64,000 bases of DNA from Thermoguttaceae bacterium (GTDB taxonomy: Bacteria; Planctomycetota; Planctomycetia; Pirellulales; Thermoguttaceae). Location: positions 166,191 through 230,190 of the forward strand of contig JBMNOP010000003.1 in NCBI GenBank assembly GCA_050943135.1, read 5' to 3'. The position numbers and the translations under genes were made by a program. Positions 1 to 64,000 of the stretch are shown in pieces. The first letter of the stretch is position 1, and the number at the start of each line of letters is the position of its first letter. Below the pieces are notes generated by a model. The model did no database searches. It saw only the letters and a list, made by a program, of their open reading frames with translations, and had not been told where the DNA came from.

Positions 1-150
1 TTGGCTTAATCGAGTCTACGAATGGATGAAGGCGATGGGGTTCTGAGCTTCCCCTGGGTTATCCCCGAAGCACGCACCCGGGTCTTGGTCACCGAGAGGC
101 GTCCTCTGCGGTGACTCAGGTTAGGTTCTTACCGAAAAGGCTGAGACGTC

Positions 151-957
151 ATGAAAAGGTTTGGAATCTCGTTCCTTTTTTTCCTGTGGCTTGCGGGGGG
201 TTCTGCCGCCCTGTCCGCGGCCGAACCGTTAAAGGAGATTCGGACCGCACCCGAAGCGTTGGCCGGTGCCGAGTCTCATGTTCAGGGGATATGCTGTTCG
301 GAAGACGCGATCTTTCTTCTTTTCCGAAACCGAATCTGCAAAATCGACTGGGAAGGAAACCTGGTCAAAACAGCCGAGGTTCAGTCCCACGCCGGCGATC
401 CGACCTATGTCGACGGGCAGATTTTCGTCTCAATGTCGGAACCGGAAGGCCATGCGATTTTCGTCTTTGATGAAGAGCTGAACCTTACCGACCGAATCAA
501 GCTCGAAAAGACCGGCGCGGCCGACGGCATCGCTTTCATGAACGGGCATTTCTTTGTCGGCGGCCCTTCGGTCGGTCGGACTCCCCATTTCGAGAACCGT
601 GTGAACGTCTTCGACGCCGATTTTCACCTGATTCGCGAGATGAACGTCAATTTCGGCAGCCCGACGCATTACGGCACACAGGCCATCGAGGCGTACGACG
701 GAACGCTCCTCATGGCGTTTTATGTTCCCAAAGACGTCGAAACTCAAACGATTCGGACCGACCCGCAAATGAACGTGCTCGAACGTTACCCCGTTTTTGC
801 CGCAAACGGTATCGCGCTGGCTCCCCGGACCCGGCAGCGCGGGAAATCTCCCCGGTTTCTTCTCTGCACCACCGAGTACACTTCCGAGAAGCACCCGATC
901 GCCGTTTTGCGCTGGTACACGCTGAAGAGAGGGGAACTGGTCGATATCACGGAATAA
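151..957 (+). CDS. Secreted hypothetical protein with a cleavable signal peptide
   Basis: ATG at 151. The N-terminus MKRFGISFLFFLWLAGGSAALSAAEP is a typical Sec signal. The protein has a coherent globular composition, while the opposite-strand ORF 430..978 is low-complexity junk. No recognizable catalytic motif. Confidence 0.5.
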   Translation: MKRFGISFLFFLWLAGGSAALSAAEPLKEIRTAPEALAGAESHVQGICCSEDAIFLLFRNRICKIDWEGNLVKTAEVQSHAGDPTYVDGQIFVSMSEPEGHAIFVFDEELNLTDRIKLEKTGAADGIAFMNGHFFVGGPSVGRTPHFENRVNVFDADFHLIREMNVNFGSPTHYGTQAIEAYDGTLLMAFYVPKDVETQTIRTDPQMNVLERYPVFAANGIALAPRTRQRGKSPRFLLCTTEYTSEKHPIAVLRWYTLKRGELVDITE

Positions 958-1008
958 TGCCGCGGCATCGACAACCACCGCCGGAAAGACTTAAAACGAG
1001 ACCACACG

Positions 1009-2670
1009 ATGAACAGGATGAATCTTACACGCCGCCATTTTCTGAAGACCGCGTCACTCTCGGTTCCGGCCCTCACCGGACCGATGCTTTTTCCCGGAAC
1101 CCCACGTGCCGAACCCCTCTTTCCTCCGGGAACGTATCAAAAGATCGACAGTCCGGAAAGGCGATTTCATCTCAGCGCGTCGGTCGACGTTCTTGACATC
1201 GACCCCGACCTTCCCCCCCTTTGGAAAGAGTCGGGCGTTACCGATGTTTGGGTCGATACCTGGTTTTACGGGCATTTCCCCCACCCTTGGGAGAAAACCG
1301 ACCGTTATATCGACCGGCTCCGATCTCTCGGACTGACGCCGCACTTTATCGCCATCCCTTTCTGTCACGGCGGCGGCGCTCTTTCTCCGAGCGATCCCGA
1401 CGCGTTTCCGAATCTGCCCCCTCCCCATTGGAAGAGGGCCAAGCGTTTCGACGGATCGGAAATTTGGGGGTTCTCTTGGCACGCGCCGGCCGATCAGGAA
1501 CTTCTTGACGCCTCCCGTTTTCTCCTCGACCGGTATGGTCCCTACAACCTCTTCCTCGACGACGATTTTCGTTTTGCGAACAGTCCGTCCGATATCGGCG
1601 GTTGTGTCTGTGACGAGTGTCGCCGGGAATTCCTTCAAAAGACGGCGCAACCGGCTTGTCGATGGGACGAGCTCCTCGACGACCGACGCGAAAACCGCGA
1701 TACCCCCCTTCTCCGTTCTTGGGTCGATTTTGTCTGTGACAAACTCACCTACTGTTTCAATAAAACAGCCGACGCTTTGCCCGACGTGGATCTTGGCATC
1801 ATGGTGATGTTTATGGGGTCCGAACATTCGGGGATTCGGTTAGACGATTATCACGGACATCTTTTCCGGGTCGGGGAAATGATGTTCAACGATTTTTGGT
1901 TCAACGACCTGCGCAACAAGGCACGAGAACTTTTCAGTTCCCTGTTCCATCGCCGTTTCTGTTCGCCGGGCCGCGCCTTCAGCGAGACGACCGGATACAG
2001 GATCGCTAACCTCTCGCCGCAAAACATGGCGGCAAAACTGACGGTCTCGACCCTCTCCGACGTCCGGAACACGATGTTCATGTCGGGTCTTGAAATGATC
2101 CCGGCCTCCTATTGGTCGGTCCTCGCGCCGCGGATCCGGAAGGAGGCGAAGCTCCACCATCAGATCCGCGGTCGGAAAGCCACCGGTCCCTTCAAGCATT
2201 TCTGGGGAACGGCCGACCGTTACATGCAGGGGGACGACGCATTCTGCCTCTTCCTCCTTACCGGTGTTCCGTTCGAGGTCTGCGATACCCTTCCGACCGA
2301 CGGTTGGACATTCCTGGGCAACGCCTCTGCCGACGAAATGGAACGCGGTCTCCTCCTTTCGCCCGGAACCGTTTGCCTGGCGCGAAAAGATTCCGTTTCG
2401 GGAAGATACCGGAAACTCGCCGAGTCGTTTGAAAGTCTCTTCGAATTCCGGCGTTCTCTTCTCGTGACGTTTCGCGAAAAGAAGATTCCCTACATCGAAG
2501 AAGAAATCCCTTTGGTCCTCGGCCAATACACACTCGGTGACGGGAGCCCCGACCTTTTGCTCCTGTGGAATGTCAACGACGAAGAGAAAACGGTCCATCT
2601 GAAGATCGGGGAAGAAACAAAAGTCGTTACGGTGGCGGCGCTCGATTCGGCGCTTGTACCGATGGCATAA
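1009..2670 (+). CDS. Tat-signal secreted protein of unknown function
   Basis: The N-terminus MNRMNLTRRHFLKTASLSVPALTG carries a twin-arginine motif (RRHFLK). The ORF is 553 aa with Cys-rich patches (CVCDEC). No family recognized. Confidence 0.5.
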   Translation: MNRMNLTRRHFLKTASLSVPALTGPMLFPGTPRAEPLFPPGTYQKIDSPERRFHLSASVDVLDIDPDLPPLWKESGVTDVWVDTWFYGHFPHPWEKTDRYIDRLRSLGLTPHFIAIPFCHGGGALSPSDPDAFPNLPPPHWKRAKRFDGSEIWGFSWHAPADQELLDASRFLLDRYGPYNLFLDDDFRFANSPSDIGGCVCDECRREFLQKTAQPACRWDELLDDRRENRDTPLLRSWVDFVCDKLTYCFNKTADALPDVDLGIMVMFMGSEHSGIRLDDYHGHLFRVGEMMFNDFWFNDLRNKARELFSSLFHRRFCSPGRAFSETTGYRIANLSPQNMAAKLTVSTLSDVRNTMFMSGLEMIPASYWSVLAPRIRKEAKLHHQIRGRKATGPFKHFWGTADRYMQGDDAFCLFLLTGVPFEVCDTLPTDGWTFLGNASADEMERGLLLSPGTVCLARKDSVSGRYRKLAESFESLFEFRRSLLVTFREKKIPYIEEEIPLVLGQYTLGDGSPDLLLLWNVNDEEKTVHLKIGEETKVVTVAALDSALVPMA

Positions 2671-2711
2671 CCGAATCATTCACGGTACTCCATCATTTAG
2701 AAAGGCCCAAT

Positions 2712-4145
2712 ATGCTTTACGATAGATTCCGAAGAGCGTTTCTCCTCTTCCTGGCGGTCGGTCCGTTCGCGGCCCTTCCCCTGACCGGCTCTTGTGCCGG
2801 CAATACGGCGGCACCCGGGGTGAACATGGCCATCACGCCGGAAGAAGAAGATACCGGACGGTTCCGAGAGCAGGCCGCTCGGATGGAACAAGGGGATGTC
2901 GACCTCCTTTGGGTCGGCGATTCGATCACCCATTTCTGGGAAAACTACGGGAAAGATGTCTTCGAGAAATATTACGGCAACCGCAAATCGATGAATTTTG
3001 CGATCAGCGGCGACCGAACCGGTCATGTGATTTGGAGAATCCAACATTCCCCGATGAATAAAATCCGTCCCAAGATGGCGGTCGTGATGATCGGCACCAA
3101 CAACATCGGCCACAAATCGAGCACACCCGCGCAATCGGTCGAAGGGATCCAAAAAATCGTCGATATGCTCAAGGAGCAGTATCCGGACATGAACATCCTT
3201 CTTTTGGAAGTCTTCCCCAGGGGCGAAAAACCTGATGATCCTGATCGCCGAGGGGTCGAGGAAATCAACGCCGGACTCAGAAAAATCTACAAAGACCGAA
3301 AAGTCAAAAATGTCAAACTTTATTCGATCAACGACCTTTTCCTCGACGAAAACGGCAATCTTCCCGCCGCGTTGATGCCCGACTCTCTCCATCCGAATGC
3401 GGCCGGTTATGAACTCTGGGCCTCGGCGATCGAACCTTTTGTCATCGAGGGGCTCGGCGAAAAGCCGTCGGTTCTCGAAGAACCCGAAGACAAATCGATC
3501 TGCGACTCCTATTTTTTCCGGGATCAGTGCAAACTTCTTCGCGAAAAGAAGGATTATAAGATCCTGATGTTCGGCAACTCGATCACCCACAACTGGGTTC
3601 GCGTCGACACTCCCGAACAGAGGAGCGTCTGGGAAAAGTATTACGGAAGCAAAGGGGCGGTCAATCTTGCCGTCGGCGGCGACATCATCCCCGGGCAAAT
3701 CTGGCGGTATAAGAATTACCCGCTCGACGGGATTCAACCCAAATTGATATTCCTCGAAATCGGCGTGAACGACCTGACCGCGATCGAAACCCCGAAAGAG
3801 GAAGTGGCCTACGGGAATCGATACCTTGTCAAGGCGTTTCGGAAACGCTGGCCGACGGTTCCGATCATTGTGATGAAGATGATCCCGTTCCAGTTCGACG
3901 GCAACCCGAAACACGACGGCGCCACGTATCAGAGCTGGGTCGATGCCTACAACGAGATCATTCCCCTCTATGTTCGTGATATTCCGAACGTCCATCTCGT
4001 CGATATCAGCGACCTTTACCGCGACGAGAACGGTAAGGCGATTCCCGAACTCATGGACGGGATTCTGGTCCACCCGAACACCGAGGGGTACCGACTTTGG
4101 GGCGAACGCCTCGATCCGATGGTCGAAGGATTCCTGAAAGAATAA
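2712..4145 (+). CDS. Secreted tandem SGNH/GDSL-type esterase (two SGNH hydrolase domains)
   Basis: ATG at 2712 follows a GAAAGG ribosome-binding site; the longer ORF starting at 2565 would overlap the previous gene. Signal peptide MLYDRFRRAFLLFLAVGPFAALPLTGS. Two GDS-block motifs are present (LLWVGDSITHFW and ILMFGNSITHNW), each followed by a later DxxH-type block (DSLHPN / GILVHPN). Paralogous to 43122..44510. Confidence 0.7.
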   Translation: MLYDRFRRAFLLFLAVGPFAALPLTGSCAGNTAAPGVNMAITPEEEDTGRFREQAARMEQGDVDLLWVGDSITHFWENYGKDVFEKYYGNRKSMNFAISGDRTGHVIWRIQHSPMNKIRPKMAVVMIGTNNIGHKSSTPAQSVEGIQKIVDMLKEQYPDMNILLLEVFPRGEKPDDPDRRGVEEINAGLRKIYKDRKVKNVKLYSINDLFLDENGNLPAALMPDSLHPNAAGYELWASAIEPFVIEGLGEKPSVLEEPEDKSICDSYFFRDQCKLLREKKDYKILMFGNSITHNWVRVDTPEQRSVWEKYYGSKGAVNLAVGGDIIPGQIWRYKNYPLDGIQPKLIFLEIGVNDLTAIETPKEEVAYGNRYLVKAFRKRWPTVPIIVMKMIPFQFDGNPKHDGATYQSWVDAYNEIIPLYVRDIPNVHLVDISDLYRDENGKAIPELMDGILVHPNTEGYRLWGERLDPMVEGFLKE

Positions 4146-4253
4146 GAGAAACGCCTAAAGAGCGCGAAAGCCGAAAAACCCGGAAGACAGGGTCGGCCCT
4201 TTTCCGGGTTTTCGATTTTTGGAGTTCGTGATCTCTTGGGAAGAAACCGTCTT

Positions 4254-4481
4254 TCAGAACTTTTTCACGCCGTGTAGGATATACATTTTGTCGGCGTTCG
4301 GCTCGATCTCGGCTTTGACCACCGACTCTTCCCATTGGTCGCCGTCGATTTCTTCGATCGAGATCGAGATCGCCTCTTGCCGGCAACCCCAGACCTCGAG
4401 GAGGGCCTGATTGATCCTCTCGACCAGTCTCTCCTTAATTTCGGCGGTCTTCGGTTTCCCTTTGATTCGGATGTACGGCAT
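4254..4481 (-). CDS. 4-oxalocrotonate tautomerase-family protein
   Basis: Start chosen at MPYIRIKG, giving the catalytic Pro1 after Met that defines the tautomerase superfamily. AAGGAG sits 7 nt upstream. The ORF is about 75 aa. Confidence 0.5.
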   Translation of the reverse strand: MPYIRIKGKPKTAEIKERLVERINQALLEVWGCRQEAISISIEEIDGDQWEESVVKAEIEPNADKMYILHGVKKF

Positions 4482-4586
4482 GTTGGTCTCCTTTTTTCGA
4501 ATGATGGTTTCTCTTTCACCGAAACCGTCGAGGTTCTTGATCACGTCGTTCGTTGTCATCAAGGGCAGACGGTCGTCCGGTTGATT

Positions 4587-5174
4587 TTACTCCCCGTGGG
4601 GCGATGTCGAAGGTTCGACTCGGATCTCTTTGATCTTTTTCGCCGGGTTCCCGCCGACGACCACGTGGGGGGCGACATCTTTGGTGACCACCGCCCCGGC
4701 AGCCACAACCGATCCCGCGCCGACGGTCACGCCGGGCATGATTTTCGCCCCTTCCCCGATCCAAGCCCCTTTTTTGATCCGGATCGGCGCGCAGCGGAGA
4801 ATCTCCCGATCGTTCAGATCGTGGTTTGCGGTGACGAGCGAAACGTTCGGGGCAATGCGGACATCATCTTCGATATCAATCCCGCCGGTCGAGACGGTAT
4901 TGAAGTTCCAGTTGATAAAGACGTTCCTGCCGATGCGGATCGTTTTGCCACGGTCGATATGCACCGGTGTAAGAATGAGCGAGGATTTCGGAAGCCTTCC
5001 TTCGAACAATTCGTCGAGAAGCGGCCTGATTTCATCGCTGTATGGCTCAAGACTGTTGATCCGATGGCAGAGTGTACGGCTTCGCACCATTTCGGGACCG
5101 AGAACCGCTTGGTAACCTTCATCGGTTCGCATATCGATCGGTTCGCCGCGCAGCGCTTTTTTGTAAGGATCCAT
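4587..5174 (-). CDS. maa: Hexapeptide-repeat (left-handed beta-helix) O-acetyltransferase, maltose/galactoside O-acetyltransferase-like
   Basis: ATG at 5174 (MDPYKKAL). Hexapeptide repeats (IGRNVFINWNFNTV, IEDDVRIAPNVSLVTANH, GAWIGEGAKIMPGVTVGAGSVVAAGAVVTKDV) and a C-terminal GGNPAK match the Maa/LacA/NodL family. Confidence 0.75.
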   Translation of the reverse strand: MDPYKKALRGEPIDMRTDEGYQAVLGPEMVRSRTLCHRINSLEPYSDEIRPLLDELFEGRLPKSSLILTPVHIDRGKTIRIGRNVFINWNFNTVSTGGIDIEDDVRIAPNVSLVTANHDLNDREILRCAPIRIKKGAWIGEGAKIMPGVTVGAGSVVAAGAVVTKDVAPHVVVGGNPAKKIKEIRVEPSTSPHGE

Positions 5175-5218
5175 GCCTCTCTCGTGGTTTGGGCGTCTCG
5201 CTTTGGGTGGGGTGCCGC

Positions 5219-7741
5219 TTAAGATTTCCGGCGTCGATGGGCCGCGAGGTATTTTCCCGTTTCGCTTTTTTTGCATGCGGCGACCTCTTCCGGTGGTCCG
5301 CAAACGACGATTCGTCCGCCATCTTCTCCGCCGCCCGGGCCCATGTCGACCAGATAGTCGGCATTGGCAATCAGGTCGAGGTCGTGTTCGATCACCACGA
5401 CCGTTGCGCCGTGCCCGATGAGGCGGTGGATCACCTCAAGGAGGGTCAAGACATTGAGCGGATGAAGCCCGATGGTCGGTTCGTCAAAAACGAAGAGCGA
5501 GTCGGCTTGTTTCTTTCCCATTTCCGAAGCAAGTTTCAGGCGTTGCGCCTCACCGCCGGAAAGACTCGGAGTCTCTTCCCCCAGAGTAAGGTAACCGAGC
5601 CCGAGCTCGTGAAGGACCCGGAGCCGACGTTCGAGCAACCGAATATTCTCGCATGCCGAAAGCGCCTCGTCAATACTCATCTCCATCAGTTCCGGGAGAG
5701 AATATTCTTCGCCCTTCTTTTTCAGAGCACAGCGCAGAAGTCCCGCTTCTTTTCCGTAACGCGAGCCGCCGCATTCCGGACAGGGAATATCGACATCGGG
5801 AAGAAATTGCACATCAAGGCTGATCTTTCCGGTGCCTTCACAAACCGGACATCGAAGACGTCCGGTGTTGTAGGAGAAATCGCCCGCTTGAAAACCCCTT
5901 TCCTTCGCTTGCGGTGACTGGGCAAATATCTTTCGCAGTTCGTCGTGGACATTGGCGTAAGTTGCCACGGTCGACCGAACGTTGATCCCGATCGGGGTCG
6001 CGTCGATCAGTTTGGTCTGAGTGATCCCCCCGGCCTCGATCGCGTTGACATGCTCCGGTAACTTTTCGCCCTTGGTCAGGGAATCGAGGGCGGGGATCAG
6101 GCTTTCGAGAACAAGGGTCGTCTTCCCCGAACCGGAAACGCCGGTGACCACGGTCATACGCCCTTTCGGAATCTCGACTTCGAGCGGTTTGACGGTATGG
6201 ATGTTCGAAGTCGAAAGCCGGAGCCTGCCCCGTTCAAAGAGATGCTCTCGCCGGATGGGGCGACGCGAGGCAACGATCGATTTGCCCGAAAGAAACCCTC
6301 CGATCTTCGAGGCGGGAGACTTTTCGATCTGCGCGACAGAACCTTCCGCAATGACCGTCCCCCCTTGCGTTCCGGCATCGGGCCCCAGCTCGATGATCCA
6401 GTCGGCCCGACGGAGCAGGTTCGTATCGTGATCGACCAGGATCACCGAGTTCCCGTCGGCGACAAGGTCGTCGAGTACGCCGCAGAGCCCTTCGAGGTTC
6501 GAGGGGTGGAGTCCGATCGAAGGTTCGTCTAACACGTAGAGAACACCGGTCGTGCGATTCCGAACCGCGCGGGCCAACTGCATCCGTTGTCTTTCCCCCG
6601 TCGAAAGGGTCGAGGCGCCACGGTCCAACGTCAGGTACGAAAGCCCCAGGTCGAGGAGGCGTTTCGAGGTGTGCAGGAACGACTCGGCGATCGATTCGGC
6701 CATCGGGCGCATTGCGTCCGGCACCGAGGCGGGAACTCCCCGTACCCACCCGACGATTTCGCCGAGCGTCATCATGCAGGCCCGATCGAGCGATATCCCG
6801 CGCAATTTCGGCGACCGTGCCACGTCCGAAAGTCTCGAACCGCCGCAGTCGGGACAGGTTTCTTGGCGAAGGAACTTTTCGACCCGCTTCATCCCCTTTT
6901 CGTCTTTTACCTTCGACAGCGCGTTTTCTACCGTATAGGTGGCGTTGAAGTAGGTAAAATCCATGTCGCCGGCAGCGCCGTTGGTCCGGTTCTGGTAGAC
7001 GATATTGACCTTGACCGCAGGACCGCGGAAAACGATGTTCCGTTCCTTTTTGGTTAACTTCTTAAAGGGAACGTCGGTACGTACCCCCAACTCGCGGGCA
7101 ATATCTTTCATCAGGGACCACATCAGCGTCTGCCAGGGAGCGACCGCCCCTTCGTCGATCGAAAGATTTTCGTTCGGAACAAGGGTCGATTCATCCACGG
7201 TACGGACAATGCCGGTCCCTTCGCACCGCTGACACGCGCCGCCCGAATTGAACGCCAAATCTTCCGCGCCCGGAGCGAAGAAACGCGCCCCGCACGTCGG
7301 GCAAACCAGTTCCTCTTCGGCTGCCACGGCCAGGGTCGGTTCGAGATAGTGCCCGTTCGGACAGCGGTGGCTCGCCAGTCGGGAATAGAGGAGCCGCAAG
7401 CTGTTCAGAAGTTCGGAACCCGTCCCGAACGTGCTGCGAATTCCCGGAACGCCGGGCCGCTGACGCAGTGCCAAGGAGGCGGGCACATAGAGGACCTCAT
7501 CGACCAGCGCCTTTTCGACTTGGGTCATGCGGCGCCGTGTGTAGGTGGAAAGCGATTCGAGGTAGCGGCGCGAGCCTTCGGCATAGAGGATCCCCAACGC
7601 CAACGAAGATTTCCCCGACCCGGAAACACCGGCGATGCCGACGATTTTGTTCAGGGGGACATCGACATCGATCTTCTTGAGGTTATGGACCCTGGCCCCG
7701 CGAACCAGGATGTGCGAAGGAATGTTGTTGTTTGCGGTCAC
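5219..7741 (-). CDS. uvrA: UvrA paralogue (class II UvrA / DrrC-like ABC ATPase, 840 aa)
   Basis: GTG start. Two ABC ATPase modules are present, with Walker A motifs GVSGSGKSSL and GVSGSGKTTL and signature motifs LSTGERQR and LSGGEAQR. Zn-finger Cys pairs (CPNGH...CPTCG; CPDCGGSR) are present. At 840 aa it is shorter than canonical UvrA and apparently lacks the UvrB-binding domain. Confidence 0.85.
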   Translation of the reverse strand: MTANNNIPSHILVRGARVHNLKKIDVDVPLNKIVGIAGVSGSGKSSLALGILYAEGSRRYLESLSTYTRRRMTQVEKALVDEVLYVPASLALRQRPGVPGIRSTFGTGSELLNSLRLLYSRLASHRCPNGHYLEPTLAVAAEEELVCPTCGARFFAPGAEDLAFNSGGACQRCEGTGIVRTVDESTLVPNENLSIDEGAVAPWQTLMWSLMKDIARELGVRTDVPFKKLTKKERNIVFRGPAVKVNIVYQNRTNGAAGDMDFTYFNATYTVENALSKVKDEKGMKRVEKFLRQETCPDCGGSRLSDVARSPKLRGISLDRACMMTLGEIVGWVRGVPASVPDAMRPMAESIAESFLHTSKRLLDLGLSYLTLDRGASTLSTGERQRMQLARAVRNRTTGVLYVLDEPSIGLHPSNLEGLCGVLDDLVADGNSVILVDHDTNLLRRADWIIELGPDAGTQGGTVIAEGSVAQIEKSPASKIGGFLSGKSIVASRRPIRREHLFERGRLRLSTSNIHTVKPLEVEIPKGRMTVVTGVSGSGKTTLVLESLIPALDSLTKGEKLPEHVNAIEAGGITQTKLIDATPIGINVRSTVATYANVHDELRKIFAQSPQAKERGFQAGDFSYNTGRLRCPVCEGTGKISLDVQFLPDVDIPCPECGGSRYGKEAGLLRCALKKKGEEYSLPELMEMSIDEALSACENIRLLERRLRVLHELGLGYLTLGEETPSLSGGEAQRLKLASEMGKKQADSLFVFDEPTIGLHPLNVLTLLEVIHRLIGHGATVVVIEHDLDLIANADYLVDMGPGGGEDGGRIVVCGPPEEVAACKKSETGKYLAAHRRRKS

Positions 7742-7771
7742 TGATCGCCTCGGTCGATCCCGACGACCTTC

Positions 7772-8416
7772 TTAACGGTCGCCGAAATATCGGATATTTT
7801 TCTCTTTGTATCGGCGTTTCGAGACGGTGGGGTACTCCGCGACGATCTTCCGATAACAGGGGCAGTTCTTGTCGTGGTCGTTGACGATCCCGCTGGCCTG
7901 CAGGTGGGAATAGACGGTAATCGTGCCGAGATACCTGAACCCCCGCCTTTTCAAATCGGCGCTGATTTTGTCGGAAAGGCCGTTGCTGGCCGGAATCCAT
8001 CCTTCGTCGTGCTTGTCGTACAAGATGACCTTCCCGTCGGAATAGGCCCAGAGGTAATCGCTGAACGATCGGTATTCCTCTCGGATTTTTTGAAACGAGC
8101 GGGCGTTATGGATCACCGCCTCGATCTTTCGCCGCGAGCGGATCATTCCCGGGGTGTTCATGATCCGCTCGATATCCGATTCGGTGTACCCGGCGATTCG
8201 GTCGTACGCAAACCGATCGAAACAGGCGCGGAATATTTCCCGTTTTCGGAGGACCAGGTTCCAATTCAGGCCGCACTGCATCACTTCCATCATCAGGAAT
8301 TCGAACTGACCGCGGTCGTCGTCGAGGGGGACCCCCCATTCCGTGTCGTGGTAGCGGAGACTCTCTTCCGATGTTAGCGCCCAGCGACAGTAGCTCACGG
8401 TTATTCTTTCCCCCAA
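7772..8416 (-). CDS. tag: DNA-3-methyladenine glycosylase I
   Basis: TTG start. CRWA...YHDTEWGVP, the GLNW motif and a C-terminal ...NDH..NCPCY zinc site align along the whole length with E. coli Tag. Confidence 0.85.
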   Translation of the reverse strand: MGERITVSYCRWALTSEESLRYHDTEWGVPLDDDRGQFEFLMMEVMQCGLNWNLVLRKREIFRACFDRFAYDRIAGYTESDIERIMNTPGMIRSRRKIEAVIHNARSFQKIREEYRSFSDYLWAYSDGKVILYDKHDEGWIPASNGLSDKISADLKRRGFRYLGTITVYSHLQASGIVNDHDKNCPCYRKIVAEYPTVSKRRYKEKNIRYFGDR

Positions 8417-8432
8417 TCGTTTCGGCCGAATA

Positions 8433-9650
8433 TCAGAGTCTCAGGAAGGTTTTGTTCTTGTAGAGTAACCAGAGGAACCACCAGGTGAGCCCGAACCCGG
8501 TCAGGGCCAGGAGGGGGGCGTACCAGACCCCGATATGGTGCTCAAGTCCCCCGAGGAATTTCCCGGCGATCGCCTGGAAGTCGACGAAATACGGGAGCAT
8601 GTAGGTCACAATGGAGTTCATCCCGATCACCAGCAGGAAGGTTTTGAAGAGGGGGAACCGAAGAACATCGTAGACCTCGTGGAAGATGCCCAGAAGGATG
8701 TAAGAAATGCCGCTGGCGTAAAGGACCATCGACGGAGTCCAGAGATGCTTGATCAGCGGGCAGTAGCCGAAAACCCCTTGCGGGACCTTGCCCCAGAACC
8801 AGCCTGTCACGGCACACAGAACCCCGATCGCCACCAGAAAGAGTGCGGTCAGGTGCCCCGACTTTCCGGTCTCGGTACGCCACCTGATGAACTGGCCCCC
8901 CAACAGGCCGGAGATTGCCGTCGCGCCGAAAGTCAAGGTGCTCAGAATCCAGGTATAGTGGTATTCCTCCGAGAACGACCACGTGCCGTCGGATTGAAAA
9001 GAAACCCCGTCCATCCACCGTCCGAGAACCGCACGGTCGATCACTTCGGCCAGGTTGGTGCCCGGTTCGAACCCCTTGCCGGAAAATGTCATCGCGAGCC
9101 AATACGCCAGCATCAAGAGGAAGGCCGCGGCCAGGGTCCCCCACTTATTGAACAGGAGATAACAGGCGACGGCGATCACGTAGCCCGCGGCGATCGCCTG
9201 CAAGGTGTTCGAGTAAAGACGCAGCCCCTCCCAGCGGAAGTCGAGCAGGTTTCCCTGAGCGATCATTCCGAAAATCCAGAGCAGGAGCACACGACGAACC
9301 AGACGACACCAAAACCGTGCCCGGGAAGGATTCGGGTTCGATTCGCTCTTCTTGTATTTCGCCATGGAATAGCAGATCGTGACCCCCGACATGAACATGA
9401 AAAGGGGCATGATCAAATCGTAGAGCGTGAACCCTTCCCATTCGGAATGACGGCAAACAAAGTCGGCGAGCGAATCCCAACGTTCTTTGTTCGGGAAAAA
9501 CCTGTTCAGAAGTTCGCGAGAAGCTTGGAAAATCGGGCAGAGACCAAAAAGGAGAAAAAGGTCGAATCCGCGCAAGGCGTCGAGCGAAACCAAACGTTTT
9601 TTGGCAGGGGGGTCGGGTAACACGTTTTGGGTCGTCGCATGTTCGGTCAT
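8433..9650 (-). CDS. Integral-membrane acyltransferase, DUF5009/DUF1624 (HGSNAT-like) family
   Basis: The conserved N-terminal motif RLVSLDALRGFDLFLLFGL is followed by about 10 predicted transmembrane segments. ATG at 9650 has an AAGGAG upstream; the alternative TTG at 9737 would add 29 aa. Confidence 0.6.
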   Translation of the reverse strand: MTEHATTQNVLPDPPAKKRLVSLDALRGFDLFLLFGLCPIFQASRELLNRFFPNKERWDSLADFVCRHSEWEGFTLYDLIMPLFMFMSGVTICYSMAKYKKSESNPNPSRARFWCRLVRRVLLLWIFGMIAQGNLLDFRWEGLRLYSNTLQAIAAGYVIAVACYLLFNKWGTLAAAFLLMLAYWLAMTFSGKGFEPGTNLAEVIDRAVLGRWMDGVSFQSDGTWSFSEEYHYTWILSTLTFGATAISGLLGGQFIRWRTETGKSGHLTALFLVAIGVLCAVTGWFWGKVPQGVFGYCPLIKHLWTPSMVLYASGISYILLGIFHEVYDVLRFPLFKTFLLVIGMNSIVTYMLPYFVDFQAIAGKFLGGLEHHIGVWYAPLLALTGFGLTWWFLWLLYKNKTFLRL

Positions 9651-9849
9651 CGGTCTATCAACTCCTTTCGGTCGCGGGCAACGTCCCCTCCCGGTAAAAC
9701 CCTGCGCGATTATAACGATGTTGCCGCGGCGGGTCAATCGATGCTGTCGGCCGGATGTCCCGGAAAAAGGTTCGCGACCTTGCCCGACAAAATCGCGAAC
9801 CTTCGGTTTTTACGCGCAAGACCGGCAACCGCCGCCCCAGGCGGAAAGG

Positions 9850-12708
9850 TCAGAGTTCATCTTGTTCGATGCGCGGGATTTCGGGATGTGTGTCCAGGAA
9901 CCGGCGATAGGCCTCGGCGTTCTCCCCCTCGTCAAGGGGAAGGTTGGTCGTCCAGTTCAGGCTGTTCCCCTCGTCAAAGAGGGTGCCCGAAGCCAAGATG
10001 ATTCCGATCTCGTCTTTCATGGTTTCCGCCTGGTCGGGACGGTCGACCAGCAGAGAGATTTGCGGTGCCAATTTCAGCGAGGGGACGGCGATATCGTCGA
10101 GATACTTTTTCCCGAGTTCAAGGTCGGCAAGAGGCTGATTCAGATCGACCCGCAAGAAAGATTTCATCCCCAACTCGGCGGCGAGGTTCGTAAGTTCGCG
10201 CAAGGTTTCCACGGTATTCGCGTAGGTGATCTCGGGGGTGCTGTTGTTCTCGGGGCTTGTGTGTGTCGAAAAGAGTACGGTATCGACGCCAAGGAGCGCG
10301 CCCTTCTTGAGAACCGCTTTCATCGTGGCCATCGCGCGTTCATACTCTTCTTCGTCGTTATTACTCAGGCGCAGGTCGGGGAAGAGATTGATCCCCGACG
10401 AGAAATCGACGGCAAGGTGAAGACCATGCCGACGGAACCATCCCGCTTCCCGGGCGACGGCCTCTTCCGAACGGAGATCGAAATAGCGCCAATCGAGGGT
10501 GATTCCGTCGTAATGTTCGAAGAAGGTCGGGCGGGCCAAGATTTCTTCCTTGGCCATCACCGGATGACGCAATTGCAGGAACCGTCCTTTCGGGGCAGGA
10601 GGGATCGGAAGGTCGTCGATCATCGCGGTTTTCTCTTCTTTGAGGGTTACCTCGAAGACCCGCACTTCGCCCACCGCGATGGTCGTGTCGGTATGCCTGC
10701 CGCGATCGAAATGGTCGTAACCGACCGGCATGAATCCGGGCCGGGTCCGTTCCGTGTCGGGAACCGGAATTTCGCGAATCGAAGCGATTTCGCCGATCCG
10801 CGACCGGATGGCAAACGGCAGTTCAAGGAGCCCATGATTAAAGACCCCGACGGTCCAGACGCGATCGGCTTTCCGGCAGACGATGCTGCCGAGATCTTGC
10901 CCCACATCGAAGAGGACCGTTTGGTCGAGTTCGCGGCGATAAATCTTTTCGGCGTGGGCCAGGAGCGGATACGGGTTTTCAAGAACCTGATCGACGCGGA
11001 TCGGAAGGTACCCTTCCACCGCCCGCTCGCCCGGGATTCCGAACGGGGTGTTCAAGACCAGGACCGTCCCTTTCCCATGGGAAACTTCGAATGCCGCGGT
11101 CTTCCCCCCGCAGGAGGCGAGTACCCGCGCGTCTTCCGGAACCGAGACCGAAATCAGGGTAAAGGGTTGCGATTCCCTCACGCTTTCGTTCCCGTCGGCA
11201 AAAAGAATTTCGGCGCCTGCCTCGAAGCGGTCAGACCCGAGGATTCTCATCCCGAGGAACCCGTCGAGCGCTTCGAGATTCCCGGCGGTGAAAACAAGGC
11301 GCCCTCCCCCTTCGACGTAGTCGGTCAGCTTGCGGATCAGTTCGGGGTTACGCGACGTCGGCTTCCCTTCCAGATTCCTGCGCGGGTCGCCTCCGGTCAG
11401 CCGATCGGCGACAATCAGGAGGGGGTAGCGGTTCAGGATCCAGAGGGGCGCGTCGGTAAGGAGCGAGTCCGTTGCGTCTCCGTAAGGAGTCGCCGACAAA
11501 AACCCTCTTTCGTTATAAAAGTAGGAAGAGGACTGATAGTCCGGATAGATCAGGCCGAGCAGGTTATTGTTGAGATAATCTCCCGGACCGTAGGGGATAT
11601 TCCCCCAAACACGGTAAGATCTCGGCGAGTAGAGATGCCGCGGGAACGACCAGCCGCAGAAGAAATCGCAGAGGAGGGCAACCGGCGTGATCATCGTTCC
11701 CGGGTCCCCATGTTCTTTGACCCATCTTGCGGCATCGCGCTGAATTTCCCCGATCGGGGTCAGCTCGCCTTCGCTGAACCAGCCGTTTTCGAAGCCGACG
11801 GCGGCCGAATTGTAGAGGATATGGGAATAGAGCAAACGTTTCATCAGGCTGAGGCTCGTCCCCTGATCGATCTGATTCGGATACGATTTGAATCCCCAGC
11901 GGTTGTAGATCGAGGCGTTTCCGAACCAGAGGACGCCGTACTGTTTCCCCGCGCCGCGGATCCAGGAATAGTAGACCTGGCTGTTCGGAAGCGCCTGCGC
12001 CGTTTCGGCCCCGATCAGGGTGTAGATCCCTTCTTTGAGGAAATAATGGCCGAAATTCAGGGAAACGAGGGTCGCGAGGCGGTTCCCCAGATCGTCTCCG
12101 AGGCGTTCGAAATGGCGTTGGAAGTTGAGGTACTGATTGAAACGGCATCGGGTCACCGGAGTCATCCTCGATGCGTAGAACCCGATATACCGGCCATCCT
12201 GTTCCCCGTTATCCATCCCGAGCCATTGGGGGCCGAGGATTTTTTCGAGCGTTTCGAAACTCTTTTTCGCAGGGCGATTCTGTACCCAGGTTCCGCGTCC
12301 GTAAGGGCCGCTGCCCGGCACGTATCCCCAGAGGTCGAACACGAAGATCCCGTTCTTTTTCGCCCATTCGGCGAATTCGTCGAGATTATCGATATGTATC
12401 GTGCTATGGTGGGGCCAAATGATCGTTCCCAGGTCGGCCTCGGCGTAAGGCCGATACATTTCATCGAAATCGACCCCTCGGGTCCGGCCGGTTTCCTTGT
12501 CGCGGACGGTCCTGATTCCACGGCAGGTCATGAAGAGGACCTCGTCGCCGAACGTTTTCCGGTCGGGCGGCGTAACGGCAAACCGACCGCGGTCGGGATG
12601 CTCGGCCGGATCATAGCGGTTAACGTAGATCCGTTTGGGCGGATCGGCGGCAAAAAGGGACGAAACCCCGAGAAGTACGACACAGAGGATCATACGGACG
12701 GAACTCAT
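9850..12708 (-). CDS. Large secreted protein (953 aa), probably carbohydrate-active; C-terminal region resembles a xylose-isomerase-like TIM barrel
   Basis: ATG at 12708 (MSSVRMILCVVLLGVSSLFAADP signal peptide) with a GAGG ribosome-binding site. Aromatic-rich central region. The C-terminal 250 aa (GLHLAVDFSSGINLF...LGVDTVLFSTHT...) looks like a sugar-phosphate isomerase/epimerase fold. The long antisense ORF 9487..12735 is rejected as a shadow. Confidence 0.5.
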   Translation of the reverse strand: MSSVRMILCVVLLGVSSLFAADPPKRIYVNRYDPAEHPDRGRFAVTPPDRKTFGDEVLFMTCRGIRTVRDKETGRTRGVDFDEMYRPYAEADLGTIIWPHHSTIHIDNLDEFAEWAKKNGIFVFDLWGYVPGSGPYGRGTWVQNRPAKKSFETLEKILGPQWLGMDNGEQDGRYIGFYASRMTPVTRCRFNQYLNFQRHFERLGDDLGNRLATLVSLNFGHYFLKEGIYTLIGAETAQALPNSQVYYSWIRGAGKQYGVLWFGNASIYNRWGFKSYPNQIDQGTSLSLMKRLLYSHILYNSAAVGFENGWFSEGELTPIGEIQRDAARWVKEHGDPGTMITPVALLCDFFCGWSFPRHLYSPRSYRVWGNIPYGPGDYLNNNLLGLIYPDYQSSSYFYNERGFLSATPYGDATDSLLTDAPLWILNRYPLLIVADRLTGGDPRRNLEGKPTSRNPELIRKLTDYVEGGGRLVFTAGNLEALDGFLGMRILGSDRFEAGAEILFADGNESVRESQPFTLISVSVPEDARVLASCGGKTAAFEVSHGKGTVLVLNTPFGIPGERAVEGYLPIRVDQVLENPYPLLAHAEKIYRRELDQTVLFDVGQDLGSIVCRKADRVWTVGVFNHGLLELPFAIRSRIGEIASIREIPVPDTERTRPGFMPVGYDHFDRGRHTDTTIAVGEVRVFEVTLKEEKTAMIDDLPIPPAPKGRFLQLRHPVMAKEEILARPTFFEHYDGITLDWRYFDLRSEEAVAREAGWFRRHGLHLAVDFSSGINLFPDLRLSNNDEEEYERAMATMKAVLKKGALLGVDTVLFSTHTSPENNSTPEITYANTVETLRELTNLAAELGMKSFLRVDLNQPLADLELGKKYLDDIAVPSLKLAPQISLLVDRPDQAETMKDEIGIILASGTLFDEGNSLNWTTNLPLDEGENAEAYRRFLDTHPEIPRIEQDEL

Positions 12709-13179
12709 AAAAACCTCATCTTTCTTGTACCTTGAACGATCCGACGGGAGAAGGTCGGTACGGCTCCCTTTCCATTCCAACCATTCTACCCCGGGCGGAA
12801 TCGGACTTCAACTCTTTCGGCACGTCACTGAAAGGGGTGCCCGCCCACGGTAAAACGAGCGAAAGAAAAAGCGGGGAAGCCGCGCCGATTTTTAACCGAG
12901 GCTTTCTCAAAGGGTTGAAACGGCTCTAAAACGGGTGAATTGCGGAGACAGGGTGAAGAACGAGTCCGCGAAACAATTCGGGTTTTTTCAAAGGGGTTTC
13001 AAAATGATGCGAAGGCCCGACCGGAGGAATGGACGGTCGAGCCCTGCGAACTTTCCCGACCAACTTTTGACGATTTCGACCTCCGGCGAACGCCCGGGGA
13101 ACCTTCGATCGACAAAAGGCGGAAATCTTGAACACCGACCGGCGAGCCGATGGCCGGAAAGGAGAATTTGCGAAGAAGC

Positions 13180-13208
13180 TTGACAAACGAGAGGCGCTTA
13201 AGAATAAT
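13180..13208 (+). promoter_or_regulatory. Sigma70-like promoter (TTGACA-N17-AATAAT) inside a 640-nt ORF-free region
   Basis: The hexamers and the 17-nt spacer were read directly. It lies 214 nt upstream of the isomerase ATG at 13422. Confidence 0.35.
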
Positions 13209-13421
13209 TAAGAGGGGCGGGATTCGTTTTTCATCGTTGATTTCTCCCGCGCGGGGCAAATCGAGGGCAAGAGGTTCATGGCGACATACCCCGTTTTACT
13301 GCCCGGGAAAACGCGTTCCCCCCGGGACCGGGATTGATGTAACACAAAAGTGCCGTGCGATCGAATCTCCTCGACTCCGGCAGAGGAATTTACCGTTTTA
13401 TTTTGAAAGAAAGGTGATTTT

Positions 13422-14297
13422 ATGCTGACAAGACGCAATATGTTCAAGGCCTCGCTCATCGCCGGTGTCTCGGCCGCCGGGCTCGGTGGTTCGGCGTTTG
13501 CCGAAGAAGGAGCGAAACATTGCCGGGGCGCACGCGGTGCGCTCATCTACCCCGACCTTCTCGGATGGAAGATCGGCCCGCAGATCTACTCGTTCAATCG
13601 TTTCCCGTTCGACGAAGCGATCAAACTCGTTGCCAAATGCAACGTGAAGAGTTTCGAGCTCTTCAGCGGCCAGAAACTTTCGCGAGGGAGCGACGAGTCG
13701 GTCGGTCCCAACATGTCGAAAGGGGCGTTTAAACGCTTCCGGGAACTCCTGATCGAAAACAACGTCGTCCCGCACGCCATGGGGGTTTGCCCGGCCGACC
13801 GCGCGCATTTCGAGTTCGCCGCCGCTTGCGGTTTCTCGGTCATCAACGTCGAACCACAATTCGAAGATCTTCCGCAGGTCGATAAACTCGCCCAGGAGTA
13901 TAAGATCAACGTCGGGATTCACAATCACCCGAAAGCGTCCCGTTATTGGGATCCGAAAGTCGTTCTCGAACGTTTGGCGGACTGCAGCGACTGGATCGCT
14001 GCCTGTTGCGATACCGGCCACTGGCTCCGGAGTGAGCTCGACCCGCTCGAATGCGTGAAAATGTTTAACGGCCGGATCGCCAGTTTCCATATCAAAGACC
14101 TCACCCCCGAAAAGGTCGATATTCCTCTCGGTCAAGGGGTCTGCAAGATCGCCGACATTCTGGCCGTCTGTGCCGAAGCGCGTCTCCGGATCCCCTTCTC
14201 GATCGAATACGAATCCGATTGGGACAACAACCAGCCGCTGGTGGCCGAAGGGATCAAATTCTTCAACGAAACGGCGCGGAAGATCGTCGAAGGGTGA
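13422..14297 (+). CDS. Tat-signal sugar phosphate isomerase/epimerase (xylose isomerase-like TIM barrel)
   Basis: The signal peptide is MLTRRNMFKASLIAGVSAAGLGG. The ...INVGIHNHP..., ...CDTGHW... and ...FHIKD... blocks are typical of the AP-endonuclease-2/xylose-isomerase-like TIM barrel family. GAAAGAAAGG ribosome-binding site. Confidence 0.7.
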   Translation: MLTRRNMFKASLIAGVSAAGLGGSAFAEEGAKHCRGARGALIYPDLLGWKIGPQIYSFNRFPFDEAIKLVAKCNVKSFELFSGQKLSRGSDESVGPNMSKGAFKRFRELLIENNVVPHAMGVCPADRAHFEFAAACGFSVINVEPQFEDLPQVDKLAQEYKINVGIHNHPKASRYWDPKVVLERLADCSDWIAACCDTGHWLRSELDPLECVKMFNGRIASFHIKDLTPEKVDIPLGQGVCKIADILAVCAEARLRIPFSIEYESDWDNNQPLVAEGIKFFNETARKIVEG

Positions 14298-14318
14298 GGC
14301 CCGAAACCCAATCACCGA

Positions 14319-14357
14319 CTTTACCCCGCCGAAATCTCTGATACCGGCGGGGTAAAG
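14319..14357 (+). terminator. Perfect 13-bp inverted repeat (CTTTACCCCGCCG ... CGGCGGGGTAAAG) downstream of the isomerase gene
   Basis: Read directly from the sequence. There is no T-tract after it, so it is a hairpin or operator rather than a canonical intrinsic terminator. Confidence 0.35.
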
Positions 14358-14428
14358 CGGTTGACGCCGCGGTTTCGAAACTTGTTGATCGATCACCGCC
14401 GATTGATTTATCTTCGAAAGGGAGCCGT

Positions 14429-14483
14429 CCCCACCCACTCCGTGGGGGGCAATGTTCGTTGCCATCGATGATTTTTATTTTTG
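14429..14483 (+). terminator. Two consecutive hairpins followed by a T-rich tract (intrinsic-terminator-like), 60 nt upstream of the helicase gene
   Basis: The first hairpin is CCCCAC-CCACTCC-GTGGGG. The second is GGCAA-TGTTCG-TTGCC, followed by ATCGATGATTTTTATTTTTG. Confidence 0.4.
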
Positions 14484-14544
14484 CCGGAGCTATCCGCCGT
14501 TCGGACAGAGAAAAATACCGTAACCGCACCTGAAAGAGACCGGA

Positions 14545-17500
14545 ATGCTCAAGCTCGAAGAGATCACGAAAGGAATCCAAATCGCGGGGCTGGTTCCCGG
14601 AGAATTGGTAAATGTCGTCAGCGCGGACTCTTTCGGCGAGTCGTTGAAAATCACCTACAGCCTGGCCTCGGGAGGTGTTTCCGAGACCCTTCTGAACCGG
14701 TCCGACGAAGAACGGCTTTCGAAGGCGGAAATGGGGCTGGCGTGGTCGTTTGATTCCGACCCCGGGGATTTTCGTCGGGCGTTGGAGGCGTTCCGTATCC
14801 GGCTCGGTTTTCTCTTCGATCGGATGACGGCCATCCACTCGTCGCTGGTCGAACCTCTTCCGCACCAGATCTCTGCCGTGTACGATCGGATGTTAAAGCA
14901 AAACCCGCTGCGTTTCGTCCTTGCCGACGATCCCGGGGCGGGGAAAACGATCATGGCGGGTCTCCTGATCAAGGAACTCCTGATCCGCTCCGACACCCAG
15001 CGGATCCTGATCCTCGTGCCCGGCGCCCTGGTCGACCAGTGGCAGGAAGAGATGTTAAGGAAGTTCGGCATCCGTTTCGAAACTTTTATTTCCCAGGGGA
15101 ACGGGGCCGGAAACTTTTTTAACGAGCAGAACCTGGTGATCCTCAGGCTCGACCAATTCGCGCGCAACGAGGAACTCAAATCGGCCCTTGAAGATTCCAC
15201 CTGGGACCTGGTCGTTGCCGACGAGACCCACCGCCTTTCCGCCCACCGGTTTTCCTCCAGTACAACCAAGAAGACCAAACGGTACAAGTTGGCGGAACTC
15301 CTCGCCCGGAACAGTCGCCATTTTCTGATGATGACGGCGACCCCGCACAGCGGAAATAACGCGGATTTTCATCTCTGGTTGTCCCTCCTGGACCCCGACC
15401 GCTTCTACCTGGGAAGCAGTCCCGACGAGCCGGCCGTCCCCGAGGTTTCCGACGTGATGCGCCGCATGGTCAAAGAAGATCTTCGGAAATTCGACGGAAG
15501 CCCCCTGTTCCCGGAGCGGCGGGCCGAAACAATTCTTTTCCCCCTTTCCGAGAAAGAGCGCGATCTTTACGGGCAGGTTACCGAATACGTTCGTTCCGAG
15601 ATGAACCGCGCCGAGCGACTTCAGAAGCAAGAGCGGAACAACCTCGGGTTCGCCCTGACCATCTTGCAGCGCCGGTTGGCGTCGAGCCCGCAGGCCATCT
15701 ACGAATCGTTGCAGCGACGCCGCCGATTCCTCGAAAAGGATTTGCAAAACCGTCGGGAACATCCGGAAAAATACCCGAGGAGGGAACCCGAAACAGCGCC
15801 CTCCTCCGACTTGCGCGCGGTACGGGTACCCTTCGATCTTTTCGCCTACGACACGGAAAAAGAGGACGACGACTTCTACGACCCGGACGACGAACAAAAC
15901 GCCGACTACGTCGTCGCCGAGCGATCGATCGACGAGGTCGAAAAGGAGATCGAGACCGTCGACCTCCTGGTAGCTCAGGCCAAAAAGGTTGTCGATTCCG
16001 ATGAAGACTGCAAATGGAACGAACTTTCCAAAACGTTGCAAAAACCGCAGTTCGTCGGACCGGACGGCAAGCGGCTGAAACTGATCATCTTCACCGAATA
16101 CCGCGACACCCTCGACTACCTCGAACGAAAGATCAAAAACCTGTTGGGGGTTCCCGAGGCCGTCCTCGTGATTCATGGGGGAATAAAATTAACGGAACGA
16201 AACGAGATTCAAGAGAATTTTCGTAACGATCCCGATGTTTCGATCCTGATCGCCACCGATGCCGCGGGGGAAGGAGTCAATCTCCAGCGGGCCCACCTGA
16301 TGATCAACTACGATATCCCGTGGAACCCGAACCGGCTCGAACAGCGGTTCGGCCGCATCCATCGGATCGGGCAGACCGAACGCTGCTTTATGTGGAACAT
16401 GGTTGCCGAAGGAACCCGGGAAGGAGAAGTCTTTCGTCGCCTCTTCTTAAAACTCGAGGCCGCGCGCGAAAAGTTGGGCGGGCGTGTTTTCGATATCCTG
16501 GGAAAGGTTTTCGACAAAGGGAAACTCAACCAACTGCTGATTCAGGCGATCATGCAAAAAGAGAGCCCCGAAGACCAAAACAAGATCAACAAAGAGATCG
16601 ACGGGACGCTCGATCCTGCCCATCTCAACCGGGTGATTCGGGAAAACGCGCTCGTGCAACAAGCCTTTACCCCCGAGACACTCTATTCGGTCAAAGCCGA
16701 AATGGATAAAGCCGAGGCCCGCAAACTTCAGCCCTGTTACGTCCGAAATTTTTTTACCGAAGCGTTTCAACGTTATGGCGGAGAGATTCGCCGGCGGGAA
16801 GAAGGACGGTACGAACTTCCGTTTATCCCCCCGGCCATACGAAACAACCAAAAGACGTTAAAAAAGATCGGCGGTGCCATCGCCAAAAAGTATGACCGAA
16901 TCTGTTTCGAGAAAGAAAAGATTCGGGTGGCCAAGTCCGGAAGACAGGCCGAGTATCTCCATCCGGGACACCCGCTGGTCCGTTCCCTTACCGACCTGAT
17001 CCTGGAAAACCACTCGGCCCTCCTGAAACCGGGCACGGTCATGTTCGATCCGAGCGACGACGGTACGGAACCTTCCCTGATCTTCATGATCGACCATTCG
17101 GTTACCGAAACCCTCGGCGGAAACGAGGTTTCCCGTCGATTGCAATTCGTTCGGATCCGGCCCGACGGAAGTGTCGAGAACGCCGGCTGGGCCCCCCACC
17201 TCGACCTGGAGCCCCCGTCCGACGAGGTTCTGAAGATTGCCGAAGAGGTCAAGAAGGAGTCGTGGCTGAACCGGGACATCGAAAAGCTCGCGCTCGACTA
17301 CGCGATTCCGAACCTCTGCACCGATCATTTTCAAGAGGTCCGGCAAGAGCGTCGGCGCCATGTCGACAAGACGCTCCGGGCCGTGAAAGAAAGATTGACC
17401 CAGGCCATCAAAGGACTGGAACGCCGAATTCTTGTGGCTCGCGACGAGGTGAAAAGGGACGTTCAAATCAAGGTCAACCTGCAAAACCTCGAAAAAACGT

Positions 17501-18069
17501 TCGCCGAGCTCAGGAATCGCCTCGAAACCCGCGAAAAAGAGCTTGAACAGATGCGTTCCCTCTCGAACAAGCCCCCGGTCGTGATGGGGGGGATCCTTCT
17601 GATCCCGAAAGGCCTGTTGGACAAGAAACGGGGGATTCCGGCCAACACGGCCGATGCCGAAGCGCGCAAAGCCGTCGAGGCGATCGCGATGAACCTGGTC
17701 ATGGAAACCGAGAGATCGTTCGGCCACACGGTGATCGACGTTTCCGCCGAGAAATGCGGTTGGGACATCACCGCCAGGCCGACCGCGAAAAACCCGGACG
17801 GGTCCGCGAAAGAGGATCGCCACATCGAGGTCAAAGGACGCCGCAAAGATGCTCCGACGATACTGTTCACGCACAACGAGGTCGTTTACGCGATGAATCA
17901 GCAAGATAAGTTCATTTTGGCGATCGTTCTTGTCGACGGAGATAAAGTCGAAGGCCCCTTCTATCTCCGTTGTCCGTTCAGCCGGGAACCCGATTTCGGC
18001 GTCGCGAGCGAAAACCGTTACCTCGACATCCTTCTGGATATGGCGGTCGCCCCGGAAGAGACCCTGTAA
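14545..18069 (+). CDS. SNF2/DEAH-family superfamily-2 helicase (1174 aa) with a C-terminal DUF3883-like PD-(D/E)xK nuclease-like module
   Basis: PHQ motif; motif I DDPGAGKTIMAG; motif II VVADETHRL; motif III MMTATP; motif VI QRFGRIHRIGQ. The C-terminal 120 aa contain GWDI...HIEVKGRR (D...ExK), typical of the DUF3883/restriction-endonuclease-like fold. Confidence 0.85.
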   Translation: MLKLEEITKGIQIAGLVPGELVNVVSADSFGESLKITYSLASGGVSETLLNRSDEERLSKAEMGLAWSFDSDPGDFRRALEAFRIRLGFLFDRMTAIHSSLVEPLPHQISAVYDRMLKQNPLRFVLADDPGAGKTIMAGLLIKELLIRSDTQRILILVPGALVDQWQEEMLRKFGIRFETFISQGNGAGNFFNEQNLVILRLDQFARNEELKSALEDSTWDLVVADETHRLSAHRFSSSTTKKTKRYKLAELLARNSRHFLMMTATPHSGNNADFHLWLSLLDPDRFYLGSSPDEPAVPEVSDVMRRMVKEDLRKFDGSPLFPERRAETILFPLSEKERDLYGQVTEYVRSEMNRAERLQKQERNNLGFALTILQRRLASSPQAIYESLQRRRRFLEKDLQNRREHPEKYPRREPETAPSSDLRAVRVPFDLFAYDTEKEDDDFYDPDDEQNADYVVAERSIDEVEKEIETVDLLVAQAKKVVDSDEDCKWNELSKTLQKPQFVGPDGKRLKLIIFTEYRDTLDYLERKIKNLLGVPEAVLVIHGGIKLTERNEIQENFRNDPDVSILIATDAAGEGVNLQRAHLMINYDIPWNPNRLEQRFGRIHRIGQTERCFMWNMVAEGTREGEVFRRLFLKLEAAREKLGGRVFDILGKVFDKGKLNQLLIQAIMQKESPEDQNKINKEIDGTLDPAHLNRVIRENALVQQAFTPETLYSVKAEMDKAEARKLQPCYVRNFFTEAFQRYGGEIRRREEGRYELPFIPPAIRNNQKTLKKIGGAIAKKYDRICFEKEKIRVAKSGRQAEYLHPGHPLVRSLTDLILENHSALLKPGTVMFDPSDDGTEPSLIFMIDHSVTETLGGNEVSRRLQFVRIRPDGSVENAGWAPHLDLEPPSDEVLKIAEEVKKESWLNRDIEKLALDYAIPNLCTDHFQEVRQERRRHVDKTLRAVKERLTQAIKGLERRILVARDEVKRDVQIKVNLQNLEKTFAELRNRLETREKELEQMRSLSNKPPVVMGGILLIPKGLLDKKRGIPANTADAEARKAVEAIAMNLVMETERSFGHTVIDVSAEKCGWDITARPTAKNPDGSAKEDRHIEVKGRRKDAPTILFTHNEVVYAMNQQDKFILAIVLVDGDKVEGPFYLRCPFSREPDFGVASENRYLDILLDMAVAPEETL

Positions 18070-18091
18070 AAACCGAGTGTTGAAAACAAAA

Positions 18092-20998
18092 ATGGCAAAG
18101 ATCAAAGCCCCCAAAAAACTGATTGAAGTGGCGTTGCCGCTCGACGAGATCAACGCCGAGGCCGCGCGCGAGAAATCGATCCGGCACGGGCACCCGTCGA
18201 CCCTCCACCTTTGGTGGGCACGCCGCCCGCTTGCCGCCGCCCGGGCCGTTCTTTTTGCGCAACTGGTCAACGACCCCGGGGGGACCCGGGGCTGGAAAGC
18301 GGGGCTGACCAAAGAAGACGCGAAAAAGAAACGCGACGAACTCTTCGAGATCATCCGCGACCTGGTCGTTTGGGAAAACGTGAATAACGAAGCGGTCCTC
18401 GATCGGGCCCGGGAAGCGATTCGCGAAAGTTGGCGCGAGACCTGCGCCCTGAACCAGGGCAGGCCGGGGTTCGACCCCGAAACCCTTCCCGCGTTCCATG
18501 ACCCGTTCGCCGGCGGCGGGGCGATCCCGCTCGAAGCGCAGCGGCTCGGCCTGGAAAGTCATGCCAGCGACCTGAACCCGGTTGCGGTCTTGATCAACAA
18601 GGCGATGATCGAAATCCCTCCCAGGTTTTTCGACTCGCCGCCGGTCGGGCCGGTGCCGCGGGGGGATACGGAAAAAGGGAAAGAGGCCTTTTCCGGAACC
18701 GCCGGGCTTGCCGAAGATGTCCGCCGTTACGGACTCTGGATCATGGAAGAGGCGAAAAAGCGGATCGGCGGCCTCTACCCCGACGTCGAAATCACCGAGA
18801 CGATGGCGAAAGGACGCCCCGACCTGGAACCGTACGTCGGTCAAAAGCTCACCGTGATCGCCTGGCTCTGGGCGAGGACGGTAAAAAGCCCGCACCCCGA
18901 CTTCGGTCATGTCGATGTGCCCCTTATTTCCAGTTTTGTGCTCTGTTCCAAAAAAGGGAAAGAGGTCTACCTGGAACCGGTGATCGAAGGCGATACGTAC
19001 CGGTTTGAGGTAAAAGTCGGGACACCGCCAAAAGGCGCGAAAAATGGAACAAAACTCGGTCGCGGCGCGAATTTCCGATGCCTGATGAGCGGTGTGCCGA
19101 TCGAACCGGGACACATCTACAGCGAGGCTCAATCAGGGAATATGGGTGAACGTCTCTTAGCCATTGTCGTGGAAGGTGACAAGCAACGGGTTTATCTTTC
19201 CCCATTACCCACTCATGAATTCAACAATCTAAACATTGAGCCGCCATGGAAGCCAAGGGTGGAAATGCCAAAAAATCCACGCTGGTTTTCACCGCCGGGT
19301 TACGGTCTGAAAACTTACGGAGACCTCTTCACCCCGCGCCAACTTACGGCCCTCAACACCTTTTCCGACCTGGTCCAAGAAGTCAGGGAAAAGACGATCG
19401 AGGATGCCAAGCATGCCGGAATGCCCGACGACGGAATCCGACTTGCCGAAGGAGGACGCGGCGCCACCGCCTACGGCGATGCCATTGCCGTTTACTTGGC
19501 GTTCGTGATCGACAAGCTCACGGATTATGGTTCGACAATATGTAGCTGGCATTCAAGTCGTGAAATAATCAGAAATACATTTGGTCGACAGGCGATCCCC
19601 ATGACGTGGGACTATGCCGAGGGGAACTTTTATTCCGACTCAACCGGGAGCTTTACAAGTATGCTTGACTGGGTTGTAAAGACCATAGCGCTACTCCCGG
19701 CAAAGCCCCCCTCTTATGCTCATCAAGCCGACGCGCAGACACAGGCGATCTCCCAGGAAAAGATCGTCTCCACCGATCCGCCCTACTACGACAACATCGG
19801 CTACGCCGACCTTTCCGACTTTTTCTATATTTGGCTGCGCTGCAACTTAAAAGGAGTCTATCCCGACCTCTTCGCCACGTTGGCCGCCCCGAAATCCGAG
19901 GAACTTGTTGCCACGCCGTATAGGCACGGGGGGAAAGAAAATGCCGAGAAGTTCTTCCTCGACGGGATGACGCTGGCGATGCAGAACCTGGCCCAACGGG
20001 CGCACCCGGCCTTTCCGGTAACGATTTACTACGCCTTTAAGGCGTCCGATACCAACGGCGACGGGACGAGCAACACCGGTTGGGCAACCTTTTTGGAGGC
20101 TATCCTCAAAGCCGGATTCTCCATCACCGGAACCTGGCCGCTTCGTACGGAACTTTCGAACCGAATGATCGGTATGGGGACCAACGCGCTGGCCTCTTCG
20201 ATCCTCTTGGTTTGCCGGAAGCGCGAACGCGCGCGCGAAGAGATCAGCCGCCGTGAATTCCTGACCGAACTCCGCGAAACGATGCCGACCGCTCTCCGCG
20301 AGATGATCGGCGAGGGGAGCGCCCGATCGATCGCTCCCGTCGACCTGGCCCAGGCGGCGATCGGACCGGGCATGGAAATCTTCTCGAAGTATCGCGCCGT
20401 CTTGAAGGCCGACGGGGCCGCGATGACGGTTCGCGAGGCGCTGATAGAAATCAATCGGAACATTTCCGACTACCTCGACCCGGAAGGGAGCGGGTTCGAC
20501 GCGCCGACCCTCTTTTGTAACGAATGGTTCAAACAAAACCGGTGGGAAGCGGGGGAATTCGGCGTTGCCGACACGCTGGCACGCGCCAAGGGGACGAGCG
20601 TCCCCTTCGTCAAAGAGGCGGGGATCATTCAGGCCGATCGCGGAAAGGTCAGGCTCCTCCCCTGGGAGGAATATCCCGACGATTACGACCCCTCGCGCGA
20701 TAAGAACCGCCCGATTTGGGAGTCGTGCCATCACCTGATCCGCGTCTTGCGCCGGCAGGGAGAGGTTGCCGCGGGGCGGCTCCTTGCGCAAATGCCCGAG
20801 ACGATCGACGGCATCCGGCAACTGGCCTACTTTCTCTACCTCCTTTGTGAACGGAAGGGGGACGCCGAAAACGCCCGATCTTACAACGAGCTGATCACCG
20901 GTTGGCACGGGGTGATGGCGGCGTTTATCAAAGCGTCGGAAGAACTGAAGCGTCCCGTGAAGCGGGAAGACCAAGAAACATTGAATTTCGGAGATTGA
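18092..20998 (+). CDS. DUF1156-family N6-adenine DNA methyltransferase (968 aa)
   Basis: ATG at 18092 lies 22 nt after the helicase stop. The hallmark N-terminus is [57 protein letters not shown] is motif I-like (AdoMet-binding) and [12 protein letters not shown] is motif IV (DPPY). Confidence 0.8.
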
Positions 20999-21002
20999 TC
21001 GC

Positions 21003-23870
21003 ATGAAACCGTGGAGAGAGATTGCCCAGCCGCACCGGGACGTTCTCGAAGGGAGAATGAAACAGGCCGATTTCGCCGTCGACATTTCGGCGGTGGCCCG
21101 GGGAAACGCCTCGCCGGAATATCAGGACGCCAAAGAGTTCTTTTCGCGAACGTATATCACCGAGGGGTTGCGTCATCTGCTGATTTCGGTGGTCCGCCGC
21201 CTGAACCGTCTCGACGGAGATCCGGTGATCCAATTGCAGACCAATTTCGGCGGGGGAAAGACGCACACCCTTCTGGCGGTTTACCATCTGGCGACAAGCG
21301 GGATGCCGACCTCGGAACTCGAAGGGATCCCCGAAGTCCTCGACCAGGCGGGAATCGACACGCTCCCGAAGGCGAAAGTCGCGGTCATCGACGGGACCCG
21401 CCTTTCTCCGAACCAGCCGTCCAACGTCGGGAAACTCGAAATCCGGACGATCTGGGGAGAACTCGCTTACCAGTTGCTCGGGTCGGAAGGGTATCGACTC
21501 CTTGAGGCGAGCGACCGGTCGGGAACCGCCCCCGGGAAAGAGGTGGTGGCCGAAATTCTCCGACTGGCCGCCCCTTGCGTGATCCTGCTCGACGAGGCGG
21601 TCGCGTTCTTTCGTCAACTCAACCAACCGAACCTTACGGCCGGAAGTTATGAAGCGAACATCTCCTTCGTTCAGGTTCTCACCGAAAGCGTGAAAGCCGT
21701 CCCCGACGCGGTCCTTCTGGCCTCGATCCCCGAATCGGAATCGGAGGCCGGGGGATTGTTCGGTCGGACCGTCCTCAACACCCTCGAAAAGATTTTCGCG
21801 CGGCTCGAAAATGTCTGGAAACCGGTCGGCGCCGACGAATCGTTTGAAATCGTTCGCCGCCGTCTTTTTAAGAGCGCGGGAGCCCCTTCGGAAATCGACG
21901 CGGTCTGCCGCGAGTTTGAACATTATTACCGGCAGCATAAAGAATTGTTCCCCCCCGAAGTGCAGGAATCCCTCTATTTCGAACGGCTTCGGAGCGCGTA
22001 TCCGATTCATCCGGAATTTTTCGACCGGCTCTATTACGATTGGTCGACCCTCGATAATTTCCAGCGCACGCGCGGGATGTTGCAACAGATGGCGATGATC
22101 ATCCGGCACCTCTGGAACAGCGAGAGTCGCGGCGCGATGATCATGCCGGGTTCCCTTCCGCTCAACGACACGAACGTGCGGATCAAGAGTACGCAGTATC
22201 TCTCCCCCGGCTGGGATCAGGTGATCGAGTCGGAAATCGACGGGTCGAAGTCGAAACCGAAAAAGATCGACGGGACGGAAGCCCGGTTCGGATCGATTTC
22301 GGCAGCCGTTCGAACCACGCGAACGATCTTTCTCGGTACCGCCCCCTCGACCCCCGCCCAAGAGAACCGCGGGATCGATTTCGGTCGGATCCTGCTCGGT
22401 TGTGCCGAGCCGGGGCAGGAACCTTCGCTCTACTGGGATGTCTTAAAAAGGTTGCACGATACGCTCCATTACCTCTACGTCGACAAAAAGCGTTATTGGT
22501 TCGATACGCGGCCGAACCTGCGCCGGGAAATGGAATCCCGAAAAACGAAATTTGCCGCCGATTTTAAGCGGCTGCGCGAGACGATCCACGATCTCCTGCG
22601 GGAGTTGATCGGAAGCCAATCCGATTTCGCAGGCGTTCATCTTTTCGCCCCGAACGAGGATATCCCGGACACGATCGACCGGGGACTCCGTTTGGTCTTC
22701 ACGGAACCGGAAAGAAAAAACGCCTATTCCGCCGAAAACCGCGACAACACCTACGCGCGGATCCTCGACATTTTGGAATATCGCGGAACGACCCCGCGGA
22801 TCCGTCGGAACCGCCTCGTCTTCGTGGTTCCCGACATGCCCGGCATCGACAACCTGAACGACCAGTGCGCCACCTACCTGGCCTGGAACGAAATCGTCGA
22901 GGACGGGAGTACCGGCCGTCTGAACATGGACACCCAGCGTCTGAACCTGGCAAAGGAGCAAAGGAAGACCGCCGCCGAGATCTTTCGTCGCGCCGTTCCG
23001 GAATGTTACCATTCTCTCTTGGTTCCTTTCCAAGATCCCGGCCGAAAAGTCGATTTCGATTACCATCGTCTTTCCTACGGCACCGAAAAGATGACCCGGG
23101 TGATTTGGAATTCGTTGAAAGAAAACGAGTTGGTCATCGACCGATGGTCGGAAATCCATCTTAAAAACATCCTGGAAAAGAGTTACCTGAAAGAGGGCGT
23201 GTCCGACGTTTCCGTCAAGCGGGTCTGGGAAGATACCTGCAACTACCTCTCGATGCCCCGCCTGAACGACGAGTCGGTTTTTTGCGAAGCGGTCGCCGAA
23301 GGTGTTGCGAAGGGGCTTTTCGGTTACGCGTCGGGAAAAGAGGGGGAAACGTATATCGGTTTTGAATTCCGTAGGAATCCGAGCCGAATCCTCCTCGACG
23401 GAGACTCGCTCCTGATCGGGCAAGAGGCGGCCGAGGATTATCAAAAAGGACTCGACGCGGCGGCAAGCCGGGCCGTTTCGGACCCGGACCGGAGCGCTTG
23501 GGGCGGTACCGAAGAAACCACCTCTCCGGCGTCGCTCTCCCCTTCCCTTTCGGCGGGCGGCTCGGGGTCGGAATCGCAGGAGCTTCCCGACACGTCGGAA
23601 AGTTCCGCGGAAGGTGAAAATCTTTTCTTCGTCTCGATTGAACTGGACCCCGAAAAATCGGGACTCGGGGTCGATATCAGTGACATCATCGAAGCGACCG
23701 CGTCGGTATTCGTTGGAAAGCCGGGGGTGAACGTGAAGATCAGACTCGATATCGAGGCCGAGGCGAAGACCGCGTTCGACGCCGGAACGGTGAGGGCGGT
23801 TAAGGAAAATTGCCGGCAACTCGCTTCCGACAAAAACCTCGAGATCCAACCGAATTTCGACACCAAATGA
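21003..23870 (+). CDS. DUF499-family P-loop ATPase (955 aa)
   Basis: ATG lies 4 nt after the methyltransferase stop. P-loop-like [18 protein letters not shown] and Walker-B-like [12 protein letters not shown] are present. The protein is large, with an acidic Ser/Gly-rich linker near the C-terminus. Confidence 0.75.
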
Positions 23871-24007
23871 GTTTTTTTACCCCTTTCTGCTCTCAGGGAA
23901 ACGGTAAAAGGGTCTCTTCCGGAAATCTTCCCTTCTTTTTTCCAAATAGCCCGCTTGTTAAGCTTTCTTTTTTCGAAAAACCTGTTATATTAAAAGCAGA
24001 GTGAAAT

Positions 24008-24027
24008 GGGAGCGCTCCGGCGCTCCC
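24008..24027. terminator. Perfect palindromic hairpin GGGAGCGC-TCCG-GCGCTCCC downstream of the three-gene cassette
   Basis: The 8-bp stem and 4-nt loop were read directly. A T-rich stretch lies about 60 nt upstream rather than after it. Confidence 0.35.
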
Positions 24028-24102
24028 CGTTCGCTCCGAAAATGTTGGCTGTATCTGTCGGCCGGGTTTTGAATTTCACAACCGTAAGAAGGGAGACAGG
24101 GT

Positions 24103-24432
24103 ATGGGTGAAACAACGTTTGAAATCGTCAGGAACTATGGTGGCATGGACCAGCTCGAGAAGCTGAACGATCGTGCCCTGGAACTGAAAGCGCTCCTCAA
24201 GAAGGAGTTTTTGGGAAGGTTCTATCCCAAGTCCCAGCCGGTCGGCGACGAAATGCTCCGCCATATCCTGGTCCGTCAACTCTATCTGGCTTGGGCGCGT
24301 ACGGTCGTCGAACGCGAACCCAAAATCAAAGAGACGGTCGAAGAGCTCGACTACGCCGAAAAACAGATTTCGGCCTGGCGGCTCGGGATCATCCGAGTAC
24401 CGCTTTCGGTGCTCCTTCTTGAAAATCTCTGA
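24103..24432 (+). CDS. Small hypothetical protein (109 aa), no recognizable family
   Basis: A strong SD (AAGAAGGGAGACAGGGT) precedes the ATG. It is predicted helical with no signal peptide. It is convergent with tatD. Confidence 0.45.
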   Translation: MGETTFEIVRNYGGMDQLEKLNDRALELKALLKKEFLGRFYPKSQPVGDEMLRHILVRQLYLAWARTVVEREPKIKETVEELDYAEKQISAWRLGIIRVPLSVLLLENL

Positions 24433-24503
24433 AACCACCTTCCCGCCGCATCCGTACGTGCGGCGGGAATCCGAAACGATTTTTGTGTGGGGTGTTGGGG
24501 AAA

Positions 24504-25436
24504 TTAGGGGAGTCGAAAGAGTCGGCGCGCGTTTTCGGTTGTCTGCGCGACGATTTGCGAGATGTTTGTCTCGCGCAGTTCCGCCAGCCTGCGAGCGGTC
24601 CAGGCCGACATGATCGGCTCGTTCCGCTCGAGTTTTCCGCGGAACGGATGGGGGATCAGGAAAGGGGAATCGGTCTCTAAAAGGATCCTGTCTTGCGGCA
24701 CGATCTTTGCCGCCTCGCCGATCGGCGCGAACTTGTTGCCGGTAAAGGTAACGTTCCCGGTAAACCCGAGGTAGAAACCGAGTTCGAGGAGTTCCGATGC
24801 CGTCGAGGGACCGCCGCTATACGAGTGGACCACCCCTTGAAGCGGCGGAAGGGCGAGGAGCTTTTCGACCTGCGGTTCGGCGAGCGGGCCGAACCCCGGC
24901 CCGTCGCTCGGCGCTTCCCCCGCTTCCCACGCTCGGAACGCCGTCATGCAGCGCACCAATTCCTTTTCGGCGTCACGACAATGAATGATGATCGGCAGCC
25001 CCTGCTCTTTCGCCAAGAGGGAATGCCGCAAAAGATATTCGAATTGAAGTTCGAGCGGAGAAGCGTTCCAATAGAGGTCGAGCCCCGTCTCGCCGATCGC
25101 CACGGTGGCGGGTCGACGGGCCAGGGCAACGATCGACGGCCAGTCGCCCGAAGTCATTTCGGTCAGGTGGTTCGGGTGGATTCCCGCCCCGGCATAAAGG
25201 TCGGGGTAAGACGCCGCAAGCGTCGCCGCCGCGGCGCTCGAGGTCGCGGTGATTCCCGGTAAAACCATTCCCCGAACGACAAACCGGATCGGGCCCGACT
25301 CGATCGTTTTCCCCCTGATATCCGGAAACACCCCTTCCCGCGCCCGGTCGAGAACGTTCTGCCGGTCTTTGTCGAATTTTTCAAGGTCAAGGTGTGCGTG
25401 GGTGTCGATGATTTCCAGCGGTTTGTCGTCGTGCAT
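24504..25436 (-). CDS. tatD: TatD-family metal-dependent hydrolase/DNase
   Basis: IDTHAHLD at the N-terminus, GETGLDLYW, HCRDA, and C-terminal LLETDSPFL are the TatD signature blocks. At 310 aa it is longer than typical because of an Ala/Gly-rich insertion. Confidence 0.8.
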   Translation of the reverse strand: MHDDKPLEIIDTHAHLDLEKFDKDRQNVLDRAREGVFPDIRGKTIESGPIRFVVRGMVLPGITATSSAAAATLAASYPDLYAGAGIHPNHLTEMTSGDWPSIVALARRPATVAIGETGLDLYWNASPLELQFEYLLRHSLLAKEQGLPIIIHCRDAEKELVRCMTAFRAWEAGEAPSDGPGFGPLAEPQVEKLLALPPLQGVVHSYSGGPSTASELLELGFYLGFTGNVTFTGNKFAPIGEAAKIVPQDRILLETDSPFLIPHPFRGKLERNEPIMSAWTARRLAELRETNISQIVAQTTENARRLFRLP

Positions 25437-25578
25437 GGTTTCTCGGAAAGGTTTCGTTTAAAAGAGCCATTTTAAGGGAAAAAGTCGTTTTTGGCAAGAA
25501 TTCGTTCCAAAACCGGGGAATCTTATCTAAAAAACAGAAAAAAAGCTTGATTTTTTTTATTTTATCTATATTTTTTAT

Positions 25579-25606
25579 TTGACATCGTAGAAGCATGGGC
25601 TATATT
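25579..25606 (+). promoter_or_regulatory. Sigma70-like promoter (TTGACA-N16-TATATT) within a 300-nt AT-rich island upstream of csrA
   Basis: Read directly. The surrounding 25437-25700 is the most AT-rich stretch in the window. Confidence 0.4.
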
Positions 25607-25741
25607 ATTAAACTAGATACTATGGCTAAAATATGTAATTTGGCTAGAATGTTGCCGTTTGCCATAGATTGCAATTAGGATATCGCGTGCCCGTCGGTAG
25701 GAGAGGCACGGCCATGAAGCGTTTTGAGGAAGGATGTCGCC

Positions 25742-26008
25742 ATGTTGGTACTTTCCAGAAAAAAGAACGAGAGTATTGTCATCAACGACAATATCACCGT
25801 CGTCGTCATTGAGGTGCGCGGCGACAAGGTGAGACTTGGAATCGAAGCACCGAAAGATGTTCCGGTACACCGTAAAGAGATCTACAACGCGATCCAGCTT
25901 GGCGAAAAGCGGGGCGAATTCAAGGCGGTCCGGACCCCCGAACCCGCTTCCGGTTTTTCCGAAGTCGCCGCAGAGGTCGAAAAGACCCTGACCCCCAATC
26001 TCGGCTGA
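25742..26008 (+). CDS. csrA: Carbon storage regulator CsrA with C-terminal extension
   Basis: [48 protein letters not shown] matches the CsrA consensus almost residue-for-residue. SD GAGGAAGGA sits 8 nt upstream. There is a C-terminal tail of about 35 aa beyond the canonical domain. Confidence 0.85.
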
Positions 26009-26077
26009 AACGCGACAAAGGCTCCCGCGGGTGCGAGAGCCTTTGCCGAGGTTCAGGAGAGGTTAGGAAGGTTTCGA

Positions 26078-29000
26078 TTAGAAGGTGTAGCTCATCGCGA
26101 CCGTGCCGACATGGGCGGTCGATTGTTCGGAGGCGACGAAGTCGTAGTTGCCGCTCAAAGCCCATCGGTAGTCGCAGTCCAGGTAACCGAGCGCTCCGAT
26201 CCCGGCGTCGAGGTAGTCTTTTCCAAGGTCAACGCCGTAGATGGTCATTGAGGTGCCGGTTGCGTCCCCGGCAAAGTAAGCCGTCATCTCGGGGAACGAA
26301 TCCCCGGCAATCTGGCGGGCATACAGGAATTTGCTTGTCAATCGCACGAATTGCGTGTTCTTTTCGGTTTCAAATCCCGCGCGAACAAAGGTTCTGTTCC
26401 AATCGGTCTTGTTGTAGTTGAGCGCGATCGCGTTGCCGTATTCCCCGGCTTCTTCGAGCCAGACCTGTTGTGTGTCAAATTGAACCAGCGGTCGGAAGAC
26501 ACACCAGTTATACATCTGCATGTCGCGGGCGATTTTCACGGCGGCGGCCAAACTTTGCCCGTTGTTGGAAGAACGATACCAATTCCCGGCGCCGAGTCGG
26601 TCGGCAATCTCCAAGTCGGGATCGATCCCTCCCATCCGGACATTCCGTTTGCTGTTCATGTGTTGCAAACCGAATCCGACGTAACCGGTCAGCGAGACCC
26701 CGTTCCAATAGTCGCGGCGACCGTAGAGGCCGAGATTGAAATTGCTTTGGTCGATGTGCTGGCTGACATCTTCCCAGGAACTGTACAGGTAGGGTTGCGA
26801 ATAATCGAAGGCGAGCCCGAGAACGGCGTCGGGAGCGTTGAGCGCATCGTAGCCGAGCGAGATTCCGGTGTTCGTGATCCCGTATTTGTCGCAGTTGTCA
26901 TCGTCACGGGCATTGAACGACATGGTGTGCGCGGCGGCCCACACCGAGTTCGGCGCCATGGCATTGTAACCGAACACCGAACCGATCGGGTACCCATCGT
27001 CGACATAGACCATGCCGTCGTCATAATATTCGCCACCGGAGTATTCCATCTGGCCACGGAAGACCGAGCCGCAAGTGGTACATTCCGGAGTGTAGGCACG
27101 GTGGGTCTGCCAGCCGAGTTGGTCGAAAGAATAACGCCACGGATCGGTCATCGCGAGCATCAGGGCGTTGGCACGGTTCGCCCCTGAAAGGGCGTCGAGC
27201 ACCCGACCGACCGTCCGGGGATCGGTGCCGCTCTCCAGGTCCATCACCCTGGTGATGAAGTCGCCCAGTTCGTCGGAAATACTCTCGGGATTCCGAAGGA
27301 GGGTGTCGATGCCGTTGGCCACACTCCGCTGGTTGACCGTTTCGGCGAAGTCGGAAAATCCTTTGTTGGTGATACCGAGCAGATAACTCGTTTTATCGTC
27401 GGAAACACGCCCTTGCCGAGTCGTGAAAAGGGTGTTGTTCGAGGCGCCGCCCGAAACGGTGATCGCGTCGATGTCGTAGATCGATTGGTCGTTCGAAGTT
27501 TTAATCAGCGTGATCTCGCGCTTGCCGGGCGTGTAACTCTTGTAGGTGTCTTCGATTTCGATATTGCCGTGAATTTCGGCCGCGGCACTCGTGCCGCCGG
27601 CGGGAAGGAGCGTGATGAGCGGCGTCTCGCCCTCGGCACCGTCGATGTCAAAGACGATGGTCGAATAGGAGTCGGTCGCACCCATCTTCAGCGTTTTTCC
27701 GGCGGCAACATCGAGCGGGTTGTCGGCGTCGACCACAAGGGTTGCGCCGGAGGCAAAGGTCGTATCGCTGCCGAAAAGGTTTGTTCCCGTTCCGTTGTAT
27801 TCGTAGGAGGCGCCGCTCTTGAAGTTGACCCGGTCGGCCGAAAGTGCCGCGGCGGTCAGGTTGCCGTTGTTTTTGACGGCGGTGTTTCCAAAGCTTAGCT
27901 CGTGACCTCCACCCTGAAATCCGCCGGTTCCGTTAATGATCAAGGTGGTCGGATGCTCGGACGAACCTTTGGCAAATTCGGTCGTGCCGTCGAGTGCAAT
28001 CATTCCGTTCACCGCCACGGTCGGATGAATCGTCGATTCCTCCTCTTGCGAATCGCTGCCGGTATAGGTTCCGCTCATCGTTCCATCGGTCAGCGTCAGC
28101 GTGTTGAACGTGTAGGTGCCGGCATTGGCGAGCCGACCGCCGTCGAGGGTAACCTCGTCGGCCGTAAAGGTGCCGCCGGTCGCGTTGGTTACGGTAAGAT
28201 CGCCGGCGACCGTCATCGATTTGGTGGTCACTTTGCCGGTATTCGTGAACTCGACCTCGGAATCGGAGTCAATGTCAAAGTCGCCGGCAACATTGATCGT
28301 CCCCTTGTTACTCATGGCCAGGGCGGAATGTCCCGAAACCTCCCGGTTCCGGTCGACCCCGTAAAGCCGGAGATCTCCGTCGGCGTCGATGGTTCCGACC
28401 GATTCGTTGTTGAACCCGACCACCCCTTCGACTTCATCGCCGAAGGTGTCTGTGTACGAGGAAGCGCCGGTAAAGAGGATTCCACTCCCCTGTTTGTCGT
28501 CGAGGTTGATTTTCCCGTAGTTTTTGAGGGTGTCGTCAAGCCGGAGATCATAAAGACCGCCCGCCGAACGGGTTCCGTCGGCATGGAATTTGCTGTCAAG
28601 ACCGCTGACATTCAAAACGGAAACCGCGGTTTTATCGCTCGAGGTGCCGAGGGTCAGGGCTCCGCCGGTCGCGGTGCCGAAAGAGTCGCTGAACCGTTTC
28701 ACCCAAAGGCCGCCGACGGTTGACGCGGCGCTCCGAACGGTCAGGTCACTTCCCGTGGTGGAATTGTCGTTGTAGACCGAGGTCAAGCCGTCGACCTGAA
28801 CCGTGCCGACCGCGCCCCAAACCGCTTCGGAGGAACCCGAGGAAATGTCGAGGTTGCCGCCAACCTTAACGGTACCGAAAACAGACAACGCCGAGGAACC
28901 GAGCAGGGCGTCCCCTGAAACATGAAGGGTACCATGGCCATAGGTGCTGTCGGAATCGATATAGTCCGAGACAATGAACGCGTCGCTCCCGCTCGCACCG

Positions 29001-29701
29001 TTATGGACGTTGACCGTACCGAAGTTGCGAAAGATGCCGGCCCCGGAATAGAAGTCGGTCAGGGCGGCGCCCCCTTCGGTTTGCCCGAAATCGATCACGC
29101 TCCCTTCCAGGAGAACGAGCCCTTTGTAGCCGGAAGAACCGGTGCCGTTATTGACCAGTTGGGCGCCGGGAGCGATTGTCAGGGTGCCGAGCCCCTTTTG
29201 CCCCGAATCGACATACCCGACGGCCAACGAACCGCCGGAACCGATTTCGACCGAAGCGCCGGAGAGCGCGGTCAGCTTCGAGACGTTTTCGGCGCCCCAG
29301 GGTCCCATAACGTAGAGTGAACCGATGCCGGAAGGCCCTGCCTCGTTCCGTCCGACCCGCAACGTCGCGCCGGAGTTGATCTGCATCGTAACGGCTTCGG
29401 CGGGATTGAGCGAGGTTGAATCGGCGGTCAATTTTCCGATGACCGCGTCGACCCCGTTCGAGATGTTGACCGTCTGGCTCAGCGGTGAACCGTAAAGGCC
29501 GTAATTGTAGTTGGCATCGGAAAGATTGTTTGTTCCGATGAAAGAGGTCACGTCTCGGTTGCGAGCGACAGGGTCGGCGGCACGGGCTTCGCCGGTAATG
29601 AAGCCGGTCCCCTGAAACAGGAGGATGCCGCCGACAAAGAGACCGGATAACATTTGGGTGAAGCGATCTCTTTTACTGATACGTTCAACTCTTTTTTTCA
29701 T
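26078..29701 (-). CDS. Autotransporter (type Va) outer-membrane protein, 1207 aa, beta-helical passenger
   Basis: ATG at 29701 follows an AAGGAA ribosome-binding site. Signal peptide MKKRVERISKRDRFTQMLSGLFVGGILLF. The passenger domain has Gly/Thr/Asn-rich repeats. The C-terminal 280 aa have alternating hydrophobic beta-strand character and end in ...VAMSYTF (a terminal aromatic), typical of the autotransporter beta-barrel domain. Confidence 0.7.
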   Translation of the reverse strand: MKKRVERISKRDRFTQMLSGLFVGGILLFQGTGFITGEARAADPVARNRDVTSFIGTNNLSDANYNYGLYGSPLSQTVNISNGVDAVIGKLTADSTSLNPAEAVTMQINSGATLRVGRNEAGPSGIGSLYVMGPWGAENVSKLTALSGASVEIGSGGSLAVGYVDSGQKGLGTLTIAPGAQLVNNGTGSSGYKGLVLLEGSVIDFGQTEGGAALTDFYSGAGIFRNFGTVNVHNGASGSDAFIVSDYIDSDSTYGHGTLHVSGDALLGSSALSVFGTVKVGGNLDISSGSSEAVWGAVGTVQVDGLTSVYNDNSTTGSDLTVRSAASTVGGLWVKRFSDSFGTATGGALTLGTSSDKTAVSVLNVSGLDSKFHADGTRSAGGLYDLRLDDTLKNYGKINLDDKQGSGILFTGASSYTDTFGDEVEGVVGFNNESVGTIDADGDLRLYGVDRNREVSGHSALAMSNKGTINVAGDFDIDSDSEVEFTNTGKVTTKSMTVAGDLTVTNATGGTFTADEVTLDGGRLANAGTYTFNTLTLTDGTMSGTYTGSDSQEEESTIHPTVAVNGMIALDGTTEFAKGSSEHPTTLIINGTGGFQGGGHELSFGNTAVKNNGNLTAAALSADRVNFKSGASYEYNGTGTNLFGSDTTFASGATLVVDADNPLDVAAGKTLKMGATDSYSTIVFDIDGAEGETPLITLLPAGGTSAAAEIHGNIEIEDTYKSYTPGKREITLIKTSNDQSIYDIDAITVSGGASNNTLFTTRQGRVSDDKTSYLLGITNKGFSDFAETVNQRSVANGIDTLLRNPESISDELGDFITRVMDLESGTDPRTVGRVLDALSGANRANALMLAMTDPWRYSFDQLGWQTHRAYTPECTTCGSVFRGQMEYSGGEYYDDGMVYVDDGYPIGSVFGYNAMAPNSVWAAAHTMSFNARDDDNCDKYGITNTGISLGYDALNAPDAVLGLAFDYSQPYLYSSWEDVSQHIDQSNFNLGLYGRRDYWNGVSLTGYVGFGLQHMNSKRNVRMGGIDPDLEIADRLGAGNWYRSSNNGQSLAAAVKIARDMQMYNWCVFRPLVQFDTQQVWLEEAGEYGNAIALNYNKTDWNRTFVRAGFETEKNTQFVRLTSKFLYARQIAGDSFPEMTAYFAGDATGTSMTIYGVDLGKDYLDAGIGALGYLDCDYRWALSGNYDFVASEQSTAHVGTVAMSYTF

Positions 29702-30071
29702 TGTTCCTTCCTTGTTCGAACAGAGGACGTTGTCGGCACAAATCGAATGATTGACGACCTTTGCTTTCAAGTCCAATTCCCTCGTATCCTGAAATTCCTA
29801 AACCTAAATTTTCTACTCCCTTAATCTTCTATATCGGAGCAGATCGCCGGAATATTTGATAAAACCGTTAAATTTCTCTTAATTTTTCGTTTTTATCAAT
29901 CCGTTAAAGTTTAACATTTCGGGGAAAAGGGATTAAAACAACGATCCGGAGGAAGAAAAAGAGTAGCGCGGTCGCGCCCGGGTGGCCGGAGAGCGCAAAA
30001 AGGAACGCCGTTTTAAGTCGGGAAGGAAAAAATGGCTCTCTCTTTCGAAAAACAAGGGGGTATCGAGCCGG

Positions 30072-30815
30072 TCAATCGGCAAGCGTCTTTTTCATGGCGA
30101 GGAGTTTCGAGTCGGCACGACTCAGGGCGCTCGGGAGCGAGTCGCTGCCGCTGACACGCGTGATTCCGTAACTGAATCCGAGCGTGATCCGTTCGTTTTC
30201 CGGCTCGGAATCGGGGTAGGAGACTTCGATGTACTGGGCGGCAAGGCGTTTTTGGAACTGCTGTACCCGCTTTTCCACGATCTCCGGAGGACAATCGCAG
30301 AGAATCACGAACTCGTCGCCCCCGTAACGGGCCACGCAGTCTTCGGAGCGAAACGTATTTTTCAGAAGTGCTGCGAATTGCAGAAGAACCTGGTCCCCGA
30401 CCAGATGCCCATACTGTTCGTTGATCGGCTTAAACCGGTTCAAGTCGATGAACAGGAGGGTCAGATCGCTGTCGGCGGGACAACCGTTGTTTCGTTGGGC
30501 GAATTCCCGTTCGAGGCGGGCGCGCCCGAGCGTGCCGGTCAGGTAATCACGGTCTGCCCCCCTTCCCTTCTTCTCGCGAAGGATGTATCCGAGAAGATCC
30601 CCCGCCGGATTGTGAACCGGAGACATTTCGGCATTGGTCAGAGAGACCTGTTCGGCCGAAAAGTTTTTCCTGAACAGGATAGGATGCCGCTTCCGGTCGA
30701 GAAATGCGATGATCCCCCCCGAGACATCAAGAACAGCCTTTAAAAAAGAGAGGGCGTCTTCGCCGCTCATTCGGCAATCCTCGGTAACCGAAACTTCTTT
30801 CAGCAGGTCCGTCAT
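30072..30815 (-). CDS. GGDEF-domain diguanylate cyclase with a short N-terminal sensory region
   Basis: Active site RYGGDEF. An RSED I-site lies 5 residues upstream of GGDEF. DxLTGL-like block (DYLTGT). Confidence 0.85.
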   Translation of the reverse strand: MTDLLKEVSVTEDCRMSGEDALSFLKAVLDVSGGIIAFLDRKRHPILFRKNFSAEQVSLTNAEMSPVHNPAGDLLGYILREKKGRGADRDYLTGTLGRARLEREFAQRNNGCPADSDLTLLFIDLNRFKPINEQYGHLVGDQVLLQFAALLKNTFRSEDCVARYGGDEFVILCDCPPEIVEKRVQQFQKRLAAQYIEVSYPDSEPENERITLGFSYGITRVSGSDSLPSALSRADSKLLAMKKTLAD

Positions 30816-31138
30816 TCTTCTCTCCGTTCAGTAAAGCGAAAGCCGTGTTCTTAACGATGTTTTACAAAATCCTTGTTACACAAACCAGATCAGCGCCAGC
30901 ACAGTACTTCCTAATTAAACCGAAATCAGAACAAGAATCAAGAATCCAAAACAAAAAATTCTTTTTTTTCTTGAACCGAAGCGAAAAGAAGTTAAAATAA
31001 ACAGAATAAATAACAAAAGTCAAATAGGGTGTGTCGGAAATCCTTTGTGCCGGGGAAATCATGCCGGCCCCATGACCGTTATTCCGGAAACGCCGGCTCT
31101 GCCGTCGTTTGCAAATTCAAGATCGAGAGGGGTCACAG

Positions 31139-32863
31139 ATGTCTTTTTCACAGGTCTTTGATCAGACCGCGGGAAACTATATCGCTATCGCGGCGATCCT
31201 TGCCACCTTTATCTTCGTTTCCATCATCGTCTTCTTTGTCAAGCGGTATCAGCGATGTCCGAGTAACAAGATCATGGTGATCTACGGACGTTCGGCCAGC
31301 GGAAAGACGGCCCAGTGTATCCACGGCGGGGCGAAGTTTATCATCCCGGTTCTCCAAGATTACGCCTTCCTGAATCTGGAACCGATGCAGATCGAAATCC
31401 CGCTCCGCGGCGCGCTTTCGATGGAAAATATTCGGGTCAATGTGCCGAGCGTCTTTTCGATTGCGATCGGTACCACACCGGAACTGATGCAGAACGCGGC
31501 GATTCGTCTCCTCGGTCTCCCCAAAGCCGCCATCGCCAAACAGGCCGAAGATATCATCTTCGGACAGTTGCGCCAGGTGATCGCCTCGATGAAGATCGAA
31601 GAGATCAACCGGGACCGCGAAGCCTTCCTGATGAATATCCAAACTTCGCTCGAACCGGAACTGCGGAAACTCGGGTTGGTCCTGATCAATGTCAATGTCA
31701 CCGATATCACCGATGAATCGGGATATATCGAGGCGATCGGGCAGAAGGCTGCTTCCGAAGCCATTCAAAAGGCGCGCGGCGATGTCGCCGACAACGAGCG
31801 GATGGGGGAAATCCGGGTCGCCGAAGCTGAACAGCAGCGGGAGATCCAGGTTGCCAACGCCCAAAAGCTCAAGATGATCGGAACCCGCGAAGCCGAACGG
31901 GAACAGGTCGTCCGAACCTCGGAAATCAATCAGGAACAGGCGGTACGTATTGCCGAACTCGAAAAGATCCGGATTGTTGGGGAAAAGTCGGCCGCGTTCC
32001 TCAAAGAGTCCGAGGTCAAGCAGGCGGAACGGGACATGCGTATCAAATTGGCCGACGCCGACGCTTCGGCCATCGAGGGCGAAAATAAGGCCAAGGCGGT
32101 CATCGCCAATTCCGACGCCGAACTGAAGGTGAGAGAAGCCGAAGCCTTCCAGCTCGGGGAAACCCGTAAACGTCAGGCCGAAGCGCTCGTGCTCGAAGCC
32201 GAGCATAAGGCGCAAACCCAGGCAGCCCTTGCCGAGGCCGCACGCGTCGAGGCCGAGCGGCGTGCCGAGCTGGAAGCTCCGGCGCGCGCCGAAAAGGCAA
32301 AAATCATCGTCGAGGCCGAAGCCGTGGCCGAACAGAAACGTATCGAGGCCGAAGGGGAAGCCAGGGCAATTTACGCCCGCCTCGAAGCCGAAGCCCGCGG
32401 TCAGTATGAGATCCTCGCGAAGAAGGGGGAAGGTCTCCGCGAGATCATCAACGCCTGCGGCGGCGCCAAAGAGGCGTTTCAGATGATGATGCTCGATCAC
32501 TTCGACGAACTGGTCAATGCCAGCGGCAAAGCGATTTCCGGGATCAAGTTCGATAAGGTGGTCGTTTGGGACGGTGCGGGCGGTTCGGACGGGAAAACCG
32601 CGACCGCGAACTGGCTTCATCAGATGTCGAAAACCCTCCCCCCGATGCTCGAGGTGATGAAAGAGATCGGCGGCATCGAATTTCCCGATGTTCTCAGTAA
32701 AATCAAGACCGAACGCGAGACGCCGCAAAGCGCGAGCCCTTCCCCGGCAACGTCTGATCCGGTCGCGGAACCGGCGCTTTCCGAACCGGTTCCGGAGACA
32801 ACGCTCCCCGAACCGGCACCCGAGTCGAACGATACGCCGAGCGATACACCGGAAGAAGGATAA
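31139..32863 (+). CDS. Flotillin-like SPFH/Band-7 protein
   Basis: An N-terminal transmembrane segment is followed by an SPFH core. A long Ala/Glu-rich coiled coil (AEAEQQREIQVANAQKL..., EA repeats) follows. The tail is Pro/Ser/Thr/Glu-rich and low-complexity. GAGAGGGG ribosome-binding site. Confidence 0.8.
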   Translation: MSFSQVFDQTAGNYIAIAAILATFIFVSIIVFFVKRYQRCPSNKIMVIYGRSASGKTAQCIHGGAKFIIPVLQDYAFLNLEPMQIEIPLRGALSMENIRVNVPSVFSIAIGTTPELMQNAAIRLLGLPKAAIAKQAEDIIFGQLRQVIASMKIEEINRDREAFLMNIQTSLEPELRKLGLVLINVNVTDITDESGYIEAIGQKAASEAIQKARGDVADNERMGEIRVAEAEQQREIQVANAQKLKMIGTREAEREQVVRTSEINQEQAVRIAELEKIRIVGEKSAAFLKESEVKQAERDMRIKLADADASAIEGENKAKAVIANSDAELKVREAEAFQLGETRKRQAEALVLEAEHKAQTQAALAEAARVEAERRAELEAPARAEKAKIIVEAEAVAEQKRIEAEGEARAIYARLEAEARGQYEILAKKGEGLREIINACGGAKEAFQMMMLDHFDELVNASGKAISGIKFDKVVVWDGAGGSDGKTATANWLHQMSKTLPPMLEVMKEIGGIEFPDVLSKIKTERETPQSASPSPATSDPVAEPALSEPVPETTLPEPAPESNDTPSDTPEEG

Positions 32864-32962
32864 GCCGACGAAAGCGACTCACGGCGCGAATTGTCAACCG
32901 CGGGGGAATCGGACCTCTGGGCCCGATTCCCCCGCGCTCTGTCAAGATATACGCCGTGACCG

Positions 32963-33583
32963 TTACCTGATAAAATTCGTGGATGTAACCTCTTCCTTTT
33001 CCGGAAGGGGAATCTTCGACTGATCGAGCGTTTTGAGCAGGTAGGCCATGTTCCGGGCCAGGGTACGCATCGTCTGCAACCCTTCGAGGTCTTGGGCCAC
33101 TTCTTCGGGATCGAATCCGTGGGTGGAATTCCAATATTGAGAGGAAACGACCGGCATCTGAAGGATCGTAAAATACTTGTTCAGACGGTCGAACGTCGCG
33201 CTGGCTCCGCCGCGGCGACAATTGACGACACACGCCGCGGGTTTGTGTGCCAAGAATTCCCCGGCCGAGAAGAAGATTCGGTCGAGGATCGCACAAAGCG
33301 AGCCGGGAGGCCCGGCATAATAGACCGGCGCACCGATGATGATACCGTCGCAGGCCTTGATTTTTTCTCGAAGGGTCAGGTAGAGCTCGTCCTGAAACAG
33401 ACAACCCCGCGCCCCCTCTTGGCGACAAGAGAAACAACCGGTACACCCTTGGATCGGTCCGGAACCGATATGAAAAATTTCGGCCGAGACGTCGCAGGCG
33501 CGAAGCGTTTTCGAGACTTCGGAAAGGGCGGTAAAGACCGCTCCGTTTTGGTGAGGACTTCCGTTCACGAGGAGGACATTCAT
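32963..33583 (-). CDS. NADPH-dependent FMN reductase / iron-sulfur flavoprotein-like flavodoxin-fold protein
   Basis: The N-terminal MNVLLVNGSPHQNG phosphate-binding loop, four clustered Cys (CTGCFSC) and the GAPVYY motif are typical of this family. Confidence 0.65.
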   Translation of the reverse strand: MNVLLVNGSPHQNGAVFTALSEVSKTLRACDVSAEIFHIGSGPIQGCTGCFSCRQEGARGCLFQDELYLTLREKIKACDGIIIGAPVYYAGPPGSLCAILDRIFFSAGEFLAHKPAACVVNCRRGGASATFDRLNKYFTILQMPVVSSQYWNSTHGFDPEEVAQDLEGLQTMRTLARNMAYLLKTLDQSKIPLPEKEEVTSTNFIR

Positions 33584-33596
33584 TCTCTTTTTCCTT

Positions 33597-35477
33597 TCAT
33601 TGCGATTCTTTCGGTGTATTGTTAAGAAACTCGAACATTTTCGGAAGTGCCGAACGGAAGAAGACCCAGTTGTGTTCCCCTTCGCGAACCCGCAGGTCGA
33701 CCGAAAAACCGCGCTCTTTCATCAGGTTGTACAGGAGCCTGTTGCCGCGGAGCAGGATGTCTCGGTCACCGCAGTCGAGGTAGAAACGGGTGTTCCGCTT
33801 GTATTCGTCGGGAAACCAACGGGCGAGACGAAAGATGTTGGTCTCTTCGGCATACTCGGCGGAAGTTATCCCCTGATCGCCCTTCTTCCCGGATGTTCGG
33901 ACCTCTTTTCCCACGGCGGCGCTGATCGCGTAGCACGACGAAAAAAGTTCCGGATGACGAAGTGTCCAAAGAAGAGAACCGTACCCCCCCATCGACAGGC
34001 CGGCGACTGCCCAGTTTTCCCGTCCGGGAGCGGTACGGAACCTCTTTTCGATTTCCGGAATCAGTTCCCGAAGCATAAAGTCTTCGTAGCGCTCCCCCCC
34101 GTCGGGATTGTTGCGATACCAAGTCAGTTCGGCATCGGGACAGACGATGATTCGTTTCGCTTCGGGGCATCTCGAAAAGGATTGATCGGCATATTCCCTG
34201 AGCTGCCCCTGCTGAGGATTGATCCAAGTGGTGTGGTCGTCGGACGCGCCATGAAGCAGGTAGAGCGTCTTCCAGGGGCCGCCGAAGGTCAGGTAGTTCT
34301 TCGGCAGGTAGACGGTGTAACTGACCTCCCGGCCGAGAACCTCGCTTTGAATTTTTTGGTCTTCGAGAAGATGACTCGGCGAGGCCCCCGGTTTCGCGAC
34401 CAGGGACGACGTGATCCTTTGGAGGTTCTCTTGCGCCTCGGGATTTTCATCGATCGGCCCGTCCGAGAGCACGGCGGGTAAGAGATGTTTCCAGTAGAGG
34501 TTCAGGATCGGCTGGTAGTCGTTGCAGTCGGCGGTCGAGGCGATCACCATCTCTTTGTCGGGGATCATCACGCAGAACTGGCAGTACATTCCGTCACCGC
34601 GGTAAATGTTATGACGGCATCGCCAAAATTGAAAGCCGTATCCCTGGCACCAGTCGTTCTCGGGATCGTCGCCGTTCGAAACCTGCTTTTGGGTCGCCTG
34701 CTCAAACCACTCTTTCGGCAAGAGCTGTTTGCCGCCCCACTGGCCCTGATCGAGGACGAACTGCCCGAATTTCGCGATATCTTCGGTATACATGAAGAGA
34801 CCTTGGCCCCCGAGATTAACCCCGTCGGGCGAAGTTTCCCAGTAGGGACGCTTGATCCCGAGCGGTTCGAAAAGACGGGGGGTCAGCCAGTCGAGCGCTG
34901 TCTGGCCGGTCGCTTTCTGCAAAATGGCCGAAAGCATGTGACTGCCGGGGGTGTTGTACAGGAAATGGCTTCCCGGCGCGTGCGGGACCGGATGCGCCAG
35001 GAACGCTTTGGTCCAGGTCCCTTCCCGGGGCCGCTCGACCTCATCGTCGTGCCCGCACGACATGGTCAGCAGAGAGCGGACCGTCATATTTTTCAGGTTC
35101 TCGGAAGCGTCTGCCGGAACCTCGTCCGGAAAATAGTCGATCACCTTGTCGTCGAGCGAAAGTTTTCCCTCGTTTACGGCAAAACCGATGGCGGTCGAAG
35201 TAAAACTCTTCGTGAGCGAATAAAGAACGTGCGTCGTTTCGGCGGTGTGCGGCGCCCACCAACATTCGGCGATGACCTTCCCGTGACGAAGGATCATCAG
35301 GCTGTTCATCGCGTCGAAGTTCTGGTCAAGTTCGGTAATGAGTGCCGCGATCGACTCGGTCGCAACGCCTTCGGCTTCCGGCTTCGAACGGGGAAGCGGC
35401 CCCCGGGCATCTTGCGCAAAGACCGTAACCGACACCAGAAAAAAGAACAAAGAAAAGAAAGAACCGCATCGACTCAT
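33597..35477 (-). CDS. Secreted bifunctional serine hydrolase: N-terminal beta-lactamase-fold (SxxK) domain fused to C-terminal esterase (alpha/beta-hydrolase, esterase D/CE1-like)
   Basis: Signal peptide MSRCGSFFSLFFFLVSVTVFA. YSLTKSF is the S-x-x-K motif. The C-terminal half contains ...LHGASDD...AGLSMGG... (a GxSxG nucleophile elbow). Confidence 0.7.
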   Translation of the reverse strand: MSRCGSFFSLFFFLVSVTVFAQDARGPLPRSKPEAEGVATESIAALITELDQNFDAMNSLMILRHGKVIAECWWAPHTAETTHVLYSLTKSFTSTAIGFAVNEGKLSLDDKVIDYFPDEVPADASENLKNMTVRSLLTMSCGHDDEVERPREGTWTKAFLAHPVPHAPGSHFLYNTPGSHMLSAILQKATGQTALDWLTPRLFEPLGIKRPYWETSPDGVNLGGQGLFMYTEDIAKFGQFVLDQGQWGGKQLLPKEWFEQATQKQVSNGDDPENDWCQGYGFQFWRCRHNIYRGDGMYCQFCVMIPDKEMVIASTADCNDYQPILNLYWKHLLPAVLSDGPIDENPEAQENLQRITSSLVAKPGASPSHLLEDQKIQSEVLGREVSYTVYLPKNYLTFGGPWKTLYLLHGASDDHTTWINPQQGQLREYADQSFSRCPEAKRIIVCPDAELTWYRNNPDGGERYEDFMLRELIPEIEKRFRTAPGRENWAVAGLSMGGYGSLLWTLRHPELFSSCYAISAAVGKEVRTSGKKGDQGITSAEYAEETNIFRLARWFPDEYKRNTRFYLDCGDRDILLRGNRLLYNLMKERGFSVDLRVREGEHNWVFFRSALPKMFEFLNNTPKESQ

Positions 35478-35705
35478 CGTACACCCCGCCATATTATCTG
35501 TTTCGTGGAAAAATTTTCATTAAAACCGACCAATTTCACCCTTCCATTCTAAAGAAAAAGGCTCCCCGAAACAAGGGCCACGATCGGCACGATAACCTTG
35601 GCACCCCTTCGCAAAGAGACTTGAAAAAACGGGGTCTGCTGGCATAATAAGGTTCGGTGTCGTTTCCCAACGCTTTTTCAAAAGAATCGAGGATCCGGAG
35701 TTTCG

Positions 35706-38700
35706 ATGAGTCTGCCTAAACCGATACAAACCCGCCTTTCGTCCTTCCTGGGACGTTCTCCTCTGAAAAAGCGCTCTCCGCGCAGCGGGCGGCGCATGAA
35801 CGTCGAACAGCTCGAAGAGAGGCATCTTCTGGCGGTGGCCGCCGGTGCGTTTTCGCCGGAGATTCCCGCGCTCTTCGATTCAACGATGGTAACCGCTGCC
35901 GAGGTCATGGCGACGCAACAGGCGATCGACCCCGTGGCGCTGAACAGCAAAGTCGATTCCCTCTACGCCATTCACCTTGATTTCGACGGGCACACCACCT
36001 CGAACACCAATTGGAATCGCGTCTATACCGACGGCGCCGACATCGTCAGCCCACGTTTTACCCTCGACGGTGACACGTCCAAAACGTCTTTTACCGCTGC
36101 CGAAACCGCCGCCATCTACGAGATCTGGCTTCGGGTCGCCGAAGACTTCATGCCGTTCGACGTCAATGTGACGACGGTCGAACCGGCCGCGGAGGTTTTT
36201 GAGGCCGGGCGCGCACAACGTGTCGTCATCGGGGGGTCTTGCTATGATTGGTACCAAGGGGCGGCGGCGGGGATCTCCTGGCTCGGTTCGTTCAGTAAAA
36301 ACCAGGATGTGCCAAACTTCGTCTTTTCCGAAGTCCTCTACGGAAGCCTCAAGTATATCGCCGAGACGGTCACTCACGAGATGGGGCACGCCCTCGGGCT
36401 CAATCATAAAGGGAATTCCCAGGTCCCCGGTCAGTCCGAATACTACCAGGGAACCAACGGCTGGGCCCCGATCATGGGGACGGCCTATTATCAGGAACTC
36501 ACCCAGTGGAGCAAAGGGGAATATTACGGTGCAAACAGTACCGTCGACGAGCTCGCGGTGATTACCACGAATAACGGATTCGGCTATCGGGACGACGATC
36601 ACGCCGACTCGTTTGACGGGGCTACGGTCCTGACGATCACCGACGCCGCCGGAATGATTTCCGGGATCATCGAGCGGAATACCGATATTGACTGTTTCGT
36701 TTTCGAATCGGACGGCTCGCCACTCAGTTTTCTGGTCGGCGGAATCACCGGCCTGACGAACCTCGACACCCTGGTGAAAATCTATTCCGAAGATCGGCAG
36801 CTCCTGCACGTCGATGACCCGGCCGATCGCCTCGACGTGGAATTCCTTTTTACCGGAGGGGCGGGAACCTACTACATCACCGTCGAAGGGACGGGGCTCG
36901 AAACCGATTGGTCGGGGATCTATTCCGATTACGGGAGTCTCGGGGGGTACACGATCCGGGTCGGGTATCCCGAAAGTCTCGTCGTCACCACGCTCGACGA
37001 CACGATTGTTGACGACGGGGACCTCTCGCTCCGCGAGGCGATCCTTTTCGCGTTGGATCGAACCACGATCCTTTTTGACGAATCGCTCGCAGGGGGCGTG
37101 ATCACCCTCGGCGAAGGGGAAATTCAAGTCAACCGCGCTATCCGGGTCGACGCCTCGGCCATCGGAGGAATCACCATCGACGCCCAAGGGCTGTCCCGCG
37201 TTTTGGAGGTGACCGGAAGCGCCACCCTCGTTGGACTGACCGTCACCGGCGGGGCCGAAACGACCAGGGGTGCCGGGATCTACAACACGGGAAACGTCAC
37301 GCTCATCGACTGCGTCCTGAGAGAAAACATTGCCTCGGAACATGCCCACCACCTTGTCGGCGGGGGGGCGATCTACAACGACACGGGGGCAACGGCGAGC
37401 CTGATCGATTGCGAACTGACGGGGAACAAGGGGAATTTCGGCGGGGCAATCTATAACGTCGGTACGCTTCTTCTCGATCGAACCATGATTTCCGGTTCCG
37501 CCGCCTGGCAATGGAACGGCGGGGCGATTTATAACCGGGGAACCGTTCTCGGCACCGACTCTTGCTTTTCCGGAAACCAAGCGAAAGACTATTCCGGATC
37601 AATCGTCGGCGGGGGGGCGATCTACAATGCCGAAGGGGCCGAGGCTTCTTTCACGGCGACCGAGTTTCTTCAAAACATCGGAACGTTCGGCGGGGCGATC
37701 GTCAATTTCGGAACCTGCGCGCTCGATACGGTGTTGATGGACGGGAACACCATCTCGAGTTACCGTGGCGGGGCGGTCTACAATTATGCGCAACTGTCCG
37801 TAACCAACAGCACCTTTTCGGCCAACATTGCCCCGGCCGCGGAAAGCCTTCTGGTCGGCGGCGGGGCGATCTACAACGCGCAAACCGGAACCGCGACGAT
37901 CACCCAATCACTCTTCCACGACAACGCGGGGAATTTCGGCGGGGCGATTGTCAACGCCGGACAGATGACCATCACCGCCTCGACCGTGGCACGCAACTAC
38001 AGCAATACACGGGACGGGGGCGGAATCCTGAATGCCGGAACCCTGGAGATTACCAACACCCTGCTCGCCGAAAATGTTTCCAACGAGAGTCATCCCGACC
38101 TTTACGCCTACGCCGGAACCGTTACCGGTTCGTATAACCTCTCCTCGTTCGCCGACTGGGGCGAAGGGGCCGGAAACATCGTCTGGACCGGCGAGGGTCT
38201 CTTTCTCGATTCGGGGGAAAACCCGTTCACCCCGGCGCCCGGTTCGGCTGCGGTCGATGCCGGTTCAAACGCCCTGGTCCTTACCGAAACCGATCTTGCG
38301 GGGAATACCCGGATCTATAACCTTGCGGTCGATATCGGTGCGCTCGAATATTGCGGTACCGTTCCGAGAACGTTGCCGGCTCCGACCATCACCGCCGTGG
38401 TTTCGGCGGGCGGAAAGAGCCAGACGGTCCGTTGGTTACCCGTCACCGGTGCGGTAAGTTATCAGGTTTCGGTTCTCTGCGGAGGCATCACACAGACTTA
38501 CACGACGGAAGGGCTTTCGCAATGGTTCGACAACCTAACCTACGGAGCGGAGGCCGTCTACACCGTGCGGGCGATCGGGGACGGTTTGACGACCGTCGAT
38601 TCCGGGCCCTCGGAATCGTACGCCCGCTGTGTCTCTCCCTGCGATATCGACGGGGACGGGTTCATCGGACCGGGCGATTACGCGCTCTTTTCCTCGGTTT

Positions 38701-38843
38701 GGCTAACCGATACCGGCAGCGAAAACTGGGATCCGCAATCTGATATTGACGGGGACGGAACGGTCGGGCCGGGAGACTACGCGTTCCTGAGCGTCAACTG
38801 GTTAAAACGGATCGACGACGGAACGATCGTCTATCCGGGGTAA
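35706..38843 (+). CDS. Secreted mosaic protein: planctomycete-type N-terminal motif, metzincin Zn-protease domain, Pmp-like parallel beta-helix repeats, C-terminal dockerin repeats
   Basis: N-terminal RSGRRMNVEQLEERHLLA. HEMGHALGLNH matches the HExxHxxGxxH metzincin signature. There are nine or more GGAIYN / FGGAI(Y/V)N repeats. Two DIDGDG(F/T)(I/V)GPGDYA dockerin-like Ca-binding repeats are present. The antisense ORF 35880..37580 is rejected. Confidence 0.7.
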   Translation: MSLPKPIQTRLSSFLGRSPLKKRSPRSGRRMNVEQLEERHLLAVAAGAFSPEIPALFDSTMVTAAEVMATQQAIDPVALNSKVDSLYAIHLDFDGHTTSNTNWNRVYTDGADIVSPRFTLDGDTSKTSFTAAETAAIYEIWLRVAEDFMPFDVNVTTVEPAAEVFEAGRAQRVVIGGSCYDWYQGAAAGISWLGSFSKNQDVPNFVFSEVLYGSLKYIAETVTHEMGHALGLNHKGNSQVPGQSEYYQGTNGWAPIMGTAYYQELTQWSKGEYYGANSTVDELAVITTNNGFGYRDDDHADSFDGATVLTITDAAGMISGIIERNTDIDCFVFESDGSPLSFLVGGITGLTNLDTLVKIYSEDRQLLHVDDPADRLDVEFLFTGGAGTYYITVEGTGLETDWSGIYSDYGSLGGYTIRVGYPESLVVTTLDDTIVDDGDLSLREAILFALDRTTILFDESLAGGVITLGEGEIQVNRAIRVDASAIGGITIDAQGLSRVLEVTGSATLVGLTVTGGAETTRGAGIYNTGNVTLIDCVLRENIASEHAHHLVGGGAIYNDTGATASLIDCELTGNKGNFGGAIYNVGTLLLDRTMISGSAAWQWNGGAIYNRGTVLGTDSCFSGNQAKDYSGSIVGGGAIYNAEGAEASFTATEFLQNIGTFGGAIVNFGTCALDTVLMDGNTISSYRGGAVYNYAQLSVTNSTFSANIAPAAESLLVGGGAIYNAQTGTATITQSLFHDNAGNFGGAIVNAGQMTITASTVARNYSNTRDGGGILNAGTLEITNTLLAENVSNESHPDLYAYAGTVTGSYNLSSFADWGEGAGNIVWTGEGLFLDSGENPFTPAPGSAAVDAGSNALVLTETDLAGNTRIYNLAVDIGALEYCGTVPRTLPAPTITAVVSAGGKSQTVRWLPVTGAVSYQVSVLCGGITQTYTTEGLSQWFDNLTYGAEAVYTVRAIGDGLTTVDSGPSESYARCVSPCDIDGDGFIGPGDYALFSSVWLTDTGSENWDPQSDIDGDGTVGPGDYAFLSVNWLKRIDDGTIVYPG

Positions 38844-38933
38844 AACGGATTCGTCGACCGCGATAACGGAAAGAGGGTACGGCGGCAAGATCTCCCCGTA
38901 CCGCTGCGCGTCGACCGGTGCGGTCCTTAAAGG

Positions 38934-41900
38934 TCAGCGTGCCGCCTTCCGGACCGTGAAGCGATAAGTTCCGCCGCCGACCTCGTAAAGAAGTGCCGGT
39001 TTTCCGCGATCGGTCACCTTTTCGGCGGCCAGGCGAATCGATTCCGGAATTTTGTGATCGGCCAAGACCTCTTCCCCTTCGTCGTAAGGAACGAATATTT
39101 TTGCCCGGGTGTTATACGGGACCACGGCTTCGAATGTCAGTTCCTCGGTCTGAGGATCCCGATCCCATCGCGAGGCGATCCGGCCGTAAGGGGTGTCGAG
39201 ATGCGCGTCGACACTTCGGAGCGGCTCTTTTCCCGGAACGGCCAAGTCGCTCACGCGACAGTCCGGCGCAAGAGTCGATCGACGGAACCCCGGCGCCGAC
39301 GGAACCCCTCCGGCCGAGGGATACGGCGCGCCGTCGAGCCGGATCCCCGCAAGATACTGATAGAACCATGCCGAGACGTCGCCGAACATCACGTGGTTGC
39401 GCGACGAGCCTTCGCCCCAGTCCTCCCAGAGGGTGCCGGCACCGCGACGAATCCAATCGGCATAACAGGGCGAAGTTTCCTGCAAGACCATGCGGAGCGC
39501 CAGATCGGTTCTTCCCCCTTCACTCAAGGTACGGAGAATATATTTAGCTCCGAAGATTCCGCAATCGAAATGGGCATCGACCGCATGAAGACGGTCGAGC
39601 AGACGATCGAACACGGCCTTTTGTTCCTTTTCGGGCAGAGCGTCGACAAGGCCCTGATGAATCGGGCACGACTGTGCCGTCAGGCTTCCGTCGTCGCATT
39701 GACCCGTCGCGCCGTCGATCAAAACCCGGCAGTAATCGGCACGGATTCGGTCGGCAAGCGCGGCGTATTTCTCGGCGTCTTCGGTCTTGCCGAGCATTTT
39801 AGCCGTCTCGGCCGTGATCTTGGCGTCGACATAATAGTAACTGCTCGTGGTCACCTGGACCGACGGCATCTTCCGATAGGGGCACCAGTCCCCCAACCCG
39901 TGCGAGACGAGGCGGTCGGCGTCTTCGCGGGTGGTGAGATAATCGACATAGAGTTTCATGGCGTCGTAAGAAGTTTCGAGGATCCGCCGGTCGCCGCGAT
40001 AGACGAAAAGATGCCACGGGACGAGAATCAACGCGGAGTCCCAAGAGGGGCCGTTCCCCCAGGCGTATCCCCAGCCGCCGGTCGGAACGATCCCGGGGAG
40101 GTTCCCGTCGGGGCGTTGCTCGTCGCACAGGTCCCGAACCCACTTTTCGTAGGCGGCGCTGTTTTTCCAGTTATACATCGCCTGTTCACAGGCCAGTTGG
40201 GCGTCCCCGGTCCAACCGTTCTTTTCACGGTGCGGACAGTCGGTCGGGTACCCGTCGACGAAGTTCGCGCGGTACGACGAAAGGGTTGCCGCCTGAATGT
40301 CGTTGATCAGTCGGTTGGAGGTGGTAAAGGCTCCGTTTTCCGGAAACCCGTTCGCGACGACGCATGCGGTAAAATCTTCGGGGTTCGGGGCGGAACTTAA
40401 CCCTTTCACTTCCAGATATTGGAACCCGTGGTAGGTGAAACGCGGTTCGAAAACTTCGACCGGATTTCCCCCGGCAATGTAGAAGTCGGTCTGGAAACCG
40501 CCGGCTTCCCCGGCGAAATAGGCAGGCGAACCTTCAAGGAAATGGAGCGCAAGGTCGTTTCGTTCGATCCGGCCCTCTTTCAGGCGTTCGGAATAGCGGA
40601 GTCGGACGACCTTCCCCTTTTCGAGCCCTCGGAACTCGACCCGGCACCAGCCGGCGATGTTCCTGCCCAGGTCGACGATCCAGGTTTCCGGTTCTTTGGT
40701 CGGTTGTACCGACACGGCGGGAAACTCATCGACGATCACCGTGCCGGGGAAAAGGGACGAAGTGAGAAGACCACCCGGAGGATCGATCCGTTCGGCCTGC
40801 CCCAGTTTTTCTTGACAGAACCCGCCGTCAACGATTTCCCCTTGCCGAATGCAATCATAGATCAACGGGCTGGTCACGGTGTCCCAGGTCTCGTCGCTGG
40901 CGATCACCTCGGAAGTGCCGTCGTCATAATTAATATTCAGTTGGGCCAAAAGGCGGGGAGAACCGCGCCAGTGAGCCGCGTCGAAGTTCCAAGTCGCCGT
41001 CGATCGGACATCGTACCAGCCGTGTCCGAGGAGAACATCCAAGACGTGCGGGCCCCCTTCTTCGGTCAACCGGTCGGTCAGATCATACGCGGAATAGAGA
41101 ACGCGCCGATCGTACCGGGTCATGGAGGGGTCTAAAAGGCGGCCGGAAATCTTTTGGCCGTCGAGCGAGGCTTCGTAGAATCCCAACCCGCTGATGTAAA
41201 GCGTTGCCCGCGTGACCTTTTTATCGTTTGCCGTACGGAACGTTTTTTGAAATGCCGGAGAGATCCCGTCCGCGAAGCGGCGCAGTTTCCCCCATGGGGC
41301 GGCGTCAGGCGACCATAGCTCGGCTGCCTGCGGGAGCGATATTTCGCTTTCCTCAAGTTGATCCCAACCGTCATTCGGCTCGGAAAGGAGTTTCCAGGAA
41401 GCGTCGGATTTCAGTTCGAGAACCGTCTGTCCCGGAATCCCGCGCCCCGGCGTCACCCGGTCGATCGGAACAAGTTCGCGGATCTCGAGTTTCAGCAGGA
41501 TCGCCGGCTCGGTACCGTCGTCGGTTCGCATCTTGGCGGCCAAGAGATTCTTGCCGGGCCGGAGAAGTTCCGTGACATCGGCAACCCGCAAAAGGTCGGG
41601 ATTGAATACCATTCCGAAAGAGTGCGTCGCCGTTTTACCGTTCAAATGGATTTCGAAGGTTTTGTTTCCCGCGTAATGGAGGAGCGCCGTATATTTTTTG
41701 GCGTCGAGATCGGCCTGGGTGACATCCAGGTCGAACTCTTTCCGAACCAGTGGGGTTGCGCAATCCCGTCGGCCGATCCAGAAGACCCCGTCAAGGGGGG
41801 TCGGCCGACGAAGCCGTTCGGGTTGTGCGATCCATTTCCCCTGCCAGTCGGAAGGGGTCATGATTCCGGTGGTCCACGACGCAGGTCGGCTCCAGGGGGA

Positions 41901-42290
41901 AAGGTTTCCGTCCTGGTCTTTGATTCGGACTTTCCAGAAGACGTGCGTATCGGAACGGAGTGGCTTCCCTTCGTAGGGGATTTGAATCGACCGATCCGAA
42001 GCGACCCAGCCGGAATCCCAAAGGTCGGCTGCCTCGCCGTCAAGGGTGGCACGGTCGGAAGCGACCAGAATTCGATAAGCGGTCTGCTCGTAGCCGTATC
42101 CTCCGTCATTGGCGTCATTCTTCCAAGCCAGCCGGGGATTTTGTGTCTCGACGCCGATCGGGTTCGAGAGCATCTCGACGGTCAACCCGTCGGGGAAAAG
42201 GGAGGCCCCGTCGGCGCGGCCGACAGGCGAAAAACCGAGGCAAAAGGCGGAAAGGAGAAAAAGGAAAACATAGTTTCGAAGGCGGAACAT
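38934..42290 (-). CDS. Alpha-L-rhamnosidase (GH78), 1118 aa, secreted
   Basis: Signal peptide MFRLRNYVFLFLLSAFCLGFSPVGRA. LSNPIGVETQNPRLAWK...YRILVA is the characteristic GH78 N-terminal block. The size and downstream aromatic-rich catalytic (alpha/alpha)6 region are consistent with GH78. Confidence 0.7.
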   Translation of the reverse strand: MFRLRNYVFLFLLSAFCLGFSPVGRADGASLFPDGLTVEMLSNPIGVETQNPRLAWKNDANDGGYGYEQTAYRILVASDRATLDGEAADLWDSGWVASDRSIQIPYEGKPLRSDTHVFWKVRIKDQDGNLSPWSRPASWTTGIMTPSDWQGKWIAQPERLRRPTPLDGVFWIGRRDCATPLVRKEFDLDVTQADLDAKKYTALLHYAGNKTFEIHLNGKTATHSFGMVFNPDLLRVADVTELLRPGKNLLAAKMRTDDGTEPAILLKLEIRELVPIDRVTPGRGIPGQTVLELKSDASWKLLSEPNDGWDQLEESEISLPQAAELWSPDAAPWGKLRRFADGISPAFQKTFRTANDKKVTRATLYISGLGFYEASLDGQKISGRLLDPSMTRYDRRVLYSAYDLTDRLTEEGGPHVLDVLLGHGWYDVRSTATWNFDAAHWRGSPRLLAQLNINYDDGTSEVIASDETWDTVTSPLIYDCIRQGEIVDGGFCQEKLGQAERIDPPGGLLTSSLFPGTVIVDEFPAVSVQPTKEPETWIVDLGRNIAGWCRVEFRGLEKGKVVRLRYSERLKEGRIERNDLALHFLEGSPAYFAGEAGGFQTDFYIAGGNPVEVFEPRFTYHGFQYLEVKGLSSAPNPEDFTACVVANGFPENGAFTTSNRLINDIQAATLSSYRANFVDGYPTDCPHREKNGWTGDAQLACEQAMYNWKNSAAYEKWVRDLCDEQRPDGNLPGIVPTGGWGYAWGNGPSWDSALILVPWHLFVYRGDRRILETSYDAMKLYVDYLTTREDADRLVSHGLGDWCPYRKMPSVQVTTSSYYYVDAKITAETAKMLGKTEDAEKYAALADRIRADYCRVLIDGATGQCDDGSLTAQSCPIHQGLVDALPEKEQKAVFDRLLDRLHAVDAHFDCGIFGAKYILRTLSEGGRTDLALRMVLQETSPCYADWIRRGAGTLWEDWGEGSSRNHVMFGDVSAWFYQYLAGIRLDGAPYPSAGGVPSAPGFRRSTLAPDCRVSDLAVPGKEPLRSVDAHLDTPYGRIASRWDRDPQTEELTFEAVVPYNTRAKIFVPYDEGEEVLADHKIPESIRLAAEKVTDRGKPALLYEVGGGTYRFTVRKAAR

Positions 42291-42437
42291 CTGAACCTCT
42301 GCTGTTTTGTTCGCGGAAACGGATTTTGCTATCCGTAGGATTCGATAGAAAAATTCTATCCGAATTGCCCCGAAAAAACAAGCGCGGGCAGCAAGAACGC
42401 CGAAGGGGGAGAAGATGAGGGGAACGGAGGAAAATCC

Positions 42438-42465
42438 TTGACAAGACCGGCGTTTCCTTTATAGT
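42438..42465 (+). promoter_or_regulatory. Sigma70-like promoter (TTGACA-N16-TATAGT) abutting the mntP start
   Basis: Read directly. The predicted start of transcription falls a few nt before ATG 42475, implying a leaderless or very short-leader mRNA. Confidence 0.4.
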
Positions 42466-42474
42466 ATGGGGACG

Positions 42475-43038
42475 ATGAGCGCCACGGATCTCTTTCTTTT
42501 GGCCGGTGCCCTTTCGATGGACGCATTCGCCGTCTCGGCCTGTAAGGGCATGGCCGCCAAACGTGTCGATTGGAAAGGTTTGTTGATCGTCGGCCTTTGG
42601 TTCGGCGGGTTTCAGGCATTGATGCCCGGAATCGGCTATCTGCTCGGTTCGTTCTGCGAAGAGTATATCAGCGTGGCCTCCTATTGGATCGCGTTCCTCC
42701 TGCTCGGCTACGTCGGCGGGAAGATGGTTTTTGAATCCTTTGGCAACGGCAAAGAGGAAAAGGAGAACGCCTCGTTGGCTCCCGTCGTGATGTTTTTCCT
42801 GGCGGTGGCAACGAGTGTCGATGCCCTTGCGGCCGGGATCACTTTCGCATTCCTGGATCTCCGTTTGATTTTTACCCTCGCTTTGATCGGCATCACCACA
42901 TTTGTTTTCTCCGATGCCGGTTTCCTTCTCGGAAGAGTGATCGGAAAACATGCGACGCACAAGTCCGAATGTATCGGCGGCGTGATCCTTCTCTTCCTGG
43001 GGACCAAGATCCTTCTCGAAGGACTCGGAGTCTTCTGA
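42475..43038 (+). CDS. mntP: Manganese efflux pump MntP
   Basis: MSATDLFLLAGALSMDAFAVSACKG aligns with the E. coli MntP N-terminus (…MSMDAFAAS…). A second DALAAG repeat is present and the protein has six transmembrane helices. The upstream in-frame ATG at 42466 is possible, but alignment favours 42475. Confidence 0.8.
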   Translation: MSATDLFLLAGALSMDAFAVSACKGMAAKRVDWKGLLIVGLWFGGFQALMPGIGYLLGSFCEEYISVASYWIAFLLLGYVGGKMVFESFGNGKEEKENASLAPVVMFFLAVATSVDALAAGITFAFLDLRLIFTLALIGITTFVFSDAGFLLGRVIGKHATHKSECIGGVILLFLGTKILLEGLGVF

Positions 43039-43121
43039 CGGGAACCGCCTGTCCGACGGAAAGATATGAAGAGTTAAACGAAATATTTTGCTGACGCAAA
43101 TTCATTAGAAGGGAAAATGCC

Positions 43122-44510
43122 ATGATTGCTATCCGTCGATTTTGCTTCTTATTCGTTTGCTTGGTCGGTTCGGTTGGCGCAACCTTGTGCGCCGACCCCA
43201 ACCCGGCCACAACCCCCGAGCCTTTCGAGGGGGAACGGTTCGACCGAATCTGTGATCGCATGAGTCAGGGAGACGTCGATCTTCTCTGGGTCGGCGACTC
43301 GATCATCAACGGCTTTGCCAACGGGGGCGGCAAGGAAATTTTCGATGAACGCTACTCGAGCCGTCGGCCGCTCAGTATCGCGATCAGTGGCATGCGGACC
43401 GGGCATGTCCTTTGGGAACTCGAAAACGCCCCGGTCGATCGGATCTCTCCGAAGATGGCGGTGGTCATGATCGGCACCAACAACGTCGGTCATGGAAAAT
43501 CGTCTCCCGAACAGACGGCCGAAGGAATCGAGGCGATCGTCAATCGCCTGAAACAACTCTATCCGCAGATGAAGATCCTCCTTCTCGAAGTATTCCCGCG
43601 CGACCCGAAACCGGAAGATGAGCTGAGGAAGGACGTCGAAAAGATCAACACACTGATCCGAAACCTCTATGGCGGCGACAAGGTCGGAAATGTCAAGCTT
43701 TACGGGATCAATGACCTCTTCCTGACCCCGACCGGGGAACTGACCCCGGAGATGATGCCCGATTTCCTCCATCCTTCCCCGGCAGCCTACGATATTTGCG
43801 GGAAAGCCTTGGAGCCGTTTATCATCGAAGGGCTCGGCGAGCGCCCGATGGAATCTGTCGGCGAACGGATCGATGGCGCCTGGATGGATCGGTTTAACGA
43901 GAAGAACAAACTTCTTACCGAAAACGATTATAAGATTCTCCTTCTCGGCGACTCGATCACCCATTACTGGGAAGAAGCGGCGTTCGACGGCGAAGAGGAT
44001 CTCCTGATCCCTCTCTGGAAGCGCTATTTTGAGGACCGTGGCGCCATCAACCTGGGAATCGCCGGCGATCAGACCCAAAACCTGGTTTGGCGGGTCGAGC
44101 ATTACGATTTTTCGAAGATTCGTCCGAAATTGGCGATTCTCCTGATCGGCGTTAACAACATTCCGACCGGTCATCCCTTCGAGGCGACGGCGTACGCGAC
44201 CCGTTACATCGTCAAAACGGTCCGAGAAAAGTGCCCCGGAATCAACATCATCGTTCTGAAATGTTTCCCCTACATGTGGATGGGAAAACGCGAATATCAA
44301 GAGATGGTCGATCAGTATAACGGACTGCTCGACTACTATTTCCGCGACCTGGAATATGTCGAGCTGGTCGACATCGGCGACATGTACCGCGGCGAAGACG
44401 GACTGGTCAACACCGACTTCTTCCCCGACCGGGTTCACCCAAACCGAGACGGTTACCTTCTTTGGGGGGAACGGATGAAAAAGATGGTCACCGAAAAATT
44501 GGGGGAATAA
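43122..44510 (+). CDS. Secreted tandem SGNH/GDSL-type esterase (paralogue of 2712..4145)
   Basis: Signal peptide MIAIRRFCFLFVCLVGSVGATLCA. The GDS blocks LLWVGDSIINGF and ILLLGDSITHYW are present. Domain order and spacing match the first paralogue. Confidence 0.7.
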   Translation: MIAIRRFCFLFVCLVGSVGATLCADPNPATTPEPFEGERFDRICDRMSQGDVDLLWVGDSIINGFANGGGKEIFDERYSSRRPLSIAISGMRTGHVLWELENAPVDRISPKMAVVMIGTNNVGHGKSSPEQTAEGIEAIVNRLKQLYPQMKILLLEVFPRDPKPEDELRKDVEKINTLIRNLYGGDKVGNVKLYGINDLFLTPTGELTPEMMPDFLHPSPAAYDICGKALEPFIIEGLGERPMESVGERIDGAWMDRFNEKNKLLTENDYKILLLGDSITHYWEEAAFDGEEDLLIPLWKRYFEDRGAINLGIAGDQTQNLVWRVEHYDFSKIRPKLAILLIGVNNIPTGHPFEATAYATRYIVKTVREKCPGINIIVLKCFPYMWMGKREYQEMVDQYNGLLDYYFRDLEYVELVDIGDMYRGEDGLVNTDFFPDRVHPNRDGYLLWGERMKKMVTEKLGE

Positions 44511-44553
44511 CGAAAGAGACTCCAAAGAGGTGCCACCGCAAGAGAAGCGTGAT

Positions 44554-47079
44554 TTATTCGTAAATCAGGAACGCTTCACGGTATTTCATGAATCGGTCGA
44601 AATCTTCTTTCCAAACGGATTCGGCCACGTCGAGCGATGCCCCCTCTTTCATGAGGGTCAGGATCTCTTTGTTTAGCAGAAGATGGTTCGCGTTCCGGTC
44701 ATTGATCTTATCGGGATAAGAGGCCATCAACTCGCGCATCAGTGCCAGCCCCATCTTGACCGGCTCCAACGCATTGCGGTCGGTCAAGATGAATCGAATC
44801 CCCGAGATCTCCTTGTCTTGGAACGGGCGGGCGGTCGGGGTGTAGGTGATCGGTTCGAAACGGACCCCGGCAATCGGTTTTTCCGTGGTCGTGCGCCCCT
44901 CTTCGGCGACCAGAGCGTTCATCTTTTCGGCCAAAGCGGGCCCGTCGATCCATTCGGCCCCGATCAACTCAAAGGGGGTGTCGGTGCCGCGACCGACGGA
45001 ATAGCCGGTCCCCTCGGCCAGACAGACTCCGGGATAGAGGGTCGCGGCGGTCAGGCTGCGCATATTGGGGGAAGGATTGACCCACGGAAGGCCGGTCTGG
45101 TCAAAGTAGATCTCGCGGGTCCAGTTCAGAACAGGAACGACCGTCAGATTCAAGCGGAGTTTCTGTTTGTCATTGATCATCAGCGCGATCTCGCCGACGG
45201 TCATCCCATGGCGGACGGGAATCCGGTCAAAATTGATAAACGACTCTTCCCCGGGGTCGGCAAGAGGCCCGGCCGTCTGCAACCCGCTGATCGGGTTGAC
45301 CCGATCGAGGACCACAAAATCGAGCCCGTTGTCGGCCGCCGCCTGCATCGCCATCCCCATCGTGGAAATGTAGGTGTAGAAGCGTGCGCCGATATCTTGA
45401 ATGTCAAAGACGAGGGTGTCGATCCCTTCGAGCATCTCCGGGGTCGGACGACGGATTTCCCCGTAAAGACTGTAAACCGGAACTCCCGTTTCGGGATCCC
45501 GGGAATCGTCGATATTGGATTGTTCGAGTTTGCCGGCAATTCCGTGCTCCGGGCTAAAGAGAGCGACCAGGTCAACACCTGCCTGCTTCATCAACCGGCC
45601 TGTCGAGACCCCGGAACGGTCGATGCCGGTATGATTGGTGATCAGCCCAACCCGTCTGTCCCTCAGGAGCTCGAAACCGGTGTATTCCAGCGCATCGATC
45701 CCGTTGAGCGTGATTTTGCGCGGATAGGCGGATTTCGGCACGGAAAGGACATGACGCATCGCTTCGGCGTGGATCGCCTTGGCGTTAAAGGGGTCGCAGA
45801 TCGCATCGACGGCAATCGTACCGATCGTCGCGGCGCGGCGGTTCATCGCGTTATCGCGCTTTTTCGGATGGAGTCGGTTCCCGAGCAGGATCACAAAGAG
45901 GTCGTGGTCCGGATCGATCCAGAAAGCGGTACCGGTAAACCCGGTGTGTCCGAAGGCCGAAGGAGAGTAGTTCCAAGACCGAGCCGCGGTACCGGCCGAA
46001 CGGCGTTTCTCCCAGCCGAGCCCGTGAACCCCACCGGTCACCTGCCAGCGGGCCGTCCAGAGATGGCAAGTGTCGGGCGAAAGAACCCTCACTTTTTGAC
46101 CGCTCTCTTTGGTTAACGTCCCCTCGCCGAGCATCATCGACGCGAAAACCGCCAGGTCGGGCGCCGTGGTGAAAAGCCCGGCATTTCCGCCGTGTCCGCC
46201 GATCGCCCACGATTGCGGATCATGAACGACCCCCTTGATCCACCCGCGTTTTTCGTCGAATTCGGTGGTGACGCAACGGTCGAACCAGTCGGCGGCCGAG
46301 GCTTTTTGGTCTTCCGAAGCCTCGTCGAGTTTATCCTTCGGACGGAAGCCCGAGTCGAACATGCCGAGCGGACGGTAAATGTTCTCCTCGGCAAAATCAC
46401 CGAGTTTTTCCCCCGAGAGGACTTCGACCAGTTTCCCGAGAATGAGGAAACCCTGGCAGATATAGCGATAGGTCGTTCCGGTCGGTTTGAGAAGTGGCTC
46501 GGCCATGACGCGATCCCAAATCTCGTCGACGGAACCGGCACGATAGTTCGGGAACCAAACCGGATTGATTCCGGCCATATGTTTCAAACAGGAACGGATG
46601 GTAACATCTTCTTTGCCGTTCTGTGCAAACGCGGGCATGAAGCGGGCAATCGGATCGTCGAGCGCATATTTGTTTTGGTCGTAGAGCAGAGCCATCGAAG
46701 TCGCGGTCGCAACGCACTTGGTGATCGACGCCATATCGAAAACCGTGTCCAACTCCATCGGAAGGCGCTCGGGCTCGACCTGACGATCTCCGAACGCCTT
46801 CATGTAGGCGATCCCCGAGCGGCGTCCCACGGCAATCACGACGCCGGAAGTTTCTTCATTTTCCATCATCTCGTCGGCAACCGCGTCGATCCACTCGGTC
46901 AGGCGCGGATCAAAATTCAACGCTTCCGGTGATTTTATCGGAAGAGCGTAAGGCCCTGCTGCCGTCAGAAGCGAAAGACCGCTTAAAAAAAGAACTGCGA
47001 AGAAGAAATAAAACTTCGAACCCCTTGAAAACATCGCCACGATGTCCGCCTTTTTTCCTTGCTTACCACGTTTTACCAT
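44554..47079 (-). CDS. Secreted fusion protein: beta-lactamase-fold serine hydrolase (SxxK) + DUF1343 (NamZ-like exo-beta-N-acetylmuramidase) domain
   Basis: ATG at 47079 (MVKRGKQGKK...FFFAVLFLSGLSLLTAAG signal). ASITKCV is the SxxK motif. The C-terminal 430 aa carry the DUF1343 hallmarks (GIDAL...RVGLITNHTGI...LFSPEHGI...GVPVYSLYG...IDTLVFDIQDIGARFYTYIST). Confidence 0.75.
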   Translation of the reverse strand: MVKRGKQGKKADIVAMFSRGSKFYFFFAVLFLSGLSLLTAAGPYALPIKSPEALNFDPRLTEWIDAVADEMMENEETSGVVIAVGRRSGIAYMKAFGDRQVEPERLPMELDTVFDMASITKCVATATSMALLYDQNKYALDDPIARFMPAFAQNGKEDVTIRSCLKHMAGINPVWFPNYRAGSVDEIWDRVMAEPLLKPTGTTYRYICQGFLILGKLVEVLSGEKLGDFAEENIYRPLGMFDSGFRPKDKLDEASEDQKASAADWFDRCVTTEFDEKRGWIKGVVHDPQSWAIGGHGGNAGLFTTAPDLAVFASMMLGEGTLTKESGQKVRVLSPDTCHLWTARWQVTGGVHGLGWEKRRSAGTAARSWNYSPSAFGHTGFTGTAFWIDPDHDLFVILLGNRLHPKKRDNAMNRRAATIGTIAVDAICDPFNAKAIHAEAMRHVLSVPKSAYPRKITLNGIDALEYTGFELLRDRRVGLITNHTGIDRSGVSTGRLMKQAGVDLVALFSPEHGIAGKLEQSNIDDSRDPETGVPVYSLYGEIRRPTPEMLEGIDTLVFDIQDIGARFYTYISTMGMAMQAAADNGLDFVVLDRVNPISGLQTAGPLADPGEESFINFDRIPVRHGMTVGEIALMINDKQKLRLNLTVVPVLNWTREIYFDQTGLPWVNPSPNMRSLTAATLYPGVCLAEGTGYSVGRGTDTPFELIGAEWIDGPALAEKMNALVAEEGRTTTEKPIAGVRFEPITYTPTARPFQDKEISGIRFILTDRNALEPVKMGLALMRELMASYPDKINDRNANHLLLNKEILTLMKEGASLDVAESVWKEDFDRFMKYREAFLIYE

Positions 47080-47335
47080 GTTGAGACCTGTCCGAACGCA
47101 GAACCATCTTAATGGGAACAAATCTTTTTGTCCAGAGTACATCACGGTTTTGGGCAAGTTCGGGAAAACCGCTCTCGCAAGATCGAGAAGAACTTGTATT
47201 TTACCCAAAATACCATAAAATTTCCCCCAACACTTCCGAAAACCCTTGGAATTCGATTCGTAAAAGGGTATAAATAGAGGGGGCTGGGGGTCGTTAACCC
47301 GGTATTTTTACTCCATACCTACATGAGGGATTGTG

Positions 47336-48655
47336 ATGAAAAAACAATTTTCACGTCGTGACTTTCTGAAATCGAGCGCCCTGAGTGCTACCGCCGCTTC
47401 GGTTTTGATGAGTGCCGGCCGCGTTCACGCCGCGGAAAACAACACTTTGAAGGTCGGGTTGATCGGCTGTGGCGGACGTGGTCGCGGTGCATTGGTCAAC
47501 ACGCTTGAAGCCGACCCGAATACCGAATTGGTTGCCGTCGGCGACGCGTTCCGTGAAAACGCCGAAGGTGCGATCGAAGGTTTCGTCGAAGAGTTCGGTG
47601 ACCGTATCAATGTCACCCCCGATCGAATCTTTGACGGGTTGGATTGCTTCAAGCAAGTCATTCCGGAATGCGACGTGGTCCTCCTCTGCGAGACCCCGGG
47701 ATTCCGTCCACGGTCGCTCCGTCTCGCCGTCGAATCCGGTAAACATGTCTTCTGTGAAAAACCGGTCGCTGTCGATGCCCCCGGTATCCGTAGCGTGTTC
47801 GAGTCGACGGAAATCGCCAAAAAGAATGGTACCACCCTCGTCTCCGGTCTCTGCTGGCGTTATCATCCGAAGGTTCGCGAGATGGTTCAGCGCGTCAAAG
47901 ACGGTGAAATCGGCGATGTGATCAGCGGTCGTCTCCTCTACCTGGTCGGTCAGCTCTGGACCCGTCCTCGCCGCAAAGGTGACACCGAAATGAAATACCA
48001 GGTTCGTGACTGGTATAACTTCTGCTGGCTCTCCGGCGATTTCAATATCGAGCAGCAGGTTCATACCCTCGACAAGGCCCTCTGGGTGATGGACAATGTG
48101 GCCCCCGACCACTACTTCGGGATCGGCGCGCGTATGCAGCGTATTCAGCAACCGGCCAACGGCGATATCTACGATGCGATGGCTTCCTGCCTCGAATACG
48201 ATAACGGCGTATCATTCTACTCCTACTGCCGTCAGCAAAACAACTGCTGGTCGAAGAACGACGCGATCATTGCCGGGACGAAGGGAACGGCTCACCTTCT
48301 CTCCGGCCTGATTCTCGATTACAAAGGGAACGTGGTCTATCGCTATGACGACAGCGCCTACGCCGACATGTACCTCATCGAACATCAGGAGATGTACAAA
48401 TCGATTCGTGGCGGCGCCACGATCAACAACGGCGACATCATGGCCAAGGCGACGATGATGGGGATCGCAACACGCATGGCTTGCTATACCGGCAGACGTC
48501 TTTCGTACGACGAGGCGCTCAACGACAACGAAACGATGGATCCGACCGGTTACACCTGGGACGACAGCCCGTGGAATCTGCCCGATGCCGAAGGCCGTTA
48601 CCTGATTCCGGTTCCGGGTGAAGGTCGTCAGATTCACCACATCGTCCGTGGCTGA
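47336..48655 (+). CDS. Tat-signal Gfo/Idh/MocA-family NAD(P)-dependent oxidoreductase
   Basis: SRRDFLKSSALSATAASV is a Tat motif. VGLIGCGGRGRG is the Rossmann fingerprint. The protein has the typical family length. Confidence 0.75.
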   Translation: MKKQFSRRDFLKSSALSATAASVLMSAGRVHAAENNTLKVGLIGCGGRGRGALVNTLEADPNTELVAVGDAFRENAEGAIEGFVEEFGDRINVTPDRIFDGLDCFKQVIPECDVVLLCETPGFRPRSLRLAVESGKHVFCEKPVAVDAPGIRSVFESTEIAKKNGTTLVSGLCWRYHPKVREMVQRVKDGEIGDVISGRLLYLVGQLWTRPRRKGDTEMKYQVRDWYNFCWLSGDFNIEQQVHTLDKALWVMDNVAPDHYFGIGARMQRIQQPANGDIYDAMASCLEYDNGVSFYSYCRQQNNCWSKNDAIIAGTKGTAHLLSGLILDYKGNVVYRYDDSAYADMYLIEHQEMYKSIRGGATINNGDIMAKATMMGIATRMACYTGRRLSYDEALNDNETMDPTGYTWDDSPWNLPDAEGRYLIPVPGEGRQIHHIVRG

Positions 48656-48801
48656 TTCTTCAATTTGTCAATTTGATGGTATAACGAACCGAAATCTCTC
48701 GCTCTGACCGAGCGAGAGATTTCTTTGCCCACGCGCGCTTGGACTTTTATGAAATCATCCCGAATTTTAAAAATTTCAAGTGCGCTTTTTATGGTTTACC
48801 G

Positions 48802-50901
48802 ATGAAACGCCCTTTTTCCCCGACAGCCTCGCTTGCGGTCGCCCTGATAGCTCTCTCTTTCGTTTCTCTCCGAGCCGCCTCGCCGCTTGACGATGCGATC
48901 GGACTGTGGCATTTTTCCGACACCGCGAACAGCGCCGATCCCGGCGTGCCGCTCGGCGTCGAAGGAGACGTTCGTTTAGGCGTTGCGCTCGACGAGTCGG
49001 GCGTGGTCAACTCCCGCCTGCGCGGGGGAGACGGAGCGGTCGCCGACTTTTCGCAAGGGGGGTGGCTCAACGCCGGTTTGGGGACCAACAATGCGCTGGA
49101 CGTCAAAGGACGCGAACTCACCTACTACCTGCGCCTGCGCGACCCTTCCGGCACGTGGAACGCGCCAATCCTCTCGCGTCAAATCGATGGCGAGAAAACG
49201 GTGCATAAGATCGTCGCCACCGATTCTTACCTCCGAGGCCTGGTCGGAACCACGAACAATCGCATGCCGATGTTCGGTGACGCGCCTTTCAACGAAATGC
49301 GCGACGAACTTGCCCGAACCGCATGGCACGACGTGGTCCTGCGTTTAGACGGCGTCAAACTGCAGATGTTTGTCGACGGACGTCTTTATGACGAAGATTT
49401 TATGTTGGGCGATCTTCTCGAAGGGGCGCGCCCGCTTCTGTTCGGCGCCGAATTCGACGAAAACGGGGAAATCCGCGCTGGGTTCCGGGGACAGATCGAT
49501 ACCGCGGCTCTTTGGAATCGTCCCTTGACCGACGCCGAAGTCCTCTTCCTTTCCGGCGGTCCGCACTTGGCGGATCAACGGCAGGTTACCGATTTGGGTG
49601 ACGGCGCGACCCCGCAATACTGGATCCCCCCCAACCACTACAACGTCGGTGACTGCATGCCATTCTACGCCGACGGGGTCTTTCATTTTATGTTTCTTCT
49701 CGACAAGGGACATCATGGTGCGAGAAACGGGCTCGGAGGCCACCAGTGGATCCAAATGACCTCGAAAGACCTGGTCCACTGGACTCATCATCCTTTCCTC
49801 TTTGAGTTTGAAAACCAGGAAGAAGGCTCGTTCTGTACGGGGAGCGTCTTCCATCACGACGGAAACTACTACGCCTACTACTCGAACCGGGGGTACGAGT
49901 TTCCGGGGGGAGATTACAACGCCCGATGGATTATGCACGGACGTCTGGCGATGGCGGTCTCAAAAGACGGGATCCATTTCAAAAAGACATACGTGGAACC
50001 ACTCATCGATCTTCCCGAAGATTACGCCCACACCACCCGAGATCCGGTCGTCTTCCGGAATCCCGAAACGAATCAGTTCCATATGTATTTCACCACCACC
50101 TACAAGGGTTACGGCTGCTGGGGACAGGCGATTTCGGACGACCTGTACCATTGGGAGCTGGCCGAACCGATTTTCGCCCATCGGGACGGCGAACCGGAAT
50201 GTCCCGACTGGTTCCGGTGGGGCGACAAATACTACACCATCGCAAACCACACCAACGGATACTGGCTCTGGTCCGATTCGCCGAACGGGCCGTGGGACCT
50301 TCCTCCCGCTCCGAACCAACTGATGCCCGGAATCATCAACGTACCGAAAACCGCGCCGTTCGGCGAAAACCGACGTATCATCTGTGGTTGGACGCGGGAA
50401 GCCGGATTCGGCGGTCACTCGGTCATCCATGAGCTTGTTCGCCACGAAGATGGAACGCTCGGCGAAAAATTCGTTCCCGAGCTGATCCCCGCTGTCGAGC
50501 CCCCGATCTTCCGAATCGAGAATTTGGACACGGAATACCGAGAATGGCCCGTTTCGCAACCCAATCTGCAAATCAAGTTTCACCTGACCTTTCCGGCGCA
50601 GCGGCGCGATCGGATTCGGGATCTCCGTTTTCAGTTTGCCGACGATGCGCTTTTGGTGGTCTCTCCCCGAGCAGGCCGGATCACACTGGGGGAATTTAAT
50701 CTTTCGCAGGTTGATTTCACGACCGGGGAATTGGAATTGACCCTCATTCTGAAAGGGAAGATCGCCGACCTCGAAGTCAACGGCAACCGTACGCTGACAA
50801 GTACCTTCTCGGAAGTCAACGAAAGGCGATTGGTCCTGCACGGCGACGGGCCGGGGTGGAACGTCGAACGGTTCGAGGTGAGTCCCTTAAAACAAAAGTA
50901 A
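48802..50901 (+). CDS. Secreted protein with N-terminal concanavalin/LamG-like domain and C-terminal five-bladed beta-propeller glycoside-hydrolase-like domain (GH32/GH43-like)
   Basis: Signal peptide MKRPFSPTASLAVALIALSFVSL. W/D-rich blocks (WIPPNHYNVGDCMPFYADGVFHFMFL, WIQMTSKDLVHWTHHP, ISDDLYHWELAEP) resemble the GH32/43/130 beta-propeller. The exact family is uncertain. Confidence 0.5.
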   Translation: MKRPFSPTASLAVALIALSFVSLRAASPLDDAIGLWHFSDTANSADPGVPLGVEGDVRLGVALDESGVVNSRLRGGDGAVADFSQGGWLNAGLGTNNALDVKGRELTYYLRLRDPSGTWNAPILSRQIDGEKTVHKIVATDSYLRGLVGTTNNRMPMFGDAPFNEMRDELARTAWHDVVLRLDGVKLQMFVDGRLYDEDFMLGDLLEGARPLLFGAEFDENGEIRAGFRGQIDTAALWNRPLTDAEVLFLSGGPHLADQRQVTDLGDGATPQYWIPPNHYNVGDCMPFYADGVFHFMFLLDKGHHGARNGLGGHQWIQMTSKDLVHWTHHPFLFEFENQEEGSFCTGSVFHHDGNYYAYYSNRGYEFPGGDYNARWIMHGRLAMAVSKDGIHFKKTYVEPLIDLPEDYAHTTRDPVVFRNPETNQFHMYFTTTYKGYGCWGQAISDDLYHWELAEPIFAHRDGEPECPDWFRWGDKYYTIANHTNGYWLWSDSPNGPWDLPPAPNQLMPGIINVPKTAPFGENRRIICGWTREAGFGGHSVIHELVRHEDGTLGEKFVPELIPAVEPPIFRIENLDTEYREWPVSQPNLQIKFHLTFPAQRRDRIRDLRFQFADDALLVVSPRAGRITLGEFNLSQVDFTTGELELTLILKGKIADLEVNGNRTLTSTFSEVNERRLVLHGDGPGWNVERFEVSPLKQK

Positions 50902-50945
50902 CCGGAACGAAAAGGACAGGCTCGGCGCAAAAAGAACGATCGATC

Positions 50946-50970
50946 GCCCCGAGCTCGTGCGAGCCGGGGC
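50946..50970. terminator. GC-rich hairpin between convergent GH-like gene and carB
   Basis: GCCCCGAGCTCG-TG-CGAGCCGGGGC. On the minus strand it is followed by TTCTTTTT, giving a carB terminator. Confidence 0.5.
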
Positions 50971-53900
50971 TCAGTCGTGGTATTCTTGGAGCGACTTGAC
51001 CGTGTCTTTCGAGGAAAGGATCGCTTCGATTCCCTTGGCGGCAGCCACGGCCGCGGCAATGGTCGTCATATAAGGGATCTGCAACCGGATGGCGTTCTTA
51101 CGAATGTAAGAGTCATCGACCTGACTCGATTTCCCTTTGGGTGTGTTGATGACTAACTGAATGTCGCCGTTTTTCATCGCGTCGATAATCGTCGGCTCAC
51201 CGTTTTCCGCATCACGAAGTTTCATGACCGTCTTCGACTCGATTCCGGCGTCGGCCAGAGCTTTTTGGGTTCCCTCGGTGGCCAGAATGTTGAAACCGAG
51301 TCGCTTGAACCGGCTGGCGGCGTCGATTACCGAGGATTTGTCGGAAGGTGCAACGGTGATCAGAACCGTTCCGGAGGTCGGCAAGGTTCCGCCGGCAGCC
51401 TCTTCGGCCTTGAAGAAAGCCAGACCGAACGAGTCGGAAAGCCCGAGGACTTCCCCGGTCGAACGCATTTCGGGCCCGAGGATCGGGTCGACTTCTTGGA
51501 ACATATAAAAAGGAAAAACAGCTTCTTTGACGCCGAAATGAGTAAACGGCCGCGGCTTGACGTTGAGGCTGTCGATCGTCTCGCCGATCATCATTCGCGT
51601 TGCCAGAGAAGCCATCTCGATATTGCAGACCTTCGAAACGAGCGGAACGGTTCGGCTCGCACGGGGGTTAGCCTCCAGGACGTAGACAATGTCGTCGGCA
51701 ATGGCATACTGAATGTTCATCAGCCCGACAACCCCCATTTCGACCGCGATTTTCCTTGTGTATTCGTAGATCGTGTCGATATGTTTGCGGGGGATGCTGA
51801 TCGGCGGAATGACACACGCCGAGTCACCGGAGTGGATACCGGCCAGCTCGATATGTTCCATCACCGAAGGAACAAAGGCGTCGTGCCCGTCGCAAACGGC
51901 ATCGGCTTCGGTCTCGATGGCATTGGGCAAGAAGCGGTCTATCAGGATAGGACGTTCCGGCGAAACATCGACGGCGGCCTTCACGTAGTCGGTCAGCATT
52001 TCGTCGTCGTGAACGACTTCCATCGCACGGCCGCCCAAGACAAAGGAGGGACGAACCATCAGGGGATAACCGACCCGTTTGGCGACTTCCAAAGCCTCTT
52101 CGACATTGGTCACCATTCCCGATTCCGGTTGGGGGATGTGAAGTTTCGCCATCATGTGACGGAACAGGTCACGGTCTTCGGCCAGGTCGATCGTCTTGGG
52201 AGACGTCCCAATGATCTTCACCCCGTTTTCTTCCAGCTCCATGGCAAGGTTCAGCGGGGTTTGGCCGCCGAACTGAACCACCACGCCGTCCGGCTTTTCG
52301 GCCTCGTAAATGCTAAGCACATCTTCGAGGGTAAGCGGTTCAAAGTAAAGTTTGTCGCTCGTGTCGTAGTCGGTCGAAACCGTCTCGGGGTTGCAGTTGA
52401 CCATGATCGTCTCGTAACCGGCCTTGCGCAGGGCAAACGCGGCATGGACACAGCAGTAATCGAACTCGATTCCCTGCCCGATCCGGTTCGGGCCGCCGCC
52501 GAGAACCATCACCTTTTTATGGCGTGAAATGTTGTTCAGATTTTTTCCGGAATAGGTCGAATAGTAGTAGCGGGCGTTTTCGACACCGCTGACCGGGAGC
52601 GGCTCCCAGACCGCGGCCACACCGAGGGCCAGACGCCTGGTGCGGATCTCTTTTTCGGGCAGACCGAGAAGTTTGGCAAGGTATTTGTCGGCGAAACCGT
52701 CTTTTTTGGCGCGGACGAGAAGGTCATCGGGAAGAGTCTTTCCTTTGTAGGAAAGTATTTCCTCTTCCTCTTCGACCAGTTCTTTCATTTGGATGAGGAA
52801 GTAGTCCTTGATCTTGGTCGCTTCGTGGATCTCCGCGACCGTTGCCCCTTTCCGAAGGGCTTCGTAGATTTGGAAATAACGTTCGCTGCTCGGCGTTTTC
52901 ACCTTTTCGAGCAATTCTTCCTTCGAAAGTTTGTTGAAGTGCTTCGCAAAACCGAGACCGCTCCGACCGATTTCAAGTGAGCGAATCGCTTTTTGGAACG
53001 CTTCTTTGAAGTTTTTCCCGATGCTCATGACCTCTCCGACAGCTCGCATCTGCGTGCCGAGGCGGTCTTCGACCCCCTTGAACTTCTCGAAGGCCCAACG
53101 GGCAAACTTGACAACGACATAGTCCCCGGAAGGAACGTACTTTTCAAGCGTTCCGTCTTTCCAGTAAGGTAATTCGTCGAGGGTCATCCCCCCGGCGAGT
53201 TTTGCCGAAACCAGCGCGATCGGAAAACCGGTTGCCTTCGAGGCCAAAGCACTCGAACGGCTTGTTCGCGGGTTAATCTCGATCACGACCACACGGCCGG
53301 TTTTCGGGTCGTGGGCAAATTGGACGTTCGTCCCACCGACCACGCCGATCGCCTCGACAATCTTGTAGGCATATTCTTGGAGTCTCTTTTGCAGTTCGGG
53401 AGAGATCGTCAGCATTGGGGCCGTACAGAAGGAGTCCCCGGTGTGAATCCCCATTGGATCGACGTTTTCGATGAAACAGACGGTAATCATCTGGTTTTTG
53501 ACGTCTCGGACAACTTCCAACTCAAGTTCTTCCCACCCTGCTACCGACTCTTCGATCAAAACCTGGCGGGCGGGACTCGCGGCCAAACCACGGGAGACAA
53601 TTGTTTGGATTTCGTCGGGGTTCTGGGCAAAACCACCCCCTGTTCCGCCCATGGTATAAGCGGGGCGGACCACGACCGGGTAACCGATTTCGGCGGCAAT
53701 CTTTTCGGCCTCTTCGAGCGAGTTGGCGATTTCGCCTCGGGCCGTGGCGATTCCCAAAGATTTCATCGTGTCCCTGAACACCTGACGGTCTTCACCTCGC
53801 ACGATCGCATCGAGCTGAACGCCGATCACGCGGACGCCGTATTTGTCCAAGACACCGGCTTTGTTCAGGTCGATAGCCAAATTCAGCGCCGATTGACCTC

Positions 53901-54171
53901 CGAGGTTCGGCAAGAGAGCGTCCGGCCGCTCCTTAACGATGATTTTTTCGAGAGAGGGAACCGTGAGCGGTTCAATGTAGGTCGCGTCGGCCATGACCGG
54001 GTCGGTCATGATCGTCGCGGGGTTCGAGTTGACCAGGACGATTTGGTAGCCGAGTTCGCGCAGCGCCTTGCACGCCTGAGTTCCGGAATAGTCGAATTCA
54101 CAAGCTTGACCGATAACAATCGGGCCGGACCCGACAATCATCACCTTCTTGACGTCTTCCCGTCTCGGCAT
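50971..54171 (-). CDS. carB: Carbamoyl-phosphate synthase large subunit
   Basis: 1066 aa. The N-terminus is MPRREDVKKVMIVGSGPIVIGQACEFDYSGTQA. The duplicated ATP-grasp architecture and the C-terminal MGS-like domain are present. No carA is adjacent. Confidence 0.95.
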   Translation of the reverse strand: MPRREDVKKVMIVGSGPIVIGQACEFDYSGTQACKALRELGYQIVLVNSNPATIMTDPVMADATYIEPLTVPSLEKIIVKERPDALLPNLGGQSALNLAIDLNKAGVLDKYGVRVIGVQLDAIVRGEDRQVFRDTMKSLGIATARGEIANSLEEAEKIAAEIGYPVVVRPAYTMGGTGGGFAQNPDEIQTIVSRGLAASPARQVLIEESVAGWEELELEVVRDVKNQMITVCFIENVDPMGIHTGDSFCTAPMLTISPELQKRLQEYAYKIVEAIGVVGGTNVQFAHDPKTGRVVVIEINPRTSRSSALASKATGFPIALVSAKLAGGMTLDELPYWKDGTLEKYVPSGDYVVVKFARWAFEKFKGVEDRLGTQMRAVGEVMSIGKNFKEAFQKAIRSLEIGRSGLGFAKHFNKLSKEELLEKVKTPSSERYFQIYEALRKGATVAEIHEATKIKDYFLIQMKELVEEEEEILSYKGKTLPDDLLVRAKKDGFADKYLAKLLGLPEKEIRTRRLALGVAAVWEPLPVSGVENARYYYSTYSGKNLNNISRHKKVMVLGGGPNRIGQGIEFDYCCVHAAFALRKAGYETIMVNCNPETVSTDYDTSDKLYFEPLTLEDVLSIYEAEKPDGVVVQFGGQTPLNLAMELEENGVKIIGTSPKTIDLAEDRDLFRHMMAKLHIPQPESGMVTNVEEALEVAKRVGYPLMVRPSFVLGGRAMEVVHDDEMLTDYVKAAVDVSPERPILIDRFLPNAIETEADAVCDGHDAFVPSVMEHIELAGIHSGDSACVIPPISIPRKHIDTIYEYTRKIAVEMGVVGLMNIQYAIADDIVYVLEANPRASRTVPLVSKVCNIEMASLATRMMIGETIDSLNVKPRPFTHFGVKEAVFPFYMFQEVDPILGPEMRSTGEVLGLSDSFGLAFFKAEEAAGGTLPTSGTVLITVAPSDKSSVIDAASRFKRLGFNILATEGTQKALADAGIESKTVMKLRDAENGEPTIIDAMKNGDIQLVINTPKGKSSQVDDSYIRKNAIRLQIPYMTTIAAAVAAAKGIEAILSSKDTVKSLQEYHD

Positions 54172-54319
54172 TATTTCTTCCTTCCTTCTGCTGTAGGGCG
54201 AAAACGAACCATAACCAAAAGCAAACTTTGGGAGAGTGGAATCGTTTCGGACTCAACCCTACTGGTCCAAAAAGCGCTGGCTCCAAATTGGGCACATTAT
54301 AATGGGTTTCGGCTCTCTG

Positions 54320-55024
54320 TCAATTCGAGAGGAGAGAATCCAAGACAGCCTCGGCAACCGCCTTACCCTGGAGTTCGGCCACCGGTCGTTTAAAGTGAAC
54401 GCCGTCGGTCCACGGCTCTTTTTCCTCGCCGTCAAGGGTGACTTGGTATAGATCGATCAGGCCGAGATTCAGTTCGGCGGCAATCTTCTTGGCGTAATCA
54501 CCGAGTTCTTTGGACGTCTTGCAATTGTCGGCGTTCTCGGTCGGTGTGCATGTGACCAAAAACAGTTTGGCTTCCGGAACTTTGGCACGAATGAAAAGGA
54601 CGGCTTGACGATAGGCATATTCCCACTCCTTGCGATCCGAGGAAATCGAATGGAGCCCGTTATTAAAGGTGATGACGTCGTATTTGTTGTTCGAAAGGAC
54701 CATGTTAAGCTCTTCGAAATATTGGGGGTCTGTCACACATTTGGAACCGGCCCAGTAAGTCAGGCTCGCCTTATCGCCCAGGTCGTGGTGTACCGCTGAC
54801 TGGTATCCGTTGCATATCGAATCTCCGATCAGAAGAAGACGAGGTTTTGATTGATCGTTGGTGTCGTGCATGTAGATGATGGTCCATTCGATCGTCTCGC
54901 GTCGGCGGGAAGTTTCGGTCGGTTGAAATTGTTTGTAGAGGTCGGTCTCTTGCTCGGCGCCCATAAGGAACGATGCCGCAAAAGCAGCAAAAATCATAAA
55001 AAGTTTTCCGAAGATTCTTCTCAT
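54320..55024 (-). CDS. Secreted SGNH/GDSL-family esterase (single domain)
   Basis: Signal peptide MRRIFGKLFMIFAAFAASFLMGA. GDS block LLLIGDSICNGY. It is co-oriented with carB and lies immediately upstream of it. Confidence 0.65.
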   Translation of the reverse strand: MRRIFGKLFMIFAAFAASFLMGAEQETDLYKQFQPTETSRRRETIEWTIIYMHDTNDQSKPRLLLIGDSICNGYQSAVHHDLGDKASLTYWAGSKCVTDPQYFEELNMVLSNNKYDVITFNNGLHSISSDRKEWEYAYRQAVLFIRAKVPEAKLFLVTCTPTENADNCKTSKELGDYAKKIAAELNLGLIDLYQVTLDGEEKEPWTDGVHFKRPVAELQGKAVAEAVLDSLLSN

Positions 55025-55353
55025 GCCTTCTCTCTCCTCAGAATGGTTTCAGAAAAATAATCCCAATTCGCGAAACGTTTTTTCGGGGACCGACGATCAG
55101 AGGACCGGACTGGGCCGACGATGTCGACTCGGCCCCGCGTAGGATTCGATTCCCTTTTCGAGAACCTACCTTCATTGGAAATATAACTTATCCGAACACC
55201 CTTTTCAATTCTCCCCGTCGATTCCGGGGACTCGCCAGAAATGTTTAAAATGATATGATTCTCTTTAACAGCAACCCCGGTGTGGAAAAGGAATTTCATC
55301 GTACCTGAATGATCTCTTGAACCGCGGGAACGAAAAAGAGGCGACAGTAAACC

Positions 55354-56400
55354 ATGGAAATCAGATCGGTCATCATCATCGGAAGCGGACCTGCAGGCTG
55401 GACCGCGGGAATCTATGCCGCTCGCGCAGGACTCGCTCCCCTTCTCTTCGAAGGAGAAGCAACCGCCGAAAATACCGAGGCGGGCCGGGCACCAATGGGC
55501 CAGCTCTCCACGACCAACGAAGTCGAGAATTACCCTGGTTTCCCCCGCGGAAATTGGGAGCCTTCCCTGACCGCAGCGCTCAATCCGGACCGTTTGTCTA
55601 TCCTTCCGCCGATTCGTCCCGGGGCGGTTACCGGACCGGCGCTTGTCGAACTGATGAGAGAACAGGCTATTGCTCAGGGCCTCGAAATCAGGGATACCGA
55701 TATTGTTGCCGTTGATTTTTCCACACGCCCCTTCCCTCTGACCGATTCGACCGGTCGAAGTTACCACGCCCAAAGCGTGATTGTGGCCACAGGCGCCTCG
55801 GCCAAACGCCTGGGCCTGCCGTCGGAGGCGCGCTTCAAGAACAGGGGCGTCAGTACCTGCGCCGTCTGTGACGGTCCTCTTCCCCGATTTCGCAATAAAC
55901 CGATCGCCGTGGTTGGCGGGGGGGATTCCGCGGTCGAAGAGGCTCTTTACCTTTCCCGATTCGGTTCCGTCATCTACCTGATCCACCGCCGGAACGAATT
56001 TCGCGCCTCAAGGGTCATGATGTTACGCGCCGAATCGGAACCGAAAATTCAGATTCTCCGCAATCGCGTTGTACAAGAGGTTCTCGGAACGGACCAGCAA
56101 GGGGTGACGGGGGTCGTTCTGGCGAGTACCGCGGGCGAACCGGACCTAACACTCGAAATTTCAGGGCTTTTTCCGGCCATCGGACACACACCCAACGTTT
56201 CGTTCCTCAAAAGACAGTTGAGATTGACGTCGGCCGGTTTTATCGAACGTCCGATTCCGTTTCAAACCGCGACGAGCGTTCCCGGTGTTTTCGCCGCCGG
56301 CGATGTTGCCGATGCGCGTTATCGCCAGGCAATAACCGCCGCGGCGGGCGGTTGCATGGCCGCGCTCGATGCCGAAAGATTTCTGCAAACCCCCCGATAA
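55354..56400 (+). CDS. trxB: Thioredoxin reductase (TrxB-like) with a 25-aa insertion and CAVC redox motif
   Basis: GSGPAGWTAGIYAARAG is the FAD site. CAVCDG is the redox-active disulfide (canonical CATCDG). VVGGGDSAVEEALYLS is the NADPH site. The C-terminus aligns with E. coli TrxB (…GVFAAGDV…YRQAIT…GCMAALDAERFL). Confidence 0.85.
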   Translation: MEIRSVIIIGSGPAGWTAGIYAARAGLAPLLFEGEATAENTEAGRAPMGQLSTTNEVENYPGFPRGNWEPSLTAALNPDRLSILPPIRPGAVTGPALVELMREQAIAQGLEIRDTDIVAVDFSTRPFPLTDSTGRSYHAQSVIVATGASAKRLGLPSEARFKNRGVSTCAVCDGPLPRFRNKPIAVVGGGDSAVEEALYLSRFGSVIYLIHRRNEFRASRVMMLRAESEPKIQILRNRVVQEVLGTDQQGVTGVVLASTAGEPDLTLEISGLFPAIGHTPNVSFLKRQLRLTSAGFIERPIPFQTATSVPGVFAAGDVADARYRQAITAAAGGCMAALDAERFLQTPR

Positions 56401-56912
56401 ACAACATTCCTTTCGATGGGGTTTTCCCGGGAAACTTTCACGACATGTGTTACTGATCGTTCACGAAAGCCATCCAAAACCCGGAGACCGACGGGAATAA
56501 CGCGTACATTTTGCACTTTCACGACATCTTCTCGTCGTTTGTCCGGTTAATTTGGACAAAAGCAAGTTTTTCCTCCACCTATGGTAGTATTATATCAAAA
56601 GTTTTTAATGGATTTTTAAGTTTTTCTTCAAAACAAGGTGTTAGACCCTTTCCATATCGCACCGGCTGTGATAAAATTGGGTAGCGGCGTTGTGGACGGC
56701 GCCTATCTTTCCCCGCCCCGTCGAAAGGGCACCACGAAGAGAGGCACGACAACCCCGCAACCTAAAATGACTTCGTCGATTCCGCATCGGTTATTCACCT
56801 TGGAGTTCAAGAGGGAGGGTCGTTTGTCGACTTCTCCTTGAAATATCGCGGAGAGGGCGGTCTCCTTTCGTACTGAACCGCCGGTCCAAAACATTTTTTA
56901 CGGAAACGAATC

Positions 56913-58130
56913 ATGCCCGAAAAGGCCAAACTTCCCTCCGACAATCCTTCGCAAGTCGAGCAACAACCTCGCCGCAGGGGGCGTCCCCGAAAGACACCTT
57001 TGGTTGTCGCCGAAACCGCCCCGCGAAAACGTGGTCGTCCACGCAAACCGGTTGATCCGAACGTCCCGCCCCGGGTGCCGAAACGTCGCGGTCGTCCCCG
57101 GAAGCCCGATGCCAAATATCCCACCGTCGCCGACATGAAATCGTTTCGGCGCAAGTGGTCGATGATCGATATGCTGGTTCACCCCGATCAAGACCATCCC
57201 GATGGCTACACAGTCGATGAAATGGCCGAGCTTTTCGATGTTACCTCGCGAACCATCCGCCGCGATCTGAAAATCCTCGACGACATTTTCGGCGGGCTTG
57301 ATGTCAAACGCGTTCGCTGGGGCCTTAAGCGCTACTATCTCGAACGGATCCCTTTCGGAGAAGGCGGTACCGCCATCACGCGTGAAGAGCTTGTTGCGCT
57401 CTGTATTGCCCGTCTGTTGATGCGTCCTTTCCGTGGAACACCATTGGCCACTGCCATCGATTCCGGTTTTCAAAAGCTTCTCAGCTGCCTTTCCAAAGAA
57501 AGTGTCGATTACGCCGAGAAAGTCAGTTCGTTTTTTCTGCAGTTTTCCTATAACGCCGACCTCACCGAAAACCAGGCCGAGATCCTCACCACACTCTTTA
57601 GCGCGATGGAGAAACGCGAAGTGGTCAAATTCACCTACTTCTCGGTCAACTCGCGCGAAGTCAAAGTGTACGAGGTCCATCCCTACAGCTTTATCTACGA
57701 TAAAGGGTTCATCTATCTGCTCGGTTACAACTGCAAAAAAGACAGGTTCCAACACTGGAAGTTGAACCGGTTTAAAAAAGCCGAATCCCTCAACGTCCCA
57801 TTCCAGGAAGACCACCACTTCGACCTTGAAAGTTATTCCGACAAAGCCATCAACATGTTCCTTCGCGACGACGATCCGGTACGTGTCCGCGTTATCTTTT
57901 CGAGCCGGTGCGCCCTCGACGTCAAGGAACAGGGGCTGGCCGTCATCAAAAAGAAGCGTTTCCGAAAAGACGGCTCCTTAGAGGTTGAAATGATGGTTGA
58001 CCCGTCCCCCGCCTTCGTTAACTGGATCCTCTCCTTTGGAGATAACGCAAAGGTCATGTCACCGCGAAGTGTCCGTACGCAGGTCCTGGAAGAAGCCAAC
58101 AAGCTTGCGGCCCGTTACCGCCTCGGCTGA
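56913..58130 (+). CDS. WYL-domain transcriptional regulator with three N-terminal AT-hook motifs and an HTH
   Basis: Three AT-hooks (RRRGRPRKT, RKRGRPRKP, KRRGRPRKP). HTH YTVDEMAELFDVTSRTIRRDLKIL. WYL-domain core ...VHPYSFIYDKGFIYLLGYN.... C-terminal WCTD-like region. Confidence 0.75.
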   Translation: MPEKAKLPSDNPSQVEQQPRRRGRPRKTPLVVAETAPRKRGRPRKPVDPNVPPRVPKRRGRPRKPDAKYPTVADMKSFRRKWSMIDMLVHPDQDHPDGYTVDEMAELFDVTSRTIRRDLKILDDIFGGLDVKRVRWGLKRYYLERIPFGEGGTAITREELVALCIARLLMRPFRGTPLATAIDSGFQKLLSCLSKESVDYAEKVSSFFLQFSYNADLTENQAEILTTLFSAMEKREVVKFTYFSVNSREVKVYEVHPYSFIYDKGFIYLLGYNCKKDRFQHWKLNRFKKAESLNVPFQEDHHFDLESYSDKAINMFLRDDDPVRVRVIFSSRCALDVKEQGLAVIKKKRFRKDGSLEVEMMVDPSPAFVNWILSFGDNAKVMSPRSVRTQVLEEANKLAARYRLG

Positions 58131-58160
58131 CAGCTCCGGGCAGAATCATCGTTCCGTTTT

Positions 58161-58193
58161 CGGGGGGAGTCATCCCCCCGTTTTTTATTTTTT
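58161..58193 (+). terminator. Rho-independent terminator after the WYL regulator gene
   Basis: CGGGGGGA-GTCA-TCCCCCCG followed by TTTTTTATTTTTT. Confidence 0.7.
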
Positions 58194-58328
58194 CTATTCG
58201 CGTAGAACTTGTCGATTTCGGCCGTGTACACTTTTTCTTGCCTCTTTTTCCGGACCGAGAGTTTTTTGAACGAAACATCTTTCCCTCGCGCAGGCAGTAA
58301 AAATGGGGAAGACCCTGTTCCTTAAGAC

Positions 58329-58357
58329 TTGAAACGGAAAAACAGATCCCTTATAAT
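58329..58357 (+). promoter_or_regulatory. Near-consensus sigma70 promoter TTGAAA-N17-TATAAT upstream of the second Gfo/Idh/MocA gene
   Basis: Read directly; the -10 ends 70 nt before ATG 58428. Confidence 0.5.
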
Positions 58358-58427
58358 CTTCGTCGTGACTATGGTTCTCAGGAACCTCCCCTCCATAATC
58401 CATTCATCAAAGACCAAGGGAATAATT

Positions 58428-59639
58428 ATGAAACAACCAGGTCAAGTGACTCGCCGTCACTTCATCAAAACAGCGGCAGCTTGCACCATTCCGCTCTTCG
58501 TCGCCGGGCGTGTTCTCGGCAGAGACGGTTTCTACTCGCCGAGTGATACCATCAATGTCGGGCTGATCGGTTACGGGGTTCGCCGCAGCGAAGTCGGGTA
58601 TCGTCCCGGTTCCCGCTTTGTCGCATTCTGCGATATCGATACCCGGCGTCTGCCGCGTGAAGAGTTCCCCGAAGCAAAAATGTTCCAATACTACGAAGAA
58701 ATGCTTCAGTTGCCCGAACTCGACGTTGTCTCGATCGCCGCCCCCGACCACTGGCATACCAGGATGACGATCGACTCGTGCAAGGCCGGTAAAGACGTCT
58801 TCTGCGAAAAACCTCTGACCTTCACCCTGATGGAAAGCCGCCAGATCGTTGCCGCGGCACGGAAATACAATCGCGTCGTTTCGAGCGGCTCGCAGCGTGT
58901 GATGGAAGATTACGGGCACATCCTTGCGCCGATTGTCATGTCGGGCGCGATCGGCGAAGTGAAAGAAATCTACGCGGGCTGTGCCGGTCCCCCTTCGGAA
59001 CGCACCTATGATCCGGAACCGTGTCCCCCCGAACTCGACTGGGATTGCTGGGTCGGACAGGCTCCCTGGTTCCCCTACAGCAAACGGGCCATCCAGCCGA
59101 TGACATGGCGTTTCAACTCCGATTTCGGTACCGGCGGACTCGGTGACTGGGGCGGGCACAATTTCGGCGGTGCGCTCTATTCCTGTGGGATGGACCATAT
59201 CGCCCCGAAGAAGATCTACCCCCCGGAATCCGAAAACAATCCACATCCGGGCGTTCGAATCGAAATGGAAAACGGGATCAACTTCTACCACAATTGTCCG
59301 GAAGGTTGCCCCATCAAAATCGTCGGAACCGAGGGAACCTACCTCTTCGGCCGAAGTACCGAATTCCGCCCGCTCAAAGCGGTCGATGTCCGCCGGTACA
59401 GCGGCGGCGCGACCCGCATCGACGACGATTTCCTCTACTGCGTTCGAAACCGTCTTCGTCCGTTCCAAGATGTCTTCTACGGTGCCAATGTTTCCGATTA
59501 CGGTCATATGTGCATCATCTCCTACAAACTCCGCCGTGAGCTTGAATGGGACAAAGAAAAGATGGAATTCGTCGGCGACCGTGAAGCGACCGCAATGGTC
59601 AGCCGGGTTCAGCGCGCTCCCTATCAGATCGAAGTCTGA
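58428..59639 (+). CDS. Tat-signal Gfo/Idh/MocA-family oxidoreductase
   Basis: MKQPGQVTRRHFIKTAAACTIPLFVAG is a Tat signal. INVGLIGYG is the Rossmann motif. EKP...C is the family motif. Confidence 0.75.
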   Translation: MKQPGQVTRRHFIKTAAACTIPLFVAGRVLGRDGFYSPSDTINVGLIGYGVRRSEVGYRPGSRFVAFCDIDTRRLPREEFPEAKMFQYYEEMLQLPELDVVSIAAPDHWHTRMTIDSCKAGKDVFCEKPLTFTLMESRQIVAAARKYNRVVSSGSQRVMEDYGHILAPIVMSGAIGEVKEIYAGCAGPPSERTYDPEPCPPELDWDCWVGQAPWFPYSKRAIQPMTWRFNSDFGTGGLGDWGGHNFGGALYSCGMDHIAPKKIYPPESENNPHPGVRIEMENGINFYHNCPEGCPIKIVGTEGTYLFGRSTEFRPLKAVDVRRYSGGATRIDDDFLYCVRNRLRPFQDVFYGANVSDYGHMCIISYKLRRELEWDKEKMEFVGDREATAMVSRVQRAPYQIEV

Positions 59640-59695
59640 TCGGTGCGACCGCCGAAAAGATTCCGTTTCAATTTAAAGGAAACAACGAGGTTACT

Positions 59696-61456
59696 ATGAA
59701 AAAATATTTTTGGCTGACAGCCGCTCTTTTGACGGCTTTTCTGCCGTCTCTTCAGGCCGCCGATTTCGGCGACCTGCTCACGCGGCTCGATTCACGCGAT
59801 TTTTCGCGGGAAAGAGACGTCTTGACCGGCAAAGATGGGCCTTACGTCGGCGAATTGACCAACCCTCATGCCGAAACACCGATGTTTAAAGCCCGCGATG
59901 AATTCTACGCCATGATGGGCGATGCCCTTGGGGACGACGAAAAGTGCGGCGAACTCTCGGCATTCATCCTCGAGGCGGTTCCGAACGAACAGGTCAGCAC
60001 CGAAACAAAAGTTTGGCTTCTCCACCGTCTCGGCGAAGTCGGTTCCGCCGCCGAGGTACCGGCTGTTGCGGCCCTCTTGACCACGACCGACGACAAAGAC
60101 GCGCAGCGTCTGGTCGATGCCGCCGCGGCCGCCCTGGCAAAAATCCCCGGTGACGAAGCGCTGAAAGCACTCGAAGACAATCAAGCGATTCCGGCCGTCG
60201 CGGCCGCCCTGGTTTGTCGTCTGACCCCTCCGATCCCGAGTGATGCGGTAGAAAGCGATATGCCCCTGGGGCTCGCGCACGCGAGCGACGAACAAGTCGA
60301 CGAATATTTGGCCGGATACGACCGGCTCGACGATTTGGCGAAAGCCCGCGCGCTGGCCGGACTGACCGCGCGGAACGATCAGGAAAAGAAATACCGTCCC
60401 TACGCCTTGGCAGCTCTCGCCTCGAGTGACCCGAACCTGAAAAACGCCGGTTTTCTGGCACTTGAAAAGATGGGGACGGTCGAGGATGTTGACTTCTTTC
60501 TCGCCAAACTGAAAGAGAATCCCGATCTTGCGATTCGGATTGCCGGACGCGTGGTCGCCGACGGATTTGACGATGCGCTCAAATCCCGGCTCGACGATAC
60601 CGCCGATGCCGATGAGTTTCTCAATCTCGCAACGATTCTGACCATTCGCGCGGTCGATATCCGCCCCGACATTTTCAGTCGTACCACCGCGACCAATTGT
60701 CCCGACCGTCTCCGTCTGATGCAGCGGGCCTGCGAATTGGCGGGGCCCGACGACGTTCCGAATCTCGTCGCCACGGCGGTTCGAATCCCGCGCGGAAGAG
60801 ACCGCGATGCCGCCGAAAACCTGATCGCCGGCGTCTGCAAAGGGGACGCCTCCCCGATCATTGCCCTTCTCGGCAAATACCCGCCCGCGGTCATTTTTCC
60901 GATGATGTGCCGTACCGGCGGCGAAGCGGCCAAGGCCGAACTCGCCCGGGCGCTCGACTCGGGGGATTCGAACATGAAAGAAGCCGCACTTCGTGCGCTT
61001 CCCAATTGGGCCGACGCCGGGTTCTATCTGACGATGAAAGATCTTCTCACATCCGGCGATTGCCCCGATGCGATGTACACACCGATGCTCCGAGCCTTCA
61101 TCCGTGTGATCTCCCTTCCCGACGATAAGATCGGAATCGAGATGAGCCGTGACGAAAAACTCGCTGAGCTCAAAGGTGCTTACGCCCTTGCCAAACGGCC
61201 CGAGGAAAAGGCTCTTATCCTTTCTCGCCTCGCGGCGAACCGCAACGTCAATTCCCTGAAATTCGCCATGGAGTGCGTCGCCGACCCGGAAGCGGAACAG
61301 TCCGCCTACGAAGCGATCACCGCCCACGCGCACGACACGGCGCTTCGGAAAGGGTACCCCGAGTTGATGACCGAAGCGATTCAGATGGTCATCGACAACG
61401 CCAAAGATCCGGATCTTGTCAAGAAGATCGAAATTTATAAGGGACGCATGGAATAG
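59696..61456 (+). CDS. Secreted HEAT/PBS-lyase-like repeat protein
   Basis: Signal peptide MKKYFWLTAALLTAFLPSLQA. There are repeated alpha-helical 30-40 aa units with ...LG.......A...L...L.D.D..VR..A..AL... periodicity. Confidence 0.55.
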   Translation: MKKYFWLTAALLTAFLPSLQAADFGDLLTRLDSRDFSRERDVLTGKDGPYVGELTNPHAETPMFKARDEFYAMMGDALGDDEKCGELSAFILEAVPNEQVSTETKVWLLHRLGEVGSAAEVPAVAALLTTTDDKDAQRLVDAAAAALAKIPGDEALKALEDNQAIPAVAAALVCRLTPPIPSDAVESDMPLGLAHASDEQVDEYLAGYDRLDDLAKARALAGLTARNDQEKKYRPYALAALASSDPNLKNAGFLALEKMGTVEDVDFFLAKLKENPDLAIRIAGRVVADGFDDALKSRLDDTADADEFLNLATILTIRAVDIRPDIFSRTTATNCPDRLRLMQRACELAGPDDVPNLVATAVRIPRGRDRDAAENLIAGVCKGDASPIIALLGKYPPAVIFPMMCRTGGEAAKAELARALDSGDSNMKEAALRALPNWADAGFYLTMKDLLTSGDCPDAMYTPMLRAFIRVISLPDDKIGIEMSRDEKLAELKGAYALAKRPEEKALILSRLAANRNVNSLKFAMECVADPEAEQSAYEAITAHAHDTALRKGYPELMTEAIQMVIDNAKDPDLVKKIEIYKGRME

Positions 61457-61528
61457 TTCCCCTTGGGTTTTTCTCGAAAACCGGAGCAAAACAGAACGGT
61501 TGTTTGTTTTGCTCCATACCATTTTGCG

Positions 61529-62602
61529 ATGAGTCGAACGATGAAGTTTTTCCGATTAATTTTCCTGCCGATCTTCCTCGGTTTCGTGTCGGTCTTTTCG
61601 ACCGCCGCCGAACCCCCGCAATATCGCGGCGCGATGATTTCGCCCGGCAACTTCCATGCCGCCGATCTTGAAGTCTTTGGCGGTCGGTGGAACGGCAACT
61701 TGGTACGCTGGCAACTCAACTGGGGCTTTCCTCACGGAAAAGCCGACACGGCCACGGCCGAAGAATATTTCGCATGGCTCGAAAACGAGTGCCGACGTCT
61801 TGACGCGATGCTTCCTCTTCTCAAAGAGTACGGGGTCAAGGTCTGTCTGGATGTTCATACGGCCCCGGGCGGATTCACCGAAAGAACAACCGTCCGCGCG
61901 CTGGAAGAGGAAGAATTTACCGACGCCTTCATCGAGACCTGGGTTCGCCTGGCCACACGCTACAAGGAAAATCCGGTCATCTGGGGCTACGACCTTTTGA
62001 ACGAACCGGTCGAAAGAACCCCGGAAGAGGGTGAATATTACATCAGTTGGCGCGATCTTGCCACGCGCGCGGCCCGTCGGATCCGAGAAATCGACCCGAC
62101 GACCCCGATCGTTTTCGAACCAGCCAACTGGGCCAGCCTCAGGGGTTTTGAAGGTCTCGAACCGCTCGATCTGCCGAACATCATCTACAGTCCCCATATG
62201 TATGTGCCGCACGCTTTCACTCATCAGGGGGTCTTTGCCAATACGGTTCCGGTAACCTATCCCGGGGAAATCGACGGGGCTTATTGGGGTAAGGAGGAAC
62301 TGCGCAAGTCGCTGGCACCCGTCCTTGAATTTCAGAAAAAATATGATGTCCCGATCTTCATCGGCGAGTTCAGCGCGATCCGATGGGCTCCCGGGAACGG
62401 GGCATACAATTATCTGAAAGATGTCATCGAAATCTTCGAGGAATACGGATGGGATTGGACCTATCATGCCTTCCGCGAATGGAGTGGTTGGAGTGTCGAG
62501 TATACCGACGACAGAAAAAACAACGAGCCGGCCCCTGAACCGACAAACCGCGAACTTCTTTTGAGAAGCTTTTTCGAAAGGAATTCCCGGAAGGTCGACT
62601 GA
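61529..62602 (+). CDS. Secreted glycoside hydrolase family 5-like (cellulase-family TIM barrel)
   Basis: Signal peptide MSRTMKFFRLIFLPIFLGFVSVFSTAA. NEP (acid/base) in ...LLNEPVE... and the IFIGEFSA nucleophile Glu block are spaced as in GH5. Confidence 0.65.
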   Translation: MSRTMKFFRLIFLPIFLGFVSVFSTAAEPPQYRGAMISPGNFHAADLEVFGGRWNGNLVRWQLNWGFPHGKADTATAEEYFAWLENECRRLDAMLPLLKEYGVKVCLDVHTAPGGFTERTTVRALEEEEFTDAFIETWVRLATRYKENPVIWGYDLLNEPVERTPEEGEYYISWRDLATRAARRIREIDPTTPIVFEPANWASLRGFEGLEPLDLPNIIYSPHMYVPHAFTHQGVFANTVPVTYPGEIDGAYWGKEELRKSLAPVLEFQKKYDVPIFIGEFSAIRWAPGNGAYNYLKDVIEIFEEYGWDWTYHAFREWSGWSVEYTDDRKNNEPAPEPTNRELLLRSFFERNSRKVD

Positions 62603-62665
62603 AAGAGAATACCGAGGGCGGCCGCACGGATGCCCCGTCCGCCCGGGTGCCGGGTTTCCTATTCG

Positions 62666-64000
62666 TCAGATTCTCTTGATCTTCCAGCGCCCGGTCCTGA
62701 GGTAAATGAGGGTAATCGCCACCGAAAGGACCGAGGCAAGGGGCGCCGCCCACCCGATACCGTAGAGCTTCGCGCCGGGAAGCCGACTGATCAGCCATGC
62801 GACCGGAACGCGCACCAGAAAGGTCGGAAGAAGATTGTTGACCATCGTAAAACGTGTGTGCCCGCTTCCGTTGAGGAAGCCATTCGCGGAAAAGACGAAG
62901 GGGACCAAGAGGATATCAAAGCAGAACGACTTCATGTAGTCGGCTCCGGCGGCGATCACGCCGGGGTCTTTTGTGAAGAGAGCAAACGCCGTCTCGGGCC
63001 AAAACTCCATCCAGAGGAAAAGAATCACCGCGATGCTCCCGCTGAAAAGAAAACTCATTTTCAGGAACGAAAGCGCGCGTTTCGTCTTTCCCGCGCCGAG
63101 GTTCTGCGCCACGATCGCCGTCAAAGCCATGCCGAATGAAACGGAGAAGAGCATGGTAAACCCGTTCAGTCGGCAACAGATCCCGTAGCCCGCCGAGGCT
63201 TCCAGCCCCATCCCGTTGACAATCGAAAAAATCAGAATAAAGGAAAAATCGATCAGGATCGATTGGATGCTCAAGGGCAAACCGACAGCAAAAAGCTTCT
63301 TGACCAGTTCGGGAACAATCCGAAAGTTTCGCGGATGAAAATCAAAAAGGTTTCCAAGACTCTTGATATAGACGATGGCACAAATCATGCTGAGCGCCTG
63401 TGAGGCGACCGTGGCAATCGCCGCACCGGTCGGCCCCATTCCGAACCGACCGACAAGGAGAAGGTCAAGCAGAAGGTTGCACAGACACGCGATCCCGATA
63501 AAGATCATCGGGCTTGTCGAATTGCCGACACCCCGGAGAATCGCCGAAAACCCGTTGTAACCGAAAATGAAGATCGTACCCGCCGAACAGATCAACACAT
63601 AGCGGTTGGCATCAACGAAGGCGTTTTCGGGAGTCTTTAAAAAACGGAGCAGGTGGGGGGAAAGCCAAAACATCAGGCCGGTCAGCAGGACGGTGCAAAG
63701 CAGGAACGTTACGAGCATCGTCCCGACTGTCTCGGTAACCCGGTGATATTCACGCGCTCCGAAAAACTTTCCGATCAGAACCGTTCCGGCCGTCGTCAGC
63801 CCCGCGACACCCATCAAGATGATCGTAACGATCTGACTGCCGCAGGCCACCGCGGAAACATCAGCCACTGACGAGGCATAACGGCCGACAACCCAAAGGT
63901 CGACGGCCCCGTACAGCGCTTGGAGAAGATTGGCAAGGAAAAACGGAACCGCGAAGGTTAGCAGTGTGGTGGCGATTCCCCCTTGCGTCAGGTCGCGTTC
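62666..64000 (-). CDS. MATE-family multidrug efflux transporter (5' end lies beyond the window)
   Basis: The reading frame stays open to position 64000; translating it adds ...TQGGIATTLLTFAVPFFLANLLQALYGAVDLWVVGRYASS, the canonical MATE N-terminus. Twelve transmembrane segments overall. The listed GTG at 63868 is internal. Confidence 0.85.
   Translation of the reverse strand, partial: ERDLTQGGIATTLLTFAVPFFLANLLQALYGAVDLWVVGRYASSVADVSAVACGSQIVTIILMGVAGLTTAGTVLIGKFFGAREYHRVTETVGTMLVTFLLCTVLLTGLMFWLSPHLLRFLKTPENAFVDANRYVLICSAGTIFIFGYNGFSAILRGVGNSTSPMIFIGIACLCNLLLDLLLVGRFGMGPTGAAIATVASQALSMICAIVYIKSLGNLFDFHPRNFRIVPELVKKLFAVGLPLSIQSILIDFSFILIFSIVNGMGLEASAGYGICCRLNGFTMLFSVSFGMALTAIVAQNLGAGKTKRALSFLKMSFLFSGSIAVILFLWMEFWPETAFALFTKDPGVIAAGADYMKSFCFDILLVPFVFSANGFLNGSGHTRFTMVNNLLPTFLVRVPVAWLISRLPGAKLYGIGWAAPLASVLSVAITLIYLRTGRWKIKRI

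What the first reader, a model, noticed from the sequence alone, without database searches (positions are those of the whole stretch)
14545..23870. Compact helicase-nuclease / DUF1156 methyltransferase / DUF499 ATPase cassette: candidate anti-phage defence system
Three very large genes sit on one strand (1174, 968 and 955 aa) with 22-nt and 4-nt intergenic gaps, so they are almost certainly co-transcribed and translationally coupled. The first protein carries SNF2/DEAH helicase motifs (GAGKT, DETH, TATP, QRFGRIHRIGQ). The second carries the diagnostic DUF1156 N-terminus (…[28 protein letters not shown]…) together with FAGGG and DPPY methyltransferase motifs. The third carries a DUF499-type P-loop (FGGGKTHT) and a Walker B (ILLDEAV). 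From established knowledge, this particular trio (DUF499 ATPase + DUF1156 methylase + helicase with DUF3883) recurs in prokaryotic defence islands and was predicted by comparative genomics to be an R-M-like immunity system. I believe, but cannot verify here, that DUF499/DUF1156 genes also occur in a recently named methylation-associated defence system (MADS). Its mechanism is essentially unknown: what is methylated, what senses non-self, and what the ATPase does have not been established. In this window it is embedded between a sugar isomerase and TatD/CsrA, not in an obvious mobile element.
Basis: partly seen in the sequence, partly recalled or inferred. Interest (0 to 1): 0.85.

Follow-up and report, generated by a model that had tools for sequence, protein, structure and literature searches.

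The report
Known Hma anti-phage defence operon
This is an intact, compact copy of the already named Hma (Type-1 BREX-related) anti-phage system, made of a helicase-nuclease, a DNA adenine methylase and an AAA+ ATPase, in a Thermoguttaceae (Planctomycetota) genome; it is a textbook member of a very widespread family, not something new.

Summary
Three co-directional genes of 1174, 968 and 955 aa lie at 14545-23870 with 22-nt and 4-nt gaps, and every quoted motif is present. The domain calls are also right: SNF2 + Helicase_C + NOV_C (formerly DUF3883), DUF1156, and DUF499.

The cassette is not an unnamed candidate. All three proteins match the PADLOC models HmaA, HmaB and HmaC end to end, at 1566, 1555 and 1222 bits. 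Hma was named in 2021. In 2024 a Halomonas HmaA was shown to restrict phage T4 and to nick DNA. In 2026 Hma was reclassified as the Type-1 DUF499-centred BREX-related (BR) system, found in about 2,400 taxa. Its sister system, Type-2 (Gao_RL/MANTIS), has been dissected biochemically.

The window copy has every catalytic motif intact. It lacks the optional HEPN fusion on HmaC and has no embedded genes. It sits in ordinary chromosomal context with host-like codon usage.

The suggested MADS link is not supported: the PADLOC mad models seen in the library do not match HmaB or HmaC.

Most likely mechanism, inferred by homology: HmaC loads HmaB, HmaB methylates host DNA, and HmaA cuts unmethylated DNA.

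Interest is low.

The parts
14298..14544 (+). Upstream intergenic region of the operon. It holds a 25-nt-arm hairpin at 14312-14364, probably the terminator of the preceding TIM-barrel gene. The promoter is not mapped.
   Evidence: Sequence read; inverted repeat I6. The sigma-70 scan found no convincing + strand promoter here.
14545..18069 (+). hmaA: Swi2/Snf2-family ATPase fused to a C-terminal PD-(D/E)xK (NOV_C) nuclease, 1174 aa.
   Evidence: PADLOC HmaA 1566.5 bits, covering 1-1173 of the protein against 1-1175/1176 of the profile. Pfam SNF2-rel_dom, ResIII, Helicase_C, NOV_C. 52% identity over the full length to Magnetococcus marinus MC-1 HmaA (P0080). Best Foldseek hit RapA 6bog_A, E 3.9e-23.
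14545..14724 (+). HmaA aa 1-60: small beta-barrel, consistent with the Tudor-like N-terminal domain described for BR helicases.
   Evidence: AlphaFold model has strands at 12-17, 20-30, 33-40 and 45-50, with pLDDT 76-87. No domain-level fold search was possible.
14842..16464 (+). HmaA aa ~100-640: Snf2 ATPase core, with motif I GAGKT131-135, motif II DETH226-229, motif III TATP264-267 and motif VI QRFGRIHRIGQ600-610.
   Evidence: Motifs located. All are invariant in the 17-sequence alignment A1. Sequence matches to RapA and Snf2 structures.
17032..17607 (+). HmaA aa ~830-1021: alpha+beta domain with two long coiled-coil helices inserted (the RapA/BrxHII-type C-terminal domain).
   Evidence: Model has strands at 832-882, helices at 926-970 and 979-1002, and a strand at 1012-1021, with pLDDT about 70-85. 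This matches the description in PMC12839542 section 27.
17662..18066 (+). HmaA aa ~1040-1174: NOV_C PD-(D/E)xK nuclease with catalytic D1074, E1095-x-K1097 and E1112.
   Evidence: Pfam NOV_C 70.8 bits at 1044-1135. D1074, E1095, K1097, E1112, A1126 and V1128 are invariant in A1. They follow the same D...ExK...E...A.V pattern as D1084/E1104/K1106/E1121/A1135/V1137, the residues conserved in Halomonas HmaA, of which D1084/E1104/K1106/E1121 are needed for defence and nicking (PMC11232893). The correspondence is by motif pattern and spacing, because the Halomonas protein was not aligned here. The model shows an alpha-beta-beta-beta-alpha-beta core.
18092..20998 (+). hmaB: DUF1156 N6-adenine-type DNA methyltransferase, 968 aa.
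   Evidence: PADLOC HmaB 1555 and 1546 bits, full-length. Pfam DUF1156 103 bits at aa 14-87 (nt 18131-18352). Motif I DPFAGGG137-143 (nt 18500-18520) and motif IV DPPY562-565 (nt 19775-19786) are conserved in at least 97% of 51 homologues.
21003..23870 (+). hmaC: DUF499 AAA+ ATPase of the BrxC/ORC-Cdc6 type, 955 aa, without the N-terminal HEPN fusion.
23433..23867 (+). HmaC aa 811-955: hypervariable C-terminal tail. A Ser/Gly/Glu-rich disordered linker (aa ~824-872) precedes a small terminal domain.
   Evidence: Identity to homologues falls to 7-21% over aa 811-900, against a 39% mean. pLDDT is below 50 at 824-872 and 55-73 after that.

Best explanation
The region is a complete three-gene Hma operon, also called a Type-1 DUF499-centred BREX-related (BR) system. 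It is a restriction-modification-like anti-phage and anti-plasmid system.

Proposed working:
(i) HmaC is a BrxC-like, ORC/Cdc6-clade AAA+ ATPase. It uses ATP to load the methyltransferase HmaB onto short, probably asymmetric, DNA target sites.
(ii) HmaB (DUF1156 N-terminus, motif I FAGGG, motif IV DPPY) N6-methylates an adenine at these sites on host DNA, marking self. It also supplies the sequence specificity for restriction.
(iii) On incoming DNA with unmethylated sites, the HmaB-HmaC complex recruits or licenses HmaA. HmaA's Snf2 motor translocates on dsDNA and its C-terminal PD-(D/E)xK (NOV_C) domain nicks or cleaves the invader.
(iv) The hypervariable C-terminal tail of HmaC may add invader sensing.

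What is shown here: gene content, order, full-length family membership, intact catalytic residues, and the BrxC-like and RapA-like folds.
What is shown elsewhere on orthologues or sister systems: HmaA-dependent T4 restriction and nicking, and ATPase-loaded hemimethylation with MTase-directed restriction in MANTIS.
What is inferred: everything about this locus's activity, its target motif, and whether Type-1 couples methylation to restriction as Type-2 does.

My confidence in the identity is about 0.97. My confidence in the RM-like mechanism as stated is about 0.55-0.6.
For: Identity. PADLOC HmaA, HmaB and HmaC match full-length at 1566, 1555 and 1222 bits, and Pfam gives the matching domains. 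Gene order A->B->C on one strand is kept in 53 of 54 related genomic loci that hold all three genes. Catalytic motifs are invariant or at least 97% conserved in all three proteins.

Subtype. The C-terminal PD-(D/E)xK domain is present. No HKD domain, no DUF3780 gene and no PglZ gene are present. This is Type-1 as defined in PMC12839542.

Function, from the literature. A Halomonas HmaA reduces T4 plating. This needs motif VI R610 and the D/E/K/E nuclease residues, and the C-terminal domain nicks supercoiled plasmid with Mn2+ (PMC11232893). In MANTIS (Type-2 BR), the AAA+ MtsA loads the MTase MtsC, 6-bp sites are hemimethylated, and restriction needs all components with specificity set by the MTase TRD.

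Distribution typical of a defence system. Hma occurs in 26 phyla. There are 5,851 HmaC-like 50%-identity clusters. HmaC homologues occur on 124 plasmids and in no phage record.
Against: No experiment exists for this locus. In the only Type-1 study, HmaA alone was sufficient against T4, and T4 grown on an HmaB-overexpressing host was not protected. This does not fit a simple R-M model, although the assay was heterologous and lacked HmaC. Type-1 has no MtsB (DUF3780), which MANTIS needs for methylation, so the loading and activation step may differ. No methylation motif has been reported for a Type-1 HmaB in the papers I could read. The HmaA and HmaC models are of modest confidence (pLDDT 60.9 and 70.1, pTM about 0.4). 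The RRM fold of the HmaC tail could not be confirmed.
Confidence: 0.8

Rival explanations
1. HmaA is an autonomous sensor-effector, similar to the single-helicase defences Nhi or Hna or to abortive-infection-like dormancy. It attacks phage DNA or replication intermediates regardless of methylation. HmaB and HmaC would then be a separate or merely regulatory module, rather than providing self/non-self marking.
For: Halomonas HmaA alone protected E. coli from T4 as well as the larger construct did. Pre-growth of T4 on an HmaB-expressing host had no effect. The authors describe a non-canonical Abi-like phenotype. They also report that 15-19% of hmaA genes lack hmaB or hmaC nearby (PMC11232893).
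Against: The trio and its order are kept in 53 of 54 related loci that hold all three genes. Catalytic motifs of HmaB and HmaC are as conserved as those of HmaA, which argues for joint function. In the homologous Type-2 system, restriction strictly needs the ATPase and the MTase. The T4 test used a heterologous host, a phage with modified cytosines, and no HmaC. A constitutively active Snf2-nuclease without self-marking would be expected to be toxic.
Confidence: 0.17
2. The cassette has been domesticated for a non-defence role, such as epigenetic regulation or DNA repair/remodelling, because it sits among housekeeping and carbohydrate-metabolism genes with no mobile-element signature.
For: No integrase among the ORFs scanned, no tRNA and no flanking direct repeats. 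GC, GC3 and codon usage are indistinguishable from the neighbours. The locus is identical in three metagenome samples.
Against: Hma systems are typically found alone, outside defence islands (bioRxiv 10.1101/2024.01.29.577857), so this context is normal for the family. The nuclease catalytic residues are intact. The HmaC tail is hypervariable, as expected for an arms-race protein. The closest relatives are in another phylum at only 53-56% identity, consistent with horizontal spread.
Confidence: 0.02
3. The cassette belongs to another named methylation-based system: MADS, MANTIS/Gao_RL, BREX type 3 or DISARM.
For: There is weak partial similarity. DrmD and BrxHII models match the helicase part of HmaA. 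The Gao_RL 'DUF499' and 'DUF1156_MTase' models match parts of HmaC and HmaB.
Against: All of these hits are far below the HmaA/B/C scores and below curated cut-offs: DrmD 384.5 against 610, DUF499_antiphage 158 against 1200, DUF1156_antiphage 123 against 1000, phospholipD_antiphage 176 against 1100. No PglZ, BrxA, DUF3780, HKD or DrmA/B/C genes are nearby. No mad model hits HmaB or HmaC.
Confidence: 0.01

Closest known systems
Hma system (HmaA/HmaB/HmaC; Payne et al. 2021, PADLOC), also called the Type-1 DUF499-centred BREX-related (BR) system (Rakesh & Krishnan 2026)
   Same: The same three proteins match full-length in the same order and on the same strand. The domain architecture is the same: Tudor-like N-terminus, Snf2 core, alpha+beta domain and PD-(D/E)xK nuclease; DUF1156 N6-MTase; DUF499 AAA+ ATPase. 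The catalytic residues are the same as in the tested Halomonas HmaA.
   Different: Only instance-level features differ. There is no N-terminal HEPN on HmaC, whereas 27 of 54 related HmaC ORFs and 1370 of 2446 taxa in the paper have one. There are no embedded genes, whereas about 63-76% of Hma loci have some. The host is a Thermoguttaceae MAG. The proteins are at most 64% identical to any other sequence found.
MANTIS / Gao_RL (Type-2 BR system)
   Same: Homologous DUF499 AAA+ ATPase and DUF1156 MTase, plus an SF2 helicase-nuclease effector. It is RM-like and is the best available mechanistic model: ATPase-loaded hemimethylation and MTase-directed restriction.
   Different: MANTIS has a fourth gene (MtsB, DUF3780). 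Its helicase carries an N-terminal HKD/PLD nuclease instead of a Tudor-like N-terminus and a C-terminal PD-(D/E)xK. The NCBIfam equivalog cut-offs are missed by roughly 6- to 8-fold.
BREX type 3 (BrxC, PglXI, BrxHII, PglZ, BrxA, BrxF)
   Different: No PglZ, BrxA or BrxF genes are present. HmaA adds an active nuclease. HmaB has the DUF1156 N-terminus. No BrxC sequence model matches HmaC even at E<=1.
DISARM (DrmD Snf2 helicase)
   Same: DrmD models align with HmaA up to about aa 1000 (395 and 330 bits).
   Different: The score is below the DrmD equivalog cut-off (384.5 against 610). There are no DrmA, DrmB, DrmC or DrmMI genes. DrmD lacks the NOV_C nuclease.
Type III / Type ISP restriction-modification
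   Same: The logic is the same: one MTase gives specificity for both modification and cleavage, and an ATP-driven helicase-nuclease is the effector. Hemimethylation of asymmetric sites is likely.
   Different: Hma has an extra AAA+ loader (HmaC). The motor is of the Snf2 type, and the protein families differ.
MADS (methylation-associated defence system)
   Same: Both are methylation-based, ATPase-containing defence systems.
   Different: MADS models are in PADLOC-DB (mad3 and mad8 were seen). None matches HmaB or HmaC.

Membership tests
Hma system (PADLOC definition) | A protein matching the HmaA HMM (Snf2 helicase with NOV_C) | tested here: met
   PDLC00659 HmaA, 1566.5 bits, E 0, covering 1-1173 of 1174 aa.
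Hma system (PADLOC definition) | A protein matching the HmaB HMM (DUF1156 methylase) | tested here: met
   PDLC00660 and PDLC00661 HmaB, 1555 and 1546 bits, full-length.
Hma system (PADLOC definition) | A protein matching the HmaC HMM (DUF499 AAA+ ATPase) | tested here: met
   PDLC00662 HmaC, 1221.8 bits, covering 1-941 of 955 aa.
Hma system (PADLOC definition) | All three genes once each, on the same strand, with at most three embedded genes between neighbours | tested here: met
   The gaps are 22 nt and 4 nt on the + strand. The curation rule is quoted.
Type-1 DUF499-centred BR system | DUF499 ATPase with a BrxC-like, ORC/Cdc6-clade AAA+ core and intact Walker A/B | tested here: met
Type-1 DUF499-centred BR system | Hypervariable C-terminal RRM/ferredoxin-like domain on the DUF499 protein | tested here: inconclusive
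   Hypervariability is confirmed (7-21% identity over aa 811-900). The model of aa 873-955 has pLDDT 55-73 and shows only two helices, so the fold is not resolved.
Type-1 DUF499-centred BR system | N6-MTase with an N-terminal DUF1156 helical domain, motif I, and a (D/N/S)PP(Y/F/W) motif IV after a large insert | tested here: met
   DUF1156 103 bits at aa 14-87. DPFAGGG137-143 and DPPY562-565 are at least 97% conserved.
Type-1 DUF499-centred BR system | Swi2/Snf2 helicase carrying an additional C-terminal active PD-(D/E)xK nuclease | tested here: met
   NOV_C 70.8 bits. D1074, E1095, K1097 and E1112 are invariant. The model shows an alpha/beta nuclease core.
Type-1 DUF499-centred BR system | N-terminal Tudor domain and a RapA/BrxHII-like overall helicase architecture | tested here: inconclusive
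   The model gives a four-strand beta-barrel at aa 12-50 (pLDDT 76-87) and an alpha+beta domain with a coiled-coil insert. RapA is the top full-length Foldseek hit, E 3.9e-23. No domain-level search was done, and the overall pLDDT is 60.9.
Type-1 DUF499-centred BR system | Absence of the Type-2 and Type-3 markers (DUF3780 gene, HKD nuclease, PglZ, iSTAND) | tested here: met
   There is no room for extra genes inside the operon. Neighbours within about 10 kb are TIM-barrel, NagX-like, Tag, TatD, CsrA, autotransporter and GGDEF genes. HmaA has no PLD/HKD Pfam hit.
Type-1 DUF499-centred BR system | Confers phage or plasmid restriction, with methylation of a defined motif protecting self | not testable with these tools
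   This needs cloning, plaque assays and a methylome. Only orthologue data exist (PMC11232893).
MANTIS / Gao_RL (Type-2 BR) | NCBIfam equivalogs DUF499_antiphage, DUF1156_antiphage and phospholipD_antiphage above their cut-offs | tested here: not met
   158.1 against 1200, 122.6 against 1000, and 175.8 against 1100 bits.
MANTIS / Gao_RL (Type-2 BR) | A standalone DUF3780 (MtsB) gene and an N-terminal HKD nuclease on the helicase | tested here: not met
   No such ORF or domain was found.
BREX type 3 | PglZ, BrxA and BrxF genes alongside BrxC, PglXI and BrxHII | tested here: not met
   Pfam on the flanking ORFs and the JGI gene calls show none of them.
DISARM | DrmD equivalog score above its cut-off, together with DrmA, DrmB and DrmC | tested here: not met
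   NF038317 gives 384.5 bits against a cut-off of 610. No partner genes are present.
MADS | Proteins matching the mad1-8 models | tested here: not met
   HmaB hits 8 PADLOC families and HmaC hits 2, even at E<=1. None is a mad model, although mad3 and mad8 models exist in the library. For HmaA only the best 25 of 54 hits were visible; none of those is mad.

The most novel reading that the evidence does not exclude
Type-1 systems lack MtsB, the small protein that MANTIS needs to activate methylation. In this minimal three-gene, HEPN-less form, the activator or methyl-reader role could instead be played by a domain of the effector itself: the Tudor-like N-terminus or the degenerate REase-like domain of HmaA. 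The nuclease-helicase would then license the methyltransferase, a reciprocal coupling of restriction and modification not described for any R-M-like system. The published finding that HmaA alone restricts T4 would then reflect an unlicensed default 'on' state that HmaB and HmaC restrain on self DNA.
Probability: 0.12. Interest if true: 0.55.

Novelty: already known. Interest (0 to 1): 0.18.

Why it matters
It matters little as a discovery. PADLOC's published models match all three proteins end to end, so an automated defence annotator should label this locus Hma. The family already has thousands of members, a name, a phylogenetic classification and first experiments.

Its modest value is practical. 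It documents an intact Hma system in a Thermoguttaceae (Planctomycetota) MAG whose NCBI annotation is only generic ('helicase-related', 'DUF1156 domain-containing', 'ATP-binding protein').

It is also one of the minority of fully compact, HEPN-less, un-embedded versions (7 of 54 related loci). That makes it a clean minimal construct for the one open question in this family: how Type-1 BR systems couple HmaC/HmaB methylation to HmaA restriction without an MtsB-like activator.

Tried and rejected
1. Mobile-element boundaries. No tRNA in the window. No convincing flanking direct repeats; the best are chance-level 14-31-nt matches. No integrase or transposase among the large ORFs of the 64-kb window that I scanned. 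GC, GC3 and codon usage of hmaABC equal those of the neighbours. I therefore dropped the genomic-island idea.

2. Alternative genomic contexts. The three contigs that carry the exact HmaB are the same sequence as the window, at 99.97-100% identity. An apparently different downstream gene in L003 is a contig-end artefact.

3. A fourth associated gene. The 109-aa ORF at 24103-24432 has no Pfam, NCBIfam or PADLOC hit. It has no homologue next to Hma in 80 related loci. I rejected it as a system component.

4. Solved structures by sequence. HmaB and HmaC, searched as single sequences and as profiles, find nothing significant in the PDB. Only fold comparison revealed BrxC. Foldseek on the HmaC model was weak, with best E 0.01 and BrxC at E 0.033.

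5. The MADS connection. Two literature searches found no paper that assigns DUF499 or DUF1156 to MADS. The primary MADS paper is not in the held library. The PADLOC mad models do not hit HmaB or HmaC.

6. The sigma-70 promoter and terminator scan was uninformative for the operon boundaries.

7. Full-length AlphaFold models were only of moderate quality, so the Tudor and RRM assignments remain 'consistent', not proven.

Full report
OBSERVATION. The ORF scan and translations confirm three + strand genes at 14545-18069 (1174 aa), 18092-20998 (968 aa from its ATG) and 21003-23870 (955 aa). They are separated by 22 nt and 4 nt. Every quoted motif is present: GAGKT131, DETH226, TATP264 and QRFGRIHRIGQ600 in protein 1; FAGGG139 and DPPY562 in protein 2; GGGKT83 and LLDE195 in protein 3. 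Pfam gives exactly the predicted domains: SNF2-rel_dom, ResIII, Helicase_C and NOV_C (PF13020, formerly DUF3883) for protein 1; DUF1156 (103 bits) for protein 2; DUF499 (123 bits) for protein 3. The flanks are as described: a xylose-isomerase-like TIM-barrel gene upstream, and TatD and CsrA downstream.

WHAT IT IS. All three proteins match the PADLOC-DB models HmaA, HmaB and HmaC over their whole lengths, at 1566, 1555 and 1222 bits. The next-best families (DrmD, BrxHII, the Gao_RL 'DUF499' and 'DUF1156_MTase' models) score 4- to 10-fold lower and cover only part of each protein. NCBIfam agrees: the DISARM DrmD and Gao_RL equivalogs are hit far below their curated cut-offs (384/610, 158/1200, 123/1000 and 176/1100 bits). 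The locus is therefore a canonical Hma system.

LITERATURE. Hma (helicase, methylase, ATPase) was named by Payne et al. 2021, with 1,638 instances in RefSeq across 26 phyla (PMC8565338). Payne et al. 2024 showed that 62.7% of 1,485 Hma systems carry other defence genes embedded between the hma genes, and that Hma usually lies outside defence islands (bioRxiv 10.1101/2024.01.29.577857).

Liu et al. 2024 showed that Halomonas meridiana HmaA alone restricts T4 in E. coli. Restriction needs motif VI (R610) and the NOV_C residues D1084, E1104, K1106 and E1121. The isolated C-terminal domain nicks supercoiled plasmid with Mn2+ (PMC11232893).

[quoted passage not shown] Type-1 is the ATPase + DUF1156 MTase + Snf2 helicase with a C-terminal PD-(D/E)xK; it occurs in 2,446 taxa, 1,370 of them with a HEPN fused to DUF499. 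Type-2 has an HKD-helicase plus DUF3780. Type-3 has PglZ plus iSTAND (PMC12839542).

A September 2026 preprint dissected Type-2 (Gao_RL, renamed MANTIS). The AAA+ MtsA loads the MTase MtsC. With MtsB, 6-bp asymmetric sites are hemimethylated. Restriction needs all four proteins and both ATPases. Specificity is set by the MTase TRD, and inverted site pairs are preferred (10.64898/2026.09.23.753747).

TESTS OF MEMBERSHIP DONE HERE. HmaA: in an alignment with 16 homologues from Lentisphaerota to Vibrio and Magnetococcus (51-65% identity), all helicase motifs are invariant. So are D1074, E1095-x-K1097, E1112, A1126 and V1128. These follow the same D...ExK...E...A.V pattern as the conserved Halomonas residues, four of which were tested by mutation; I did not align the Halomonas protein itself.

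The AlphaFold model is of modest quality (pLDDT 60.9), but three parts are reasonably confident. They are an N-terminal four-strand beta-barrel (aa 12-50), an alpha+beta domain with two long inserted helices (aa 830-1021), and an alpha/beta nuclease core (aa 1040-1174). Its best Foldseek hit in the PDB is RapA (E 3.9e-23 over 1151 columns), and ZorD is also found. This is the RapA/BrxHII-like architecture described for BR helicases.

HmaB: motif I (DPFAGGG137-143) and motif IV (DPPY562-565) are at least 97% conserved in 51 homologues. DPPY indicates an amino (N6-A type) methyltransferase. This fits PADLOC-DB's 'DNA-adenine methylase' label, not the 'm5c' wording in the 2021 text.

COMPARATIVE CONTEXT. 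A scan of GTDB species genomes returned 80 loci from many bacterial phyla and one archaeon. In the 54 loci where all three genes are present, 53 keep the order A->B->C on one strand. Forty-one have gaps large enough for embedded genes. Half of the HmaC ORFs (27 of 54) carry a 160-190 aa N-terminal extension with the HEPN motif RNxWAH. The window copy is HEPN-less and fully compact, a combination seen in 7 of 54 loci.

The family is very large. There are 5,851 HmaC-like 50%-identity clusters at E<=1e-3 and 1,274 at E<=1e-30. Homologues occur on 124 plasmids and in no phage record.

HOST AND SETTING. The exact proteins are NCBI MGI5830937-39, from a Thermoguttaceae MAG on a 295-kb JGI contig. 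Their annotations are only generic. The nearest relatives are 53-56% identical and come from Lentisphaerota MAGs; one unnamed HmaA is 64% identical. The rest of the window encodes glycoside hydrolases, CarB, an autotransporter and similar genes. There are no tRNAs, flanking repeats or compositional breaks, and none of the large ORFs scanned is an integrase. This is a long-resident chromosomal copy, which is normal for Hma.

MECHANISM. By homology, the best-supported model is R-M-like. HmaC loads HmaB in an ATP-dependent manner. HmaB N6-methylates adenines in a short, probably asymmetric motif on host DNA and also supplies the specificity for restriction. HmaA translocates and nicks or cleaves unmethylated invader DNA through its PD-(D/E)xK domain.

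The identity and the intact catalytic sites are shown here. HmaA's defence and nickase activities are shown for an orthologue. The ATPase-loaded methylation and MTase-directed restriction are shown only for the Type-2 sister system.

The main rival is that HmaA acts autonomously. It rests on the T4 data, where HmaA alone was sufficient and HmaB pre-methylation had no effect. It is weakened by the near-universal conservation of the trio and of HmaB/HmaC catalytic motifs.

MADS. PADLOC-DB contains mad models: mad3 and mad8 are hit by an unrelated UvrA-like ORF in this window. HmaB and HmaC hit none. The only held paper that mentions both MADS and DUF499 treats them as different systems.

VERDICT. 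This is a standard member of an already named, classified and partly characterised defence family. Novelty: already known. Interest: low (0.18). The residual value is as a minimal, clean Type-1 construct for asking how methylation is activated without an MtsB-like protein.

Noticed in passing
window 5219-7741 (-), next to 7772-8416 (-): An 840-aa UvrA-like ABC ATPase (Pfam ABC_tran + UvrA_DNA-bind) matches the PADLOC MADS model mad3 at 230 bits over its C-terminal half (aa 507-834), and mad8 at 89 bits. It lies beside a 3-methyladenine glycosylase (Tag) gene. This is probably generic UvrA-type similarity and a repair paralogue rather than a MADS system. No other mad-like genes were seen nearby.
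   Followed up: partly
window 24103-24432 (+): A 109-aa ORF lies directly downstream of hmaC and is called as a gene by JGI. It has no Pfam, NCBIfam or PADLOC match, and no homologue beside Hma in 80 related loci. Its function is unknown, and it is apparently not part of the system.
   Followed up: yes
window 14312-14364: A near-perfect hairpin (25-nt arms, 80% complementary, 3-nt loop) starts 15 nt after the stop of the TIM-barrel gene and ends 180 nt upstream of hmaA. It is probably the terminator of the upstream gene, which implies that hmaABC has its own promoter in the remaining ~180 nt.
   Followed up: no
loci L037-L083 (e.g. L037:17456-17950, L041:11886-12458): In 27 of 54 related loci the HmaC ORF carries a 160-190 aa N-terminal extension with a conserved RN(x)WAH motif, the Swt1-type HEPN RNase. 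Two PLSDB plasmid hits (H6, H8) are annotated 'Swt1 family HEPN domain-containing protein'. The window's HmaC lacks this extension.
   Followed up: yes
locus L062 (Ereboglobus sp. MAG) 3597-13561: This is the only locus of the 54 in which hmaB and hmaC lie upstream of hmaA (order B-C-A) rather than A-B-C.
   Followed up: no
window 18092-20998 (HmaB) versus the literature: The 2021 paper that named Hma describes HmaB as an 'm5c methyltransferase'. The invariant DPPY motif IV, the PADLOC-DB description 'DNA-adenine methylase' and the 2026 classification all indicate an N6-adenine enzyme.
   Followed up: partly
window 14545-23870 versus homologues P0002-P0004 and P0131-P0143: The host MAG is Planctomycetota (Thermoguttaceae). 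The nearest named relatives of HmaA and HmaC (HmaB was not searched) are from Lentisphaerota (Victivallales, Oligosphaeraceae) at 53-56% identity. Codon usage is nevertheless fully host-like. This suggests an old transfer within the PVC group.
   Followed up: partly
window 24504-25436 (-): The TatD-family gene downstream gives a weak partial match to the PADLOC QatD model (E 4.6e-10, aa 191-306). No QatA, QatB or QatC genes are present, so it is most likely a housekeeping TatD.
   Followed up: no

Follow-up and report, generated by a model that had tools for sequence, protein, structure and literature searches.

The window, the whole 64,000-nucleotide stretch of Thermoguttaceae DNA analysed, encodes a 1045-residue protein that is likely, judging from its sequence and structure model, to be an extracellular and probably surface-tethered zinc endopeptidase carried on a rigid, non-enzymatic stalk in ruminant-gut Thermoguttaceae. 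From N- to C-terminus, its modules are a leader, a metzincin domain, a PPC/collagen-binding-type sandwich, a beta-helix, a choice-of-anchor Q domain, an Fn3 domain and a dockerin-type module. The protein is built wholly from known building blocks, and is a further member of an already known kind of modular protein. The features of the gene are as follows:

35621..35648, + strand: promoter-like site TTGAAA-16-CATAAT with TG extension (consensus match alone)
35706..38843, + strand: whole gene, modular secreted metalloprotease, 1045 aa (ORF, identical NCBI protein, orthologous loci)
35706..35852, + strand: N-terminal leader, residues 1-49 (sequence, charge, hydropathy, conservation, published consensus)
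35937..36605, + strand: catalytic metzincin domain, residues ~78-300 (Reprolysin profiles, conservation, Foldseek)
36606..36965, + strand: PPC/collagen-binding-domain-type beta-sandwich, residues ~301-420 (Foldseek, weak Pfam PPC, family fusion)
36978..38135, + strand: right-handed parallel beta-helix, residues ~425-810 (PMP-type repeats, CSLREA/Rhombotarget-A class)
38136..38375, + strand: choice-of-anchor Q domain or C-terminal helix cap, residues ~811-890 (NF041518)
38382..38630, + strand: Fn3-like beta-sandwich linker, residues ~893-975 (seven strands in model, Foldseek, Pfam fn3)
38637..38840, + strand: dockerin-type module, residues 978-1045 (Ca-loops, Dockerin_1, family profile)

A preliminary description, made from the sequence, had given the coordinates of the open reading frame exactly and had named four of these modules. 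All four are real and every motif it listed was located: the HExxH lies in a protease domain, and the repeats score with the Chlam_PMP profile. Elements that it had missed are the Met-turn PIMG (residues 255-258), the PPC sandwich, the LSLREA cap with the choice-of-anchor Q domain, and the Fn3 module. When the target was compared with 5000 residue shuffles, GGA[ILV] occurred 8 times (shuffle mean 0.33, maximum 4) and GG[AG][ILV].N 9 times (shuffle mean 0.04), while the expectation for the zinc motif, the leader motif and the double Ca-loop was essentially 0. All of the listed motifs are thus far above chance. They are also conserved in the 12 full-length relatives (3 of which lack the dockerin-type module), among which E34, L36, E37, R39, L41 and L42 of the leader, H224, E225, H228, G231, H234, P255-G258 and S441-A445 are invariant. 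The structure model has a pLDDT of 83 for the N-terminal half (core > 90) and 91 for the C-terminal half.

The gene and its export leader

The ATG at 35706 is the first possible start codon past the upstream stop. An NCBI protein from a Thermoguttaceae MAG, named choice-of-anchor Q, has 100% identity to the target, and the orthologous locus is kept in two genomes (53-58% identity) with position and orientation unchanged. The gene is monocistronic, with a divergent neighbour upstream and a convergent neighbour downstream. The promoter-like site lies 58 nt 5' of the ATG, inside a 213-bp divergent intergenic region in which such matches are not in excess (3, compared with 1.5 +/- 1.3 under shuffling).

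The n-region of the leader is basic (net +9 across residues 1-33) and leads into the planctomycete extracellular motif RRMNVEQLEERHLLA (residues 29-43, nt 35790-35834), with RR at 29-30 and LEERHLLA at 36-43. As the preliminary description had recognised from EQLEERHLLA, this is a planctomycete leader: the motif fits the published consensus RRLxxExLExRxLLA at all specified positions but one (L to M), and it is N-terminal in 41 of 47 relatives. The Planc_extracel (PF07595) profile scores 18 bits, under its cut-off of 25.5. The hydrophobic stretch that follows, LLAVAAGAF, is short at only 9-11 residues, and the leader is disordered in the model. Published proteomics of Tuwongella immobilis recovered proteins with a related leader motif from cell-envelope fractions. 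Together, the motif and LLAVAAGAF may act as a planctomycete-specific cell-surface signal that directs export over the cytoplasmic membrane. We rejected a reading of the RR as a Tat signal, as the TAT_signal profile, which does match a neighbouring oxidoreductase, gave no match to the target at E up to 1, and the RR and the hydrophobic stretch lie ten residues apart, three of these being acidic.

The metzincin domain and the sandwich fused to it

The single zinc site, HEMGHALGLNH (residues 224-234, nt 36375-36407), is followed by the Met-turn (nt 36468-36479) and by QWSKGEY at 267-273, a family signature of the catalytic domain. Across 74 sequences, H224, E225, H228, H234 and G258 are invariant and M257 is at least 90% conserved. 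The catalytic domain, in which 85 of 223 positions are conserved, is conserved more strongly than any other module, and its model has a pLDDT > 90. Residues and fold suggest that H224, H228 and H234 would bind zinc, with E225 as the general base and M257 providing Met-turn support.

Three Pfam profiles match this domain above their cut-offs: Reprolysin_5 (30.2, cut-off 27), Reprolysin_4 (24.3, cut-off 22) and Reprolysin_3 (23.5, cut-off 22.4). The matches cover the C-terminal half of each model only, and the profiles match 8-9 of the 12 full-length relatives. Foldseek aligned the domain with the snake-venom M12B enzymes 3k7n, 1bud, 6x5x and 2ero, at a probability of 1.0 and target-normalised TM-scores of only 0.47-0.51; a sequence search of the PDB with the protease gave no match better than E 0.28. 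Assignment to Peptidase_M10 was rejected (14.2 bits against a cut-off of 24, residues 220-237 only). By sequence and model, the protease is adamalysin-like and M12B-type, not M10 or M6, with a kinship to solved M12B enzymes at the level of fold and motif only. Of the metzincin originally read from HEMGHALGLNH, then, the genuine protease domain stands on its Reprolysin profiles and adamalysin fold, whereas the M10 suggestion gives way to an M12B-like one.

Compared with the snake-venom adamalysins/reprolysins (MEROPS M12B; for example acutolysin A, 1bud; K-like protease, 3k7n; and VAP1, 2ero), the target has in common HExxHxxGxxH and a downstream Met-turn, and its wider family shares the full HExxHxxGxxHD signature. 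However, identity is only 13-19% at a TM-score of ~0.5, and in the target and the ruminant clade a lysine (K235) replaces the adamalysin D past the third zinc histidine. The target also lacks the disintegrin and Cys-rich domains as well as the cysteine-switch prodomain, which must be absent because residues 1-178 contain no Cys; a linker of only ~30 residues joins leader and catalytic domain.

A further difference from the M12B adamalysins is the obligate fusion to a PPC sandwich: the relatives cover query positions ~4-344 as a single unit, and the sandwich is always fused to the catalytic domain. Foldseek matched residues ~301-420 to collagen-binding domains of ColG (1nqd and 1nqj; target-normalised TM 0.78-0.82), and also to the B. 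anthracis PPC domain 5sv5; the Pfam PPC profile is weak on the target (11.7 bits). Among the clostridial collagenases ColG/ColH, which carry such accessory domains, ColG likewise has its sandwich after a zinc protease, but the catalytic families differ (M9 in ColG, adamalysin-like in the target), and identity is 15-18%. Given its fold and obligate fusion, the sandwich could hold or select protein substrates for the protease.

The beta-helix and its caps

The beta-helix is capped at its N-terminus by LSLREA (440-445), modelled as a capping helix. SLREA does not vary among 33 relatives, and CSLREA_Nterm (TIGR04214) reaches 20.8, under its cut-off of 25, the C of the cap being replaced by L. Ten in-register rungs of the form GGAIYN...h-x-x-N lie at 522-796, namely nine GG[AG][ILV]xN (553, 579, 605, 636, 662, 688, 719, 745 and 771) and a degenerate GAGIYN at 522. 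They include eight GGA[ILV], four FxxN and five h-x-x-N variants, and their 26/26/31 spacing gives a three-rung super-repeat of 83 aa.

These repeats had been described as Pmp-like, and had been taken to hint at a PVC-superphylum link. The likeness is sound: Chlam_PMP (PF02415) scores 26 bits, above its cut-off of 20.6, which is more than a generic beta-helix, and within the family the strongest match has E 1.8e-16. Planctomycetota and Chlamydiota share one superphylum and both tetrapeptide types occur in register, so the repeats could have been inherited vertically from a common PVC ancestor, making the protein a Pmp-like adhesin that acts via GGA(I/L/V) and FxxN. We find this extremely improbable. 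The relatives of the helix cassette include Methanosphaera and Methanobacterium proteins, such methanogen proteins being among the nearest, and none is labelled chlamydial. Neither are any of the top-ranked solved structures found by Foldseek: a receptor-binding protein of a phage, the passenger of Bordetella Vag8, and the gammaproteobacterial RbtA. In Pmps themselves, the motifs are buried structural elements and not adhesion sites (PMC10715098). Moreover, PF02415 is mostly non-chlamydial: fewer than one third of the UniProt proteins bearing it are chlamydial (PMC11166332), it spans archaea and eukaryotes too (PMC11166332, PMC10715098), and GGA/FxxN beta-helices are known in a Phycisphaerae planctomycete, Methanobrevibacter and Trichomonas (PMC10715098). 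Almost exclusive to Chlamydia is the long-repeat HMM of Cervantes et al. 2024 (PMC11166332). The PMP-type repeat is widespread outside Chlamydiae and is therefore no mark of kinship, and a special link of the target repeats to Chlamydia or the PVC superphylum is not supported.

The overall architecture also sets the target apart from chlamydial Pmps (PF02415 + PF07548 + PF03797). Both have GGA(I/L/V) followed by FxxN or hydrophobic-variant rungs in a triangular beta-helix, but the target gave no match to the autotransporter barrel (PF03797) or the Pmp middle domain at E up to 1, and ends instead in Fn3 and dockerin modules. Pmps use type V secretion, whereas the target would be exported through its planctomycete leader. 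A second comparison is with RbtA of Acinetobacter baumannii and the CSLREA proteins (TIGR04214, TIGR04212; 9cdu, 9cdv), in which an xSLREA cap likewise precedes a PMP-type helix. Proteins of this class in Acinetobacter are secreted and found on the cell surface. The target helix is structurally similar to the solved RbtA helix, which Foldseek matches to it best among solved structures, yet identity is 14-17% and the equivalog model TIGR04212 scores 22.3 bits on the target against a cut-off of 295. The target cassette is internal, behind the protease, its cap having a leucine instead of the cysteine, and the protein ends in a dockerin without a GlyGly-CTERM rhombosortase signal.

Could the helix be a second enzyme? 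As a lyase, hydrolase or epimerase, it might combine with the protease in a bifunctional attack on glycoproteins or the plant cell-wall matrix. The surrounding genes are suggestive, as a GH78 rhamnosidase, GDSL esterases, a GH32/43-like gene and a GH5 cellulase lie around the target in an arrangement also kept in the orthologues; these neighbours are on opposite strands, however, and therefore do not form an operon with it. The 38 conserved positions in the rungs include no Asp, Glu, Lys, Arg or His, conserved charges being confined to the two caps, and the target gave no match to any CAZyme or Beta_helix family of Pfam. A bifunctional enzyme thus appears very improbable. We favour the non-enzymatic stalk, in which the LSLREA-capped PMP-type helix of ~15 rungs, the choice-of-anchor Q cap and the Fn3 module would form a rigid support or binding surface and no second enzyme.

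NF041518 identifies the choice-of-anchor Q domain at residues 842-882 (35.9 bits, cut-off 25) and matches 12 of 12 family members (best E 1.1e-11); D851, D863, R869, D876 and E881 are conserved. The Fn3 module has seven strands at model residues 475-555. Foldseek matched it to many Fn3 domains (target-normalised TM 0.6-0.73), and Pfam fn3 matches 1 of the 12 full-length relatives.

The dockerin-type module and its place in a shuffled family

The C-terminal module holds a pair of Ca-binding loops, D980-D991 and D1013-D1024, each 12 residues long and with Asp at its positions 1, 3, 5 and 12 (D980, D982, D984 and D991; D1013, D1015, D1017 and D1024). DIDGDG lies at 980 and 1013, both times with GPGDYA after it; the loop spacing is 33 residues, and the model places a helix after each loop (989-996 and 1022-1030). 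Dockerin_1 matches 9 of the 12 relatives (best E 2.7e-9) and scores 19.2 bits on the target, under the cut-off of 22.9. Against the PDB, the family profile finds dockerins best (8x39, 2e-8; 2y3n_B, 2.4e-7; 2ccl_B; 1ohz_B; range 2e-8 to 2e-5), with calmodulin EF-hand pairs close behind at 1.7e-6, and its only full-length matches are dockerins. Thus, of the two dockerin-type repeats in the preliminary description, the double Ca-loop and the family-level match hold, while the target itself is sub-threshold and its dockerin identity is secured at the family level only. It is also divergent, with GPGDY in place of the family SGxDR. The scan for a cohesin-like partner, which the same description had proposed to look for, covered 30 window proteins and the +/-10 kb around two orthologues, and gave no cohesin.

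The module can be read in two ways. In the reading that we prefer, it would anchor the protein to a putative cohesin-like partner or to the cell envelope. Alternatively, it may be a Ca-dependent, stabilising or envelope-binding EF-hand pair that binds no cohesin, with the protein free or otherwise surface-held. The near-equal calmodulin matches, the sub-threshold Dockerin_1 score and the lack of a cohesin in the proteins and loci scanned all fit an EF-hand pair, as does the absence of the module from 3 of the 12 full-length relatives. On the other hand, both the best and the sole full-length PDB matches are dockerins, and the loop spacing, Asp positions and following helices make up the dockerin pattern. 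In addition, the module lies downstream of a choice-of-anchor Q domain, which we take from its NCBIfam definition to be a domain ahead of interchangeable anchoring modules. On balance, we judge the EF-hand alternative unlikely.

Full-length relatives occur in ruminant-gut planctomycete MAGs only, and the same modules are shuffled among ruminant Thermoguttaceae paralogues. The target is part of this lineage-specific paralogous family, in which the leader and dockerin are kept, and the cassettes of protease and beta-helix are found duplicated, in another order or not at all. Retention of the dockerin with or without the protease would be expected of a planctosome, in which the dockerin binds a scaffold or adaptor cohesin, and the protease and helix-only paralogues assemble into a cellulosome-like proteolytic complex. 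Andrei et al. 2019 (PMC6461901) proposed the pairing of M12B reprolysin-like peptidases with dockerins in Planctomycetes, and hypothesised a planctosome in freshwater Planctomycetes, the Nemodlikiaceae, whose Reprolysin_4-like peptidases carry a dockerin. The full-length alignment of the family profile with solved dockerins also speaks for it. Yet the planctosome is itself a hypothesis, the target dockerin is divergent and below the Pfam cut-off, and no cohesin was found in the window proteins or orthologue loci scanned, whereas the Nemodlikiaceae model has identified cohesin-bearing adaptor and anchor proteins. Both systems have an extracellular planctomycete M12B reprolysin-like endopeptidase with a dockerin; the present proteins add PPC, an RbtA-like helix, choice-of-anchor Q and Fn3, and their host is a ruminant-gut Thermoguttaceae. 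We regard a planctosome component as rather improbable for the target. The broader proposal, that the combinatorial leader-plus-dockerin proteins (protease + PPC units and one to three RbtA-like helix cassettes in varying order) are enzyme and binding subunits of an extracellular cohesin-dockerin complex, seems distinctly improbable. If true, an anaerobic planctomycete of the gut would have a proteolytic planctosome, a counterpart of the cellulosomes known from rumen Firmicutes.

On its own, the protease and PPC unit makes up a family of > 3,000 clusters, whose named genomes are mainly Planctomycetota and cyanobacteria.

Gene, leader and overall reading

The gene encodes a predicted modular zinc protease of 1045 residues, and its ATG is the first possible start codon past an upstream in-frame stop.

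35706..38843, + strand: target open reading frame, ATG start, 1045 aa

Thermoguttaceae belong to the Planctomycetota, and an identical protein, encoded on a 295-kb contig, is already in NCBI under a generic name. Thermoguttaceae isolates have been obtained from anaerobic digesters (PMC11929135). Two positional orthologues (53% and 58% identity) lie in loci with the same gene order as the window: beta-lactamase/esterase fusion (-), target (+), GH78 rhamnosidase (-), double GDSL esterase (+) and beta-lactamase/NamZ fusion (-). Because its neighbours lie on the opposite strand, the target gene is monocistronic. A promoter-like site is found 58 nt upstream, although such sites do not exceed the shuffled expectation. 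M31 was considered as an alternative start and rejected, since it would cost the protein its RR and basic n-region, both within the conserved consensus; the 10-55 residues that orthologues carry ahead of the leader motif also speak against it.

The protein is probably an exported, surface-tethered adamalysin-like zinc protease with a PPC domain, a non-enzymatic stalk or binding surface built from a beta-helix, a choice-of-anchor Q region and an Fn3 sandwich, and a calcium-dependent dockerin-type anchor. All motifs attributed to 35706-38843 in the preliminary description are present: RR at 29-30, LEERHLLA at 36-43, a single HEMGHALGLNH at 224-234, DIDGDG...GPGDYA at 980 and 1013, and nine copies of GG[AG][ILV]xN, with GAGIYN at 522 as a degenerate tenth, at intervals of 26/26/31 residues. 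They far exceed chance: in 5000 residue shuffles, GGA[ILV] was expected 0.33 times (8 observed) and GG[AG][ILV].N 0.04 times (9 observed), while the zinc, leader and double calcium-loop motifs had an expectation of essentially nil. They are also conserved in 12 aligned full-length relatives, where E34, L36, E37, R39, L41, L42, H224, E225, H228, G231, H234, P255-G258 and S441-A445 are invariant.

The suggestion of a planctomycete-type leader is borne out. Residues 29-43 (RRMNVEQLEERHLLA) fit RRLxxExLExRxLLA, a planctomycete cell-surface signal consensus credited to Studholme et al. 2004 (PMC8567305), at every specified position except for a change of L to M. The motif is invariant in the family alignment and N-terminal in 41 of 47 relatives; the Pfam model Planc_extracel scores 18 bits on the target, under its cut-off of 25.5. 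A related motif occurs in 52 proteins of Tuwongella immobilis; proteomics recovered 20 of these, 8 of them solely from the SDS (envelope) fraction (PMC8567305). The 33 residues ahead of the motif carry a net charge of +9, the sole hydrophobic stretch of the leader is LLAVAAGAF, within 11 uncharged residues, and the region is disordered in the AlphaFold model. If the leader is cleaved, the cut may tentatively be placed near AGA|F (48/49). A Tat signal was rejected: there is no TAT_signal match, and the RR is set off from the hydrophobic stretch by ten residues, including three acidic ones.

The protease and PPC unit

AlphaFold models the core of residues 1-425 with confidence, block-mean pLDDT being mostly >90 from residue 80. 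In Foldseek searches, residues ~78-300 match the snake-venom adamalysins 3k7n, 1bud, 6x5x and 2ero with probability 1.0, at a target-normalised TM of only ~0.5, and residues ~301-420 match the collagen-binding domains of ColG and ColH and a Bacillus anthracis PPC domain (TM 0.78-0.82). The PPC sandwich could thus help with substrate handling. The assignment of HEMGHALGLNH to a metzincin zinc protease stands, given this fold and Pfam matches to Reprolysin_5, _4 and _3 over their cut-offs. The proposed M10 or M6 typing does not: Peptidase_M10 falls well under its cut-off, and an M6-domain match is weak and confined to one relative.

Across 74 relatives, H224, E225, H228, H234 and G258 show no variation and M257 is conserved in 90% or more, and the family consensus HExxHxxGxxHD is the adamalysin signature, pointing to a predicted active protease. 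At K235 (window 36408-36410), a Lys uniformly follows the third zinc-binding His in the ruminant Thermoguttaceae clade, target included; elsewhere in this family of more than 3,000 clusters the adamalysin-type Asp is retained, so that the Lys is a clade-specific change adjoining the active site. Residues 1-178 lack Cys, and therefore the target has no cysteine switch. PDB sequence and profile searches found no sequence-level relative of the protease among solved structures, the best phmmer match of the whole target having E = 0.28. A profile from one family alignment (A2) retrieved only Calx-beta domains from the PDB, an artefact, caused by additional domains of the cyanobacterial relatives, that is uninformative on the protease.

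A search of residues 75-425 against 1.84 billion cluster representatives gave 7,123 matches at E <= 1e-3 and 3,020 at E <= 1e-30. Nearly all of the matches listed take in the catalytic domain together with PPC as a single unit; the proteins are 389-3,215 aa long. Where hosts are named, most are Pirellulales, Phycisphaerae and filamentous cyanobacteria, in which the unit is joined to Calx-beta, RTX, FG-GAP or CARDB domains. The adamalysin-like protease with PPC thus constitutes a very large uncharacterised family of >3,000 clusters (E <= 1e-30), with named genomes mainly from Planctomycetota and cyanobacteria.

Two occurrences lie outside this range, and two relatives carry the unit twice. The core is encoded in an Oscillospiraceae MAG (L063, 8001-9014, 45% identity) and in a Candidatus Nealsonbacteria MAG (L079, 200-1621, 38% identity), either by horizontal transfer or through binning contamination. 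The relatives P0022 and P0023 (~1200 aa) contain two complete protease and PPC units per chain together with Calx-beta domains, with HExxH at ~235 and ~975 and QWSKGEY at ~278 and ~1020.

The beta-helix and the Chlamydia question

The model of residues 421-1045 (mean pLDDT 91) runs from an LSLREA cap helix through a three-stranded right-handed beta-helix, to ~810, and a less regular segment to a seven-stranded sandwich at ~895-975 and two final helices. Among solved structures, Foldseek ranks the Acinetobacter baumannii protein RbtA (Rhombotarget A; 9cdu and 9cdv, E 5e-6) first for this half, the next matches being numerous Fn3 domains that correspond to the sandwich. RbtA is a cell-surface protein without known function and the first of its class to be solved (PMC12643943), and in Acinetobacter the type II system secretes a CSLREA-domain protein (PMC9245377). 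Among NCBIfam models, choice-of-anchor Q scores 35.9 against a cut-off of 25 at residues 842-882, and matches 12 of 12 relatives; CSLREA_Nterm falls just under its cut-off (20.8 against 25), and the Rhombotarget A match is weak.

The helix contains ten in-register rungs, each with GGAIYN, 8-10 residues and then hydrophobic-x-x-N, which is the canonical FxxN in four. Three 83-aa super-repeats are 31-45% identical in amino acids and 47-51% identical in DNA, and a tandem-repeat search of the open reading frame at DNA level found none; for these reasons the array is old rather than a recent expansion. Within the rungs (501-810), 38 positions are conserved in 11 or all 12 of the relatives; Asp, Glu, Lys, Arg and His occur at none of them, and conserved charges are confined to the N-terminal cap (D432, D437, R443, E444, D482, R498) and the choice-of-anchor Q cap (D851, D863, R869, D876, E881). 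These uncharged rungs argue, from conservation, for a helix that would be structural or binding rather than an enzyme. Together with the choice-of-anchor Q cap and Fn3, the RbtA-like helix could form a non-enzymatic stalk or binding surface.

The resemblance of these repeats to chlamydial Pmp passengers had been read as a link within the PVC superphylum. The resemblance itself is more than that of a generic beta-helix: the target satisfies the Pfam Chlam_PMP (PF02415) definition, scoring 26 against a cut-off of 20.6, and one relative reaches E 1.8e-16. Yet this class is not confined to Chlamydia. Of the 1,448 UniProt proteins bearing Chlam_PMP, only 443 are chlamydial, and nearly 200 come from outside the bacteria (PMC11166332). 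Beta-helices that pair GGA(I/L/V) with FxxN are known from a Phycisphaerae planctomycete, Methanobrevibacter and Trichomonas; there both motifs are buried and structural, which calls into question the adhesion role proposed for them (PMC10715098). Our search with residues 421-890 found relatives at 27-38% identity in other Thermoguttaceae, unclassified gut bacteria, Methanosphaera and Methanobacterium. Their source names are "CSLREA domain-containing", "outer membrane repeat protein" and "autotransporter family porin", with none labelled chlamydial among the matches listed; these matches reach ~820 aa and omit known full-length paralogues, and we used them for taxonomic spread, not for ranking. 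Unlike chlamydial Pmps, the target has neither an autotransporter barrel nor a Pmp middle domain. Thus, the array is a member of a widespread repeat class and not evidence of PVC-specific inheritance, and the tempting reading of PMP-type repeats as kinship with Chlamydia is corrected.

Dockerin-type module, shuffling and gene neighbourhood

The C-terminal module consists of two loops of 12 residues whose starts lie 33 residues apart; both have Asp at positions 1, 3, 5 and 12 and lead into a helix in the model (989-996 and 1022-1030). The dockerin claim holds for the double calcium loops and for the family, with 9 of 12 relatives matching Dockerin_1 (best E 2.7e-9), but the target itself scores 19.2, under the cut-off of 22.9, and its module is divergent, with GPGDY in place of the family's SGxDR. 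When a profile of 17 family modules was searched, solved dockerins were the best, full-length matches (8x39 and 8x3a at 2e-8, 2y3n_B at 2.4e-7, 2ccl_B and 1ohz_B at ~2e-5), with calmodulin EF-hand pairs close behind (from 1.7e-6). Such a module might provide calcium-dependent anchoring. Andrei et al. 2019 proposed a "planctosome" of freshwater Planctomycetes, in which Reprolysin_4-like dockerin endopeptidases dock on cohesin adaptors (PMC6461901), and dockerin expansions are recorded in kelp-associated Planctomycetes (PMC5264255). The target family fits the enzyme side of this scheme, but the cognate cohesin suggested for checking was found neither in the 29 other window proteins (Pfam scans) nor within +/-10 kb of the two orthologues (precomputed Pfam). 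A six-frame motif scan of the window likewise revealed no further dockerin, leader or PMP protein. Should there be a cohesin partner, both the planctosome idea, which is unproven, and proteolysis by gut planctomycetes would have a test case in this family.

In a scan of one genome per species, full-length relatives occurred only in planctomycete MAGs from the ruminant gastro-intestinal tract (RUG and RGIG series: goat and yak duodenum, omasum, buffalo rumen), often as several paralogues per genome; the best representative is 56% identical to the target. Their modules occur in several orders.

Module orders in the target and its relatives (P numbers)
Leader, protease, PPC, helix, Fn3, dockerin: target; P0002-P0007, P0018, P0019
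Leader, helix, protease, PPC, helix, dockerin (~1000 aa): P0010, P0011, P0013-P0016
Two helices ahead of the protease, one behind: P0009; P0017 agrees as far as it extends
One protease, then three helices: P0008
Two or three helices, no protease: P0024, P0028, P0031, P0037, P0040

Nearly all of these shuffled relatives keep the leader and most keep the dockerin, which is absent from three more distant full-length relatives; protease-bearing members retain the HExxH core, and most the full HExxHxxGxxH. This shows that protease and RbtA-like helix cassettes have been expanded and shuffled between a conserved leader and a conserved dockerin in ruminant-gut Thermoguttaceae. Each module belongs to a type already known, and public databases contain the very same protein, so the system is not new in kind; what has not been described is only this particular combination and its expansion in the ruminant gut. 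The value is descriptive: a previously unannotated family has its eight domain parts mapped in full, alongside the findings above on the size of the protease and PPC family and on cassette shuffling.

Other genes of the window are listed below.

33597-35492, - strand: beta-lactamase-fold and esterase fusion (PF00144 + PF00756), kept in the orthologous loci
44554-47208, - strand: beta-lactamase-fold and exo-beta-N-acetylmuramidase NamZ fusion, kept in the orthologous loci
38934-42290 (-), 2565-4145 (+), 43122-44510 (+), 48739-50901 (+) and 61463-62602 (+): plant-glycan enzymes (GH78 alpha-L-rhamnosidase, two tandem-GDSL esterases, GH32/GH43-like with a laminin-G domain, GH5 cellulase)
26078-29776, - strand: classical type Va autotransporter of ~1200 aa (PF03797, 95 bits), 6 kb from the target
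14545-23870, + strand: complete Hma (helicase-methylase-ATPase) anti-phage defence system
56913-58130, + strand: WYL/WCX-domain HTH regulator beside oxidoreductase genes

The two fusion enzymes flanking the target region may have a role in peptidoglycan or glycan side-chain salvage, and the abundance of plant-glycan enzymes is consistent with a gut lifestyle associated with plant fibre. The autotransporter adjoins CsrA and TatD, also in the orthologous loci, and has no Pfam-recognisable passenger and no GGA motifs, which shows that barrel-type autotransporters exist in this planctomycete separately from its PMP-type helices. Its own signal is of the ordinary long Sec type, so both kinds of leader are in use in this organism. 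The Hma system comprises three large co-directional genes, HmaA (1566 bits; SNF2 helicase, NOV_C), HmaB (1555; DUF1156 adenine methylase) and HmaC (1222; DUF499 ATPase). WYL/WCX-domain regulators are often found at defence or DNA-damage loci.
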